Source: Phyllosticta citribraziliensis
Lineage: Eukaryota
DNA: 64,000 bases
Reading direction: 5' to 3'
NCBI RefSeq assembly: GCF_038025025.1
Contig: NW_027117340.1
Span: forward strand, 1-64,000
Part shown: piece after piece, positions 1 to 64,000 of the stretch
Position numbering within the stretch: the first letter of the stretch is position 1
Layout of the letters: each line of letters opens with the position of its first letter
Position numbers and translations under genes: made by a program
Notes under the pieces: generated by a model
The model's input: only the letters and a program-made list of their open reading frames with translations
The model's database searches: none
What the model was told of the DNA's origin: nothing

Positions 1-113
1 CCTAACCCTAACCCTAACCCTAACCCTAACCCTAACCCTAACCCTAACCCTAACCCTAACCCTAACCCTAACCCTAACCCTAACCCTAACCCTAACCCTA
101 ACCCTAACCCTAA
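1..113 (+). repeat. Telomere, (CCCTAA)n
   Basis: CCTAA followed by 18 perfect CCCTAA units from base 1; this is the canonical TTAGGG telomere of filamentous fungi. Confidence 0.99.
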
Positions 114-2300
114 TTTTTATTAATATAGAAGTAGAAATACTAGAGGCTATTTTTAGCTTTTTTTTTTAAAAAAGAATTATTAAACTTATCTTTTAAAAAA
201 ATATATAAATTAGTATTAATAATAAGTAATTCTTCTTTTTCTTTAATATTAAGAAATAGAAGAAGATAATTAGTTATTTTACTATTTATTTTAAATATAA
301 TATATATTATAATTACTATTTTAGTATTTATAGAGTTATTTAAAATAAATTAATTATAGTTAATTTAAATTTTATTTTTAACTTAATAGAGCTAGATCTA
401 GTACTTAAGTACTTTTTTATTTATAAAAAGAAATAGATCTAGAATCTTAATATAGTACTTTTAAATAGGCTAGCTAGTAGTAATATAAATTAAATTATAG
501 GAGAATATAGTTTTTTTTTAAAATAAATATTTCTAGTTAGTCTATTTTTTAGTAATTTTATCTATTATATAGACTAGTAGAATTATTAAAATCTTATTCT
601 TATAGTAGTTTATAAACTATTTATAGTAGAAGATTACTTTTTTTATAGTAGCTACTTAGTACTTTTTATTAAAAAGTAATTTTATAACTTCTACTTTATA
701 AGTCTTATTATATTAACTCTTACTAGCCTTATTAGATCTTAAGAGTTTATTAAAAAGTTTAAAAATAATCTTTATATAAAGCCTCTATTCTATTACTACT
801 TTAAGTAGCTTTAAATTAAATAAACTAACTTTATAAATTTATAAAAAAATAGAGTTCTCTTTTAGTTTTAAAAGAAAATTATTAAGATTTTCTTTTATTT
901 ATATAAAAAAAATTAAAAGAGCTATAAAAGTTAATCTTATTATTTTATTTTTTTAGCTAGATTTTAAATTAGCTATAATTAACTAGTTTTTAATTTAGTT
1001 TAATTTATATAATATAATCTTATTACTTATAAGAGTTTTAAAATAAGAGACTATTTATATTTTCTTTATATATTAATCTTTACTTTTTATATAAAGTAGT
1101 TTTAGCTATATATCTAGAGGTCCTTTAGACTTATAGAGGTATCTACTAGTACTTATATTATAAGACTTAAAGTAGAGCTTAGCTAACTAGTATAGATATT
1201 ATTTTTAAAATATATATCTAGTATTTTAAATAGGGAATATTTTAGATCTTTTTAAATATTAAAAGAATTAATATAAGGAGAGATATAATAATTTAATAAT
1301 TTTTATTTTTTTATTATAAGCTAATAGATTATCTAATTTATAGACTAGTTTTAAATAACTATTTATCTAGTACTAAGATATATAAGTATAGGAGATAATA
1401 AAATATAAGTTAAATTAATAAAGAGTCTATTTAGAAGTATTAATTATAAAAAAATAAAAATAGCTATTTATAGTATTTATATAATAAGATCTTTTTATAT
1501 TCTATTACTTAACTTATTTTAAAAAAATAAGTATTATAAGAAAAGAGATTTTATTTTAATTTTAAATTATATAGTAGTTTATTAATATATTAGTAGTAAT
1601 ATACTTCTTAAAACTAACTCCTTAATTAAGTTTTTATTATAAATATAAAAGATTCTATTCTTATTTTTATTATTATATTAGTAATATATATATAGATATT
1701 AAAATTAAGTTATTTAAATAGCTATAGCTCTTAAAAAGTTAGGTAACTTTAATATATATAGCTTATAGTTATAGCTAGTAGTTATAGTATAGATATATCT
1801 AGTACTTAATACTAAGTAGTATTTAATATAATTATAGATTTTTAGCTAATTTATAATATATAATAACTACTCTTACTTTTTATCTATTAATTATTAGTAG
1901 TCTATATTAATTTACTCTACTAGATACTATAATAATTATTATAGAGCTATTTTAATAACTCTATTAAGTAGCTATTACTAGAGTAATATCTTAATAGATA
2001 ATAGTAGATTATTTATTTATATATAATATAAATAAGAAACTAAGCTTTTAATAACTATTTATTATATAAAAAATAGATAAAGAATAAGTTAGATTTTCTA
2101 GCTAGATAGTATATAAAGTATATAATATATATAAGTAAAATCTTACTTAGGTTATATAATATTACTACCTTAGGTATATATATATAGTACTAGAGTCTTA
2201 TAGATAGGTATAAATACCTTAATAAGATAATACTATAAATTATCTACTTAATTCTATAATATATTTATACGCTATAATAAAGGACTCTAGGGCGTATTTA
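114..2300. repeat. AT-rich subtelomeric block, probably a RIP-degenerated repeat or transposon relic
   Basis: Very AT-rich and TpA-saturated, with no ORF >=60 aa in the track. On reading I found almost no CpA/TpG or CpG. It grades into GC-balanced DNA at ~2300-2450. The original element is not identifiable. Confidence 0.85.
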
Positions 2301-2490
2301 ATTACTATAATAAGATAAAAGTATAAAAGAATACATGTACAATTTACTATGCCTAATAGGTAGACTACCTGCAAAACCACCTATAAACGCCTTGCCAACC
2401 CAGGACCCCATCCATGCCGAAAAGTCTAAGTATCTAAGTGAGCGACCAGACACCAACAAACGCCCGTTATTCGTAAAAACGGCTTCATAG

Positions 2491-5400
2491 CTACCTTCCA
2501 GCCAACAAGCCTCTGCCACCGACCTTTTTCCTGCCGCGCATGCCTTCGAGGGTGCGCACGAGCGACTCGTGTACCTTCCGGTTGACGGCCCAAGCATCTG
2601 CCATCTTCTTCATGCGGAGCGTGGCGATGATGCCAAAGGCGACGCAGCGCAGCGAGGGACGCTTGTCTTTCTTGTAAAACGACGCGTTGGGATCCGGCGT
2701 GATCCCCATCTCGGAAAGGAGAGAGAGGTGTGATGTGTTGCTGTTGCGTGTTAGCGGGAGCTTGTGACAAGATCAAGTGGGCAACATACCATTCGCCCCA
2801 GAGCTCAATCTGCATCATCAAGAAGCGCTTCTCGTATGACAGCTGCCCGCGCAGGCCCTCCTCGCGTCCACACCGGGCCCGGAGATATTGAATCTGCCTG
2901 GCGAGACCCTTGAGCTCACCCGTGTGCCTCCGCTCTCTTTCGGCCGCCATTGCCTTGAGCTCCAGCAGCTCCGTTTCGCTCCGCCCCTCGCGCGTCTGCT
3001 GTGCGGCCAGTTCACGGATGCGGCGCTCCTTTTCGCGCAGCACCTGGCGCGACTCCTTGGTCAGCGAGTCGAGCTGCTCGTCGCGCTCTTGCAGCGCAAG
3101 TTGAAGCTCTTCCGTCTCGAGCGTGGCCGCCCGCAGCATGTCGTGCAGCTCCTTGAGGTCCGCGGCGTGCTTCTTTGCGTTGCCAGTGCCAGCCTTTTGC
3201 GCGGCCAGGCGTTGGGTGTATGCTTCAATGTCGTCGTCACGCTCGTCTAGCTTGAAGCGCAGCTCGTCAGTCTCGGCCTGGCTTGCCCGGAGCTTCTTGT
3301 CCTTTTCGCGGATTTCGGAACGCAGGCGCATCTCTTGCTCGCGCATCCGCGTCTCCAAGTCCTGCAATTCGGAGCGCAAGTTTTCAGCCTCGGACTGTGC
3401 GGCCTGTATGTCACGCTCCGATGTGCGTCCCGAATTGGCGCGCAGGTCGTTGAGATCTTCCGTCAACTTGCGGACGCGGAGGCGGAGGCTTTCGCGGTCG
3501 GCGTCGCTGATGTGAAGGTCTTGCCGGAGGGACTCCACCGAGGATTGCAGGGCACTCTTTTCGCGTTCGACGGTGCGAAGTTGAGACTGCACTTCCGAAG
3601 AGTTGGCCTTTGACAGCTGCACAACCCTGGCCTCGAGATTCTGCCTCTCCAATTCACCCTCTTCCTGCGCATTGATCATGACCTCAATCTCATCTTCGAG
3701 CTCCTGCTTGGTGTGGGCGAGCTCGTCTTTGAGCGATTGAATGGCACTGAGGCGCTCATCGGCCGTCTTCTTGAGAGCCTCGAGGTCCCTCTCGCGGGCG
3801 TTCAATGTCGCTCGGAGGGTGTCAAGCTCATGTTCGCGGTCGCGAGCGAGGTTGTTGACGAGCTCGAATTGAGTGCCGGGCTCCTCCATGCTCTGGCGGA
3901 GGGCTTCCATCTCATCGCTGCGCTCCCTGATGGTCTTGCGGGCAGTCTCGAGCTCCCTATTCCGGTCGTTCAGCTCAGCCACCTTGTCGTTGAGCATCTT
4001 CTTGACAGATTCGAGCGCCTCTGTGCGGTCATCGAGCAAGTTTTTGGCCTTATTCAGCTCGCGCGTCCGCTCCCCGAGCGTCATTTCGCGTTGATCCACG
4101 TCGTCCCGGCTGCGCTCGAGGTCTTTGCGAGTGAGTTCCAACGCCTTGCGGATTCCCTCGACGTCGTTGTTGCGGTAATCGTTGAGTTGCTGGAGCGAGG
4201 CAGATTGCGACTCGACCCTGTACTTCAAATCTGCAATCTCGCGGTCCTTTTCGGCGAGGACCGCGCGAAGAGAACCAAGTTCTCTGTTGGTACTGTCAAA
4301 GTCGCCGACGCGGCGTTTCAAAGGGCTCATGTCTTGAAGTTGGTCGCGTAGTCTTTGCAGCTCTTGCTCGTACTGTCTCTTCATTGGGCTCTGTGACCTG
4401 AGCTGGTCGCGCAGCAGCTCGAGCTCCTGATCTTGTCGCCTCTTCAAGGGGCTGTTGGACCGGAGTTGATTGCGCAAGAGTTGGATTTCTTGTTCCTGCG
4501 CTTCCTCGGTGGCATCCCTCTGGCGGGCATCTTCATCGTACTGTCGCAATTGGCGTTGGCATTCCTCGAGCTCGTCTTGGAGAGATTCGGCGGCGTCCAG
4601 ACGGGCTTTCAACACGGAAATCTCGTCGTCTTTGGCGCGCGTTACTTGCTGCAATTTGTCCCGGGCGTCGTTGGCAGCCTGTTGGGCGAGCTGGGCCTGG
4701 TTCCCGCCGGATGACTCGGCAATCTTGATGCGGTCGAGCAGGTTTTCGATCTCGCCCTGTTTCTCCCTGTCCGTCGTCTCCAACTGCCTTTCCAGAGCTT
4801 TGATGCGCAGGTCTTTCTCACGCTCGTTTGCGCGGAGTTGGTCCTCCAATGCCTTCATCTCGTCCCGCTTTTGCCGCTCCCAAACCTCGAGCTGCCTTTC
4901 CAGAGACTTGAGCTGGGCCTCCTTTTCCTCTTCTGCCGCTTCCAGCTTTTCTCGGAGCTCCTCAATTTCATCCTCCTTGCCGTCACGCTCTCGTTCAACC
5001 TTTTGCAGCTGCGCCCTGAGCTCTTCGTCGTCCACCAGTGACTCAAGTCTCTCGCGCAACTCCACGAGCTGCTCGTCCTTGGTGTCGATTTCCTGTTCCT
5101 TTTGCCGTAGCTCCATTTCCAAGTCTCCAATGTCGTTCTGAAGCCTGTCCACCTCTTCATCATCCTTACTGACCGAGTCGAGCTGTTTCTGGAGATGTTG
5201 AACCTCTTCCGCGCGCTCCTCGGCAATCTTCTCCAGCCGCTCAATCTCTTCGCGCGACGTCGCGTCCGTGTGCCTGCGCTTCACCTTGTCGGCATAATCC
5301 CGCAGCTGATCTTTGTACCCCACGAGCTCCTTCTCGGCCGTCTGCAAAGTCTTCTTGAGATTCTTGATTTCCACCACGAGCTGCGTCTTGTCCACCTTGA

Positions 5401-6112
5401 GTTCCGTGTTCTCGCGCAGGACCGCTTGTTGGTAGTCGGTGCCGACCTTTTGGAAATTTTCCTCGAGGAAATGGATCTTGAGCTTGAGGCCGAAGTTGTC
5501 CTTGTCGATCTGGGCCAGTTTCTGCGACCGTCAGCATCTGCAAGTCCGCGAAGATGTACGACTTACAGCCTCTTGCTCCCTCAGCGTGAGCATGTTCCCT
5601 CTATCCAGCATCGCGTTTCCATCCTTGTTTACCGCCAGTGGTGTGCTCATGAAGCTGCTGCTGGCCGGCGGCGGCGGGCCTGGCGTGCCGTTGATTTCCG
5701 TCACGTCGCTCGTTGAATTGTCGTAGACGCTGGCTTCGGGCAGCGCGGGGCTGTTGTCAAACTTGTACCCAGGCTTCAAAACGGCTGGCGTCTCGATGGC
5801 CTTCTTGAAAGCAGGACCGTTGTCCTCCATGTCGTAGATTGACGACGTTATGCGGTTCTTCATGGCACTCTTCAGCAGCGGCGTAAACTCCTGCTTTCCC
5901 GGCGGATTCCGTTTCGACAACAGCTGGTTGCGCGCCTTGGGGGTGGTGAGGCCTCGAGGTGTTCGCGAGCCGCGCATTCGCCGCACAAGGTCATCGCCGT
6001 CGCGACTCGGGGATTGAAACGAAGGCTCCATGGACATGTCGAGGTCGGCGTGCGTCAGGCGCGTCACGTCGGCGTATTCGGTTTGCGGACTATCGGGATA
6101 TAGATGCGCCAT
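2491..6112 (-). CDS. pcp1: Spindle pole body pericentrin-like protein (Pcp1/Spc110 family; CM1/Cnn_1N + coiled coil + PACT domain)
   Basis: Three exons with GT-AG introns at 5522-5566 and 2741-2789. Splicing gives the CM1 motif LTLREQEAKLAQIDKDNFGLKLKIHFLEE, a long coiled coil, and a PACT-like C-terminus (REEGLRGQLSYEKRFLMMQI...SLRCVAFGIIATLRMKKMADAW). Confidence 0.88.
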
Positions 6113-6296
6113 GGTGCGCACAGTCGAAAGGATGCTATGTCGTGGACATTCGCGGGCGTTGGTGGTTGCTGGGTTGTGGTGTTGGGAGCTCCGGATTGTT
6201 TATGTTTGGGTTCCTGCCGTTTTAGGTTTAGTCAATCGCCGGGCTGCCGAACCCAGCACGTGCATGCGGCGACCACCATCCAACTTTCATCTCAAC

Positions 6297-8189
6297 ATGG
6301 CAGAGGACAAGAGCAAGGACGATTTGAAGTGGTTTGGAGAGGGATTCGACGGCTTTCCCAAGAGACTGCCCGACGACACGGTGGAATACGTCGTCTTCAT
6401 CATTGACCCAAAAGTCTCAACCGACAACCAAATCCGCGAGAGACTTCGAGACATCGAGAATGCGGCCGATTCTCTCTGCAAAAAACTTCTCAGGGACTAC
6501 ATCTGGCAGCGCGAATCCTTTGGCCTTCAGCTGCGACGAGAAGACAGCAGCTGGCTGCTCCGTGGTACGACCAACTACGGAGACTCTGTCGCCGACGAGT
6601 GGTTGATCGTGTACCTTCTCCGAGAACTGAGCAAACAATTTCCTGACGCATGGATTCGCGTGTATGACACGGATGGAGAGTTCTTGCTCATCGAGGCTGC
6701 AAATGTGCTGCCCAAGTGGTTGAATCCAGAGATTGCTGAAAACCGAGTGTGGATCAACGATTCCAAACTCTGCGTCATTCCCGTGGAAAATTCTGACAAA
6801 CGTCCATTGACCATCCAAGAGGCACAAAAGTTCATTCAAACGACCCCATCCAAGCTGGTACACTCCGCTCTCGTCGAAGAAGAAGCCTTTTACCGTCTTC
6901 GCAATTATCCGGATGACATTTCCTCAACGCTGCACCACTCTCTTGTCACGATTCCTCGCAAACTTGCCTGTATTCTTCGTCGAAACCCAGCCTACATTTC
7001 ACCTGCTGTTGAAGCATTCTACTTGCGCGATCCGATTTCTCTACGTCTCCTGAAAGATGGCTCGGGTCTCAAATTTCCGCCGCAAGACTTGGTCACGGTC
7101 AGGGTGCGATTCACCAAGGTTGGCTTTGCTCAGTTGAAGAGCCAGCAATTCGTCAGTCCACAAGTGTGGGAAGCAGAAATTGCAGATCTGAAGCCTGGAA
7201 AACGACGAGACAGACTGGAAATGGGCATGAAACTGGCCGCCGGATTCGAGATGCTCATGGCCGACCCGCAAAACCAAGACAAGCGCACCGTGCGAGAAAT
7301 TGAGCTTCTACTGGAAGACGTCGAAGCTGGAGAGGAGCACCTTCCAACAGACGACGAAATCGCACAGTGGGATGCACAAGAGGATGACGAGGGCTGGATG
7401 GACATCAACTACGAAGAATTCGAACAAGAGTTGCAAGGGAAAAAGTCAAAAGGATTCGGCGACAAGTCAGCCCAGGCGAATCTGCAAAAGATGGTGCAAC
7501 GTTTCGAGTCGTTTCTCAACGACAAAGAAGCGGGAGCTGAAGGTGCAGAACCGGAAGACATGGACATTGATGATGACGAGGACATCTCCAGCGATGACGA
7601 GGAAGAAGACAAGGCCGCCAGTTTCGACGAGGAAGAATTCTCAAAAATGATGCGCGAGATGATGGGCATGCCCGAAGAAGTGTACAAGGAGGTCATGGAG
7701 ATGCCTCTTGACGAAGTCAAGGCAGCCAAAGAGAATAGAGCCAAGCTGGAGGAAATTTCGGCACGCATCAATCAGCAAGAGGAAGAAAGAAAGCGACCAT
7801 TCTTCGGACCTGAGCGGCCACCTGAGCCAGAAGAGACAGGGAACAAAGACACCATAGAAGATGATGATGCTTGGGGTGAGCAAGAAGCAAAAGAATTCCG
7901 CGAGAATATGGAAGCGATGGAAGCGGAGCTTCGGCAAGCAGGCGCGCTGGACCTGGACTCGAAGGCCAAGGATGCGATCCATGGCAAAGTCAAAGGCAAA
8001 GGCAAGGCCAGAGAAGTGGAAGAGGATGTGGAGGAAATCCCGCGAGAGGACGAGGAGGTGGATATCGACTATAATCTGGCAAAGAACATGCTCGAGGCCT
8101 TCAAAGCGCAAGGCGGAATGGCCGGTCCAGCTGGCAACATGATGAGATCCATGGGATTGAACATGCCACGAGATGAGCCTGATGACTGA
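6297..8189 (+). CDS. Ecdysoneless/SGT1 (Ecd) family protein
   Basis: Intronless ORF with family motifs YIWQRESF, TNYGDSVADEW, DTDGEFLLIEAA..LPKWL, NRVWI and AFYLRDP, an acidic C-terminus and a GMAGPAGN tail. Confidence 0.9.
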   Translation: MAEDKSKDDLKWFGEGFDGFPKRLPDDTVEYVVFIIDPKVSTDNQIRERLRDIENAADSLCKKLLRDYIWQRESFGLQLRREDSSWLLRGTTNYGDSVADEWLIVYLLRELSKQFPDAWIRVYDTDGEFLLIEAANVLPKWLNPEIAENRVWINDSKLCVIPVENSDKRPLTIQEAQKFIQTTPSKLVHSALVEEEAFYRLRNYPDDISSTLHHSLVTIPRKLACILRRNPAYISPAVEAFYLRDPISLRLLKDGSGLKFPPQDLVTVRVRFTKVGFAQLKSQQFVSPQVWEAEIADLKPGKRRDRLEMGMKLAAGFEMLMADPQNQDKRTVREIELLLEDVEAGEEHLPTDDEIAQWDAQEDDEGWMDINYEEFEQELQGKKSKGFGDKSAQANLQKMVQRFESFLNDKEAGAEGAEPEDMDIDDDEDISSDDEEEDKAASFDEEEFSKMMREMMGMPEEVYKEVMEMPLDEVKAAKENRAKLEEISARINQQEEERKRPFFGPERPPEPEETGNKDTIEDDDAWGEQEAKEFRENMEAMEAELRQAGALDLDSKAKDAIHGKVKGKGKAREVEEDVEEIPREDEEVDIDYNLAKNMLEAFKAQGGMAGPAGNMMRSMGLNMPRDEPDD

Positions 8190-8342
8190 GGGGGCATGAT
8201 ATCTACTGTAAAAAATATAGCGAATTTTTGTTCAGTCTCGCAGACCACTTTTGGTTTTGGCGTCGCCGCCTCGGCCGTCTTATCGATAGCCCAACTTTTT
8301 CAAACACCATCGCAGCAGTCGACGCTTTCAAACACTCGCACA

Positions 8343-9651
8343 ATGGCGTCCTACGACAGCGACTCCTCGGGTGATGATGAGAACTACACCGAGACCAACG
8401 TACTGCTAGGCTACGCGTCCAAAGAGCCCACCGACGACGATTGGAGCCAGCTCGGCGGCTACCCGGTACGTCACCTCTCGACTTGCCCTGACTTCTGCTA
8501 ACATTTCACAGACATGGCTCAACGACCAAGCACCGTCCTTCTCCCTCGCAAAGTGCAAAGTCTGCAATGATCCCATGACCCTGCTCCTCCAGCTCAACGG
8601 CGACCTCCCGCAAACCTTCGCCGGTCACTCGCGTCGCCTCTACATCTTCAGCTGCCGCCGCAAAGCATGCCGTCGCAAGCCTGGCTGCGTGCGCGGCTTC
8701 CGTGCCACGCGTGTCAGCGCCTCGGCGATCGAAGCTCAGCGCAAACATGAAGCTGACGAGGCAGCTGCCGCAGCGGAAGCTTTGAAGCACAAGGAAAAGG
8801 AAGAGGAAGACAGACAAAAACAGGGAAACTTGGGGACCGCATTGTTCGGCGGGGGTACGCCTTCGATGAGCGCAAATGCCAATCCATTCGCTGCTCCGTC
8901 TGGGATGTCAGCAAACCCGTTCGCCAGCGCGAGCAGCCTTGCCGCCAGACCGGCGCAAAAGACCAGCACAAACGACACGGACGCAACGCTCTCCCAAACC
9001 TTTGCCGAAAAGGCGCGCCTCTCCAGCCCTCCGCCAACGGACTCGCCCGTGGTGCCTCCAACTGCGGCCGAACCACACGTCGCATGGCCCAGCGACGCGA
9101 AGACTGCGCTCCCTCCTCCCTACCCGTCGTACCACCTGGACGCGGACTACGAGGCCCTCGATCCCACACCTCTGGCCATTCCTGGCAACACGGTTGTCGA
9201 CCCAGACGCGGCGGAACCCACACCCGAAGCCGGTGGCAGCGAGACCAACGTCAAGGAGGCTTTCGAATCGAGTCTGGACAAGGCGTTCCAGCGATTCGCT
9301 GACCGCTTGGCGCAGAACCCTGAGCAAGTGCTGCGGTATGAGTGGGGCGGTGTGCCGTTGCTGTGCACCCGCGATGACGCCGTGGGGAAGCTGTTTGCGG
9401 ATGAAGGTCATGTTGGCCTCCCGCGCTGTGGTAATTGCGGCGCCGAGCGTGTGTTTGAGGTGCAGCTCGTGCCGCAGGCCATCATGGAGCTGGAGGCCGA
9501 GGAGCTGAGTCTTGAGGGCATGGAGTGGGCGACGATAGTCATGGGGACGTGCAAGAAGGACTGTGCGGCGAGAGGCACCAAGGACGGGGAGGTTGGATAC
9601 GTGGATGAGTGGGTGGGAGTACAGTGGGAAGAGCTGGCGGCGAGGAAGTAG
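8343..9651 (+). CDS. TSR4: PDCD2-like / Tsr4 ribosomal protein uS5 chaperone
   Basis: An intron at 8466-8511 joins LGGYP|TWL. Has CxxC...MTLLLQL, RRLYIFSC and a PDCD2_C domain (NPEQVLRY, CGNCGAERVFEVQLVP, MEWATI). Confidence 0.9.
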
Positions 9652-9884
9652 GCACATCACAAAGCAAGACAAGTTTCGGCGCGGGTATTGTTTCTTTGCT
9701 CACTGGCTATCTGGTCTACAGCAAGCTTGAGATGCCGCTTCTCACGGTCGACTGTGCGCCATGGTCTAGCAAGCAGCGGTCCGCCCTTTCAGGCAGAATT
9801 TTCTCCCTTTTTCCAGGGAGCCAAAGTCATGTCTCATAACGCCGTGTCCCAAAAATGCATCAAGGGTAAGGCGGGAGGACGGGT

Positions 9885-10867
9885 TTAAGCGGGCTGCTCG
9901 TAAGCTCTCTTGATCAGACGGGAGAATTCTGTGACGAGTTAGCGAGCATCCCACAAATATGGCAGCATACGTACGGTCAAACTTGACGTTCTCCCTGACA
10001 ACTGTGCCCTTGGCCTCGTTCTCCTTGTTCAAAGGCACCTTGACGGTGGCGCCGTCGACGGCCCAGCCGCAGACCTCGCCGACAAAGTGGTCAAACTCGC
10101 CAGCGCGCTTGTTGAGCCATGCCTCGAGGATGGGGCGCTCAATCTCGCGGACGGCCTGGCTCACACTGACGGCGATGCGCACGCACATGAGGTCCTCGAA
10201 GCCGCTGACGTCGGCAATCAGGTCGGCGTACAGGTCATCACTGTCGAGCGTTGTCCAGAAGCCGGCGTAGTCGGCGCTGCTGAGCAGGTTGCTGAGCACG
10301 TTGAGCTTCTGCACCGCCTCGCTGAGCGCAGGGTCGCCGGCCGCCGGGTTCGCCGCCGACGTGCTGGTGGGCGTCAGGATGTGCGGGGGCAGGAGCGACA
10401 GGCAGAGGCTGAAGTCGGGCGAGGGGAAGACGGTCAGGGCCTTGACGAGGATGTTGGTAATGGTCTCATCGCGTGCGAGGTGGGGGTTGAACTGGTAGCT
10501 GGGCGAGGTGGTCAGCCAGGATCTCTTTGTCGTCTTCGAGCAGATTGTGAAGGGAGGAGATTTCAGATAGAGCTAATAATGAAGCTTCAGCGGGCTGGAG
10601 GGTTCATTCTCCGGTGCCCTCGGGTAATAGGAAACGTTGTGGTAACATGATCATCATGATGAAGATGGAGGTGGACGAGGAGGGGAGGACGACGTACAGC
10701 TTCAAGAGGGCCAGGTTGGCGTAGCAGTCGTACGTTTGGCTTTCGCACTGCTGCATGACATAGTCCTGGAAGACGGTCGTCGTCTCGGGATTGTAGCGGT
10801 CGAGGCCATTGAGAATCTGATCAATGTGCTCCGGTCTGTCCGGTGCGTAGTCGAAGGGGACACCCAT
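9885..10867 (-). CDS. eIF3k: Eukaryotic translation initiation factor 3 subunit K
   Basis: LDRYNPE...[14 protein letters not shown] spans an intron at 10499-10697. A second short intron lies at ~9930-9975. C-terminus is ENVKFD...[13 protein letters not shown]. Confidence 0.93.
10558..10662 (-). ncRNA. Candidate intronic box C/D snoRNA, U44/SNORD44-like guide for 18S rRNA
   Basis: On the minus strand inside eIF3k intron 1: C box ATGATGA (10651-10657), internal CTGA (10587-10590) and D box CTGA (10563-10566). The D box is preceded, after a 1-nt spacer, by TATTAGCTCTA, complementary to the conserved 18S sequence UAGAGCUAAUA. Confidence 0.75.
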
Positions 10868-11015
10868 GGTTGTGGTTGGCGAGAGGATTTTGTGAAGAGG
10901 CCGAGTTGGAGTGCGGCGACAAGACTGGTCCGTGCGGTCGTCTTGGCATTCCTTCAGGTTGGATTCCATTCAGAGTTGAATTGTTTGTATTGTACAGTAC
11001 AGAGAGCTAACGTTT

Positions 11016-12068
11016 CTAGCGCCTCATCGCCTTTTGGACCTCGGTCAATTGATCCAGTTCTTCCTTCATCTCGGGCATCGCCTCGCGCATCATCTGGTCG
11101 CGCTTCTTTGCGTCTGCCGAAAGCCATCTATTCAGGTCGTGCCTGAGTTCCTCCTCCGACCTGTCCAACACATTGATGCCTCGCTCTGCGCATGCAACCC
11201 GCAATTCCCGACTGTTGAGTGCTTGAGTTCCACCGTCACGCACAAGAAGTTCGCTGTCCCGGATCAGGTAAGAGTAGTGTTTGGTGACTCGTCTGTGTTC
11301 CCTCTTGGAAAACATCCACACCGCAATGGCTTGTGAAAGAGGCCCCCACTGCGTGCTCTTTTCGCGAATCTTGAACATGGGCTTGGTGTAGAGGTCGTAC
11401 ATGCAGGCCATTTGAAACGAAAGCGCGTTGGCAGTACGGGTCAGGATGACGGCGCCATCCTCCCCAGCGCCGACGAGATTTCGCCCTCTTTCCAACAGCT
11501 CCGATGGTCTTCGTCGCGCCAGAGGCTTTAGACTCGGTGGCAACGAATCGACGACTGCCTGCCATCGCTGTTCGGCAATTTGTCTCTGCGTTTCTGCACG
11601 GCGCAACAGTCCTTCTTCTATCTGCGGAGGCCGGCAAGTCTTGGGCATGACTCCAGCCATGAATGGCGCAACCAACAGTGTGAATTCCCCACAAACTATG
11701 AAAACGACGGCGAATATGGGAAGTCGGGTCATGTCGTGCCTGGATCGGGCAATGAGCTGAAAGTCGGCTCGCGTCAAGTCGTCCTCTTTGGTCTTGCGGA
11801 GCTCGCGGGCGACTTTGGAATTGGCCCAGACATTCTTGACGCCCGTCTTGAAGAAGGACAGGTATGCCTTGCCAAACTCGAACCAGTATTTGACTTTCGA
11901 CTCGTTTTCGTCTTTGGCTGGAAGCTTGACGGGGGCGGGCAAGGTCGAGGCCGGGGGATTGACGCGGTCGACGCGTTCGACGCGGTCAGAGAGGCGACGC
12001 GTAGGCTGCAGCCATGGCGAGATGCGACAGATGCGCGCCGGGCGGCCTGTCCGAAGAAGAGTTGACAT
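11016..12068 (-). CDS. LETM1-like mitochondrial membrane protein
   Basis: Arg-rich presequence-like N-terminus, RADFQL..R..HDMTRLPIF plus a TM segment, and a LETM1 ribosome-binding-domain-like ALNSRELRVACAERGI...LNRWL. Confidence 0.75.
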   Translation of the reverse strand: MSTLLRTGRPARICRISPWLQPTRRLSDRVERVDRVNPPASTLPAPVKLPAKDENESKVKYWFEFGKAYLSFFKTGVKNVWANSKVARELRKTKEDDLTRADFQLIARSRHDMTRLPIFAVVFIVCGEFTLLVAPFMAGVMPKTCRPPQIEEGLLRRAETQRQIAEQRWQAVVDSLPPSLKPLARRRPSELLERGRNLVGAGEDGAVILTRTANALSFQMACMYDLYTKPMFKIREKSTQWGPLSQAIAVWMFSKREHRRVTKHYSYLIRDSELLVRDGGTQALNSRELRVACAERGINVLDRSEEELRHDLNRWLSADAKKRDQMMREAMPEMKEELDQLTEVQKAMRR

Positions 12069-12430
12069 GCGGAAAGACGGCGGCGAAGGGAAACATGGAG
12101 CGAGGTGCACTTTGAGTTCCCTGGGTAAGCCAGGGTCCGGCAGGTTGGATTGGCCGACCCGGTTTCTTCCCTTGGTTGCACGTGTAACCACTTCGCCGAC
12201 GACCTCTGTTCCCTACTCGAACAACTACGCCCATCATGTTCCCGCCTCCTCTCCTCGTGCCGCTCGACCTCCACTACGGCCGATATTCCTTCCCCGCCGA
12301 ACCTCGACACCTGCCGAGGCACATGGAGTCGCAAGCTTCCCCATGCTCGAATTCGGTTGCCTGCGCGCAATAAGTACATACGATGCCTCAATTCTTCCTC
12401 ACCACCTGGATCCTGCAGTCCATACCCGTC

Positions 12431-13586
12431 ATGTCTGCCGCCTCTCAGCGTCTTCTGCAACTCGGCGCCGTGCCTCGCGTCATCCTGCTCAACCCCATCG
12501 TCACCGGTCCGCTGCTATGGGCTCTCACAATTGCTCCAAAGGCCATCCAGGGCCCTGTACTCCAGCAGCTTGATCGGCTGCCTTTTGAAAATGCGCTCCC
12601 CCGCATAGTCACCGCGCTCAAGCTGTTGGTTGCTCTCGGCATTTCAAACAGCTTCAATTCCCTGCTCAATCGCATGGCGACGAATGGATGGAGTCTGTCG
12701 ACTGACTCGTCAAAGTGGAACTGGTCGCAAGAGATTGCCGTCGTCACTGGAGGCTGTAGCGGAATTGGAGAATTGGTCGTCAAGGGTCTAGCAGACAAGG
12801 GAGTCAAGATTGCCGTGTTGGACGTCCAGCCATTGCCGCAGAGGCTCAAGGGTTGTAAGTGTACATGACAACTTCCTGGGTTTAACGCTTACCAAGTAGA
12901 CAACATCCACTTCCAAACCTGCGACATCACCGACCCCAACGCCGTCCACAATGCAGCGGAGACCATTCGTTCCAAGGTTGGCCATCCGACCATCTTGATC
13001 AACAATGCCGGAATCGGCTCTGCCCACACAATCATCGACACGACCCCCCGTCAATTGCAAAAGATTTTTGGCGTCAACTTGCTCAGCCACTGGTACACCG
13101 TGGGCGAATTCCTTCCGGCCATGATCAAGCAGAACAAGGGCCATGTCGTTACAGTCGCCAGCATGGCCAGCTTCGTGTCATGCCCCAGCATTGCGGACTA
13201 CGCCGCTACCAAAGCCGGAGCACTTGCGTTCCATGAAGGTAAGAAACATGTCCATTGACGAAGATCCGCACTCACGTCAAGCAGCTCTGACTTCGGAACT
13301 TCGCCACCGTCACAACGCGCCCAGCGTCCACACAACCGTCGTCCACCCGAACTGGACCCGCACGCCGCTCATCGCTGACCATGCTTCTCATATTGAGAAG
13401 CACCAGGGGCCTTTGCTTACGCCGGACGTCGTTGCTGCTGGCATCGTCAATCAGGTTCTTAGCTGCCGCGGTGGCCAGCTCTTCTATCCTGATTTTCTGT
13501 CGTCTGTGAGTGGCATAAGAGGATTCCCTCACTGGATGCAGGAGAGGATCAGAGATAGTATTGGGAAGCGGGGGACTGGCGATTGA
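12431..13586 (+). CDS. Short-chain dehydrogenase/reductase (retinol dehydrogenase/DHRS3-like)
   Basis: TGGCSGIG, INNAG and YAATK motifs; introns at ~12854-12898 and ~13238-13280. Confidence 0.88.
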
Positions 13587-13843
13587 GATGCTGAGAGTGA
13601 ATTGTTTGTCGAAACCGGCCACTTCTTTTGCTGGTAGGATTTGAGACTGTTGCTTTTGGCTTTCAATCGAACCCCTGCGTAGGGAAATACGCCACTTGCT
13701 CGCTTGCTTCACGAGTGAGATGCATCTGCCTTCGCGGTTAAATTGATTTCATTCAGTCGTTTGGACAAGCCAATCATGTCCAATGGCATTTCAGAAATTG
13801 GACACGCCTGTTGTACTCCATGAAATGACAACTTCGCTACAGC

Positions 13844-14858
13844 TTACACCTTTGGATAATAGTGGTAACTGTCCATTTCCGTTCCAACCGACGTGCCCAC
13901 CAGACCGTCCTCATAATCGACCTTCGGCATGCGCAAGCAATATCCAGGATGTAGCACCGTCTGCGCGACGACAGCAATCAAGCACGGCCTGTCCCCAACG
14001 TCAGCTCCTCTCAACCACATCGTCAGTCAAGCTTACACCGTATCCAAAGCGATGAAAAACGTCTCGTTAGTCATGATCTTGCTCCGCCAGCCATCATCAA
14101 ACTCGGCCATGCGAAACGCACATCTGGTCAAAATGGCCACGTACGCCAACGACATGCTGCCCAAAAACAAGCGAAACATCCAGCGCTGGCGCAGTGCCTT
14201 GGTCCCAGGATTCAGCTCGCGGCGGTGCATCACGACGCGCACGAAGTACCACGCCGCGCAGCCGGCGAACATGCCCAGCGTCGTGATCTGGAACGCCATG
14301 CCGCCCTTGATGATGCGGACGGCGTCCCACATGATCTTGGGGTCTTGTTTGGCGGCCATGCCGCTGCCGACGGCCTGGCACGCGATGGAGAGCACGTCGG
14401 ACGCGACGAAGACCCAGGTGTAGAGTGAGGGCGGCCGTAGGACGCTGAACTGCGGGCCGAAGATGAGGACGAGGTGCTTCAGGTTGAGGTAGATGCCGGC
14501 GGCGAGGAAGGCGGGCGCGATGGTCAGGCAGATGACGGCGGCTTGGAAGCCCGTGTGCGAGTAGGGGTTGAAGTGCATGGCGATGAGGCCGAGGGAGCCC
14601 AGGAGCTCGAGGGCACATCTGCACTATCAGTATAGACCTTAATGGTGTTGATGAAACTTACCCTCCGCCCACGGCTAATAGGTAGCTCCACGTCTTCTTG
14701 TACATTCCCATCCCAAGCTGTCCGACCATGCATATTGCAAAGACCAGCCCCGCAAATGCGTTCATGTGTAATGACGGGGCGTACCCGTAAATCGAACCCT
14801 CCACTGGACACTCTGGACCCACATCATCGCAGTACGGGAGGAACGGTGCGTCAGACAT
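13844..14858 (-). CDS. RTA1-family lipid-translocating exporter / 7TM protein
   Basis: YGYAPSL N-terminal motif, CLTIAPAFLAAGIY, FVASDVLSIACQAVG, RCAFRMAE and a terminal HPG motif after splicing. Two introns. Confidence 0.88.
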
Positions 14859-15991
14859 CTCGGAGTATCGAGGAAAGGTCAAAAGAGTGACTGGAAGAAA
14901 AAGCAAAACGTTTGAAAGCAGCGTAATGAAAAGAGCGACGACGGCGAGATTCCGGGGACAGAATCGAGACACGAGTCTGTGGGCGGTATATACTTTCAGC
15001 ACGCTGGCCTGCGCCTTGTCATGGCCAGCCCTGCAATGCCGTGCCCCGGCCGCTGAGCACACCAACTCTGTCCGCCGTTAGACGCGCCGTTGCCCTCTTA
15101 ATTACGCTCATCGATCAGTGCCTTTCAACCGCCAGCAATGGCGCACGGCCAAGCCTGGCTCCCCGTTTCGAAACCGCAGCCTGCTCCCTGTCTGCCCGCA
15201 CTGGTACCTGGCCGCGAAGCGCGCCTCTGTGCGTCATTGGATGAGCGGTGGCTGCTCCCCAGAACGTGGCGCAGGGCTGATGCGGCGCGAGCTGGATGCA
15301 ACTGAAGGGTCTGGAGATGTTGGTTGCCCTGAGGCGTGCACCGTGGCAGGCCATGTACTTGGGAAGAGGTGCTGCAGCACGAGGTTGATCACGGACTACA
15401 GCCAAGTATCGTGATACGCACCAGCAAATCTAAGCATCAAAAACGCTGCATGCCATTTCGCTCAATCTTGCAGGCAGCCGTCGATGCACGATGAAATGTT
15501 GCTGTCGACAGGGTTCTCGAGGTCTAGTCCAGGGATGTCTTTGCCACGGGCCGCCAAAACCTTAATCGCAACCACCATTTCTCGTCCAATTTCGCTTGTT
15601 GGCGACGAGCCCTGGGCGAGAACGACTGTTGCAACGACAAGACTGTTGTATAAAGAGTTGAGTTGTGTAAAGTGGCTCGATTGTTGCTGCTAATTCTTGT
15701 GAATCTTCGAGTCCAAAAGGTCAAGGCCGTCACGGTTTGGATACGTCATGGCTTGGTTCTGTTTAATTGTCGACACGAAATGGATGGATAGTTTCTTAGC
15801 ATTTGCCTTTCGAGTCATCTTTCGCGTGTCATGATTGGCCGAGAAGGATTGCGTAAAGCTTGTACGGGCACGGCGATCAGCACGATTGGCTCGACGGTTG
15901 GTGAGAGACATTTTTGAAAGTTCTTTGATTGCGGGCTACGAATCTCTGAAGGGATGCCCAGGCTTTGCTTCGAGTATTGAAATGCGATGTC

Positions 15992-16142
15992 TCAGTGACC
16001 CTTCTGAAAGCCAGTCAGTTCAATCAAGTCCTGGTGCAAGCAGAGGGAAACGTACGCAAGCACCGCAAGTGCATTGACTCTTGTCACAAGTGCAGTCGGC
16101 AGGGCCGGTACAGTTGCAGGTGGAGCCGCAAGCGCAAGACAT
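15992..16142 (-). CDS. Metallothionein, 32 aa (MSCACGSTCNCTGPADCTCDKSQCTCGACKGH)
   Basis: Exon 1 is 16056-16142 and exon 2 is 15992-16003 (KGH*). The intron 16004-16055 has GTACGT, a CTGAC branch site and CAG. The protein has 9 Cys, including four CxC pairs. The start context is AAAATG and TATAAG lies ~90 bp upstream. Confidence 0.85.
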
Positions 16143-16790
16143 TTTCGATTCGGAGATTTTGCTGTGTATGTTGTTCGGTAAGGGGAAGCTGATATTGGAT
16201 GGCATTTACTCCTGTAAGCAACCAACGGTACTTATACTCTTCCACATACAGCTCTGCGCGAAATGTGCGTCCGCCAGCCGTCATCGCCAAGGCACTGGAT
16301 ACACAGGAGGCATGCGCGTGCAGCACAGATGAGCCAGTCGAGCACTGTTCGTTGCTCTAGATGTGATCCATGGCTGGATGTGGAACATTGAAATCAGCCT
16401 ACCATTGATTGGTGACGTCCAAGGCGTCTAGGCCGATATGGCGGATGTGAGTGATTTGTGCGTCCCGCGTTTCGTCTGGTAGTCTCCAGCGCTACTGCAT
16501 CTCCACGCAACGAGCCGTCCGAAAGTGCCTGGCGCTTGGAGGTTTGGAGAAAGCATCTTGACACTCTCATTCCAGAACAGACGATGGCCGCGTGGGAGGA
16601 CACGCGCCATTCCTGCTTGAGGAAGTCGTTTGGACCATCTTTCGAAGCTCCAACGCGAAAGGAAAATTGCAGTCATGGAATGCGAAAGCAGAGGATCGCC
16701 GCAGACTCTTGGATTATGCCGCCAGGTAGTACACTCCATGGAGATCTCTCTACTCGCACTTGCAGCGAGATGTACAAACTAAACTCACAC

Positions 16791-18020
16791 TCACGCGGAT
16801 TTCCCAGGCTCTTTTACAGCGTGGAGCACTCCTCTGTATCTCATTCGCCCTTCTTCGAGTGTCTTGAATGCTTCGGCTACTCCATCTCTTGTCAAAGGGA
16901 ACAGGGACGTCCAAGGCTTGATTCCATGTCTTGCGACAAAATTCAACATGTTTTGAAAGTGCTGTCTTGAGGCCTCCGTCGAGGCAATAATTCTGAGACC
17001 GGGAAGAACAAACGGCATGTACGGCACTTCAATCGGGCTTTGCTGGATCGTCATGCACACGATTCGAGCACGACGGGCGAGGAGCAGGATCAAACCAGCG
17101 AGCGATGGAATCTCGGTTGCGCAGAGCAGAAGAACGTCAATGGGAGACGAGTCACCCACCTTGTTTTCTCTGCTCTGCTCCAAAAAGATGAACTCATCTG
17201 CTCCCATAGCTCGAGCATCTTCCTCCTTGTCTGGCGTGTCCGAAAGCGCAGTTACAGCGCATCCCATCGCCTTTGCAAATAGCACTGCCATGTGGCCAAG
17301 GCCGCCAATGCCAACTACGCCGACACGGTCGCTTGGCTGCACCTCTGCGGCCATGAGGGCTTCGTATGTACTGGCGCCGGCGCACATGAGCGGCGCAGCG
17401 TGCTCAGACTCTATCGCATCCGGGATGCGATTGACGAAGGTGCGGTTCCTGATCGCATAGTTTCCCATTGAGCCTTGGTCGAGCTCTCCGAAAGCGAAAC
17501 CGCACGCTTCAGCGCAATATTGCCGGTAGCCTTGTACGCAGACCTTGCAGCTACCACAGGACTGGTATCGTGTCAACGGAGCGGCAGGAATTCGAGGATA
17601 CGAGGGATACCGACGTGATGCAACCATCTGAGAACCAGTCAGCACAGCCCACGCTGCCAGAGGGAAGACGAACCCCCATCCCACTCTTTCACCAATCTTG
17701 AGATCCTTGACACCATCCCCCAGCTTGAGGACCGTGCCGACTCCTTCATGGCCTAGGCCGCAGCCTTTTCCCTTTGCGTGGACATCGGTGTAGCAGATGC
17801 CAGAGTGGGTGGTTTCGATCAAGACCTCGTCGTGGCCGAGCTCGCGAGGCGCCGTCTCGGTCACAAACCCTCGTTCGCGAGAGAAGCGGTAGGTCTCGAT
17901 GAGCCCACAGTATTGGTCGTAGCGCAGGCTGGCGTTTTCGGTAAGCATTGCGTTGGTGGTACCAGAGAAGGAATGCAGAGTTGGGTTGTCACGGAAACGA
18001 ATCGGTTTCGTCGACGTCAT
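16791..18020 (-). CDS. Zn-dependent alcohol dehydrogenase (cinnamyl-ADH-like MDR)
   Basis: GICYTD, GHEGVG, CGSCKVC..C, APLMCAG and GIGGLGH motifs. Two introns flank a 13-nt micro-exon (17615-17627) that restores GWGWLHHSC. The start codon is uncertain. Confidence 0.85.
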   Translation of the reverse strand: MTSTKPIRFRDNPTLHSFSGTTNAMLTENASLRYDQYCGLIETYRFSRERGFVTETAPRELGHDEVLIETTHSGICYTDVHAKGKGCGLGHEGVGTVLKLGDGVKDLKIGERVGWGFVFPLAAWAVLTGSQMVASRRYPSYPRIPAAPLTRYQSCGSCKVCVQGYRQYCAEACGFAFGELDQGSMGNYAIRNRTFVNRIPDAIESEHAAPLMCAGASTYEALMAAEVQPSDRVGVVGIGGLGHMAVLFAKAMGCAVTALSDTPDKEEDARAMGADEFIFLEQSRENKVGDSSPIDVLLLCATEIPSLAGLILLLARRARIVCMTIQQSPIEVPYMPFVLPGLRIIASTEASRQHFQNMLNFVARHGIKPWTSLFPLTRDGVAEAFKTLEEGRMRYRGVLHAVKEPGKSA

Positions 18021-18141
18021 TGCAGGTTTAGGTAAGCGAGACGCGACTCCATTGAGGCCAAGAACCCAGACTGCTACCAATCTCTACACAAAACCCATGG
18101 CCATCCGATTTCCCTTCCCTGCAAAACAAAGGGCCACATTT

Positions 18142-19186
18142 TCACTGCTGATCTTCAGAAACTTCAAACGGAAGTGTCGCCTGCTGCGACAGCTCGCTCA
18201 GGGAATCCTTCCACACCAATCGTTGCATCTCGAGTCCGTCAGCAGTGTCCATGAAAGCAGGGGTCCTTTGAAAGTCAGCCACATTCTACATCTTCGACAC
18301 AAACTCACTTTTCTTCGGCTTGATTGACGTAGAATTTCCCGTGGGACTCGGCACCGGCAACAGCGACCATGAACACGACAATCCGCGCACCCTCCTCCGT
18401 CGGACGCGCAGTGAAGGACTTGAATAATCTCATTACGTAGCGATAGTAGAAAGGAAGCACTTCGGCGATCCTGGAATGTACCAGTCCCGGACAGACCGTG
18501 TTCAGAATCACTCGACTGGGCTCGATCCGCGTCGCCAGCTCCCTGAGGAACATGAAAGCCATCGCTTTGGTGTCGCCATATCTTTGAAAAGAGTAAAAGT
18601 TCTTGGGGTCGTCAAAGTGGCTAATGGTGTTGCCTTTGATTGGATGCCATCGAAGGCTGCTGATAACCATAGCTCGGCTGCCGACCCAATTGATTCGGGA
18701 AGGAGCTCCTGATTTCTTGGCCGACTCCTCCAGCAAAGGAAGAAGCTGTAGGAGTAGCAAAGCGCTGGAGAGGAAGTTGACCTGGAGCAGGAGCTCGTGG
18801 CCGGATGATGCACACTGAAGATCGACATTGCCAATCGCGGCGTTGAGTATCAAGACGTGGAGCTCCTCTACTTCCGCTCGGACCCTGGAAACGAAGTCGA
18901 CGACACTTACGTATTCGGCCAGGTCCAACTTCATGACTTTGACGGACGACGCGCTACGTCCGCCGCCTCTGATGGTCTCATCTTGGAGCAAAGACTTCTT
19001 CGCTTCTTCGCCTTTGTCGATATTTCTGACGCCCAGAATGACCACCTCGGCATTGAGCGCAAGAAGTTGTCTGGCGCTTTCGTACCCGATACCAGCGTTG
19101 GCTCCTGTCACAATGACATTCTTTCCTGCCAGGTTGATGTCTTTCGGCAAAGGGTTGACGCCTGGTTGGATTTGAAAAAGAGGCAT
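18142..19186 (-). CDS. Short-chain dehydrogenase/reductase (RDH12/WWOX-like)
   Basis: TGANAGIG, LNAA, YGDTK and VCPGLV motifs; one intron near the 3' end at ~18266-18309. Confidence 0.88.
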
Positions 19187-19970
19187 TTCGATTGTTGTCT
19201 TTTCAGAGAGGTGAGAATCAGTCTCTGTTCAGTCTGCGCTCTCATGCAAGTCTGTCACATCGGGAGTCGCACCAGTATATCTCATTGCATATACTTTGTC
19301 CAGCGCCCTATAGCGGGTCCCCGCCATTACTCAGCCACACTGCTGTGGTCAAGCCAAGCTTCAACACCAAGCAACGTGGCTCCCTGCAAGGTTGATCGGA
19401 GACTGCCGAATTCAGACCGTGACGTCAAATGTCGTCTTCAAGTGCACTCTTCTTCAGCTGCGACTATTTTGCTGACAGATGTGTTGAACGGATCTCTATC
19501 CGCTATCAGAACCGCATTCTGTTGCCCAAGACTAGACCGATATGCTTGGGGTCCTTCCAGTGTCCACCAACTATCGCTACACCACAGCTCAACGACTTTC
19601 GAATTCAAAATCATTCCAGAAACAACCTTGGCGTGCGGGGGATGACAAGGCTTGACGTCCTCACACCGTTCCCCGCCTCCACCACAACGCCAACCTGGAT
19701 GACTCTGCAACCCCGCACGACTGTCAGAGTTAGCCGTATGACCGCTATTGGCACAAAGGAACTGACTAGCCAGAAATGGAAAGGTGATCGTCCACACGAG
19801 CAGTGATATGCTCAAATTCCTTAGGTCCGCGCTGGAAACCCCATGGATTCTCCGCATCTGCCAGGCAGTTCCTGTTAACCGAACCAGTATATTTACAAGA
19901 GAGGAGGTCGGAGGATGTGGTCGGTCGCCTACAGTTGCAAGAACTCGTTCGAAAACTGCTCACTTCCACA

Positions 19971-21782
19971 ATGCCGGGCCCGATCAAGACTGAACTCCAT
20001 GAATTTGCTTACCGACCTTCGGACAAGTATCCGTATAATGACAACTTGGAAGTGGATGCCCTGATCGTCGGCGCCGGGTTCGCAGGCACGTACATGCTCT
20101 ATGAGCTCCGGAAGCGTGGCTTCAGAACCGTCATCTACGAAGCTGGCGATGGATTTGGAGGCACCTGGCGATGGAACAGATATCCTGGAGCCCGCGTGGA
20201 CTCGGAGGTCCCCGAGTACGAATTGAGCATTCCTGAAGTCTACAAGGACTGGACTTGGACGACCAACTATCCCAACTACGAGGAGCTTCGTGCCTACTTC
20301 AACCACATGGACAAGGTTTTGGACCTATCCAAGGACACTGCCTTTGGTTCCGTCGTGGTCGACGCCCAGTTTGATGAAAAGGAAGGAAAGTGGCACGTTA
20401 AGACGGCCGATGGACGTAATGCGAAGAGCAAGTATTTCATCGTCGCCGCTGGTTTCGCTGCAAAGCGGTACGTGCCTGACTGGCTCGGCATCGACAAGTT
20501 CAAGGGTTTCATCGCACACTCGTCGTTTTGGCCCGACGAGGGCGTCGAGGTTCACGGCAAAAAGTGTGCCGTGATTGGCACTGGTGCATCGGGAGTTCAG
20601 GTTGCACAGGAGTGGGGTCCCATGGCCGGAGAGCTCAAAGTCTTTCAACGAACGCCCAACCTGACAGTACCGATGGGCAAGAGGCCACTGTCCAAGGAGG
20701 AGCAGAACAATGCCAAACAATTCTACCATCGGCTCTTTGAACTTCGAGAGCACTGTTTTGGCGGCTTCCTCTTCACTTTCAATGAGAGAAACACTTTCGA
20801 CGACAACGAGCAAGAGAGAGAGGCAGTCTACCGGAAGTTGTGGGACCATGGCGGATTTGGATTCTGGTTGGGAAACTACAAGGTGATTCCTTTGCCATCC
20901 TTCATAGCCTCAATGCTTACACAAATTTAGGACATGCTGTTCGCCGAAGAAGCCAACGACGAGGCGTACAAATTTTGGGCCAAAAACCAAAGGGCCAGAA
21001 TCCATGACCCGCGCAAGCGAGAACTTCTGGCACCTCTTAAGAAGCCACACCCCTTTGGCACCAAGAGGCCCTGCCTTGAGCAGAACTACTATGAACAGTT
21101 CAACAGGCCGAACGTCGACGTGGTTGATCTCAGGGGCAATGAGATCAAGGCAATCACGGAAAAGGGGATTCTGCTCGAAGATGGCACGGAGCACGAGTTT
21201 GATGTCATTTGCATCGCTACTGGATTCGACATTACCACGGGTATGTCCGACCACTGCAGCCATGCGTTCTTTTGTTGACTTTTGCAGGCGGCATGACAAG
21301 CATGGGACTTCGCTCCATTGATGGCAAGTCACTGAAGGACGAGTGGAAGTCCGCTGCCATGACCTACCTCGGCGTTACTGTTCCCGGATATCCAAACATG
21401 TTCCACACGTACGGACCACACGGGCCGACCTTACTCTCCAACGGTCCTGCCACCATCGAATGCCAGGGCCGCTGGATCGTAGATTGCATGAAGCTGATGG
21501 AACGCGAGGGAGTCAAGTACATCATCCCCACTGACGAGGCGAGCAGGGCGTGGAAGAAGAGAGTAAACGAGTTGAGCGACCTGTCACTGTTTCCAAAAGT
21601 CCTCGACTACGGTCTGTTCTGTTTCCGCATCGAACGCTCCTCAGCTGACACAAGCAGGTGTTCACTCGACCTACATGGGCGGCAGCATCCCAGGCAAAGC
21701 TTACGAGCAAGTCAACTATCCGGGCGGAATCCCGCAGTACGGCAAAGAGCTTCGGCACGGTCCGGGCGCCCGGGCGCCATGA
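19971..21782 (+). CDS. Type I Baeyer-Villiger monooxygenase (cyclopentanone monooxygenase-like)
   Basis: GAGFAG, GGTWRWNRYPGARVD, the fingerprint FKGFIAHSSFWP, GTGASG, FQRTP and ATGF. Three introns; the exact 3' end is uncertain. Confidence 0.9.
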
Positions 21783-22649
21783 ATCCTCGGGCGTCCGTCT
21801 TGACTCCGCGCCGGAGGGTGGGTGTTCTGGAAGGGTTCGTTCGTTCCCCGGCGCGTGGCGCGGCGCGGTGACGTGGATTGTGCCTGCGCCCATCGTTTTA
21901 CCCCTTGTGTTCGGAGCGTTGCCTCAGGCGCTCGGAGGCCGAGCTGCGATGTCTTGAGTGCGAACTGCGCAATGCGCACTGTTTACTTTATCATGGAATG
22001 CTCGGTGATGTGCACTTCACCCTTGTTGAAGACATATGAATGCCACGTCGGCCGGACGGAGAATGGTGAGTCAAGATCTCGTTGCGGTGGAAGCTGACGA
22101 CAAGGTGGAGGTCGAGACGAGGTGCGTGGTTGCGGGAGCGCGGATACGGATGACGGACGGAAGTGGTCTTTGTTGGTCGAACTGCGCGATGACTGTGCGG
22201 CACGCCTGTTCTGACTGATGACGCGAGTAGATAGGCTTACTTCGTGCAGCGGCCAATTGGATGGTTGTCGTGAGGAGGGATTTTGATTACTGAGTCGAAG
22301 TGATGATACCGAGGGCCGCTTTGTTGGATTAGTGATATTTGAGACACTTTATCGCTGTTAGCCAGAGACAAACGAGTGCGCGCACAAAATTTTACAGAAG
22401 AAGTAATTCAACAGTAGCAATGATTATATCTAACTGGCGAAAAATTCGTGATTATTGTACAAGGGAGAACCTCTTGCCTCGAGGCAACGCTGTGTATCTA
22501 ATCGTCAAAAATCTACTCAGGAAAACGCAACAACTGCATGCTCGTGACATTTTGGTATAGCCGTTGCTCATCCAGTCTGCAGGTATCATCCTCCATCTAT
22601 CAAAATTCTCTAAACAACATTACCATTCCATCTTTTTTTCTTTCTTCGA

Positions 22650-25600
22650 TCAACTCTCTGCGCGCTTCGTTGCCTTGGTCCTCAATTTCATCATCAAATA
22701 GACCAGGGCATATGACGAGATGGCGAAAATGACACAAATAGCCGCATCTCTCCATCCGTAGTAGTAGTCCTTCAAGTTGAGTGTCTCGAGATACGCCGCG
22801 CCGTCTCTGTACTTGCAAACCTGGCAGCCAGAGGTGGCGTCGGGGTTGAGGAGGTTAGTGCCGCCGCCGAGAATCGTGCTTTGATAGTCGGTCATGTAGC
22901 TGCCGCAAGTCTGGTTCGGAGGGGGGTTGAAGGTTGCGAGTTCGCTTTCGGAACACTTGACGGTCGACTCCCACACGCCGAAGATCATGAGTGCGCCCAT
23001 CAGATAGTTGAAAGGGTCAATCCAGTACATCCAGTACTTCCAAAAGTCTTGGAGAGCGTCGTACGGAGCAAGGACACCGCAGAAGGAGACGAGAATAGTG
23101 ATGATGAGCGGATTGACCATGGCGGCGAAGACGGCGTTGGGTGTGTAGGCGGCAACAAACTGAAGAGTCAGTAAAAATGCGGAAGAAGGGGGTGTCAAGG
23201 CTTACCTGGCCGATGCCCGTGTAAATGAACTCGTAGATGAGCATGACGAAAAAAGTCGCGCCAGCATACTTGGGCGCCGCGGGGAAACCAGACGTAAAGT
23301 AAAAGCAGCAGTAGTAAAAGACTGCACAAATGATCAGGTAGGGTATTTCGCTGACAATCAGCCCGGTGACAAAGGGGATCCAGTGGTACATTTTGCTCTT
23401 CTTCTCGCGCGTCTCGTAAATGTCACGGCGGTCGAGGAAGAGCGGCTGCAACTGGGCAATGACACCAGGGGCGACGAAGATGAAGTTGAAAATCGCAAAG
23501 AGCTTGAGCTGCAGATCAGCGACGCGGTCGCCAATCATCCAAAAGGTGAAGCCGTTGAACAGTGCCGATCCGATGTGGAGTGCAAACTTGTTGTTGACGT
23601 AATCAACATTACGGTACATGGCGACGTTCATGCGATGTGAAACATGTCGCGTCTGTTCCCAGATGGACGTGGCGAATTCGTGGCCGTCGTCGACAGTTCC
23701 CGGAGGCTTCGAAGCCGCGTCCGCGATCAAAGCATCCAAGTCCGAAGTCGTCTTTTGGTGCTCTGGAGACTCGAGCCAGACCGAGTTCCAGTCCCTGCCT
23801 TGAGAGAGTCCTCCAGAGACGACGTCGATCATGTGTTCAGCGGGGTTGGAAGCCGGCGGGCAAGGTGCTCCGTAGCGACCAAAGTATTCCTTGATGGTGT
23901 TGGCGTTTTGGCCAATTTCGCCAAAGTACACAGTCTTGCCTCCCTTGGCAAGCAAGAGTAGCATGTCGAATTGGGCAAAGAGCGAGGCGGACGGCTGGTG
24001 AATGGTGACGCAGACTGCTTGGCCGACCGCGGAAAGCTTGCGCAGGAAACGAACAGTGTTGAAAGCTGCTTGACCGTCAAGTCCAGACGTGGGCTCGTCG
24101 AGGAAGATGAGGATTGAGGGCTTCGAGACTAGTTCAACACCAATCGTGACTCGCTTGCGCTGCTCGACGGAAAGACCAGCTCCAGGACGACCAATCAAAG
24201 TGTTTTCAATGTCGTGGAGCTCAAGGAGCTCGATGATAGTGTCGACGTACTTGAGCTTCTCTTCGCGTGGGGTGGTTCTGGACTGACGGAGTAGGGCAGA
24301 GAATTCCAAAGCTTCGCGCACTGTTGCCAATGGTTCGTGGACATCAAGCTGCTCGCAGTAGCCGGCCGAACGCTGAAAGGAGACAGGGAGAGGACGGCCG
24401 TCGACAAGAATAGACCCGTTAATGGTACCTTCGGTTTTTCTGGAGAAAGGTTAGTTGCCTTATTTAAAGATGAGAAAGGAGAAATTGTACCTCTGTGCAA
24501 GAACGTCCAGCAAAGTCGTCTTGCCGGCTCCAGAAGAGCCCATAAGAGCAAGGAGTGTTCCAGGTTTGACGTAGCCTTGAACATTGTCGAGCAACTTTCT
24601 ATCCCCTGAAGGGGTCTTGACCGTGTACGTGAGATTCTTCCAGGTGAAGACAGAAGTGTTGCGAATCAGCTGATCGTTGAGCTGATCACTGTCGTATCCC
24701 GCCTCGTCTTTCTTGTCGTCGGCGACAGGGGGCTTCTCGGTGATTTGGTTCTCCTCATCTGGAGCAGTCAAGAGATGCGACGCCTTCTTTTGGTTTTCAC
24801 GGGGAATGAGGAGGGACTTGCCACCTTCGCCCATTTGCCTCCAGCGGTTGGTGAAGAAGATGGTGAGTCCGACGTAGAGAGCCCACCAGGCCCAGTTGAT
24901 GCCAATGTTTCTCCAGATGTGCGTGTGCTTGTAGGAAAGCGAGGCCAAGTAGTCATCGCCGCTGACGGTGACAGCTCCTGGCTTGGCCCCTCCAACGCCA
25001 GCGCAAGATTGGAAGGAACTATCCGTGTACGTGGGGCCCGTGGGAATCAAACTTCCTCCGACGCAAGGAATGATTGTGTCGTGGAACTCGTTGCCCATCA
25101 GAGATTCGAAACCGTACGACAGCGGGTCAATCCAGTAAATCCAAACGAACCAGGGGTGCATGTCCGGCTTGCTGATTTCGTATCCAACGTACGTGACGAG
25201 CGCCGAGATGAGGAAACCCGAAACTTTGCTGGCGGCGTCGAAATTGGGAAAAGCGGCACCGACAAACCGGAACATGGCGGTCATGGCCATGGTTGTGGTG
25301 AAGAGGGTAAACCAGAAGATGAAGAACTTCGCTGCCACCACTTGGAGCCCAACCATGAAGTACACTACAACGGCAAATTGCGTGATTTGGAAAAGAAGGA
25401 TGGGAATATCTGCAGCGACTTGGGCGATACAGAACGCGGCCGGGTGGTAAAGTGCAAAAGTCCGGTGCTTTGCCATCACGGGCCGTCCTGTGAAGGAGTT
25501 TGTGACTTCCGACATGGCAACTAGAGCATTGTACAGGAGAGCAAAGAAAAGGGCACCGCCCTTGGTGAAGAGCCCTGCCGAGTTGTCTGGAGAGTCGTAG

Positions 25601-27122
25601 AAGAGGGAGCCGGCAATGAGACCCTGTATCAGAGTCGCAAACTGCAAAAAGATTTGGGTCCACTTGTCTCCCCAGAGAATCTGGTACTGGCGGATCACAC
25701 AAGCCCTGACTTGAGTAAGGAAACTCGTCGTCAACGGGGATGAGTTGGGAAGGCTCTTGTTCTTTTCGTATTGAACCTGCGCCTTGAACTCCTCGGTGTA
25801 TTGCGCAGCTTCTGAAGTTTGGGGATATTCGTATTCGGCGATCATGGCGGGCTTGATGAGCGACTTGTCGTACTCTGCCTTGATCTCATCCGCGTTTCTT
25901 GGGAATCGATTGTCAAAGCCGGGGGCAATGACTCGCTCGGTTGGAACGGTGACGCCAGTGAGGAAATCTCCCTTGTTTGCAGAGGGATCGCAGACGAATC
26001 CGAGGTGCTCCATGAAGGGCACAGCTTGGTCGCCGGGACCGTAGTAAATTTGCTTGCCGCCGTCGAGCAAGAGAACCTTGTCGAAGAGGTTGTAAATACC
26101 GTTTCCGGCCTGGTAGAGGGTCACGATGGTAGTGAGGCCGAGAATATCCGTCATGGCGCGAATGGCCTTGGTGTACTCGAGGGCCGTCGAAGCATCCAGT
26201 CCTCGCGTCGAGTTGTCCCATGCCCATACAGAGCCTCGAGTGGCCAGGCACTCGATGATTGACACACGCTTGCGCTCTCCGCCAGAAACTCCTCGAACGT
26301 ACTCGTTGCCAACCTTGGTATCATACGTGTGCTCAATGCTCATGGATCTGAGCAGATAGTCTTTCATTCCCGTGACATATTCTTCAGGCGTATTCACGCC
26401 AGGAGGCAGATGAGCGGGAACCTTCATGCGAGTCGCAAAGTCGATGGTCTGTCCAACCGTGAGGGCAGGGAAAAAGATTTCTTCCTCGGTGTTCATGACG
26501 ATTTGTCCTCGGTATTGCTTGGCTTGCTTGTGATCCAGGTTTCCGAACTTGACGTCTCCGGTGATTTCCTCGTATCCAAGTCTCCGGTTCGAAAGCATGC
26601 TGAGCAGGGTGGTGCAGCCGGCGCCAGGACGGCCAAGAACCAGCAACATCTCGCCTGGCTTGACGCATCCATGCGAGTCTTGAATGATGGTCTTCAAAGG
26701 CTTGCCCTTCGGGCCACCTTTGTTGGGTTTGTACTGGGACAAAACGTTCTCCTGGAAAGTAGCATCGCTCGATATGCCTGAAGGTGTTAGACGGGACGAA
26801 GGGAGGATGAGGATTGCTCACCCTTGACTGTAAGGTTCTGCCACGTAACTCCTAACCTGGCACTTCTCGCCCCATCTTCGTAGTTCTCTTGCTTGATGCG
26901 TCTGAGGTCTTCAGTCATGTGCCAATCCTCGGCCTTGGTAGCTCCGCTACTCTCCAAAACATCTTTCTCGTCGTCCTTGTCGTCTGGTGAATTCAAGTCT
27001 CCGTCCGAGTCAAACTCTTTGCTTCTTGAGCTTTCGCTCACCGTGAAGCGAGGCAGTCCATTGGAATCCAGAGAATGAGATCGAACAATCTCTTCGAGGT
27101 TGTCGGGGGGGTAGGCTGCCAT
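22650..27122 (-). CDS. Full-size PDR/ABCG multidrug ABC transporter (AtrB-like)
   Basis: NBD1 has GRPGAGCTT and [13 protein letters not shown]2 has [17 protein letters not shown] and LDEPTSGLD. Two TMDs and three introns. Confidence 0.95.
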
Positions 27123-29555
27123 GGTCGTGCCTGTGGTTGGCTCGAGAGCCAGAGGAGACTATTCGTTTCGCGGCTGGTGTGGTTTGCTTCGGCTGCAGGT
27201 CTAGCGGGAATGTGAAAGAGGAGAAGATGGCAGTAAAAGTACCAACAGCAACGGCAGTGCCCGGAGCTACTTGAACGCGAACGACGATTAGTCTGGTTGA
27301 AAATGATCGGACCAAACAAATCCAGAACGAGCGTCCGACCTGTGTACTAAAAGGCTAGGCACCCGTGCTGTGGTGAGTGTTCAAGCATCAATGAAGCTTA
27401 TATCAGCCTCATGGGCGTTTTGTGGGCAAGTGGTTTGTCGGTTCCAGGGTCCGTGGCCATTCACGGTGCTATCCGGACCTCGGACTTTTGAACAAAGGCG
27501 GTCCGTTCTGGGGAGCGCCCTGGAAAAAGATTGCCAAGGACCGAGCGTGCAAGGCGGAAGCCACCATGCACCACCCCGAAGGCAAGATCTATAGCGGTGG
27601 TTCAAGTGACGTCGCGCGGTCATGGTTCACGCCTTTGGCGTAGTCTCGCAGAAAAGCACCACTACCGAACTGTTCAAAACCAGGCACAGAACGACTTCTG
27701 AGGCAGATCGGACTTTTGCTGGGCCGTCTTCGATGGTGGCCAGATGTGTTCTCGACGTTGCGCCATCTCCCTCGTCAGCGAGTCAGACACCCAGATTCGA
27801 GAAACAGGGGGTAAGACCGAGACGGAGGGCCGAAGGCGGTCTAGTGCGTCTTGTCCGTTGGCGGGGGCTCGGACTAGTCGAAGCCCCGAGCTGGCATGTT
27901 GGCCAGCGCAACGTAGACACGTCGGGCGCTGCAGGAAATGTCCGGCAAAGGCCGGGATTTTCAGGCTTCCAGCGGCCAACACTGCAACATCAACATCGTT
28001 TGTTCCCTCTGTATGTACAACGCAACAATTACTGATCGTTGCGCGCAGGAACTGCTGTCTTATGTGTCACAGACCCCAAACGACTTTGCAAAATGAGCCC
28101 TGCACCTTGGCAGTGCATTTTCTTCGGACCTCAAACACGACAATTCCGCGGTTTGACAGCCACGGACGTTATAACTGTCCGACTTGCACAGTTTCCACAC
28201 GACATCCAGACTGTGGATTACAGATCGCGCACAATGCAAGTCGCGAGATGCCAAGATGAGCTGCCTGGAGTGCTTACCACGCACGGGGCTCGGGGCCTAG
28301 GGCGTCAGGGTCCGTAACGCGAAGACGAAGGGCGGCCCTGGTCGTCTCGACGACCCAAGGCAGCATCAACGACGTCATGGAGTCCGATGCGGTTGTACAG
28401 TCAGGTTCAAGGAGTCGGCTTGCAGTTTTCCTTCGGATTCCGACTATTTCGGTCAAAGTCGTTGCTCCGTCGCTGTCAAAATGTAAGCTTGATGCGGCGG
28501 GCGGCTGTTGCAGATCAGTTTGGCCAAGGTCAACGTGCTTAACTTGAAGACATGCTGACGCGGAGGTCGGTGGTTGCGGGCGGTACGAGTAGTGGTGTTG
28601 TTGGTGATGAACGCGACCTGACATGACCTCCCGTCGTTCCGCTGCCGTGGTGTCAGCAGGCCGGCAAGCACGGGCCACACACCTTGATGGTGTCTTCCCA
28701 GCGTCAAGGAGCCTCTGTCGTTCGACACCTCTTATATGGACGTCGCCCCGTTCGTCGCGCTCCAGTTCGGCATCCCCGTCCCGATTCAGTCCCTTTCCCT
28801 CGCCCTCGCCGTTAAGTCGCTTCTCCGTCGCCGGTCAAACAGCGTGGTGCCATGCTCAGTCACGGCCATGATTACCTATCGGATTATTCAGGCCCCAACC
28901 ATCTCTGGCTGACGGTTCACTAACCACCCAACGGCACCTCCAATCTGAGGCCAGCAAAGCACAGCACAGCAATCGCTATAGTAAGCACCGCCCTGTGGAT
29001 AGATTTCGACTAATCAGTTTTCGGCCTCCTGGGTTTTGCGTTCTTCTGTCCGCGCCGCTGACCAAGATGCTCACAGACCTCTCCCTCGTTCTTCATGGCG
29101 TGACGTCACGCCAATCCCTCCCCAATCTAGACCATTTTCCAACTGGCGATCTGCTCGACCGAGTCGTGAACGAGCCTTGAGAGAGAGGCGCAACGGCGAC
29201 CGCAGAACTCGCCTCGGATGGCAACAATCAAGAGGCGTGTACAAGACACGCGCGGCAAGAGGGGTTAGCGTTGTCGTGGGACCAGTGAGAGAAATCCACC
29301 AGCAGCCACACGGGCACGTTGCAGAGAGCAAGAGAACGCTCTGGACGAAAATGACCGCCATGGCGGATCTGAGCGGACTTTGACTGGGATGCCCCGCCGA
29401 TTAAAACCGACGTCACCAAAAGCCCACGAGTCGGACAACGCTCTTTGACTTAAAAGCCCCTCCCGCTGTACCCTTCTCGTCCAACAACACAACTCTCTTC
29501 GGACAACACCTCTCCTCGATTCACGCAGTATCTTCTCACGCAACACCTCCTCACA

Positions 29556-30720
29556 ATGTCTCCGCAACTCCCGAAAACCTACAAGGCCGCGGTCTTTGAG
29601 AAGCACAACTCTCCTCTGGTCATCAAGGAGTTGGAGCTCAAGCACCCCCAGCAGGGTCAGATTCTCATCAAGGTCCACGCCTGTGGTGTCTGCCATTCCG
29701 ATGCCATGCTCAAGGAGGGTATGATGGGCGAAGTGTAAGTTGGTTGAGGAAGAAGCTTTTTGGATATTTTGCCAACGTTTTGCAGCCCCAGAATTCCCGG
29801 ACACGAAATCGTTGGAACCGTCGTCGCCGTCGGTCCTGGTGAGAAGAAGTGGCAGATTGGAGACCGCGTCGGTGGCGCTTGGCACGGAGGTCACGACGGT
29901 ATTTGCAAGTCTTGCAACCGTGGATTTTTCCAGACCTGCGTCCAGGCAGAGGTCAACGGCATCACCCGGGACGGTGGATGTAAGTCAACAACTTGCTTCA
30001 ACAAGACACCGCTGACAACTCCAGACGCCGAGTACACTCTCCTCCGCACTGAGGCCGCCGTCAGCGTGCCCAAGGAGCTCGACCCCGCCGAAGCCGCTCC
30101 CTTCCTCTGCGCTGGTGTCACCGTCTTCAACTCCCTCAGGAAGATGAACATTGTCCACGGAGACACCGTCGCCGTTCAGGGTCTCGGTGGCCTTGGTCAC
30201 TTGGCCCTCCAGTACACTCGCAAGATGGGATACAAGACTGTCGCCATCTCCAGCAGCGACTCGAAGAGGGACTTTGCCTTTAAGCTCGGCGCCAACGCCT
30301 ACATTGACACGAGCAAGGAGGATGCCGCCGAGGCTCTGCAAAAGATGGGAGGCGCGTCGTGCATCGTCGTCACTGCTCCCAACCCCAAGATTATTGGTCC
30401 TCTGATCAACGGTCTCGGCATTGAGGGCAAGCTGCTCATTCTTGCTCGTAAGTCAGATACACCCCAATGCTGAACCACGCTAACATGTCGCAGCCGTCGG
30501 AGACATCCCGGTCAACACCGTCCCCCTGATTGTCAAGGGCGCCAGTGTGCACGGCTGGCCCGCGGGTCACGCGCTCGACAGCGAGGAGGCTCTTGCCTTT
30601 GCGCAGAACCAGGACGTCAAGTGCCTGATTGAAAAGTTCCCGCTCGAGAAGGCTGACGAGGCGTTCGAGTACATGATGGCCGGAAAGCCAAGGTTCCGTG
30701 CCGTTTTGACCATGGACTAA
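29556..30720 (+). CDS. Zn-dependent alcohol dehydrogenase (MDR)
   Basis: ACGVCHSD, PGHEIVG, CKSC..C, APFLCAG and GLGGLGH motifs; ends RFRAVLTMD*. Three introns. Confidence 0.92.
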
Positions 30721-30863
30721 GTTCGTGGCCATGGACTAAGCTTGGGGGTTCGGAAAAGTTGATTTCTTCTCATGATGTCATGTCTATCAAATCTAATTCT
30801 TTGGAAGTTATATTCTCAATCCACAAAACACTCTCACACGTCTACTCAACCATTCTTTTGGCA

Positions 30864-31691
30864 CTATGCTGACTCTCTCTTGTTCAACTCGGCTTCTTCA
30901 CAAGATGATTCCACCGGAGCGTGCTGAATTCTCTTCAGCGTCCAGCCCACCGCCAGGTAGATGAAGACGACGGCCAACTCCATCAACACTCCCATGCCAA
31001 AGAGAAGAGCGACGGAGCCCCACACCGGACTGAACCTTGCGGTCTCGCTCGTGTTGAACATGCCAACGGCCGAATACATCATGCGAACAAACATGAATGG
31101 CAGTGAAACGGCCACGGCCACGACGATACGCTTCTCGCCGGGCTCAGCGAAGCCAATCTGCTGGGCTGTCAAAGCCGTCGCAACGACCAAGAGGCCCAAA
31201 ATGACAATCAAGAGGATGATGGCGACCTTGCTCTCGGTCTGACTGGCGGGCACGGCGTCCTTGGTCGAATCGTACGACTTGCCCGCCTTGACGCCGCCGA
31301 CGATGCCGAGCACGAAGGCCACCGTGTTGAGCAGCTCCATCCACTGGATATGGCGGGTGGTGATTTTGACAAAGCCGACGCCGCGCACGCGCTCAATGGA
31401 GCCCAGGGCGCGCGACAGCAAGCCCAGCGCCATCAACTCAAAGGGCGATAGTGCACTGGCGAGGAGCACCCATTCCGCCGTGTACAGCGATGTGTTGTGT
31501 GGGTCGTTGATGGTTGCAAGTTGGAAAGACGAGGACAGCAAACGCGCCAGGATGAAGGTGAGGAGGAAGCGCCAGCCGCTTGAGCTGCGGAAACCGTGGC
31601 GGATGCAGAGGATGACGGCTATGATTATTGCCGGGGAGTAGAGGAGGATTTGTATAATGGAGAAGGCGTCGCGGAAGCCGATGTGCGTCAT
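30864..31691 (-). CDS. Multi-pass integral membrane protein (fungal 7TM family, DUF7702/RTA1-like)
   Basis: Intronless 275-aa ORF with about 7 hydrophobic segments and the motifs RHGF..SGW and SLPFMFVRMMYS. Confidence 0.75.
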   Translation of the reverse strand: MTHIGFRDAFSIIQILLYSPAIIIAVILCIRHGFRSSSGWRFLLTFILARLLSSSFQLATINDPHNTSLYTAEWVLLASALSPFELMALGLLSRALGSIERVRGVGFVKITTRHIQWMELLNTVAFVLGIVGGVKAGKSYDSTKDAVPASQTESKVAIILLIVILGLLVVATALTAQQIGFAEPGEKRIVVAVAVSLPFMFVRMMYSAVGMFNTSETARFSPVWGSVALLFGMGVLMELAVVFIYLAVGWTLKRIQHAPVESSCEEAELNKRESA

Positions 31692-32349
31692 GGTTTGATG
31701 TTGGGCTCAATTGGAGGATTGGTGGTTTTCGAGCACTTGCTGGTGAGATCAAGTCTCTTGTTGACTTTTGGTATGATGCTGATGCTACATTACTTGACAA
31801 ACGAAACAAAGAAAACATATATACTCTCCGCGCGCGACATGATGCTCCAAGGCGTCGAGGCTGTGAAGGTCAAACGGACTCCAATTGAGGTATCCACTGC
31901 GTGGGGTCGGCCAAGCGACGCAGGCTGTGGTAGGATTCTGCAGCTTTGGTCAACTCGCAACGTCAGATTTGGTGTTCTTGAGGAGCAGGCAGAAACAAAA
32001 GTGAACAAGCGCTTGGGGGCGCTCGCAAAGCTGGCCCGAAGTAGACTAGCGCCGTAAGCAACATGACGCATGGTCCAGCGTTTGACTGCGCCTCCAGCCC
32101 CCACCACTCGACGACATGTTCCTATTAACCACTCCCCCCGCCCAGCATGCCCATTCAGGTCACCTCTGCGATGCTCTTCGGCGCTACCCACCCCCAAGCT
32201 TTGCCTGCTGTGCTCATCCGCAAAGCTTGTCCACACCGCAACCCTTCCATGGAGCACTGTGGCTTGGATCCTCACGAATAGAAGCTTCCGATTGATCGAC
32301 TCGCCCCATAATCACCTGCGGGGGCCACACTGGCTCCACACGTGGCACC

Positions 32350-34065
32350 ATGGTCTACTGCGGAAAACCGTCCAAAGGGTGCCACACATGCCGCCAACGA
32401 AAGATCCGAGTGAGCAAACAATTGGACCTCTCAGTGCTAAGCTTTTTTTTTTAACCACCGAGTCAGTGTGACCAACAGCCGGATGGATGCTCCCAATGTG
32501 CCAAGTCGAAGCGGACATGCCCCGGTTACCGTTCCCAGTTGGATGTCATGTTCCGCAATGAGAGCACGCGGATTGAGAAGAAAGTAAAAGCACGGGCAAA
32601 GGTCTCCCGTTCCACCGTTCCAAGCCAATCTGGATCTCCCAACTCCGCAATCACCTCCGAGACTGCTCCTGGATCTCCTAACACCTCCCCTGCTTCCACG
32701 GAAGTTGCTCTCGTCCAGCCTTCTTTTGTTGTCTCCCCTGCTCCCAATGTGGATGAACTTGCAACGGGATATTTCACGTCCAACCACTGCAGCCATGTCT
32801 TCTTCGGGCCAAATACGGGCGTCTTCTCTGCCAAACTGGCAGACCCGTGGATTACGGACATTACCCCAGCACTGCTTTACTGCATGAAGGCGGTTGGATT
32901 ATCAGGACTATCCCGCTTGCACCATGACCCAAGGATGCTCAACCGAGCATGGGGTCAATATGCGGAAGCCATTCGAATGACCAACGAAGCCCTGGCATCG
33001 CCGACAGAGGCGCTCAAGGACGGGACTCTCCTTTCAGTCATCATCCTCGGAGTCTTTGAAAGTTCAAACGGCCGCACGCGGCAGTCTCTCGATGCTTGGG
33101 CAGCCCACATCAGTGGTGCGGCAGCGCTTTTGTCACTCCGCGGTCGCCGCCAGGTCACGACGGCCGTGGGCCGCCGAATGTTCTTCCAAGTCACGTCCAG
33201 CATGTTAATCAACTGCATTCAAAAAGACATCCCCTTCCCAAAGGAGGTGCAGGCACTCATGGATAGCATGCGAGACGCGCGGCAAAACTCGAGCAATGCG
33301 CCAGACCCGTTTCAGCCCATCTGGCGGCTGCGAGAACTCATGGTGGAGCTCGCAAACTTCCGGGCCGACGTCTTCAACAAGAACATGACGGACCCGCACG
33401 ACATCATCGCGCGCTGCATCGAACTCGACACAGCCATCCTGTCCAGCATGCAAGCCTTCCCGGCCGACGTGGCCTACACGCGCGTTTACACCGACGCCGA
33501 CCCGGACGTCGTGCTCGACGGCTTCTACGACATCTACCCCGACTTCTGGATGGTGCAGACGTTCAACACGATGCGCAACTTCCGCATCCTGCTGCACAGC
33601 ATGATCCGCGGGACGCTGCTTCGCGGCTTCACGGCCAAGCCGCCGCTCTTCACGCAGCCGCAATACACGCGCCAGCTGCAGCTCACGCTCGACACACTGT
33701 ACGGACTCCAAGCGGACCTCTGCGCCAGCGTCCCCCAGCAAATTGGCTACGTGTCCAAGGCGCAACGGCAGGGCAGCAGTCCGCTGCCGCAGCGCCACAA
33801 GCCGTGGCTGGATTTCGAGAACGACCTCTTGCCCGAGTCGTGGCAGATTGGCACCGAGCACCTGCCGCTCGTGCGGTCGTCGGGCAACAACTTGTTGAAT
33901 TGGAGCTTGTTTTTGATCGGCAATATGGATATTACGACGGAGAAGACGCGGGCGTGGGTTATTGACCGCTTGGAGGAGACGGGGAGTATGATGGGCATGC
34001 ATCATGGCACGGTGCTGGCCAAGTTTGTCAGGGAGTTGAGAGATGCGAATAGAGAGAAGCGGTGA
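32350..34065 (+). CDS. Zn2Cys6 transcription factor
   Basis: MVYCGKPSKGCHTCRQRKIR|CDQQPDGCSQCAKSKRTCPGY is joined across an intron at ~32409-32466. A fungal TF domain follows (W.AHISGAAALLSLRG). Confidence 0.92.
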
Positions 34066-34839
34066 TGTGTTTCTCTGCTCTTATGTTCCCCTTTACGTCC
34101 ACACCTTTGAGATACCTCTTTCTGATCTTTTCTGGTGCAGCGGGTCGGCCTTTCAATCTAGACTTTCTTTCGCAACTGACAAGTTCAACAGCTTGAGGCT
34201 CCTTGCTTTTGTACGCGGTGCTGAATTGCAGGATCTTGTCATAGACGTCGTGAATCACATTCGCGCCTGGATGACTGGACTCCTTTTCCGGATCGTCGAC
34301 GCTCCTTAGTATTTCGGGCATGGTTGTTCAACTGCTCTTCCGTATGCAACAGATGAGGCGTCAGGTAAGCCGTTCAACATCTCACTATCTCTCGCAAATC
34401 ACTGACCCATGTTCTCAATGTTTGCCTCTACAGGCCCAACCAAGCACCCCATGCGCGAAGAAGTGACAAGATGGAGACTGGAGCACCGATCCGCCGGCTC
34501 TAGACGTTGTTCTGCGCAGTCACAGACGCGAAGGTGCCGTGAACCAGCGCGGTACCCTCCATTGCCGCTATTTGTCGTGGAATGCCGATCCCACTGCCAC
34601 CAGTTACATCCGGATGCCTCCAGTCTTGGGTGATTCGCGGATTCCCCTCACGTAGATACTTCCTGTTCTGCTCACGGTCGACTCGAAGTTCCGCGGCTAA
34701 GTTGCGTAGCAGCAAGGCAATTCGACGCAGGTCTTTGTCCTCCTGCAGGCACCAGAGCTTTCTACTTGTCTCATGGGTCATGGAAGAGTGATGACGCTGG
34801 AATTTCTGGCCTTCTTTCCACAGCTGACACCACAAAAGA

Positions 34840-36608
34840 GCGTGTACCTTCTGTCATTACCGGTCGGGAGAAACGACTCGTGTCGACCATGGCGTCTGCA
34901 CCCAGCAATGCGGTCGCGATTACAGTACTTGTCAGCATAGCTGCAAGACGGCCTGCCACGGGGATCAGCAGTGTCCATTGTGCGACGAGCCGTGCGACGT
35001 TTCCTGCAACCATTCGAAATGTGACAAGAAGTGCCATGAGCCATGCGCCCCTTGTGCCGAGGCGGACTGCTCTACTCATTGCGAACATAGTCGCTGTACA
35101 AAACCATGCGCTGCTCCTTGCGACTGGCTCCCGTGCTCAAAGAGGTGCCCCAAGACTCTGGAGTGCGGTCATCAATGTAAGTTTTCCTCCTGAATTCTTG
35201 CATTTGAAGCTAACAAGACACAGGTCCCTCTGTCTGCGGAGAATCATGCCCAGACCCCAGGTACTGCCACGTGTGTGCGACGGACGACATCAAGGATCAG
35301 GAAGTGGAATTCATCCTGATGACGACCTACGGCGAAATCGATCCAGACGAGGACCCCTGCATTTTCCCATCTTGCGGACACGTCTTGACGGTCGAGAGCA
35401 TGGACGGCATCATGGGTATGTCAGAGCACTACGACTTTGCTGAAGACAGGTCCATTGTGGGCATCAAATCCACGAGCGCCGACCCCATGTCAAGCGACAA
35501 GATCAAAGGCTGTGCCAAATGCCGCGGATCGCTGCGAGACGTCTGCAGGTACGGCCGAATTGTTCGTCGCGGTCTCTTGGACGAATCCACCAAGAAGTTT
35601 ATTTCCTGGTCCGGAAAGGAATACACCAATCTCAGCGGCAAGCTGGACACGTTACAGCAACAATTGGTAGACACCTACGATCGTGTCACGGTGCACCCAA
35701 ACCAGCAAGATGAGAAGCCGAAGTTGAATGTCACGGGGGCGCCACTCATGCAAAAGAGACAAGTCATGCGGACGGCTCGCGAGTTGGGGCTCACGGAACG
35801 TTATAGTGCCATCTTCTTGGTTCGAGAGACCGTCAGGAGGCACTCCCGCAAAGTCCACCAGGAAGAGCAGCCATTCAAGAAAGTGTTCAACCTCTGCGAA
35901 GACGCTCGACGCCGCCGGCAGCTAACTTCGACCTTTGAGGTGCCTCGAGACATGGTCCAGACCGGAGCCCACGTCAGAGCGACTGGCCTCCTGCTCCGCT
36001 GCGACCTGGCTGTACTGTCAGACGTCGTGACTGTCTATCGCGAAAAAGTCCCCTTGACCCATCGCGCCGAGGTCGTCGTCGACCTGCGCGAAAACCGGAA
36101 GATTTGCAACGAGCTGCTTCACGAGGCAAGGTCTTCAGCGCAGCCGCGCCAGTGGGTCGAGGCTCACGTCTTCTTCGCGCAGTACGCAGCCATGGAAGCC
36201 ACCGTCATCGACGAAGAGCGAGCCGGACCGCTGCGCGAGGAGGGCAACGCCCACATTGCCGCTGCTCGCCTTGTCTGCCAGGAGCATCCGGTAACCACGC
36301 GCGGCATGGACGAACAGATCGTCGCAACTGAACGCATGCTCCGTGATTCGACCTTCTATAGCGTCGTCACCAGCGACGAGATGCGCGCAGTTGTGGCGGC
36401 AATGGGTAGGGAATTCAGCGGCACAGGTCATTGGTACTACTGCCGCAACGGACACCCATTCACGGTTGGCGAGTGCGGCGGACCAATGCAGCAGTCGACT
36501 TGCCCGGAGTGCGGCGCGCCGGTGGGTGGGAGGCATCATGAGGCGGCCGAGGGAGTGACTCAAGCGGCCGACTTGGATACGCAGTTCGGAAGGTTGAACA
36601 TGGGATAG
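34840..36608 (+). pseudogene. 5'-truncated ZNFX1-like gene: NFX1-type Zn fingers + RING-like region + C-terminal RZ finger, no helicase
   Basis: Cys/His-rich repeats (CQHSCKTACH, CDKKCHEPCAPC, CGHQC|PSVCGESC across intron 35177-35223), then CGHVLT..CAKCR and an RZ finger GHWYYCRNGHPFTVGECGGPMQQSTCPECGAPVGG. There is an in-frame stop just upstream at ~34825 and no SF1 helicase exons are visible. It could still be an expressed short gene. Confidence 0.7.
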
Positions 36609-37622
36609 AGCACTTACTTCGGTGAAGTGTTCCTCTTGTCACGAAGGAAGGGTTGATGTAGTCAGACAGAGCAGTGACAAATGAAGAAATCTTCTCTACG
36701 AATTCCTGAGCCCCCACGTCGGTGCTCTCGGGGGTTAAACGTCATCGAGATTCCCAAGTCAAAGCCACTGATCGCTTTGGCGGGAACATCCGAAGATCCA
36801 TGCCATCGGCCATTCCGAAACAGGCACAAATGCAAGCCTCGGTACCTCATACGAGATTCGGCGTTTTCTCAAGCGATGCGTCTTGTCATTGACCATTTTT
36901 TAGTCGCAAAGATCGTGACGCACGAAAAAGCAAAGGCAAGTCACGGAGTATTTGTGAACGAACAGCTGACAGAGCATTCAAGCCTCCACTTGCAGAACCT
37001 CGATCGCAGCGGGCGTTCCCGCCCAGATTCATTGAACCTGTGCCCCCACGCCTTGGCATCTTGGGTCAGACCCAGGGCTCGGGGAAAGTGGTGTTGACGT
37101 GACGCAATGCTGCCATCTAAGGTAGTGCAGAAGGAAAAACAAGAGCGCGTGTAACCACACCTTCGGCAGCAGTGTCTGACGGCGGGCCAGCGGTATGCAC
37201 GCGCGAGGAGAAAACCACGTGTAAAGAGCAAGATCCTCCCAGGCGTGCAGAAGAGCCGTCATTTGACTACACCACGCATCAGAGGCGGAGAATTAGACTC
37301 AGTACTGCACGCTGCGAACGAATTATTCCGCCAAGTCCACGGTCTTGCTCATTGTTCGTATTTCCTGCCGGTCAGTCGCTGGCTTTGGGACATTCAGCGC
37401 CCTACCCCTTTGGTCACTCCCGCCATGTCTGAAGAGGTATCGAAAAGTGCTCGCCCGGACATGCATGGCGCGAGGCAGAATGGCTTTGCAGGCGATGCAG
37501 TGTCGCGCTGTCAGATTTGCCATGTCGCACACCAAAAGAAAGAGCCGTGCAAGCAAGCAGCGGGGAAGCCCGTCAATGGCGTTGGGCGGTGGTATAAAGC
37601 GGTGCTGCTGCGGACAGAAGAG

Positions 37623-39626
37623 ATGAGCGACACTTTCAAAAGCAAAATCGTCTGGTGCATCATGCTTCTCGTCCTCTTACTTTCCGTCTTTTGGCAGCTT
37701 GGCTCGAGCCACTACGCTTCTCCTCCTGGGCCTGAAGTAGCTCTCCGGCAGGGCATCTACACGCCAAATACAAGTGTCGCCACCGTCGACCATTTTCTCT
37801 CTATCCCCTTTGCTGCTCCGCCTGTTGGCCAGCTTCGTTTCGCCAACCCGCAGCCGTACACGTCTGGATCGCCCAAGAAGCGCTTCAACGCTACGACGTA
37901 TGGTCCAGGATGCCCGCAAGGCAGGTCGGCGCCGCACTACAACGGATACTCCGAGGACTGTTTGACGCTTGATGTACTTCGGCCGGTGGGAGCCAGGAGC
38001 CGCCGCGCGAAGCTTCCAGTCCTGGTCTGGATCTATGGCGGGTCAGAGATTGCAGGACAGTCGCTTTTGTAAGTTGACGTCTCTTTGGGAGCATTCGTAC
38101 TGATTGCAAAGGTATAATGGAACCAAGCTCGTCCAATACTCGGCGTCGATAAACAAGCCCGTCCTGTTCGTCGCACTCAACTACCGCACCGGTGGCTTCG
38201 GCCTATCGGTCAACACTCTCTTCGCCGAAGAGGGCATCATGAACGTCGCAATCAAAGACCAGTACGCGGGACTGGAATGGGTGCATTCCAACATCGCGGC
38301 ATTCGGCGGAGACCCAAATAAAGTCGTCATCTTCGGCGAAAGTGCCGGGTCATTCAACGCGTGGATGCAGATGCGATATGCGGTGGTCAAGAAGGAGAGC
38401 GGGAGACTTTTCCAGGGCGCCATCGCGGAGAGTGGAGCGCCGGCCAGCCTTTTGCTCAAAGGTGAGCAGAAAGACTATTCGAAAACCGTGACTAATGAGA
38501 GTAGGACTGGAGCCTTCCAGTGGGGACGCGTATTTTCAGCAAACCCTCGACGCCACCGGGTGCGGTGATGCGGCGGACAAGCTTTCCTGTCTGCGTGACG
38601 TCCCATACGAGACTCTGACGCAGGTCTGGTTCGACTCGTCGTCTCCGCTAGAGCAAAACATTGACGACTACGGAAATTTGCAAGTTGGGTTTGGAATCGA
38701 CGGCCAACTGGTCAAGTCGGAGAACTACTGGGATCACGAAATCGCCCCCATCCCCTTGGTAAGGAGCTCGTTGGTCTGACGGATCGTGACTTACTCTCCT
38801 GTAGATTCACGGCACGAATCTCAACGAAGGATCCCTTGGGAATCGAGTATCTGCTGGAACTGCAGACAATCGCACCTATCTTGCCGGACTGGTGGCCAAG
38901 GACCTGAACACGACAAACGCTGACCTGATCGACCCCATTGTCGATACGTATTACAGCTACTCGGCATCCGAGAATGGCCGCGGATACAACGCCGACCCTT
39001 CGGCAGACAGCAGCTACTACGTCGGCGAAGCCGTGTATACGGACCTGGTCATGGACTTCCCGCGGCGCGTGTGGGTTGGACTGCACAGCAAGAAGGCGGC
39101 TACATGGAGCTACATTTGGAAGCAAGCACCGCCGCTGGCCACATTCCTGGACCCATGGTTCCCCTTCAAGGCAGGCGAAGTCGATGAGGGTACTTTAAGG
39201 CGACTGGGCGTGTCCCACGCGTCTGAGCTGGGATACGTGTATGGCACCGTGCGAGATACTGAGAACAGAACCAGGGGTGACGTCGCGCTCGCAAACACCG
39301 TGCAATCCATGTAAGCCGCCACCTCCACCATCGTGTCGATCCACTGACCTCCTCTAGGTGGATTTCTTTTGCGTACAGTCTGGATCCGAATAAGCACGGG
39401 CTGAAGGATGTTGCGGACTGGCAAAAGTACAATACCAACAGGGCCAAGGTGATGGCCTTCGAGAACCAGGGTCCTTATCGTCCGAGCATGCAGCCCGACT
39501 CTTTGCGGCTGGAAAGCTATGTGGGTCAAACTTCCCCCGCCATGATTTTGCTGACAGTCAAAGAACGCATACAAGTCCGCCAACGACGCGTTGAAGCTGC
39601 CCAAGTTCCCCACAATCCGCGTATAG
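37623..39626 (+). CDS. Type-B carboxylesterase/lipase
   Basis: N-terminal hydrophobic segment, IPFAAPPVGQLRF, SEDCLTLDV, FGGDP..V.IFGESAG and HASEL. Several introns; the 3' end is approximate. Confidence 0.88.
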
Positions 39627-39763
39627 CCAAACCACGTAGAATTGAAGCTCTTCCTCCAAATGCGTCCTGTGACTTATGTTTCCCTGATATCAGAGCCGGC
39701 CGAAAGAATAAGGAAATGATGATCTTGCATTGCATGTCAACCGCAGGGCTGTGAGACGCGGTT

Positions 39764-39836
39764 CGGTCGACTGTCGTCCGGTAGCAACCCCACCGGTTGC
39801 GCAACGCGGAGGACTGGGCCCCGCCGCAACCCCACC
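39764..39836. promoter_or_regulatory. Three Gal4-type CGG-N11-CCG sites overlapped by CreA-type SYGGRG sites
   Basis: CGGTCGACTGTCGTCCG (39764-39780), CGGTAGCAACCCCACCG (39779-39795) and CGGAGGACTGGGCCCCG (39807-39823). SYGGRG matches at 39788-39793, 39806-39811, 39819-39824 and 39830-39835. Confidence 0.7.
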
Positions 39837-40038
39837 ATTGCAGGGTTGCGCGTAGTGGTTGCTGGCGAGCTGCAAAGCTTCCAAGTACATGAAGCTTCCC
39901 GTCCGCTCACGCTGGTGGGTCGAGTCCGTCGTGTCCGTAGCATTTTCCCTGGCAGTACTTAACACAGTGGGATCCGAATACCTTCTCTGCACTTCCCTTG
40001 TTTGCCCTCCTCTACCACCGCAATTTATCACCGCAAAA

Positions 40039-41286
40039 ATGGTTCAACAAAATGGAGACGCCGTCCAAATCCCCAAGACGATGAAGGCAATCCGCTACAA
40101 CAAAGTGCAGGACTGGGCCTTGGTCGATCTGCCCGTGCCCGAGCCCAAGTCGCACGAAGTTCTGGTCAAACGTGCGCACCCAACTCTTCCTCTCGACCGA
40201 ACTGACAATTCGCAGTCAAGTCTTGCGGCATCTGCGGAACTGACCTGGAAATCCACAATGGCAACTTCGATTCGCGCATGCCGGTCGTCACGGGCCACGA
40301 GTCGTCGGGCATTGTCGTCAAAATCGGGAGCAGCGTCCAAGGCTTCAAAATCGGCGACAAAGTGACGGCTGACAACTCGGAGCTTTGTGGTCACTGCCAC
40401 TACTGCCGCCAGGGCAAGCCGCTGTACTGCGAAAACTTCCTGGCGCATGGCGTCCACCGTGAGTTTCCTTTCTTCTCTCAATTGGCACTGCTGACGGAGC
40501 AGTCAATGGCGGCTTCGCCGAGTACTGTGCTTTCCCCGGCGAGAAGCTGTTCCACTTCGAGAAGCTGTCGTGGGAAGAAGCGGCCATGTTCGAAGCCGCA
40601 TCATGTGCCGTCCACGGGCTAGACAAAATCCGCCCAGACCCCGGAGTGTCGATTCTCGTCATGGGAGCCGGGGCGACTGGACTCTGTCTGGCCCAACTGT
40701 TGAAGCAAAACGGCGGTGCCCACCTCGTCCTGGCGTCCAACGAGGGACCGAAGCTGGACCTGGCCAAGAAGCTCAACGTCGCCGACGAATACATTCCTCT
40801 GCGCCGCGGGAACGAAGTGGAGCAGGCTGCCCAGTGGTCCGACCTCAAGACTCGCTACCCGTACGGTTTCGACATTGTCGTTGAAGCTACTGGCGTTCAT
40901 AAGCTTCTTGAGACGGCGTTTGATCTCGTTACGCGTGGAGGGAAGCTCGTCTACTATGGAGTTTATCCCAAGGACGCGGTAGTGAAGTTGGCTCCGAGTA
41001 AGTCTGAAAAATCAGTGAAGTGCAAAGCTGACTCGACAAGGCCGCGTATTCGGCGACGAAATCACCATCATCGGGTAAGTTTTGTTCGTTCCAACTCTTC
41101 AAATGCTGACATGACAGGTCGTTTTCGGAGATGTTTTGTCTGTCCAGAGCCGTTCATTATCTCGAGACGCGCAAGGTCGATGTGCGAGGAATCGTTACGC
41201 ATACTTTCAAGTTGGAGCAGTTTGGCGAGGCTTTGGACGCGGTGAGGAACAAGACTTGTATCAAAGCCGCCATCGTGTATGATTGA
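40039..41286 (+). CDS. Zn-dependent polyol dehydrogenase (D-arabinitol/sorbitol dehydrogenase-like MDR)
   Basis: SCGICGTD, GHESSG, CGHCHYCRQGKPLYC, FEAASCAVHGLDKI and GAGATG motifs. Four introns; ends KAAIVYD*. Confidence 0.85.
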
Positions 41287-41369
41287 TTCGAACGTTCGAT
41301 AGATACAGATTGGAATACATGCCGATGTCCTGCGTTCAACCAGTCAGACATGAGTGAGACTGCGGAGGG

Positions 41370-41533
41370 GGAGCATTTCGGCCGCCCCTGAACGACTCAT
41401 CGAGTGAGTCTGTTGCTTACAATCGACTGCGCATGGAGCATTCCGGCACGCCCTGAACAGCTCATCAAGTGGGTGATGCTTACAATCGACCGCAGGGAGT
41501 GGTCCTTACGCCCTGCCCTGAACGGCTCATCGA
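41370..41533. repeat. Degenerate ~61-65 bp tandem repeat, about 2.5 copies
   Basis: Units start with GGAG at 41370, 41435 and 41496. Shared cores are CCCTGAAC..CTCATC (x3) and TGCTTACAATCGAC (x2). Confidence 0.8.
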
Positions 41534-41558
41534 CACCGCGTGACGCTTTTCCAAGACT

Positions 41559-41626
41559 CGGACTATAAAGGTCCGTCGATTTTTTGTCAACTTGGAGTGT
41601 GCGCGTTGACGGACGCCAGTCTCCCG
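41559..41626. promoter_or_regulatory. Two Gal4-type CGG-N11-CCG sites upstream of the sugar porter
   Basis: CGGACTATAAAGGTCCG (41559-41575) and CGGACGCCAGTCTCCCG (41610-41626). A CreA-type GCGGGG lies on the minus strand at ~41703-41708 and TATAAA at ~41830. Confidence 0.6.
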
Positions 41627-41889
41627 ATGGAAACACCCGAACCTTGTGCAGAAGAGGAGGCGATGGTAGAAGTAGATTTCGACTCCAGGTTTCGATGTCC
41701 AACCCCGCAAAACCCCATGGTCTTGGGGCTGGGCCCAACCAATTAAGACGGCCGAGTGCGGAGCATATCCCTGCGGCGGCTGTTTGCACGAGTCGCTGCG
41801 AATCTGGTGTGGAATCGAGGCCGGGTGTCTATAAAGCGTCTGGAGTGCTACAAGACGACACCAGAGACGGATTCAATCGTTCAGCAATC

Positions 41890-43999
41890 ATGGTTTCCGC
41901 ATCTGCCGTCGTCACCGGTGACAATGATATTTCCTACGGCCCAGCAGGTATGTGGATTGTACACTGACTGGACTTGGCTGATGCAATGCAGGATACAAAG
42001 GGCTCTTGTCCCAGAAATATGTCTTGGGCATGGCTTCCTTTGCCAGCATCGGCGGACTTTTATTTGGGTACGAAACAAACTCAACTCATCTTCGTCGTTG
42101 ACCGTCGACAGTTATGACCAAGGTGTCATTTCCGGAGTCTTGGTGATGCATAGTTTTGTAAGTCCAGCGGGTTGACTGGTTGCTCAAGACTGACCTCTGC
42201 AGGGCGACAAGTTTCCTGACTTGGCCAACGATCCTACCCTCCAAGGCTGGATGGTCTCTGTCCTCACCCTGGGCGCCATGGTGGGAGCATTCATCAATGG
42301 TCCGACTGCGGATAAGTTTTCCCGCCGGTGGTCTCTCCTGTTCGCCAACATTGTGTTTCTGGTGGGATCCATTATTCAAGCCGCCGCCCAGTCGACTGCA
42401 GAAATCTTCGTTGGCAGGTTCATTGCCGGTATATCCATCGGAATGTTGTCCATGGGAGTGCCCCTGTACCTCGGAGAACTCGCACCGCCCAACATTCGAG
42501 GGAGCCTGGTGGCTCTGCAGCAGCTGGCCATCACCATCGGCATCATGGTGGCCTTTTGGCTGGATTACGGTACGCAGTACATTGGGGGGACGGGTGAGGG
42601 ACAGCACGCCGTCGCTTGGAGGCTGCCGCTCGCCCTCCAATGTCTGCCTTCTCTCATCATGTTGGTTGCGATATTTTTCCTTCCATACTCTCCACGCTGG
42701 CTCGTGAATCGAGGCGAGTCAAGATCCTTGCTCCCGCGTAGCCATGTGTTGACTTGAACAGGTCGCAACGAGGAAGCTTTGGAGACGCTGTGCAGGCTGC
42801 GTCGCGTTGGACCGGAAGACCCTCGAGTCGCTGCGGAGCTGATGGAGATCAAAGTTGCAGCAACCTTTGACAGGGAAAGCCTCGCCGTGCGGTTTCCTGG
42901 CATCACTTCACCGGTCAAGCTTGCCTTGAGACAATACGCGGAGCTTTTTGTTGTCCGCCATTTGAACAGGCGCCTGATCATTGCGTGTCTGCTTCAAATC
43001 ATCCAGCAATTTACGGGAATCAGTACGTCCCCTATGCATTGGATCGCCTTGCCGTCCCCTATGCGTTGGAGAACCCTGCTGACTGTTCAGATGCCATCAT
43101 ATAGTTTGTGCTCCCTGCCAACACGTGGATGATCTGACTTTTGCAGTTATGCTCCGACGATTTTCAAAGACATTGGGCTTAGTGGCAACTCTGTGAGCCT
43201 CCTTGCGACGGGAGTCGTCGGGGTCATCAACTTCTTTTCGACGATCCCTGCCATCATGTACCTTGATAGGTAAGCAAGAATGTGTCGTCGCAAGAGGTCA
43301 CTAACAAATCAGATGGGGCCGCCGCGCGGTCCTTATCGTTGGTGGGGTCGGCATGAGCGTCGCGCAGCTCATTGTGGGGACCATGTATGCCGTGTACCAA
43401 CACAAGTGGGAGAGCAATCGAGGAGCCGGGTGGGCCACGGCCGTCTTCGTCTGGGTCTACATATCCAACTTTGCCTTTAGCATCGGTGGGTGCCGCGACA
43501 CGAATGCTCTTCGCGAGCCGAGCTGACGCAAATAGGATGCGTCAACTGGATAATGCCTTCGGAGATCTTCCCGCCGGGAGTGCGTTCAAAGGCGGTTGGA
43601 GTCGCGATTTCGACCAATTGGTTCTCCAACGTGAGCATCTCGCAGCGCGTACGAGACACGGGCTAAATGTCAACAGTTTATCGTTGCGCTCATCACTCCG
43701 CGCATGCTGCGAGCATGGAAATTTGGGACTTTTTACTTTTTCCTCGGTACGTGGCATCCTGATTCAAAAGCAAATCTGACGGGACAGTCTTTTGCGTGCT
43801 TCTGGTGGTCTGGGTGTGGTTCTTCGTGCCCGAGACAAAGGGGCGGCGGATCGAGGAGATGGACGACATTTTTGGCGGCAACTCGGGCGAGGCGGATATC
43901 CGCATGATGGAGGAGATTCGGGCCAGGTTGGAGGGCGGAAACACGACTGTTTTGGACGGCAAGACGGGCGCGAGTGCCGAGTACAGAGAGGAGGCATAG
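41890..43999 (+). CDS. MFS sugar porter (sugar/polyol:H+ symporter)
   Basis: FGYDQG, D.FSRR, GRFIAG, ELAPPNIRG, PYSPRWL, QQFTGINAIIYYAP and PETKG motifs. About 10 introns, including a 13-nt micro-exon at 43091-43103. Confidence 0.93.
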
Positions 44000-44197
44000 G
44001 CAGAGGTTCTGGACGGGTAACATGAGTCGATGGATTAAGATCCGGGGCAAAAGGGCCGACCGGGGTCGGGGATGATGGATGTTGGCGCGGCTTCTCCACG
44101 CGTTTGTCATGTTCCCCACAACCGCTTTTCTCAATCCATTGTCTCCACACCACCGTCTTCAAACCGCAAGCAGCCTCGCGCATGTCGTTCTTCTTTC

Positions 44198-46382
44198 ATG
44201 CAGCAGCCCCCTCTCGCCAGGCAGTCTTGTGGAAGGTGCTATGGAAAGAAGATCAAGGTCCGCTCCGGCTTTCCACTCTGTTTCACGTGATGTCTAACCA
44301 CAACTCCAGTGCTCGCGAGAGCTCCCTACTTGCACTCCGTGTCGTCGTGCCGGCGCGTCGTGCACGTACGAGAAGCGCCAGCGGACCCCGCTGACCCGGA
44401 AGTGAGCCGTCGACGCCACTCATCGCCCCGCGTGCTGATCTTTTAGGTACCTGACCGAGGTCGAGAACCAGCTCGCAGAGGCGCGCGCTCTGGTCCAGCG
44501 GTACTCGTCAGGAAGCGTGAATGGCAACAGCGTCGAGCCAGAGCCTACTCGACGCGACACCGTCGTTCAGGACGATGGCCCTTCGCCGTTTGGCTCCCCG
44601 CTCGATCGGGAAAACGAACCCAGCGAAGCCCGCCGACGTGCCATCCCCTTCAACCTTGAGTTGACTCCGGTGTCTTCTTCTGGGAATTTGGAGTGGGATG
44701 AACGCCTCATGTCGAGAAACAGCTTGCGTCGTGCCGATGGTATGGCCAACCTGCCCGAGGAGAACGAGGGCTATTTGGGTTAGTAATCATTCAACCTTTT
44801 GTCCCTTTGCTGATGAGAATAGGCATTGCTTGTGGAGCCAGCTTTCTCCACTTGACCGACCTGGGCCAGTTGGCTCATCCGTCAAACGGCGACAGCAGAG
44901 CCTCACCACCTGCGACGGGAGCACTGCCAATGCCTTTGCCTTCACAGCTCGACCAGTATCTGGACGACTATTTTGAACTATATCATCCCTCGTACCCCAT
45001 AATCCACGAACCGACATTCCGTGCAGAGTACATGGAAGTTGTTCCTCGTCCATCCGACAGTCTGTGGCACGTTCGTCTCTACGTCGTCGCGGCCCTGGGA
45101 GCATGTAGTTCCGGAAACGCACCGCTGGGGATGCACATTTCACTGTTCGAAATGGCCAAAAGCAAACTCGCAATCGACATGCTGGAAACTGGCAGCATGC
45201 TGCTCGTCCAGATCCTGGCGTTGATGGCCAACTACGTCCAGAAAGCCAAGTGAGCAGAGTCGAAATAGACAAAGAAACCTTGCTGACTTGATTCCGTCGG
45301 CAGCAAGCCAAACTCGGGGTACAACTATCTCGGTCTTGCCAAACGAATGGCAGTCGGCATCGGCCTCCACCGCGAGTATCCAGACTGGTCCGTCAAGCCG
45401 TGGCAAATCGAGATGCGAAGAAGAGTCTGGTGGTGTCTGGTCATTTTCGACGTGGGAGCATCGATTACCTTTTCACGCCCCATTGAGCTTCCAAACGGAG
45501 TCAACGTGGGCCTTCCTCGCAACTTTCGTGATTCAGTAAGTCCAATGGTTGCGTCAGGATGAACGCGTGCTAAATCCTGACAATCAGGACCTCACCAAGG
45601 CGACAAACAGCTTCCCAGCAGAAGCCCCCGAAACCACCGTCTACACCAACGTGCGCTACCAAGCCACATTCAACCTCGCCATCCAAAAGATCTACACGAT
45701 CCTCATGACGGGCATCTACCCACCGCCCGAGACGTTTGTCAAGTTGGACGACCAGACGATATGCGAATGGGTCAACAGCCTGCCGCCCTACTTCCAAGAA
45801 GGCGTCGTGCAGGCGCCCAAGTTCCGCCTCTGTCAAGCGATTCTGCAGTGGCGCTACCGCAACTTCCGCGTCGTCATCTTCAGACCGTACCTGATCCGGC
45901 AGATTCTGCAAAAGCGCGGCAACAGGGGGAATCAGGAGGCCGAAGACGGCGGCGCCGAAGCGGGCATCGACATCGCGGTGCAGCGATGTTTCCAGGCGGC
46001 GCGCGAGACGATCGCGCTCGTGTCCGACTTTTGGTACACGCAGCGTAAGAGCGCCATGGCGTGCTGGTACGGCATCTTCTTCGTGTTCCAGGCGGTGGTG
46101 ATACCGCTAATTGCGCTGCGCAACGAGCCCGAGTCGGAGCACGCCGACGACTGGGTCAAGCAGATCCAGCAGACCGTCGCGCTGCTCGAGGACATGGCCG
46201 CCATGAACTCGACGGCGTCGCGCTGTCTGCGCGTCATCCAGAGCGAGGCCAGCCCCAACACGCAGCTCAACCACTTCAATTCCCTGTTGTGGCCCTACGA
46301 TCCGGCGCAGTTGGAGGACGGCGAGCGCAACATTTCAGAGTACTTCACCCAGATGGCTGGGTTTCCGTGGGACATGTCATGA
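44198..46382 (+). CDS. Gal4-like Zn2Cys6 transcription factor with fungal middle homology region
   Basis: The spliced DNA-binding domain (introns 44258-44309 and 44402-44446) reads CGRCYGKKIKCSRELPTCTPCRRAGASCTYEKRQRTPLTRKYLTEVENQL. Also has YHPSYPIIHE and MAVGIGLHRE..EMRRRVWW. An alternative in-frame start lies at 44072. Confidence 0.9.
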
Positions 46383-47054
46383 CTGTTGGGCATCGGATTG
46401 GGGGGTAGAGGCCTCATGTAATGGTGTTGACGATAGTAGAACAGTAGTTGGGTCGAAAATAGAGTCCCAAGGCGACCGGACGTCTCAGCCAAAACCACCA
46501 AGCGAAGACGGACGTCGGCCTCGGCCTTTGCAAGATCCAAATAGACTCCAGTCTGCCGCCGTCAACCCGCTCCGTCCGGCGTCAATGCCGTCACGACAAG
46601 ACGCGCGCAACAAGACAAACGGCGCGGAAGCGAGTACGACAGTTGGCACCGTTGCGGGGCACATTACCAAGACGGCGATAATCTCTGTTCTAAGAATCGA
46701 GCCAAGCCGGTAGCCATCGGAAGCTCCAAACAGTCGCAGGGCGGCCTGGCCTTGTCTGGCCTGTCTGGGCTGCTGCCGCTGGGCTAGACTGCGGACGCCG
46801 GGCAGTGTCCACACCACACATCCATCTCCCTCTCCATCTATCTGCAACCTTGTTTCTCAGACCACAAAAGCTTAGCCGTCGTCCTTAAATATGTGGCTGC
46901 CGTGACTGTGGGGCACTTGGTCGAGGTGTGCGGCAACGTTTTCCTGTGTTGTAGAGTACAGTAGAGTAGCTAAAGCGAGCAAGCTTCAAAATGGAAAGCA
47001 TTCACATATTGATAAGTGGGACTGTTGCTGTTGTCTCTAATCTGCGCGCCGAAA

Positions 47055-48795
47055 ATGAAACCTCTCAGACCAGAACTCGCAATTCCCTTCCTCCTCAGCA
47101 CGCCGCCCTCGCAGGGCGCAACCATTGAAATCCCACGATCCGTACCGCGCAATGCGTCCGAGATACTGGACCGCTCGTACCTTGGACTGGGAATCGAGGG
47201 GCGGGACTTTTCAAACTACACTGGGAGCGCGGCGGCGCCGAATCGGTACTCGCTGAACATGTTTGCTACGTTCTACAACATTACGGGCGCCGAGACGTAC
47301 ATACGATTGGGAGGAACGACGACGTAAGTGATGTTTTTCTGTGTGGAGGTTTTCTGGGGACGAGAGGAGTAACGAGAGCAGCGACAATTTCCTCTACGAC
47401 CCCAATCAAGTCGAGGCCATCACAACAACGCAGCCCGAACTGGCCAATGACGAACGGTCAGAGCGGCGGTTGCATGCGCCCTTCACCATCGGCAAGGCCT
47501 GGCTCGACGGACTCACCTTGATTCCCAATGTGAAATGGGACTTTCAGCTCGCGCTGGCGCGCAACAACTTGTCGAACATGGTGCTGTTTGCGCGGGACAG
47601 CCTCGCGGCCATGGGAAACTCGTTCCACAGTTTTGAGATTGGGAATGAGCCGGATTTGTACAATGCTACGGGTCCGGCGGAGGGTGTGAATGACAGGGCG
47701 GATTCATATCGTCCGCAGGGTTACGTCGAGGAGTATAATCAGTGGACAGAGAGGATTGCGAGAGATGTTGGACTGGGCGGACCACAGTTTCAAGCATTGG
47801 CTCTGTCGAATTTCGCGGCGGATCCCTGGAGCGAGTGAGTATTGCCTTTGGTCGTAGATGGAGCTGACGGGTCAGGGAAACGGCATTGAATGCTGGACTT
47901 TCGAAAGAGAGGACAAAGACGGTGTCTGAGCATTAGTAAGTACGAGATTCGAGGACTGCCAAATCTGACCACGTCAGCTATCAATCGCGATCCGGGCGAA
48001 GCTTGCAAGGGACGTTGATGAACCACCGCGAGACAGTATCGCAGTCGAATCGGCGGTTCAAGGACAGGATCCAATACATGAAAAGAGCGCACCCCGACGT
48101 CCCGTTCATTATTGGCGAAGCCGCTGCGAATTTGGGCAATGGGAGCGGTATTCCGGACTTCGACTTGGCTTCCAGCCTGGGGACTGCGCTCTGGACGATT
48201 GATTGGATTCTCTACACCATGACATTGGTGCGTGAATGGGCCCGGTGTGAGGTCTTGCTGACAGCAACAGGGCGCGAGACGAGTCAACATGCAACTCGGG
48301 ACCAAATTTGCCTTTTCGCCATGGCAGCCGATCGAAACGACGCTCAACAACCAGCGACGCCCAGCGCAGACTCTTGGGAGCTTTTATGGAAACGTGTTTG
48401 TGGCCGAGTTGATTGGGAAGCAAAGGGACCTGCAGGTGGCGGAATTCGGGTCTGGGGATCAGGATGTCGTCGGGTACGGCGCGTACAGCTCAGGGAGGCT
48501 AACCAAGGTTGCCCTCGTCGATCTGCAGCTGTGGAGGCGGTCGTTCATGACGCCACGGCCAAACGTCACCGTGACTTTGACGGGTCTGGAGGACGGGCGG
48601 GTGACGGTAGAGAGGCTGACGGGGCCGGATGGGGGCGCGCAGGCGGAGGAAATAACTTGGGGCGGGCGGCAGTGGACTGCGCAGAGCGAGGGGTTGCCCG
48701 TGGCGGTGAGAAGCGACACGGGGGATGTGGAGGTCAAGGGTGGATCGGTCGAGGTGGTGATTCAAGCGTCTGAAGCGCTGCTGTTGTCTTTTTGA
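47055..48795 (+). CDS. Glycoside hydrolase family 79 (beta-glucuronidase-like), probably secreted
   Basis: IRLGGTT, the acid/base motif FEIGNEPDLY, IIGE, SLGTALWTIDW and RVNMQLG. Four introns. Confidence 0.85.
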
Positions 48796-48953
48796 TGGGT
48801 GGTTGCTCCGGCGACAGGCCCTGTTCCGGGCCATGTTCGGTAGAAATTGATGGCGGCACAGTTCCAGCCACCTAAGTACATCCATCCATGTACATGGTAC
48901 ACATACCTAGATCCGTCTTCACTTTTCGCCATCATCCGGCATCATCGCTCAAC

Positions 48954-50768
48954 ATGCCGCGCATCAACCGTCCCCTTCCCCGCTTCGCTCGCGGTGGCCC
49001 CTCTTCAAAAGTGACCAGGGCGTGGGGATTCCGCAGAAAAAACCTTCAGCGTCTATATGAATATTACGGGACCGTCATAAGGTCACGAGGCGTCCTCAAT
49101 GATGAAGAGCTATTGGCCTACATGGAAGAAAAAACGGCAAGAATACCACGTCTGCAGCGCCTCTCTACCAAAGAGCAACTAGACGGCGTGAAGTTCTTGT
49201 GGAGAAACAAACTGGACACGTTCGACGAAGCAGTCGCCAGCGGTCTCGTCAAGTTGGCGGACCCGAAAAAGGGTTTGGATGGGATGCACAGGATCGGCGA
49301 TCACCATCGCGAATTCTGGGACCAAGCACTGGGCAAAGACCGGATGGATGGGACCTTGCTTGAGCTGTTGCGGGACTTGAACGAGAAGCCGGCTGTCAGA
49401 ATGCTCATGGCCCACAGACCAACGCCGCTCTGGGGGAAAAAGCCCCATTGGAAGTCTGACTACAATTACCCGAAAAAGGCCGAGTACTACATTTTCAAGC
49501 ACGCCTTGGAGCTGCTCACCGAATCCTGCTTCGAATTTGTAAACAAATACGAGCCAGACTACCAGCACAGACGCAGAATCGAGTGTGCTGAGAGCTTCGA
49601 GTTGACAGTCTGGTTGGATTACATTAGGGAAGAGCTGGTCATGGGCAACATCTCCTGTCACAACTTGCGCGGCGGGGCGAGATTGAATGACTTTGAAAGC
49701 GTCGCCAACCAGGTTCGTCTGCTGCGGAATGATACCTTTCACCAAGGCCTGAGGACGAGCGAATTTCTTTCCGAGAATCTCACGCACGGCATCGAGCTTG
49801 CTCGGATGCTCGGAGATGAACGTCGTACGCGCCAACTGGAATCGATGAGAGAGGATTTAGACAAGGGCTCGCTGTTTGTCGAGTATTTGCAGAGTCGACT
49901 AGCCACGGAACTGGAGAGGGACGTCGAGATGGGCATTCTTGAGAAAGTCTTGATCGTCTTGCTGCAGCGCCTTCGCGATACAAGGGACGAGTACCAATCA
50001 CACGTCGTTGCGCTTCGAGCCCAATACAAGAACGAATACGGCATCGCGCTAAGAGAGAAGATGTTGAAGATTCGGGGTCCAGTTCAACTGGAAACTTCCG
50101 CCCAGAAAGCTGAAGGACAATTGAGCTTCGAGGAATGGCAAGAGGAGAGGGAGAGGAGTGTCTGGAGGAATGAAGCGGAGACTCCACAGTCTGACGTAAT
50201 GCAGGAGAATCAACATGAACACAAGTCCTCCAATCCACCGGCCGACAGCCAGCCGTTCGAACACTTTCCCCGAACAAGTGGACAGCCGTTGGGTTTGCGC
50301 AAGTCCTGGCTCAGTCCCGATGCAGACATCGAGTCGAAGGAATCGGACGCTCCTACGACAGCAGAGGCAGAGTCCACGACGAGGGACCCGGACGAAGTCT
50401 CACCAAGTGGCTCGGCTGCAGAGGCCATCGAAAAGGGTTCGGCGTCAGCTAAGGGTACGAAAAAGCAAGGGTACTACATTTGGAAGCCCCAAGCCGTCTC
50501 CGAGGACCTCGTCGACTCGAAAATCCCTAGTAATCAAAACTCTCCCGACGCTCCCACGCCTCAGCATACCAAAAGCTCTCCTGCTCCTCCGGCATTTGCA
50601 GACTCAAAGAAGAAATATGCGTCGGCCGCCCCCACTGCCGCTGCTACTGCAGCTGGCAAGGAATCAAAAGACGCGAAGCAGGCTGCTCCTCCGACCAACG
50701 AAGAAGTCCTTGATTTCACAGAGGTATACGGTAACCAGATCACTTCTAGCAGTCATCGGCTTAAATGA
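48954..50768 (+). CDS. Hypothetical protein: helical domain with RxxxxH motif, coiled coil and disordered tail
   Basis: Uninterrupted ~604-aa ORF with protein-like composition, containing LLTESCFEF...ELTVW...LRNDTFH. Confidence 0.7.
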   Translation: MPRINRPLPRFARGGPSSKVTRAWGFRRKNLQRLYEYYGTVIRSRGVLNDEELLAYMEEKTARIPRLQRLSTKEQLDGVKFLWRNKLDTFDEAVASGLVKLADPKKGLDGMHRIGDHHREFWDQALGKDRMDGTLLELLRDLNEKPAVRMLMAHRPTPLWGKKPHWKSDYNYPKKAEYYIFKHALELLTESCFEFVNKYEPDYQHRRRIECAESFELTVWLDYIREELVMGNISCHNLRGGARLNDFESVANQVRLLRNDTFHQGLRTSEFLSENLTHGIELARMLGDERRTRQLESMREDLDKGSLFVEYLQSRLATELERDVEMGILEKVLIVLLQRLRDTRDEYQSHVVALRAQYKNEYGIALREKMLKIRGPVQLETSAQKAEGQLSFEEWQEERERSVWRNEAETPQSDVMQENQHEHKSSNPPADSQPFEHFPRTSGQPLGLRKSWLSPDADIESKESDAPTTAEAESTTRDPDEVSPSGSAAEAIEKGSASAKGTKKQGYYIWKPQAVSEDLVDSKIPSNQNSPDAPTPQHTKSSPAPPAFADSKKKYASAAPTAAATAAGKESKDAKQAAPPTNEEVLDFTEVYGNQITSSSHRLK

Positions 50769-51977
50769 TCGAAGCTGAACTTTTCGGAGAAAAAGTCTTG
50801 ATTTTACAGTAATGATTGCATCATCAAAAGTTAGCATGATAAGGCGGATACCCCCTCTTCAGGCCAGAACTCGGTATCGGTCTGTTGGTCACATGTTCTT
50901 GCTCCTTCACCTACTACAATCGAAAATAGAGATCATCAAAGCGCCCGTGGGCCAAAGCCTGCAAATGTCACTAAATCTTTATGCCCCCAGTGACCTCCCA
51001 GAACCTGCCTGTAAAGGTCGCTTATCCTTGACGCTGCCATCTACTGATCCCCGTAATACGCTAAGCAATGCCGGAGACCTATGTGGTGCCTCATCACCAC
51101 AACACAACGCCAAACCTCGCCATACCGGCACACCTCTACCCAACCTCCCACTCCCTGTACCTCTGCACCTCTGCCTCTTCCAAACGGAGCACACAGTGAA
51201 ATGGCAAGCCAGACTGTCCCATCCCGCCAGCAGTAGACTTCTGGATCGTCTCTGGGGCTCCCTTGCAGTGCTGTCTGCTCGCTGCCACGCCGCTTCTCAA
51301 GTGGAAGACTCAGGTTTTATAGCCATGAGCGGTGGTGGTGCAGAGGCGCACGATTTGCGAAGGGGAGGTGGCGCTGTCACAGGTGGCAATGCGCACATGT
51401 GTCAGTGGTGGGAGTCCTGAGCGTAGAGGCAGCAGTTGTGCGTGGTATGCGTCAACCTGGGGAGTAGCATGGGTCCTGTGGACGCAGAGTAAGCAGTCGT
51501 GCGCGGCACGTGTCAGGTCAGGAGGACCTGTCAGAGCTGTGGCAGAGTCGACGTCGGAGTTGATGTTGCAACAAGAGCAGCAGAAGACAACCTACCTACC
51601 TAGCCACGGTAAAATGAAGGCCACAGCAGCAACATCAACACCACCCTCCACCAGCCTTCCCTCTCTCGCTGTAGGTACGTCGAGGCAACGACTGCAGCTG
51701 GACAGTTCTGTTTGCCCCCTTTTTCGCTATTTTTACTCGCTCGCTTGCTCTTGCTGGATTCTTTCGAGCATTCAGTCCTCCACCACCGCCGACTCAATAC
51801 CGAAACCAAGAGATAGATTACGCTCAGCATCACAGCGTGCCCTCACTCTCCACCCCTTCCCCCTTTCCCTCCCCTGCCAAACACAAATCATCCACATCCA
51901 CATCAGCCAGCGTCCCCACGTCACATTCATCGCAAAAGCCAACCACCAGGCCGTTCGACTCGCCTCGAACCCCCGCG

Positions 51978-52160
51978 TCAAAAGGGCTGCACAAAGAAAA
52001 CGAGATACTCCTCCCACGTGCCGCCCGCGGCATCGGTCGCCGCGGCCGAGCTGTGATCGAGTTGCGTCGGGCGGTTGAGGTGGGCGGGTTGGAGTAGAGG
52101 TTGAGATTGGGGCTGTGTTTGGGTGGAGGAGTGGGTGGGTTTGGAGGACGAGTTGCCCAT
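51978..52160 (-). CDS. Possible small orphan protein with N-myristoylation motif
   Basis: 60-aa ORF starting MGNSSS in a GACATGG context; no other support. Confidence 0.25.
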   Translation of the reverse strand: MGNSSSKPTHSSTQTQPQSQPLLQPAHLNRPTQLDHSSAAATDAAGGTWEEYLVFFVQPF

Positions 52161-52526
52161 GTCGATGAGATTTTGAATTGGTTTGGGGGGACTCGGGTGC
52201 GGTGGATTGTTGAAGGAAGAGGTCTGTGTGGAGGCAGCAAGGGAGATGTCTTGGAGGAAAAGGAGGTTGATTTATTTGAATATCGGAAAGTGTTCGCGAG
52301 CCTTTGACCAAGTCGCAGCATGTAAAAAGCAGGCTCGCGGAGTTTCACAGAAAGATCGTTTGCTCTCCGCAACGCCAACGTCCTGCCAAAGCGATAGACC
52401 AGCAGCGACAAAGACGCGTCATTTCCTTGCTTCTACGCGATATAAGCAACATCGGCCCAGCAACTATACAAACGGGGCATTCATCAGTCGTGACAGCGTC
52501 GATCCAACAAGTAAAGCGCAAACAGT

Positions 52527-55041
52527 CTAAACAAGAACTTTTCTCAGCACGTCCTGCACGCGCTGCACCGTCGCCGTCGACGTCGTTTGCCCGGCCATGA
52601 AGTAGATGACGTTTCCCAGGATGCGCGAGTGGATGTTCCAGTCGGCGCTGTCGCCCTTGAAGAGCGCTGCTTGGACGTCTTTGGCGGCCGTCGACTTGTA
52701 GCCTGTTGATGCAGAATTAGCAGCGGAATCACAATTTTGATGGGAAGTCTTACCGCCAGCGCCCTGCAGGTCCTTGAGGGTGATGGATAGCACGCTGCCC
52801 AGTGCCCAAACGCCTTCGACGCGCTCCCGATTGCTGGTCCACTCGACAAAGTCTTTGCTCCAGACGCTCCAGACCGGCTCGGCCTCCTGCTCGCTCTCTT
52901 GCGCGGGACCTGCCCACCTGCTCTTAAACTCGTCCCAGGCGCCAGTCGTGTCCAGTGTGCGCATCTCTTCGAGACTCTCAATCGCCACGCTGCAGCCGAC
53001 CGCGTGCGCCGTGTAGCTGTGTCCGTGGAGCAGCGCGTCGCTCTTGTCGTCGCTCTCAAATGCCTTGAAAATATCCTCGCTCGCCGCCGTCGCGCACAAC
53101 GGGAGAAGGCCGCCCGTCAACAACTTGGCATGCACCGAAATGTCTGGGTGGACCTGCAGCAAACTCGCCGCCGACGAGCGGCCCAAGCGATACAAGCCGG
53201 TAAAGACCTCATCAAAGATGACGGGAAGACCCGTCCAAGCATTCGCCGAGTTGGGGAAATGCGCGTCGTCAGCAAAGAGCTCTGGCGAGCTCCGCACGAC
53301 CGAGACGAGGGCGCGCTGGAATAGCGGGTCGACAAAGATCATGCCACCTGCGCCGAGGACGATGGGCTCGATGATGAGAGCGCCGAAGCGGCGGCCCTCG
53401 ACGCGAAGCTGCTTGAGCGTTTGCGTGATGAAGACGCGGTACTGCTCGTACTCGCGGCTCGCCTCGCGCGATTCGAGGTCCATGATATCAGCCAGGCTAC
53501 GGAACGGCTTGTCGGAACCAAACTGGTCCTGTAGAGCCGGGGGGACGGCCACTGTCCAGCGTCCATCGACACAGCTGACGGTGGGGTAGGAGAACCAGAA
53601 GCCTTTGCCCTCGTACCACTCAATTTTTTCGTTGTAGGTAGAAGGCTCGGAGCAATCCATGGCACCCATCGTGTCGCCGTGGTAGCTGCCACTGAGTCCC
53701 AGCACGCCGAGGTTGTCATTGGGACCCCAGCCGTAGCGGATGCGGGCCGCGCGAAGGGCCATCTTGACGGCAACCTCGATTCCGGTGCTACCATTGTCCG
53801 AGTAGAAGACGCGAGAAAGACGCGGATTCGACAGGTAGTCGAGCAGCGTTTCGGCGAGCTTCAGTGCCGGCTCGTGGACTGCTTCTGCAAACATGACGTG
53901 TCCGTAGCGCCCAGCGGCGTAAGCGGCAGCCAACATCAGCTGCGGGTTGCCATGGCCGAGTCCTTGCGTCCACCAAGAACCGGATCCATCGAAGGAGCTC
54001 TTGATGAGTGATTCGGCTCCCTGCTTCTTCTCGAGGGTTTGGAAGTAGTCGCCGCTCGCCGAGTCAATAGCCGTAATCTTTTCCGGTGATAGAAGCGTCG
54101 ACTGCGTAAATGGATACCAAATCTTGTTGTGAGCTCGGCTTGGCATTGACTCGAGATTTTTGACGCGGTCATCGTGACGTTGCTTCATGTGGCTCAAGAC
54201 TTCTTCGATGATGGGACTCTGGCTGTGCTTTTCATAGTACCTCAGCATCAGCTCCTCATCCGCCTCCTTTGAAGACTGCGGCGCGTGTAGCTTGGGAAGA
54301 GTTTTGCACGGCGTCCCATGCTGCTTGAAGTAGGTCTTGAGCTGGTGGTCATTCTGGTAGTAGTCGTCTTCAAAAAGCAACACGGACTCGACGTCGTATC
54401 CGCGAATCTTGAGCGACTCGTACGCGGCAATCGTCTGCGAAATGCCGCCCAGCTTCGAATCGGCAATCAAGACTGCAGGCACACGTAGGGGGCGGTACAG
54501 GTCGGCTTGCGAAGTTCCGGATGGACCGGGCGAGTGGACTCCTCCAGCAGTCTCGATGAATGCCCATCCTCCAAGCTCGGCGCGCTCAGACAAGACTTGG
54601 CGGATTTCGCTCAGCAGCGCTTCGTCGTTGGGAATGTGCTGATTGGTCAGAAAAGGACTTCAAATCACGGGCATTCGTACCAAATTCGAGACGGCGGCTG
54701 CCCTGTCTGGGCTGATGGGCAATTCATATTGATGCAGGCAAAGGCTCTTGAACGCTTCGTCCGTATTGTCGAGATGCTTGGCTAGCCGGTCGATCCCGAA
54801 TTTGCGAATGTGGCTGACAAATTAGAAGCTTGTAATTTCTTGGAATTGGGACTCACCTGGAATCCGCATCTTCAATGTTGCCCGTAGACACTGGTTTGAT
54901 GTACTGCACGCGATCTTTGAGCTTGGCGCGGGCAGCGTTGCACAGCACAGTCGAAATAACCGTCTTGCCGACCTCGGTGTTGGCACCCCAGACCTGAAAG
55001 GTGCGCAAATTGCGGTAGAGGACAGCACCAGCCGGCGCCAT
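52527..55041 (-). CDS. bioDA: Bifunctional dethiobiotin synthetase / DAPA aminotransferase
   Basis: GANTEVGKT, KPVSTG and ETAGG (BioD) are fused to SWWTQGLGH, DNGSTGIEVAVK, YHGDT, FDEVFTG, AKLLTGG and HGHSY (BioA). Three introns. Confidence 0.96.
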
Positions 55042-55503
55042 GGTGGACAACGAGAGAGCGACGGTTACGCGTCGTCCGGCATTGAATTATTGGTGGTGAA
55101 GAGTCGACGGGCGGATACGACACACGGGCCAATGACGTGGCGCCGGAGAAAAGGATGTTGGAGTGGTTGAGGTTGTTGTTGGATCCGGATGTTGTGGTTG
55201 GGTGTTGTTGTTGACTGTCATGGCCATCACTCATCGACCTATCACCAGCCGCCGGCCCGCCAGTCGCCGAGCATCGCCCGACACGGTCACCGAGGGCCAT
55301 TGAACCTACAACGTCGACGCCCATTGAGTCACCACCAGACCCTCTCCATCATGTTGAGCGTCATCATTCGGGCCAATTGACCGTGTACATCGCAATCAGC
55401 AAGAGCAAGGAACGTTGGGATTCATCACGGGACCGCAACGCGACAGACCCGGAAAATCGACACTCACGCCCGTCACATTTCCTAATCGAGACTCTCGTCC
55501 ACC

Positions 55504-56896
55504 ATGGCACCCCTGACCCCCTTGGAGGAACACTTTGTTTCCCTCCTCGCGCGCCGCAAGACGCGCTCTCTCCTGCGACGCATCGAGGACGCGCCACCTC
55601 CCAGCGTCGCCGACTTCACGTCCAACGACTACCTCTCGCTCTCCTCGCACCCCGAAATCACGCAAAACTACCTCTCCTACCTGACCTCCGCCTTTGCCCA
55701 CTCTCAAACCCAACCCCAAACCCAAACCCCCTCCCCCCTGACCCTCGGCAGCACCGGCTCGCGTCTGCTCTCCGGCCACCACCCGCTGGCAGCGCATCTC
55801 GAGACGCTGATCCCCGCCCACCACAACGCGCCGGCCGGCCTGCTCTTCACCTCCGGCTACGACGCCAACGCCGCGCTGCTCTCCACGCTGCCGCAGCCCG
55901 GCGATGCCGTCCTCTACGACGCGCTGGTGCACGCGAGCGCGCACGACGGGATGCGGCTGTCGCGCGTCGCCGCGACCAACGGGCTGCGTCGCTTCGCGCA
56001 CAACGACCCGGCCGCGCTGGCCGCCGCGCTGCGCAGGCTGGTAGACGAAGACGCAGCCTTCGCGGCCGGCTCCCGCAACGTGTTTGTCGTCGTCGAGGCC
56101 GTGTACAGCATGGACGGCGACGTGGCGGCGCTGCGCCAGATGCTCGATGTCGTCGACGCGGCGCTGCCGGCGGGCAACGGGTACGTCGTGGTGGACGAGG
56201 CGCACGCGACGGGGGTGGTCGGGCGCGGGGGCAGGGGGCTCGTGTGCGCAGAGGGTCTCGAAAGCCGCGTATTCGCGCGGGTCGTGACCTTTGGCAAGGC
56301 AGTTGGCGCAGCCGGCGGTACGTCCCCCCTCTCTCCCTCTACCCCTGACAACTACCCCTAACATCCTCGCAGCAATCGTCCTGTGTACGCCACCAACCAA
56401 GCAATACCTAATCAACTACGCGCGGCCCTTCATCTATACAACCGCGCCGTCCTTCCCCTCCCTCGCCGCCATCAAAGTCGTCTACGACTTCCTCATCGCG
56501 CGCCGCGCCGACCCGCTCGTCGCCCACCTGCGCCACCTGCACGCCACCCTCTCGTCCTCCCTCGTGGCCCTCGTCGCTGCGCTTGCGCCACCGCCGCGGT
56601 TGCTTTCGCTCTCCTTGCCTGAATTGCCTCCGTTCCCGTCGCCCCATGTGACGCCCATCGTGCCCATCTTCACGCAGCACCCGCGGGCGCTTGCGGCGTT
56701 TGTGCGCACGCGTGGATTTGTCGTGCGCCCGATCGTGGCGCCGACGGTGCCGCGGGGGACGGAGCGCGTGCGCGTGTGTCTGCATGCGGGCAACAGCGTT
56801 GAAGAGGTGGAGGGGCTGGTGCGTGCGGTCGGGGAATGGGTTAGGGAGAGGTTGAAGAGGGAAGGCGAGAAGGAGGGCGAGAGGGCTAGACTGTAG
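55504..56896 (+). CDS. bioF: 8-amino-7-oxononanoate (KAPA) synthase with PTS1 peroxisomal signal
   Basis: DFTSNDYLSL, GSTGSRLL, HAS, VYSMDGD, DEAH and TFGKA motifs. One intron at ~56318-56372; ends -ARL*. Confidence 0.95.
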
Positions 56897-57205
56897 ACGG
56901 ACTTGTTTGAGGGGTAGTTGGGTAGATTGAAAAAAGCTGCTAGAAAGATGTCAGCACGGAAAAGGGGCGAGGATGGTTTTGTCAGGAATGAGTCAAAAGA
57001 TTGCGGCTCACGTAGAATCTATGTTTGATACCTAGACTGTGATTCATCAATGGTACCAAAAAAGCCAAATAGAATAAATCGAGGTTGACTTGCGTTAGTG
57101 GGAAACGACGCAGAAAAGGGCCATGCTTGAACAAGAACAGTCGATATTCAGTCTATCTCATATAAATCATGCCATCATAACAGCAACCAATTTACTCTAT
57201 TCACA

Positions 57206-58603
57206 TCAAGCCTGAACCTCAGGAGCAGGACGCGGGCTCTTGTCGAAGCTCTTCATGGGCGCCAAACCCCAGCGGTTAAACATGCGGCCGTCCTCGTCCC
57301 AGCCGTTGCACTCGGTCGTCAGCATCTTCTCGCCGGTGAAGATGGCGTTGGCGCCGGCCATGAAGCAGAGGGCCTGCTTCTCCTCGCTCATGGTCTTGCG
57401 GCCGGCGGCGATGCGGATGATGGTGTCGGGCAGGGCGATGCGGGCCGTGGCGATGACGCGCAGCATGGACGAGAACTCGAGCGGCTTGTTGTTGCCCATG
57501 GGCGTGCCGGGGATGGGCACCAGCGCGTTGACGGGGAACGACTCGGGGTGCTTGGGGAGCGTCGACACCGTGTGCAGCAGGCCGACGTGGTCCTGCGACT
57601 TCTCGCCCAGCCCCAGGATGCCGCCGCTGCACACGTTGATGCCGGCGTCGCGCACGTGGCTCAGCGTCTGCAGTCGCTCGTCGTACGTGCGCGTCGAGAT
57701 GACCGACGGGTAGAACTCGCGCGACGTGTCGACGTTGTGGTTGTAGGCCGTCAGGCCCGCCTCCTTGAGCTCCTGTGCTTGGGCCCCGTCAATCATGCCC
57801 AGCGTCACGCACGCCTCCATGCCCAGCTCTCGGACTCCGGAAACCATGGCCTTGACGTTTTTGAGCGCGTTCTTGCGGCCTCGCATGTCGCGCCAGGCGG
57901 CGCCCATGCAGAAGCGCGTGCTGCCGTTTTCCTTGGCCGCGCGGGCCTGCTCCAGCACCGCCTCGACGGGCTCCATGCGTTGAGCCTTGAGGCCCGTCTG
58001 GTACCGTGTCGACTGGGCGCAGTAGCTGCAGTCCTCGCTGCAGCCGCCAGTCTTGATGTTCATGAGGGTGCAGAGTTGGACTTCCTTGGGGTCGTGGAAG
58101 CGGCGGTGGAGCGTGCTCTGGAGGGTATTAGTCACAGCTGGTAGGCCATTGAAGACGCAAACGAAGCCATTGGACGCCGCCGCTTGCACTGAAGCTGTGG
58201 CAGGGGGTGGAGAGCTTCGTCGGCCTGTACTCACAGCTTGGTAGGCCAGCTCCATCAGCGGCTGATAGTAGATGGCAGCAATTTCCTCTTTTGTCCAGTT
58301 GTTCCTCGGGGCCGTGGCAGCAACGGCCTTTTTGAAGATTTCGCGGGCATTGGCCTCGCGGTCGGCCTCGACAGAGGCGGGAGCCCTGGCCGGGGCGGGC
58401 GGAGGAGGAGAGGGCGTGTTGGTGATGTTGTTGTTGTCGACGACGGTGGACATGGGGGCGCGGCCAATGACGGGCCGTCGGTTCTCAGCGGGCGAGCGGA
58501 GGTTGGCCGTGACCGTGGCCGTGGGCGCCAGGACGCGGCGGGCCGGGGCGAGGGCGAGGGCGCATCTCGAGTGCGAGACAAGACGTGCGGCGGAGGTCGA
58601 CAT
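57206..58603 (-). CDS. bioB: Biotin synthase (radical SAM), mitochondrial
   Basis: CSEDCSYC, YNHNVDT, CSGGILGLGE, PESFPVN and ANAIFTGEK motifs, plus an Arg/Ala-rich presequence. Intron at 58118-58234. Confidence 0.97.
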   Translation of the reverse strand: MSTSAARLVSHSRCALALAPARRVLAPTATVTANLRSPAENRRPVIGRAPMSTVVDNNNITNTPSPPPPAPARAPASVEADREANAREIFKKAVAATAPRNNWTKEEIAAIYYQPLMELAYQAVSTGRRSSPPPATASVQAAASNGFVCVFNGLPAVTNTLQSTLHRRFHDPKEVQLCTLMNIKTGGCSEDCSYCAQSTRYQTGLKAQRMEPVEAVLEQARAAKENGSTRFCMGAAWRDMRGRKNALKNVKAMVSGVRELGMEACVTLGMIDGAQAQELKEAGLTAYNHNVDTSREFYPSVISTRTYDERLQTLSHVRDAGINVCSGGILGLGEKSQDHVGLLHTVSTLPKHPESFPVNALVPIPGTPMGNNKPLEFSSMLRVIATARIALPDTIIRIAAGRKTMSEEKQALCFMAGANAIFTGEKMLTTECNGWDEDGRMFNRWGLAPMKSFDKSPRPAPEVQA

Positions 58604-59409
58604 GGTGTGATGGGAGGTGGAGGAGCTGGAGACAGTGGTTCTCAGCTTTTGGAGTCGAGCGAGGGCAGCGAGGGAGACGAATCCCGAGCTTCTGATTCGG
58701 CGAGCGAGAGACCCATGTCATGGCGCTGCGGGGTCCAGTTCAGGTCGGTCGAGTTGTGGATCTTTCTGTTGAGGCCGACTCAGCGATCATGACGATGCTC
58801 AAGACTTTCTGGAGCCCACAAGTACAGCCGAAGCCCGCTGTCGGAGCGCGACGCCGTCATCCGGTTTCAAGCTGACACTGAGTGGTGGAGTGGGCTGGGC
58901 TGCCGTGTCAATCGTCGGTGAGGGTCTTGGTAAACACCATGCTGGCCACCACCACGTCCCGGCGACAGGACATTCTTCCTCCACGAAAGACCCGCGCGTG
59001 TCCTCCTTTTGAACGACAAATCCACCACTTTTGATTTCAAGCAATCCAACTCCCAGGCCGCCCTTATCACTCCCTCGTCCTCTGTCGTCATTCTCTCCGC
59101 CGTCCACGACATGAAGCTTCAATGCACCCAATTCGCAAGAAACAACACGTCCAAGGCAATTCGACCGACAAGTGTCGCGGTCGTCGCGTCGTGATAAGAG
59201 ATGGGCGCGGATACACCATCAGGACCCGCGATCACATCATCCCCTCAAGCTTCGAATCCCCCACTATCCCGCCTCCGCGTCCCTTATACGCTGCCCATTC
59301 GTGCTGCTGCTGCATGACCACCATGGCCCTGTCAATGGCGAGCATATCCGGCTACCAAGCCACATAAATAGACGTAGCTTTCCGTCGTGTACTTGAACAT
59401 TCTTCAACC

Positions 59410-61476
59410 ATGGCTACTCCAGACGTTTCCATCCCGGCCCTTCCAAACGGCACTGCTTCACACTCCAAGTCGTCTGTTGCTAGCCATGTCGAGGAGCTGC
59501 CTCTGAAGAAAGATCCACCTGCAGACCTCCCGTACCCCCGCCTCGTTAACGAAAATGGAACACGGGACGACTTTGACTTGGAAGACCACCCCATCGACGA
59601 AGTGCGCCCATTAAAGGTGAGCTCTCCGCCCTTTGCAAACGACACGTGCCAACCAGCTAGGTCGCCATTGTCGGAACGGGCCTTGCCGGCGTCACGGCTG
59701 GCGTCATATTGCTCCACAAAGTCCCCAAGATCCAATTGACCATAATCGACAAAAATGCCGACGTCGTATGTCCCCGCCCCTCCACCTCCACGGCCGCTCT
59801 TGTCTGACCATTCAGGGCGGCACGTGGTTCGAAAACATCTACCCCGGCGTGCGCTGCGACGTACCGTCCGTCGTCTACCAGAGCACTTTCGAGCCCAAGA
59901 ACGACTGGTCGGACGAGTTTGCGACGGGCGCCGAGATTCGCGACTACTGGCAAGGCATTGCCCGCAAGCATGGCCTGTACGACTTGATCAGGTTCAAGAC
60001 TCAGATCCAGAGAGCCGAATGGGACCCTCTGCGCTCGCAATGGAAGCTCACCACGGAAAACCTCGACACCAACGAGGTGGCTGACGAACACTACGACTTT
60101 TTCTTGCCAGCCATTGGTCACTTTAATGCGTGGAAGGTTTGTTTTCCCTCTTTTTCACGACTCATCTAACGCCAGTAGATCCCCGACTTTCCTGGCATCG
60201 ACACGTACAAAGGCTTCCTCCGTCACTCATCCCACTGGGACCCATCGTTCGACCCGACCAACAAGCGCATCGCCGTCATTGGAAATGGCGCGAGCGGCAT
60301 CCAAATCCTCCCCGAACTGCGCAAGCACGCCGCCCGCATCGACCACTACGCGCGGTCACCAACGTGGATTGCCGGCTCGCTGGGCGGCCTCGAGCGCCAG
60401 GCAGAGGCGATGCCCTTTTCCCCCGAGCAGCGCACCGCTTTCAAGGACGAAAAGAGCTACCTCGTGTTCCGCAAAGCACTGGAGAACACGTATTGGAACC
60501 GCTTCCCGTCCGTTATCAAAGGCGGACCGGAGAACGAGGCCGCGCGCGACAACTTCATCGCCCTCATGGCGAAACGGCTGCAGGGGAGGACGGACTTGCT
60601 CGAGCAGCTCGTCCCAGATTTCGCACCGCACTGCCGTCGCTTGACGCCCGGGCCGGGATATCTCGAGGCGCTGGCGCAGCCGAATGTCGAGCTGATCCGC
60701 AAGCCGATTGCGCGCTTCACCGAGACGGGCATCGTGGCTGAGGACGGCACGCTCAGGGAGGTGGACGCCGTCATCTGCTGTACGGGTGCCAACACGCACT
60801 TTGCGCCCGTCTTCCCCGTCATCAGCGGCGAGTACGATCTTTCCAAAGACTGGCTGCCAGAAGGCAAATTTGGGTACGTCCCCTACCTATCCAACAATCC
60901 TCTACAATCAACTGACACGCCCCCAGCTTCCCATACACCTACCTCGGCCTCTCGGTCCCGCACTTCCCCAACCTCCTCCTGATGTACGGGCCCTCAGCGG
61001 CGGCCGTCAGCGGCACCGTCCCGCAGAGCGCCGAGACGGCCGCCACGTACCACGCGCGGCTGCTGCGCAAGGTGTCGTGGCAAGGCTACCGCACGGCGGA
61101 GCCGCGCGCGGCCGCGGCCGACGACTTCGTGCGCTACGCCGACGCCTTCTTCCCCAAGACCGTCTTCAGCGGCAACTGCAGCAGCTGGTACAACGGCGGG
61201 CGGCCCGGCGGCCGCATCCACGGCATCTGGCCTGGCAGCGGCGCGCACCTCAACTGGGCGCGGCGCGAGACGCGGTGGGAGGATTGGGAGTGGGGGTTTG
61301 GCGAAGACGAGGAGGCGGACGGGGAAGGGAAGGGGTGGCGCCACAATCGGTTTGCGTGGTTGGGCAATGGGCGCATGAGCAAGGAGTTTGTCGAGGGTGC
61401 GGATTTGCTGTCGTGGATGCAGTTGCCGTCGCAGATCGACTTGCGGGATTATCATGAGCGGTGGTGGGATGCGTAG
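59410..61476 (+). CDS. FAD-binding monooxygenase (FMO/BVMO, StcW-like)
   Basis: GTGLAG, GGTWFENIYPGVRCD, YKGFLRHSSHWD, GNGASG, CRRLTPG and CSSWYNGG motifs. Four introns; divergent from bioB. Confidence 0.9.
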
Positions 61477-61685
61477 GCTGGATACACTTGTGTGAAGGAG
61501 GGATAGATGTGTAGATGGATACGCTAGACTGACTGCATCACAATTTCAAGAAGACGTACATACGGCGCCTGGACGCGGCCCAACTGCAAAACCCTGACCC
61601 AACTCGACTCAAGAAGTCCCCCAGGTGACTCGCCGACGACCAACACCCCCTATTCGCAGGTCGGTATCCAACACCACAGCACCCT

Positions 61686-62435
61686 TCACTCCTCACGAAT
61701 ACACAGCTCCTCCATCTCCCTCTCCTTCTCCCTTTCCTTCTCCTCCTCTCTCTCCCTCTCCCTCATCGTCAACCGCCGCTCCTGACACTTGTACTTGCGC
61801 CGCAGATCAACGCGCGACACCTGGCGGTGCGTGACGAGCGACGGCAGCGTAGAGCGGCGGGGGAGGCCGACTCTCTCTTTCTCCTTCTCCTTCTCCTTGT
61901 CTCTCTCCTCCTTCTCCTTCTCAATGTCCCTCTCCTCCTTGTCCTTCGCCACGTCTTCCCTTTCCACCCTGCCTTTGCCGTTGCCCTTCTCCTTCTTCAA
62001 GCTCCTCAAGCTTTTCAAGCTCCGCAAACTCCGGAGACTCGCCATGTGCTGCACCCTCTTCTTGCCCTCATCACTCCTTTCTTTCTTCTGACACTCCCCC
62101 TTGTCCGCCGCCGTATTGCTCTCATCCCCACAAACGCGCACCGGCCGACACGTCTCGGAGCCGCCGGGCGAGCCGCCAAATACGGCAGCCGCGTACGCGG
62201 CGTTGGACAGCGACAGCGTGCTCAGGCTGTGCAGCAGGCGGCTGGGGTGGTGCAGGCGGAAGTGGGCGTGCTTTGGCGGGGGCGTGGGGGTGTGGGGGCG
62301 CTGCTGTTGCGCGCGGCGGTTGGTGATGGTGCTGGGGTTGTGGTTGGCGATGTGGTGGGAATTTGAGGGGGTGGTGGGGTGCGGGGACTGCCGGTGGGAG
62401 CGAGAGCGCCGGGGCGTGGAGTGTGTGCAGCCCAT
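61686..62435 (-). CDS. Orphan low-complexity protein, MGCxxS lipidation motif
   Basis: 249-aa ORF with an AAAATGG start, MGCTHS N-terminus, (SLR/SLK)5 and EKER repeats. No recognisable domain. Confidence 0.45.
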   Translation of the reverse strand: MGCTHSTPRRSRSHRQSPHPTTPSNSHHIANHNPSTITNRRAQQQRPHTPTPPPKHAHFRLHHPSRLLHSLSTLSLSNAAYAAAVFGGSPGGSETCRPVRVCGDESNTAADKGECQKKERSDEGKKRVQHMASLRSLRSLKSLRSLKKEKGNGKGRVEREDVAKDKEERDIEKEKEERDKEKEKEKERVGLPRRSTLPSLVTHRQVSRVDLRRKYKCQERRLTMREREREEEKEREKEREMEELCIREE

Positions 62436-64000
62436 TTTGATTGGTTTTGGCGTTGGTTTTGAGGTTTGCGTGGAGCGGGCGAGCGGGCGGGTGGCTATTG
62501 TGTGTGGTTGTTTTGGGTATTGGAGGTTGGCTGGCTGGGCTGGGTCTGTCTTTCTGTCTGTCTATACTCCTGTCAGTCTTTCCGCCAAATCCGTACCCTA
62601 CTCTCCTTTGCAGTAAATGACAGACATACCTTCTTCTTTCTCTCTCCTCTCTTCCCTTCCCTCTCAAGATCCAACAAGCAAGCAAGCAAGCGGCAAAGGC
62701 GAGAAAGAGTTGCCAGCGCGCCACAGTGCCTCAGTAGCGTCGTTGCCTTCTCAGACAGCGGCGAGACGAACAGCAGCGCGTGCAAAAGAGAGCCGAGAAG
62801 CTGTGCTCCCTTCCAGTATACCTCTCGTTCTTCCTGCGACCGCGCAGTCTTGGTCTTGATTGTCCAACGGGTATTTCTCCAGAGCGGCCGCGAAAGGAGC
62901 GCCAGCAGCGACGCGTTGGCAAAAGAGCGGCGAGCAGTGTTGGCCGAGGAGAGGCGCGTGGAGTTGAGCGAGAAGGCCAAGGGACGTGCAAGAGGTTGGG
63001 TTCCAAGATGTAGGTAGGCGGAAGAGGAGCAGAGGTGGCCGTGGAGAGTGGAGGGGACGCGTGAGGCTGTTTTCGGGACAGTGGTGCCGTCAAGTTTTAT
63101 TTGCGCGGGCAGCGTGCGGTGATGCGAGCTATCTCGGCATAGGAGTTGTTTGTCGTCGTGGGTTGGCGGCGGGCGTGGGTGGGCACTGCTGGTTCACACG
63201 GCGATACTGGATACTGAGGCTTCTTTGGTGACTAGGAACCTATCTATCATACACATTCAAGTCCAAATTGGAGGTGATTGAGGGATCTTTAAATGGCGGC
63301 CGAATTTGGGAAGCTCTCAAAAATCGAACATTGTGTGTTGGTTTGATTAGATTTGGCCGTAGCAGTCACCTCAGGACGTCTCCAGCGCAAAATCTCTCAG
63401 TCCGTCCTGAGACTCTGGCATACACAGGCCTATCCATCATCCTTAGATGAGAGAACGCGGCTATCTTCCCAGCCCAGTAGGAAGCAGGAGACTCAGCACC
63501 GGCGGACCTACTTCATCGCAACAGAACCACTGTTGCAGCTTGGTATGCAGCACAAGCGCATCGACCCAAGCATCCGCACTCCAAGGACCAAGCGGCCGAC
63601 CTTGGGCTAAACAAGACGTCAGTGAACGTGTGCCAACTGTTCGACGCCGCCCATTCGCGCATCCAACACTTCTACATCCCGCACCCCACACGTCCTCTGC
63701 GACTCCATCACTTTCAAAAAGCGGCGATTTCTTTGCTCTCGGCGCAGCTGGACGTATTGTTTTGGCACAAGACCCGCGCTGCCTTTTTCTCTTTGCATCT
63801 CTTTTGCCGCGACGTCGACCTGCGCGCTGCCACAACAACACTCGGCAGACGTCAACACCAACACCACCGTCCAAAAAGCGTGGCCCATTTTCGCTTTGAG
63901 CGCACCGTTCCCTGAGCACCGTGGCTCTTGGTGATTGCCGCTTCGAATTTGTCTGGAGCTCCTCTGGTCCAACTCTTACTGGCTGGCAAGTCTCATCCGT

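Follow-up and report, generated by a model that had tools for sequence, protein, structure and literature searches.

Fungal regulators commonly cluster with their targets, and catabolic clusters that carry a Zn2Cys6 regulator of their own include those for quinate (qa/qut), ethanol (alc) and proline (prn). Gal4, the yeast member of this protein family, is 881 amino acids in length. The GAL clusters of Torulaspora are reported to include a transcription factor as well.

Relatives of Gal4 have been described in filamentous ascomycetes. For CLR-2 of Neurospora crassa, the CGGN11CCG motif is reported in ~60% of 114 ChIP peaks, GAL genes are not controlled, and the regulon is a dispersed set of cellulase genes, with 54 genes both bound and dependent. 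MtCLR-2 of Myceliophthora is reported as positive by EMSA on motif-carrying promoters, and the motif reported for A. nidulans ClrB is CGGN8CCG.

The locus considered here lies in a 64-kb stretch of DNA (the window), and was singled out by a first-pass annotation as a polyol dehydrogenase, a sugar porter and a Gal4-like transcription factor with five CGG-N11-CCG sites, the regulator being proposed to activate its two neighbours. The observations were confirmed on closer analysis, and the interpretation is partly supported.

Three adjacent genes and their transcripts

Reading frames were opened by splicing out GT-AG or GC-AG introns. All three genes lie on the plus strand, and the co-orientation reported earlier was borne out by the spliced models:

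40039-41286, plus strand: dehydrogenase gene (ADH), Zn-dependent MDR of the polyol type, five exons, 357 amino acids
40039-40171, 40216-40458, 40503-40997, 41041-41074 and 41118-41286, plus strand: exons of the spliced ADH model
41890-43999, plus strand: sugar porter gene (MFS, PF00083), 11 exons, 545 amino acids
42714-42761, plus strand: GC-AG intron of MFS
43091-43103, plus strand: 13-nt micro-exon of MFS
44198-46382, plus strand: regulator gene (TF), Zn2Cys6 and Fungal_trans, six exons, 645 amino acids
44198-44257, 44310-44401, 44447-44778, 44823-45249, 45304-45535 and 45588-46382, plus strand: exons of TF

The identities given to the three products agree with their Pfam domains. A scan of seven exon translations of the module returned ADH_N (2.8e-21) and ADH_zinc_N (4e-13) for the dehydrogenase, Sugar_tr (4e-53, from exon 4 alone) for MFS, and Zn_clus (1.5e-4) and Fungal_trans (5.7e-7 and 1.3e-14) for TF, with no Pfam family match to the translation of the last TF exon. 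By the PF00083 profile, the MFS protein is predicted to belong to the sugar porter family.

The genes are transcribed and spliced in relatives, RNA contigs from four runs having been placed on 39300-46500. All four ADH introns appear as joints in these contigs; five of the ten MFS introns, including the micro-exon, are supported, with introns 8-10 among those seen; and the TF introns agree with X6 RNA contig record 16. Contig depth was 219 for ADH, ~22 for TF and 1-24 for MFS, values unfit for ranking expression. The module is flanked by unrelated genes, a carboxylesterase gene upstream and a GH79 gene downstream.

The Phyllosticta orthologue of the dehydrogenase (P0006) shares 46% identity (167/360, E 5e-123), as well as the ADH_N and ADH_zinc_N architecture, with ARD1_UROFA, the D-arabinitol dehydrogenase of Uromyces fabae, and its matches in the PDB include ketose reductase 1e3j (2.3e-35), L-iditol 2-dehydrogenase 4oh1 and sorbitol dehydrogenase 1pl6. 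Domain content and similarity place it in the polyol branch of the Zn-MDR proteins (ARD1, sorbitol dehydrogenase and ketose reductase). It differs from ARD1 in having a closer group, homologues with 65-71% identity over exon 3 that are labelled putative sorbitol dehydrogenase, whereas the ARD1-like bulk stands at 53-60%; it looks like a diverged paralogue. ARD1 itself is an NADP-dependent D-arabitol dehydrogenase, and an ARD1-type Zn-MDR enzyme suggests D-arabitol, mannitol or a polyol related to these; our guess for the module's substrate is a D-arabitol-like polyol. A literature search for D-arabitol dehydrogenase together with Zn2Cys6 and a transporter found nothing.

A regulator resembling Gal4 and Lac9

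The DNA-binding domain (DBD) of the regulator is like those of S. cerevisiae Gal4 and K. lactis Lac9, and is assembled from its first three exons:

44198-44500, plus strand: Gal4/Lac9-like DNA-binding module, spread over TF exons 1-3

Six cysteines (residues 11, 14, 21, 28, 31 and 38) form a CX2CX6CX6CX2CX6C cluster with a lysine pair, Lys17-Lys18, before the third, and both the cysteine spacing and this pair align residue for residue with the Gal4 and Lac9 chains. The cluster is followed by a linker, RQRTPLTRK, and then by the start of a coiled coil, YLTEVENQLAEARALVQRY; the DBD string quoted in the first-pass annotation is correct in the spliced model. Two annotated Phyllosticta proteins, P0001 and P0002, have an identical domain; P0001, a near-identical orthologue of TF, served as the query for comparison with solved structures. 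Among solved Zn2Cys6 domains, P0001 matched Lac9 (3e-10) and Gal4 (3.5e-9), then Ppr1 (2.9e-5) and Hap1 (~0.3); the alignments to Lac9 and Gal4 span the first cysteine through PLTR..LTEVE, those to the Gal4 chains reaching residues 61-64. Zn_clus matched P0001 at 1.3e-6, and homologues over the full length include yeast proteins annotated as GAL4 or as lactose regulatory protein, P0219 among them (1.6e-60, residues 9-601).

Such likeness could mean that TF is a true Gal4/Lac9 orthologue for galactose or lactose use, with its neighbours as side targets. The closest solved domains, those of Lac9 and Gal4, fit this reading, as do some automated names in the family that read GAL4 or LAC9; names of 20 family representatives were generic or automated, a protein search with the DBD alone returned four proteins, and matches in the ESM Atlas were to generic Zn(2)-C6 clusters. 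Linker and phylogeny argue the other way. Between the last cysteine and PLTR, the HMMER alignments leave the query one residue short of both Lac9 and Gal4, and the shorter linker is found in 19 of 35 alignment rows, TF included, with the Gal4 length in the other 16. In a quick IQ-TREE phylogeny, drawn with midpoint rooting from 35 rows hand-picked from the 150 best matches plus P0296 and three Phyllosticta proteins, the 19 short-linker rows split from the 16 long-linker rows, which include the yeast proteins, at an SH-aLRT of 100. Proteins with a Gal4-length linker also exist in Pezizomycotina (P0145, P0164, P0176 and P0261). The first-pass annotation had noted no Leloir GAL genes in the window, and a scan that covered 154 of its 229 long ORFs found no Leloir-type domain. 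On the evidence of the tree, TF is a member of a separate Pezizomycotina clade and not a Gal4/Lac9 orthologue, and a galactose or lactose regulator is most improbable here.

The close parallel with Gal4 drawn earlier stands for the DBD, which is nearest to Lac9 and Gal4 among solved domains, and fails for the linker, the clade and the dimerisation domain, Pfam PF03902 (Gal4_dimer) having no match on P0001 at E<=1. In the nearest ESM-Atlas cluster, 27% of the proteins carry that domain. A homodimer prediction for two copies of TF residues 1-100 gave a score of 0.24 (mark 0.32), which counts neither for nor against dimerisation. With a linker one residue shorter, the preferred site spacing could differ from that of Gal4 and Lac9.

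Candidate CGG-N11-CCG sites in two promoters

All five CGG-N11-CCG sites reported for the locus are present:

39764-39780, plus strand: site A, CGGTCGACTGTCGTCCG, with a GACTG core at positions 6-10, a near-palindrome 275 bp upstream of the ADH ATG
39779-39795, plus strand: site B, CGGTAGCAACCCCACCG, without the GACTG core
39807-39823, plus strand: site C, CGGAGGACTGGGCCCCG, with a GACTG core at positions 6-10
41559-41575, plus strand: site D, CGGACTATAAAGGTCCG, enclosing TATAAAG
41610-41626, minus strand: site E, CGGGAGACTGGCGTCCG as read on the minus strand, with a GACTG core in the same register as in sites A and C, 280 bp upstream of the MFS ATG

Sites A-C do occupy one 60-bp span; it lies 232-275 bp upstream of the ADH ATG, and not within 60 bp of it as the wording of the first-pass annotation might suggest. 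The GACTG core was correctly assigned to two of these (39764 and 39807), and a third copy occurs in site E. Sites D and E, the two further sites described upstream of the transporter, lie 280-331 bp from the MFS ATG, and the promoter of TF itself has no N11 site. The left 10 nt of site C are those of the Gal4 site CGGAGGACTGTCCTCCG, as printed in PMC3950707. Site B overlaps site A by 2 nt and also a repeated element, GCAACCCCACC; site D is the weakest candidate among the five.

Across the window, CGG-N11-CCG occurs 30 times against 22.7±4.8 expected, and because 30 or more were reached in 7/100 shuffles there is no global enrichment. The enrichment is local and spacing-specific, falls precisely in the two neighbouring promoters, and is supported in silico by several counts. 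In 1016 bp, the two promoters hold five sites, a density of 4.9 per kb as against 0.40 per kb in the remaining window, and at least three sites starting no more than 45 bp apart arose in 8/1000 window shuffles. When each promoter was shuffled alone with its dinucleotide content kept (n=5000), at least three sites were reached in the ADH promoter in 2 shuffles, at least two in the MFS promoter in 124, and a total of at least five across both in 0/5000. Among inverted CGG/CCG pairs with spacings of 1-15 in the two promoters, five of the seven are N11, with one each of N10 and N14. Clustering and position were what the first-pass annotation had named as the evidence, single sites being chance-prone in GC-rich DNA.

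The motif CGGnnGACTGnnnnCCG fits sites A, C and E and is absent elsewhere in the 64-kb window. The two promoters hold all three exact matches to CGGNNGACTGNNNNCCG in the window, where 0.05 were expected and three were reached in 0/100 shuffles. In a test corrected for post-hoc choice, admitting any 5-mer in any register common to at least three N11 sites, 58/1000 shuffles did equally well (p ~0.06), and after this correction the shared GACTG core is marginal.

This marginal value and the near-chance count in the window both favour a reading in which local CG-rich repeats gave rise to the N11 sites incidentally and the sites have no function, any regulation passing through elements of another kind, for instance the GCAACCCCACC...GGTTGCGC repeats or a tandem repeat in the ADH-MFS intergenic region:

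41370-41490, no strand assigned: 65-bp tandem repeat, 1.9 copies, 83% matches

Further repeats (D2, D3 and I2) are interleaved with the sites in the ADH promoter, and the tandem repeat upstream of MFS sits inside a length-variable stretch, ~41325-41578, where X5 contigs skip 41325-41578, 41348-41400 or 41415-41528, or jump back 65 nt. Site D, with its TATAAAG, falls inside the 41325-41578 stretch that is missing from one X5 contig. Repeats of this kind are nonetheless a fairly unlikely source of the pattern, given that five sites were never reached in the 5000 dinucleotide-keeping local shuffles, that the spacing spectrum peaks sharply at N11, and that the core agrees with a Gal4 site fixed a priori.

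Among the 40 of 722 differences listed, three (39782, 39784 and 39785, in X5) fall within the 60-bp site cluster, all of them in the spacer of site B. In X6, the upstream esterase gene and the dehydrogenase gene are joined by one unbroken RNA contig that covers 39564-40171, so sites A-C may be in a transcribed UTR and not upstream of the start site. X6 has no RNA-contig cover at 41469-41709, an observation that carries no evidential weight.

A metagenome scan with the TF alignment found no relative. A scan with a two-site DNA pattern returned at least 117 stretches on GC-rich contigs (median GC 0.66); these were considered as orthologous promoters and rejected as chance matches, none of those listed encoding a relative of TF or the dehydrogenase (tblastn, 1e-5).

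Genuine sites need not be read by the gene next door. They may be real Zn2Cys6 targets of another Gal4-family paralogue, CLR-2-like or a global carbon regulator, with the adjacent TF acting elsewhere or on another motif. The family is very large, with 7618 cluster representatives at E<=1e-3 and 274 at E<=1e-30, and the PLTR..LT.VE linker signature is common to 38 of the 55 top matches with a regex-found Zn cluster, so that many paralogues could prefer N11; a second transcription factor gene (Fungal_trans_2, 32455-34062) also lies 6 kb upstream. Set against this, exact GACTG-type sites within the 64 kb occur only in the promoters of TF's two neighbours, and a regulator beside its targets is the usual fungal pattern. 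We regard control by a paralogue as unlikely.

The proposed module and its relation to described systems

The reading preferred here, whose chances are judged about even, is that of a small catabolic module in a Phyllosticta-like Dothideomycete, in which a pathway-specific Gal4-family Zn2Cys6 activator adjoins the two genes it would control. The layout is that of a self-regulated catabolic cluster, with enzyme, permease and regulator adjacent and regulator-type candidate sites in the structural-gene promoters; we infer TF binding, activation, an inducer and a substrate as follows. TF would dimerise through the short coiled coil after its linker, and the dimer would bind inverted CGG triplets 11 bp apart, with CGGnnGACTGnnnnCCG preferred. 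Its targets would be two or three sites ahead of the dehydrogenase gene, at a distance of ~230-275 bp, and one or possibly two ahead of the transporter gene, at ~280-330 bp. In the presence of a sugar alcohol, TF would turn on the sugar porter for uptake and the ARD1-type dehydrogenase for the first oxidation. As its own promoter lacks an N11 site, TF is probably not autoregulated.

A bolder proposal, which is doubtful as it stands, is that a short-linker, Pezizomycotina-specific sister clade of Gal4/Lac9 retains the whole 17-bp preference of the yeast protein, the GACTG core as well as CGG-N11-CCG, and is rewired here to a two-gene module for polyol uptake and oxidation. If true, this would constitute a natural experiment on linker length and central-base readout in Zn2Cys6 specificity over several hundred million years. 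The preferred reading, if confirmed, would assign a role to one protein of a large unnamed Gal4-family clade in filamentous ascomycetes, would name the regulator, transporter and enzyme by which a plant-associated Dothideomycete uses a polyol, and would allow a compact test of whether the 11-bp spacing is still read through a linker shortened by one residue. The picture of fungal gene regulation would be unchanged, because target-adjoining Zn2Cys6 regulators and reuse of the Gal4-type motif (CLR-2) are established. A Gal4-type circuit on another substrate in a filamentous fungus, as put forward by the first-pass annotation, was already documented for CLR-2; the module would be a tidy but fairly ordinary self-regulated catabolic cluster, and the idea is not new in kind.

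With Gal4 and Lac9, TF shares the cysteine spacing, the KK pair, the R[ST]PLTR..LTEVE linker and coiled-coil start and the Fungal_trans middle region, and the candidate sites of the module have the CGG-N11-CCG form and, in three of the five, the GACTG core found in the Gal4 site. It differs from them in its linker, one residue shorter, its separate clade and its lack of a Gal4_dimer match, and in having a polyol dehydrogenase and a porter as neighbours in place of GAL or LAC genes; at 645 amino acids it is also shorter than Gal4. The proposed design is that reported for CLR-2 and MtCLR-2, a Gal4-family regulator of a filamentous ascomycete with a non-galactose regulon and CGGN11CCG sites, used in vivo there and predicted here. 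The regulon of CLR-2 is reported to be dispersed and cellulolytic, whereas a local module of two genes is proposed here. The qa/qut, alc and prn clusters and the GAL clusters of Torulaspora differ from this module, which is known from sequence, in that it has a single enzyme gene; it shares with them an enzyme, a permease and a Zn2Cys6 activator side by side, with sites for the activator, putative in this case, in the promoters of the structural genes.

Gene models and their neighbours

The first-pass annotation had proposed a self-contained regulon of three co-oriented genes, and the three-gene arrangement is borne out by spliced models, Pfam domains and RNA-contig joints. Reading 39000-47000 with GT/GC-AG introns gave three complete models:

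40039-41286, plus strand: Zn-dependent MDR dehydrogenase, 5 exons, 357 aa, complete
41890-43999, plus strand: sugar porter (PF00083), 11 exons, 545 aa, complete
42714-42761, plus strand: GC-AG intron of the transporter gene in the spliced model
44198-46382, plus strand: Zn2Cys6 regulator, 6 exons, 645 aa, complete

Pfam, run on seven exon translations of the three genes, matched ADH_N (2.8e-21) and ADH_zinc_N (4e-13) in the dehydrogenase, Sugar_tr (4e-53) in the transporter, and Zn_clus (1.5e-4) and Fungal_trans (5.7e-7 and 1.3e-14) in the regulator, the last exon of which matched no Pfam family. Splicing was checked by placing Logan contigs of four runs (X5, X6, X7 and X11) on 39300-46500; the contigs of X7 and X11 match the window exactly, those of X6 at 90-99%. 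All four dehydrogenase introns are present as joints in X6, X7 and/or X11 contigs. Among the joints listed, transporter introns 8-10 and regulator introns 1-3 are supported, regulator introns 4-5 are consistent with the record numbering of X6 contig 16, and a 13-nt transporter micro-exon (43091-43103) is confirmed by an RNA contig whose sequence includes it between 43020 and 43147.

Exon 3 of the dehydrogenase has 326 homologues, the nearest 93% identical (Phyllosticta), with those at 65-71% labelled putative sorbitol dehydrogenase and some of the bulk at 53-60% labelled D-arabinitol dehydrogenase, including ARD1_UROFA. Compared with ARD1_UROFA, the complete Phyllosticta orthologue (P0006) has 46% identity (167/360, E 5e-123); relatives of solved structure include a ketose reductase and dehydrogenases acting on L-iditol, sorbitol and L-threonine. 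As annotated, P0006 carries a 16-residue insertion (a gap in the ARD1_UROFA alignment) at the place of dehydrogenase intron 3; since this is where our model and the RNA joints put intron 3, the intron seems to have been kept in the annotated protein. Two further database proteins of relatives, P0003 and P0005, have N-termini without the Zn cluster, though YLT[EQ]VE is present, and all three public gene models look imperfect.

For the surroundings, 154 of the window's 229 stop-to-stop ORFs of at least 110 aa were searched with Pfam. The genes flanking the module are unrelated, and "self-contained" describes it fairly. None of the ORFs scanned showed a galactokinase, transferase or epimerase domain, in keeping with the earlier remark that Leloir GAL genes are missing from the window.

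Genes around the three-gene module
16794-18083: Zn-ADH
18308-19228: SDR
19788-20927: flavin monooxygenase-like
22653-26817, minus strand: PDR-type ABC transporter, adjoining the 16794-21000 oxidoreductases
29748-30470: another Zn-ADH
32455-34062: Fungal_trans_2 regulator
37155-39625: carboxylesterase, upstream of the dehydrogenase
about 48.3-48.8 kb: GH79, downstream of the regulator
downstream of the regulator, with GH79: 630-aa ORF, no family given
52530-58717: biotin-synthesis cluster beyond GH79 and the 630-aa ORF, comprising:
minus strand: fused dethiobiotin synthetase/DAPA aminotransferase-like ORF (BioDA; AAA_26 + Aminotran_3)
plus strand: class I/II aminotransferase, probably BioF (KAPA synthase)
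minus strand: biotin synthase (BioB; radical-SAM + BATS)

One X6 contig (3721 nt) runs unbroken from the carboxylesterase gene across 39564-40171 into the dehydrogenase gene; within 39358-40171 it joins the last carboxylesterase exons to the dehydrogenase over the 414-bp intergenic region, for which overlapping UTRs or transcriptional read-through are possible reasons. As it crosses the dehydrogenase upstream region, the sites there (A-C, below) may be transcribed in this relative.

CGG-N11-CCG sites in the two promoters

All five sites noted in the first-pass annotation are there:

39764, 39779 and 39807: sites A, B and C, upstream of the dehydrogenase
41559 and 41610: sites D and E, upstream of the transporter

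The window-wide count is unremarkable (30, against 22.7±4.8 expected; 7 of 100 shuffles reach 30), and the enrichment is local, at 4.9 sites per kb in the two promoters versus 0.40 elsewhere in the window. At least three site starts within 45 bp arose in 8 of 1000 window shuffles. With each promoter shuffled by itself, at least three sites appeared for the dehydrogenase in 2/5000, at least two for the transporter in 124/5000, and a total of at least five in 0/5000. The most telling of these tests is the spacing control: inverted CGG/CCG pairs at spacings 1-15 in the two promoters comprise five N11, one N10 and one N14, with no others. The regulator's own 198-bp upstream region holds one N10 and one N14 pair and no N11 site; its CGG-N10-CCG (44043-44058) is directly followed by a short GC palindrome, CCGACCGGGGTCGG, both within 44043-44075.

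GACTG, at positions 6-10 of the 17-nt site, had been noticed in two sites, correctly, and the site at 41610, read on the minus strand as CGGGAGACTGGCGTCCG, carries it in the same register. The exact motif built on this core, CGGNNGACTGNNNNCCG, occurs at only three places in 64 kb, all three being the GACTG sites (0.05 expected; 0/100 shuffles reach three); with one mismatch it occurs at two more, 9745 and 50239. The Gal4-binding site as printed in PMC3950707, CGGAGGACTGTCCTCCG, has the same core and register. With the core treated as chosen post hoc, a 5-mer in any register common to at least three N11 sites was found in 58 of 1000 shuffles, so that the shared core, taken alone, is only suggestive.

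Repeats accompany the sites in both regions:

39784 and 39826: GCAACCCCACC, two copies, dehydrogenase promoter
39795 and 39844: GGTTGCGC, two copies, dehydrogenase promoter
39825-39832 / 39843-39850: perfect 8-nt inverted repeat, dehydrogenase promoter
41370-41490: 65-bp tandem repeat, 1.9 copies, between the dehydrogenase and transporter genes

Site D, missing from one relative's contig, lies inside a repeat region (41325-41578) that varies in length among relatives, where X5 contigs skip 252, 112 or 51 nt, or step back 65 nt. The second repeat set, interleaved with the CGG sites at 39784-39851, may be the binding element of another protein.

Relationship of the regulator to Gal4

Five proteins match the regulator's last exon: the annotated 645-aa Phyllosticta orthologue, P0001, at 98% identity, and four others at 91-92%, 68% and 46%. 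The N-terminal 60 residues of P0001 are those of our model. These matches identify the source as a Dothideomycete resembling Phyllosticta. With P0001 as query against all PDB chains, phmmer placed Lac9 (1cld, 3e-10) first and Gal4 next (1d66, 3.5e-9; also 3coq and 7uik), followed by Ppr1 (1pyi, 2.9e-5) and Hap1/Cyp1 (0.3-1), upholding the Gal4-like DNA-binding region described earlier. The Lac9/Gal4 alignments span the six cysteines (Gal4 numbering), the KK pair and R[ST]PLTR..LTEVE, with a one-residue gap in the P0001 linker. P0001 has Pfam matches to Zn_clus and Fungal_trans but none to Gal4_dimer at E≤1; that domain is present in 27% of the proteins of the closest ESM-Atlas cluster.

The family is large: among 1.84 billion cluster representatives it has 7618 matches at E≤1e-3, of which 274 reach E≤1e-30; a regular expression found the Zn cluster in 55 of the 150 best, with P[LIVM][TS]R after it in 38 of the 55. 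Thirty-five selected members were aligned for a quick IQ-TREE phylogeny, midpoint-rooted for drawing only. A short linker (C.YE-K..[RK]TPLTR) is found in 19, among them the three Phyllosticta proteins together with uncharacterised members from Aspergillus, Rhinocladiella, Hypoxylon and other fungi; no characterised member of this subfamily was identified. The other 16 have a Gal4-length linker (C.YSPK..RSPLTR) and include a Lachancea "galactose-responsive transcription factor GAL4", a Komagataella "lactose regulatory protein" and a few Pezizomycotina proteins. The branch dividing the groups has an SH-aLRT of 100. The regulator is a genuine Gal4-family protein but not a Gal4/Lac9 orthologue: in the quick tree of these 35 it falls in the separate group with the one-residue-shorter linker.

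A putative polyol circuit among known systems

We infer a circuit in which the regulator would act as a dimer, bind the N11 sites (best candidates A, C and E) and, with a polyol as the signal, switch on the porter and dehydrogenase, a proposal to which we give an even chance. The inducer might be D-arabitol or mannitol, a guess from the ARD1 relationship. As the linker is shorter than that of Gal4, the N11 preference is putative; an N8 spacing has been reported for A. nidulans ClrB. The proposal is also weakened by the transcript that may cross sites A-C, by the position of site D in the length-variable region, and by the other repeats lying among the sites.

The first-pass interpretation is partly supported, in its DNA-binding-domain likeness and local N11 enrichment. 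That a filamentous fungus can use a Gal4-type motif for another substrate has been published before, for CLR-2 (Craig et al. 2015, PMC4620465). There, CGGN11CCG is given for about 60% of 114 ChIP-seq peaks, and the motif is called identical to that of Gal4p, with galactose genes stated not to be among its targets; for MtCLR-2 there is support from EMSA (PMC13267753). Among the papers listed for CGGN11CCG or CGG-N11-CCG no polyol module appeared, and none was found linking a D-arabitol dehydrogenase, a Zn2Cys6 regulator and a transporter. The module with its N11 sites is a hypothesis in line with known fungal regulation, and would not surprise a specialist. It shares the classic fungal design of a pathway-specific Zn2Cys6 activator adjoining its own permease and enzyme genes; this design and the reuse of a Gal4-type motif are already known, and the three-gene polyol-type module would be a further case.
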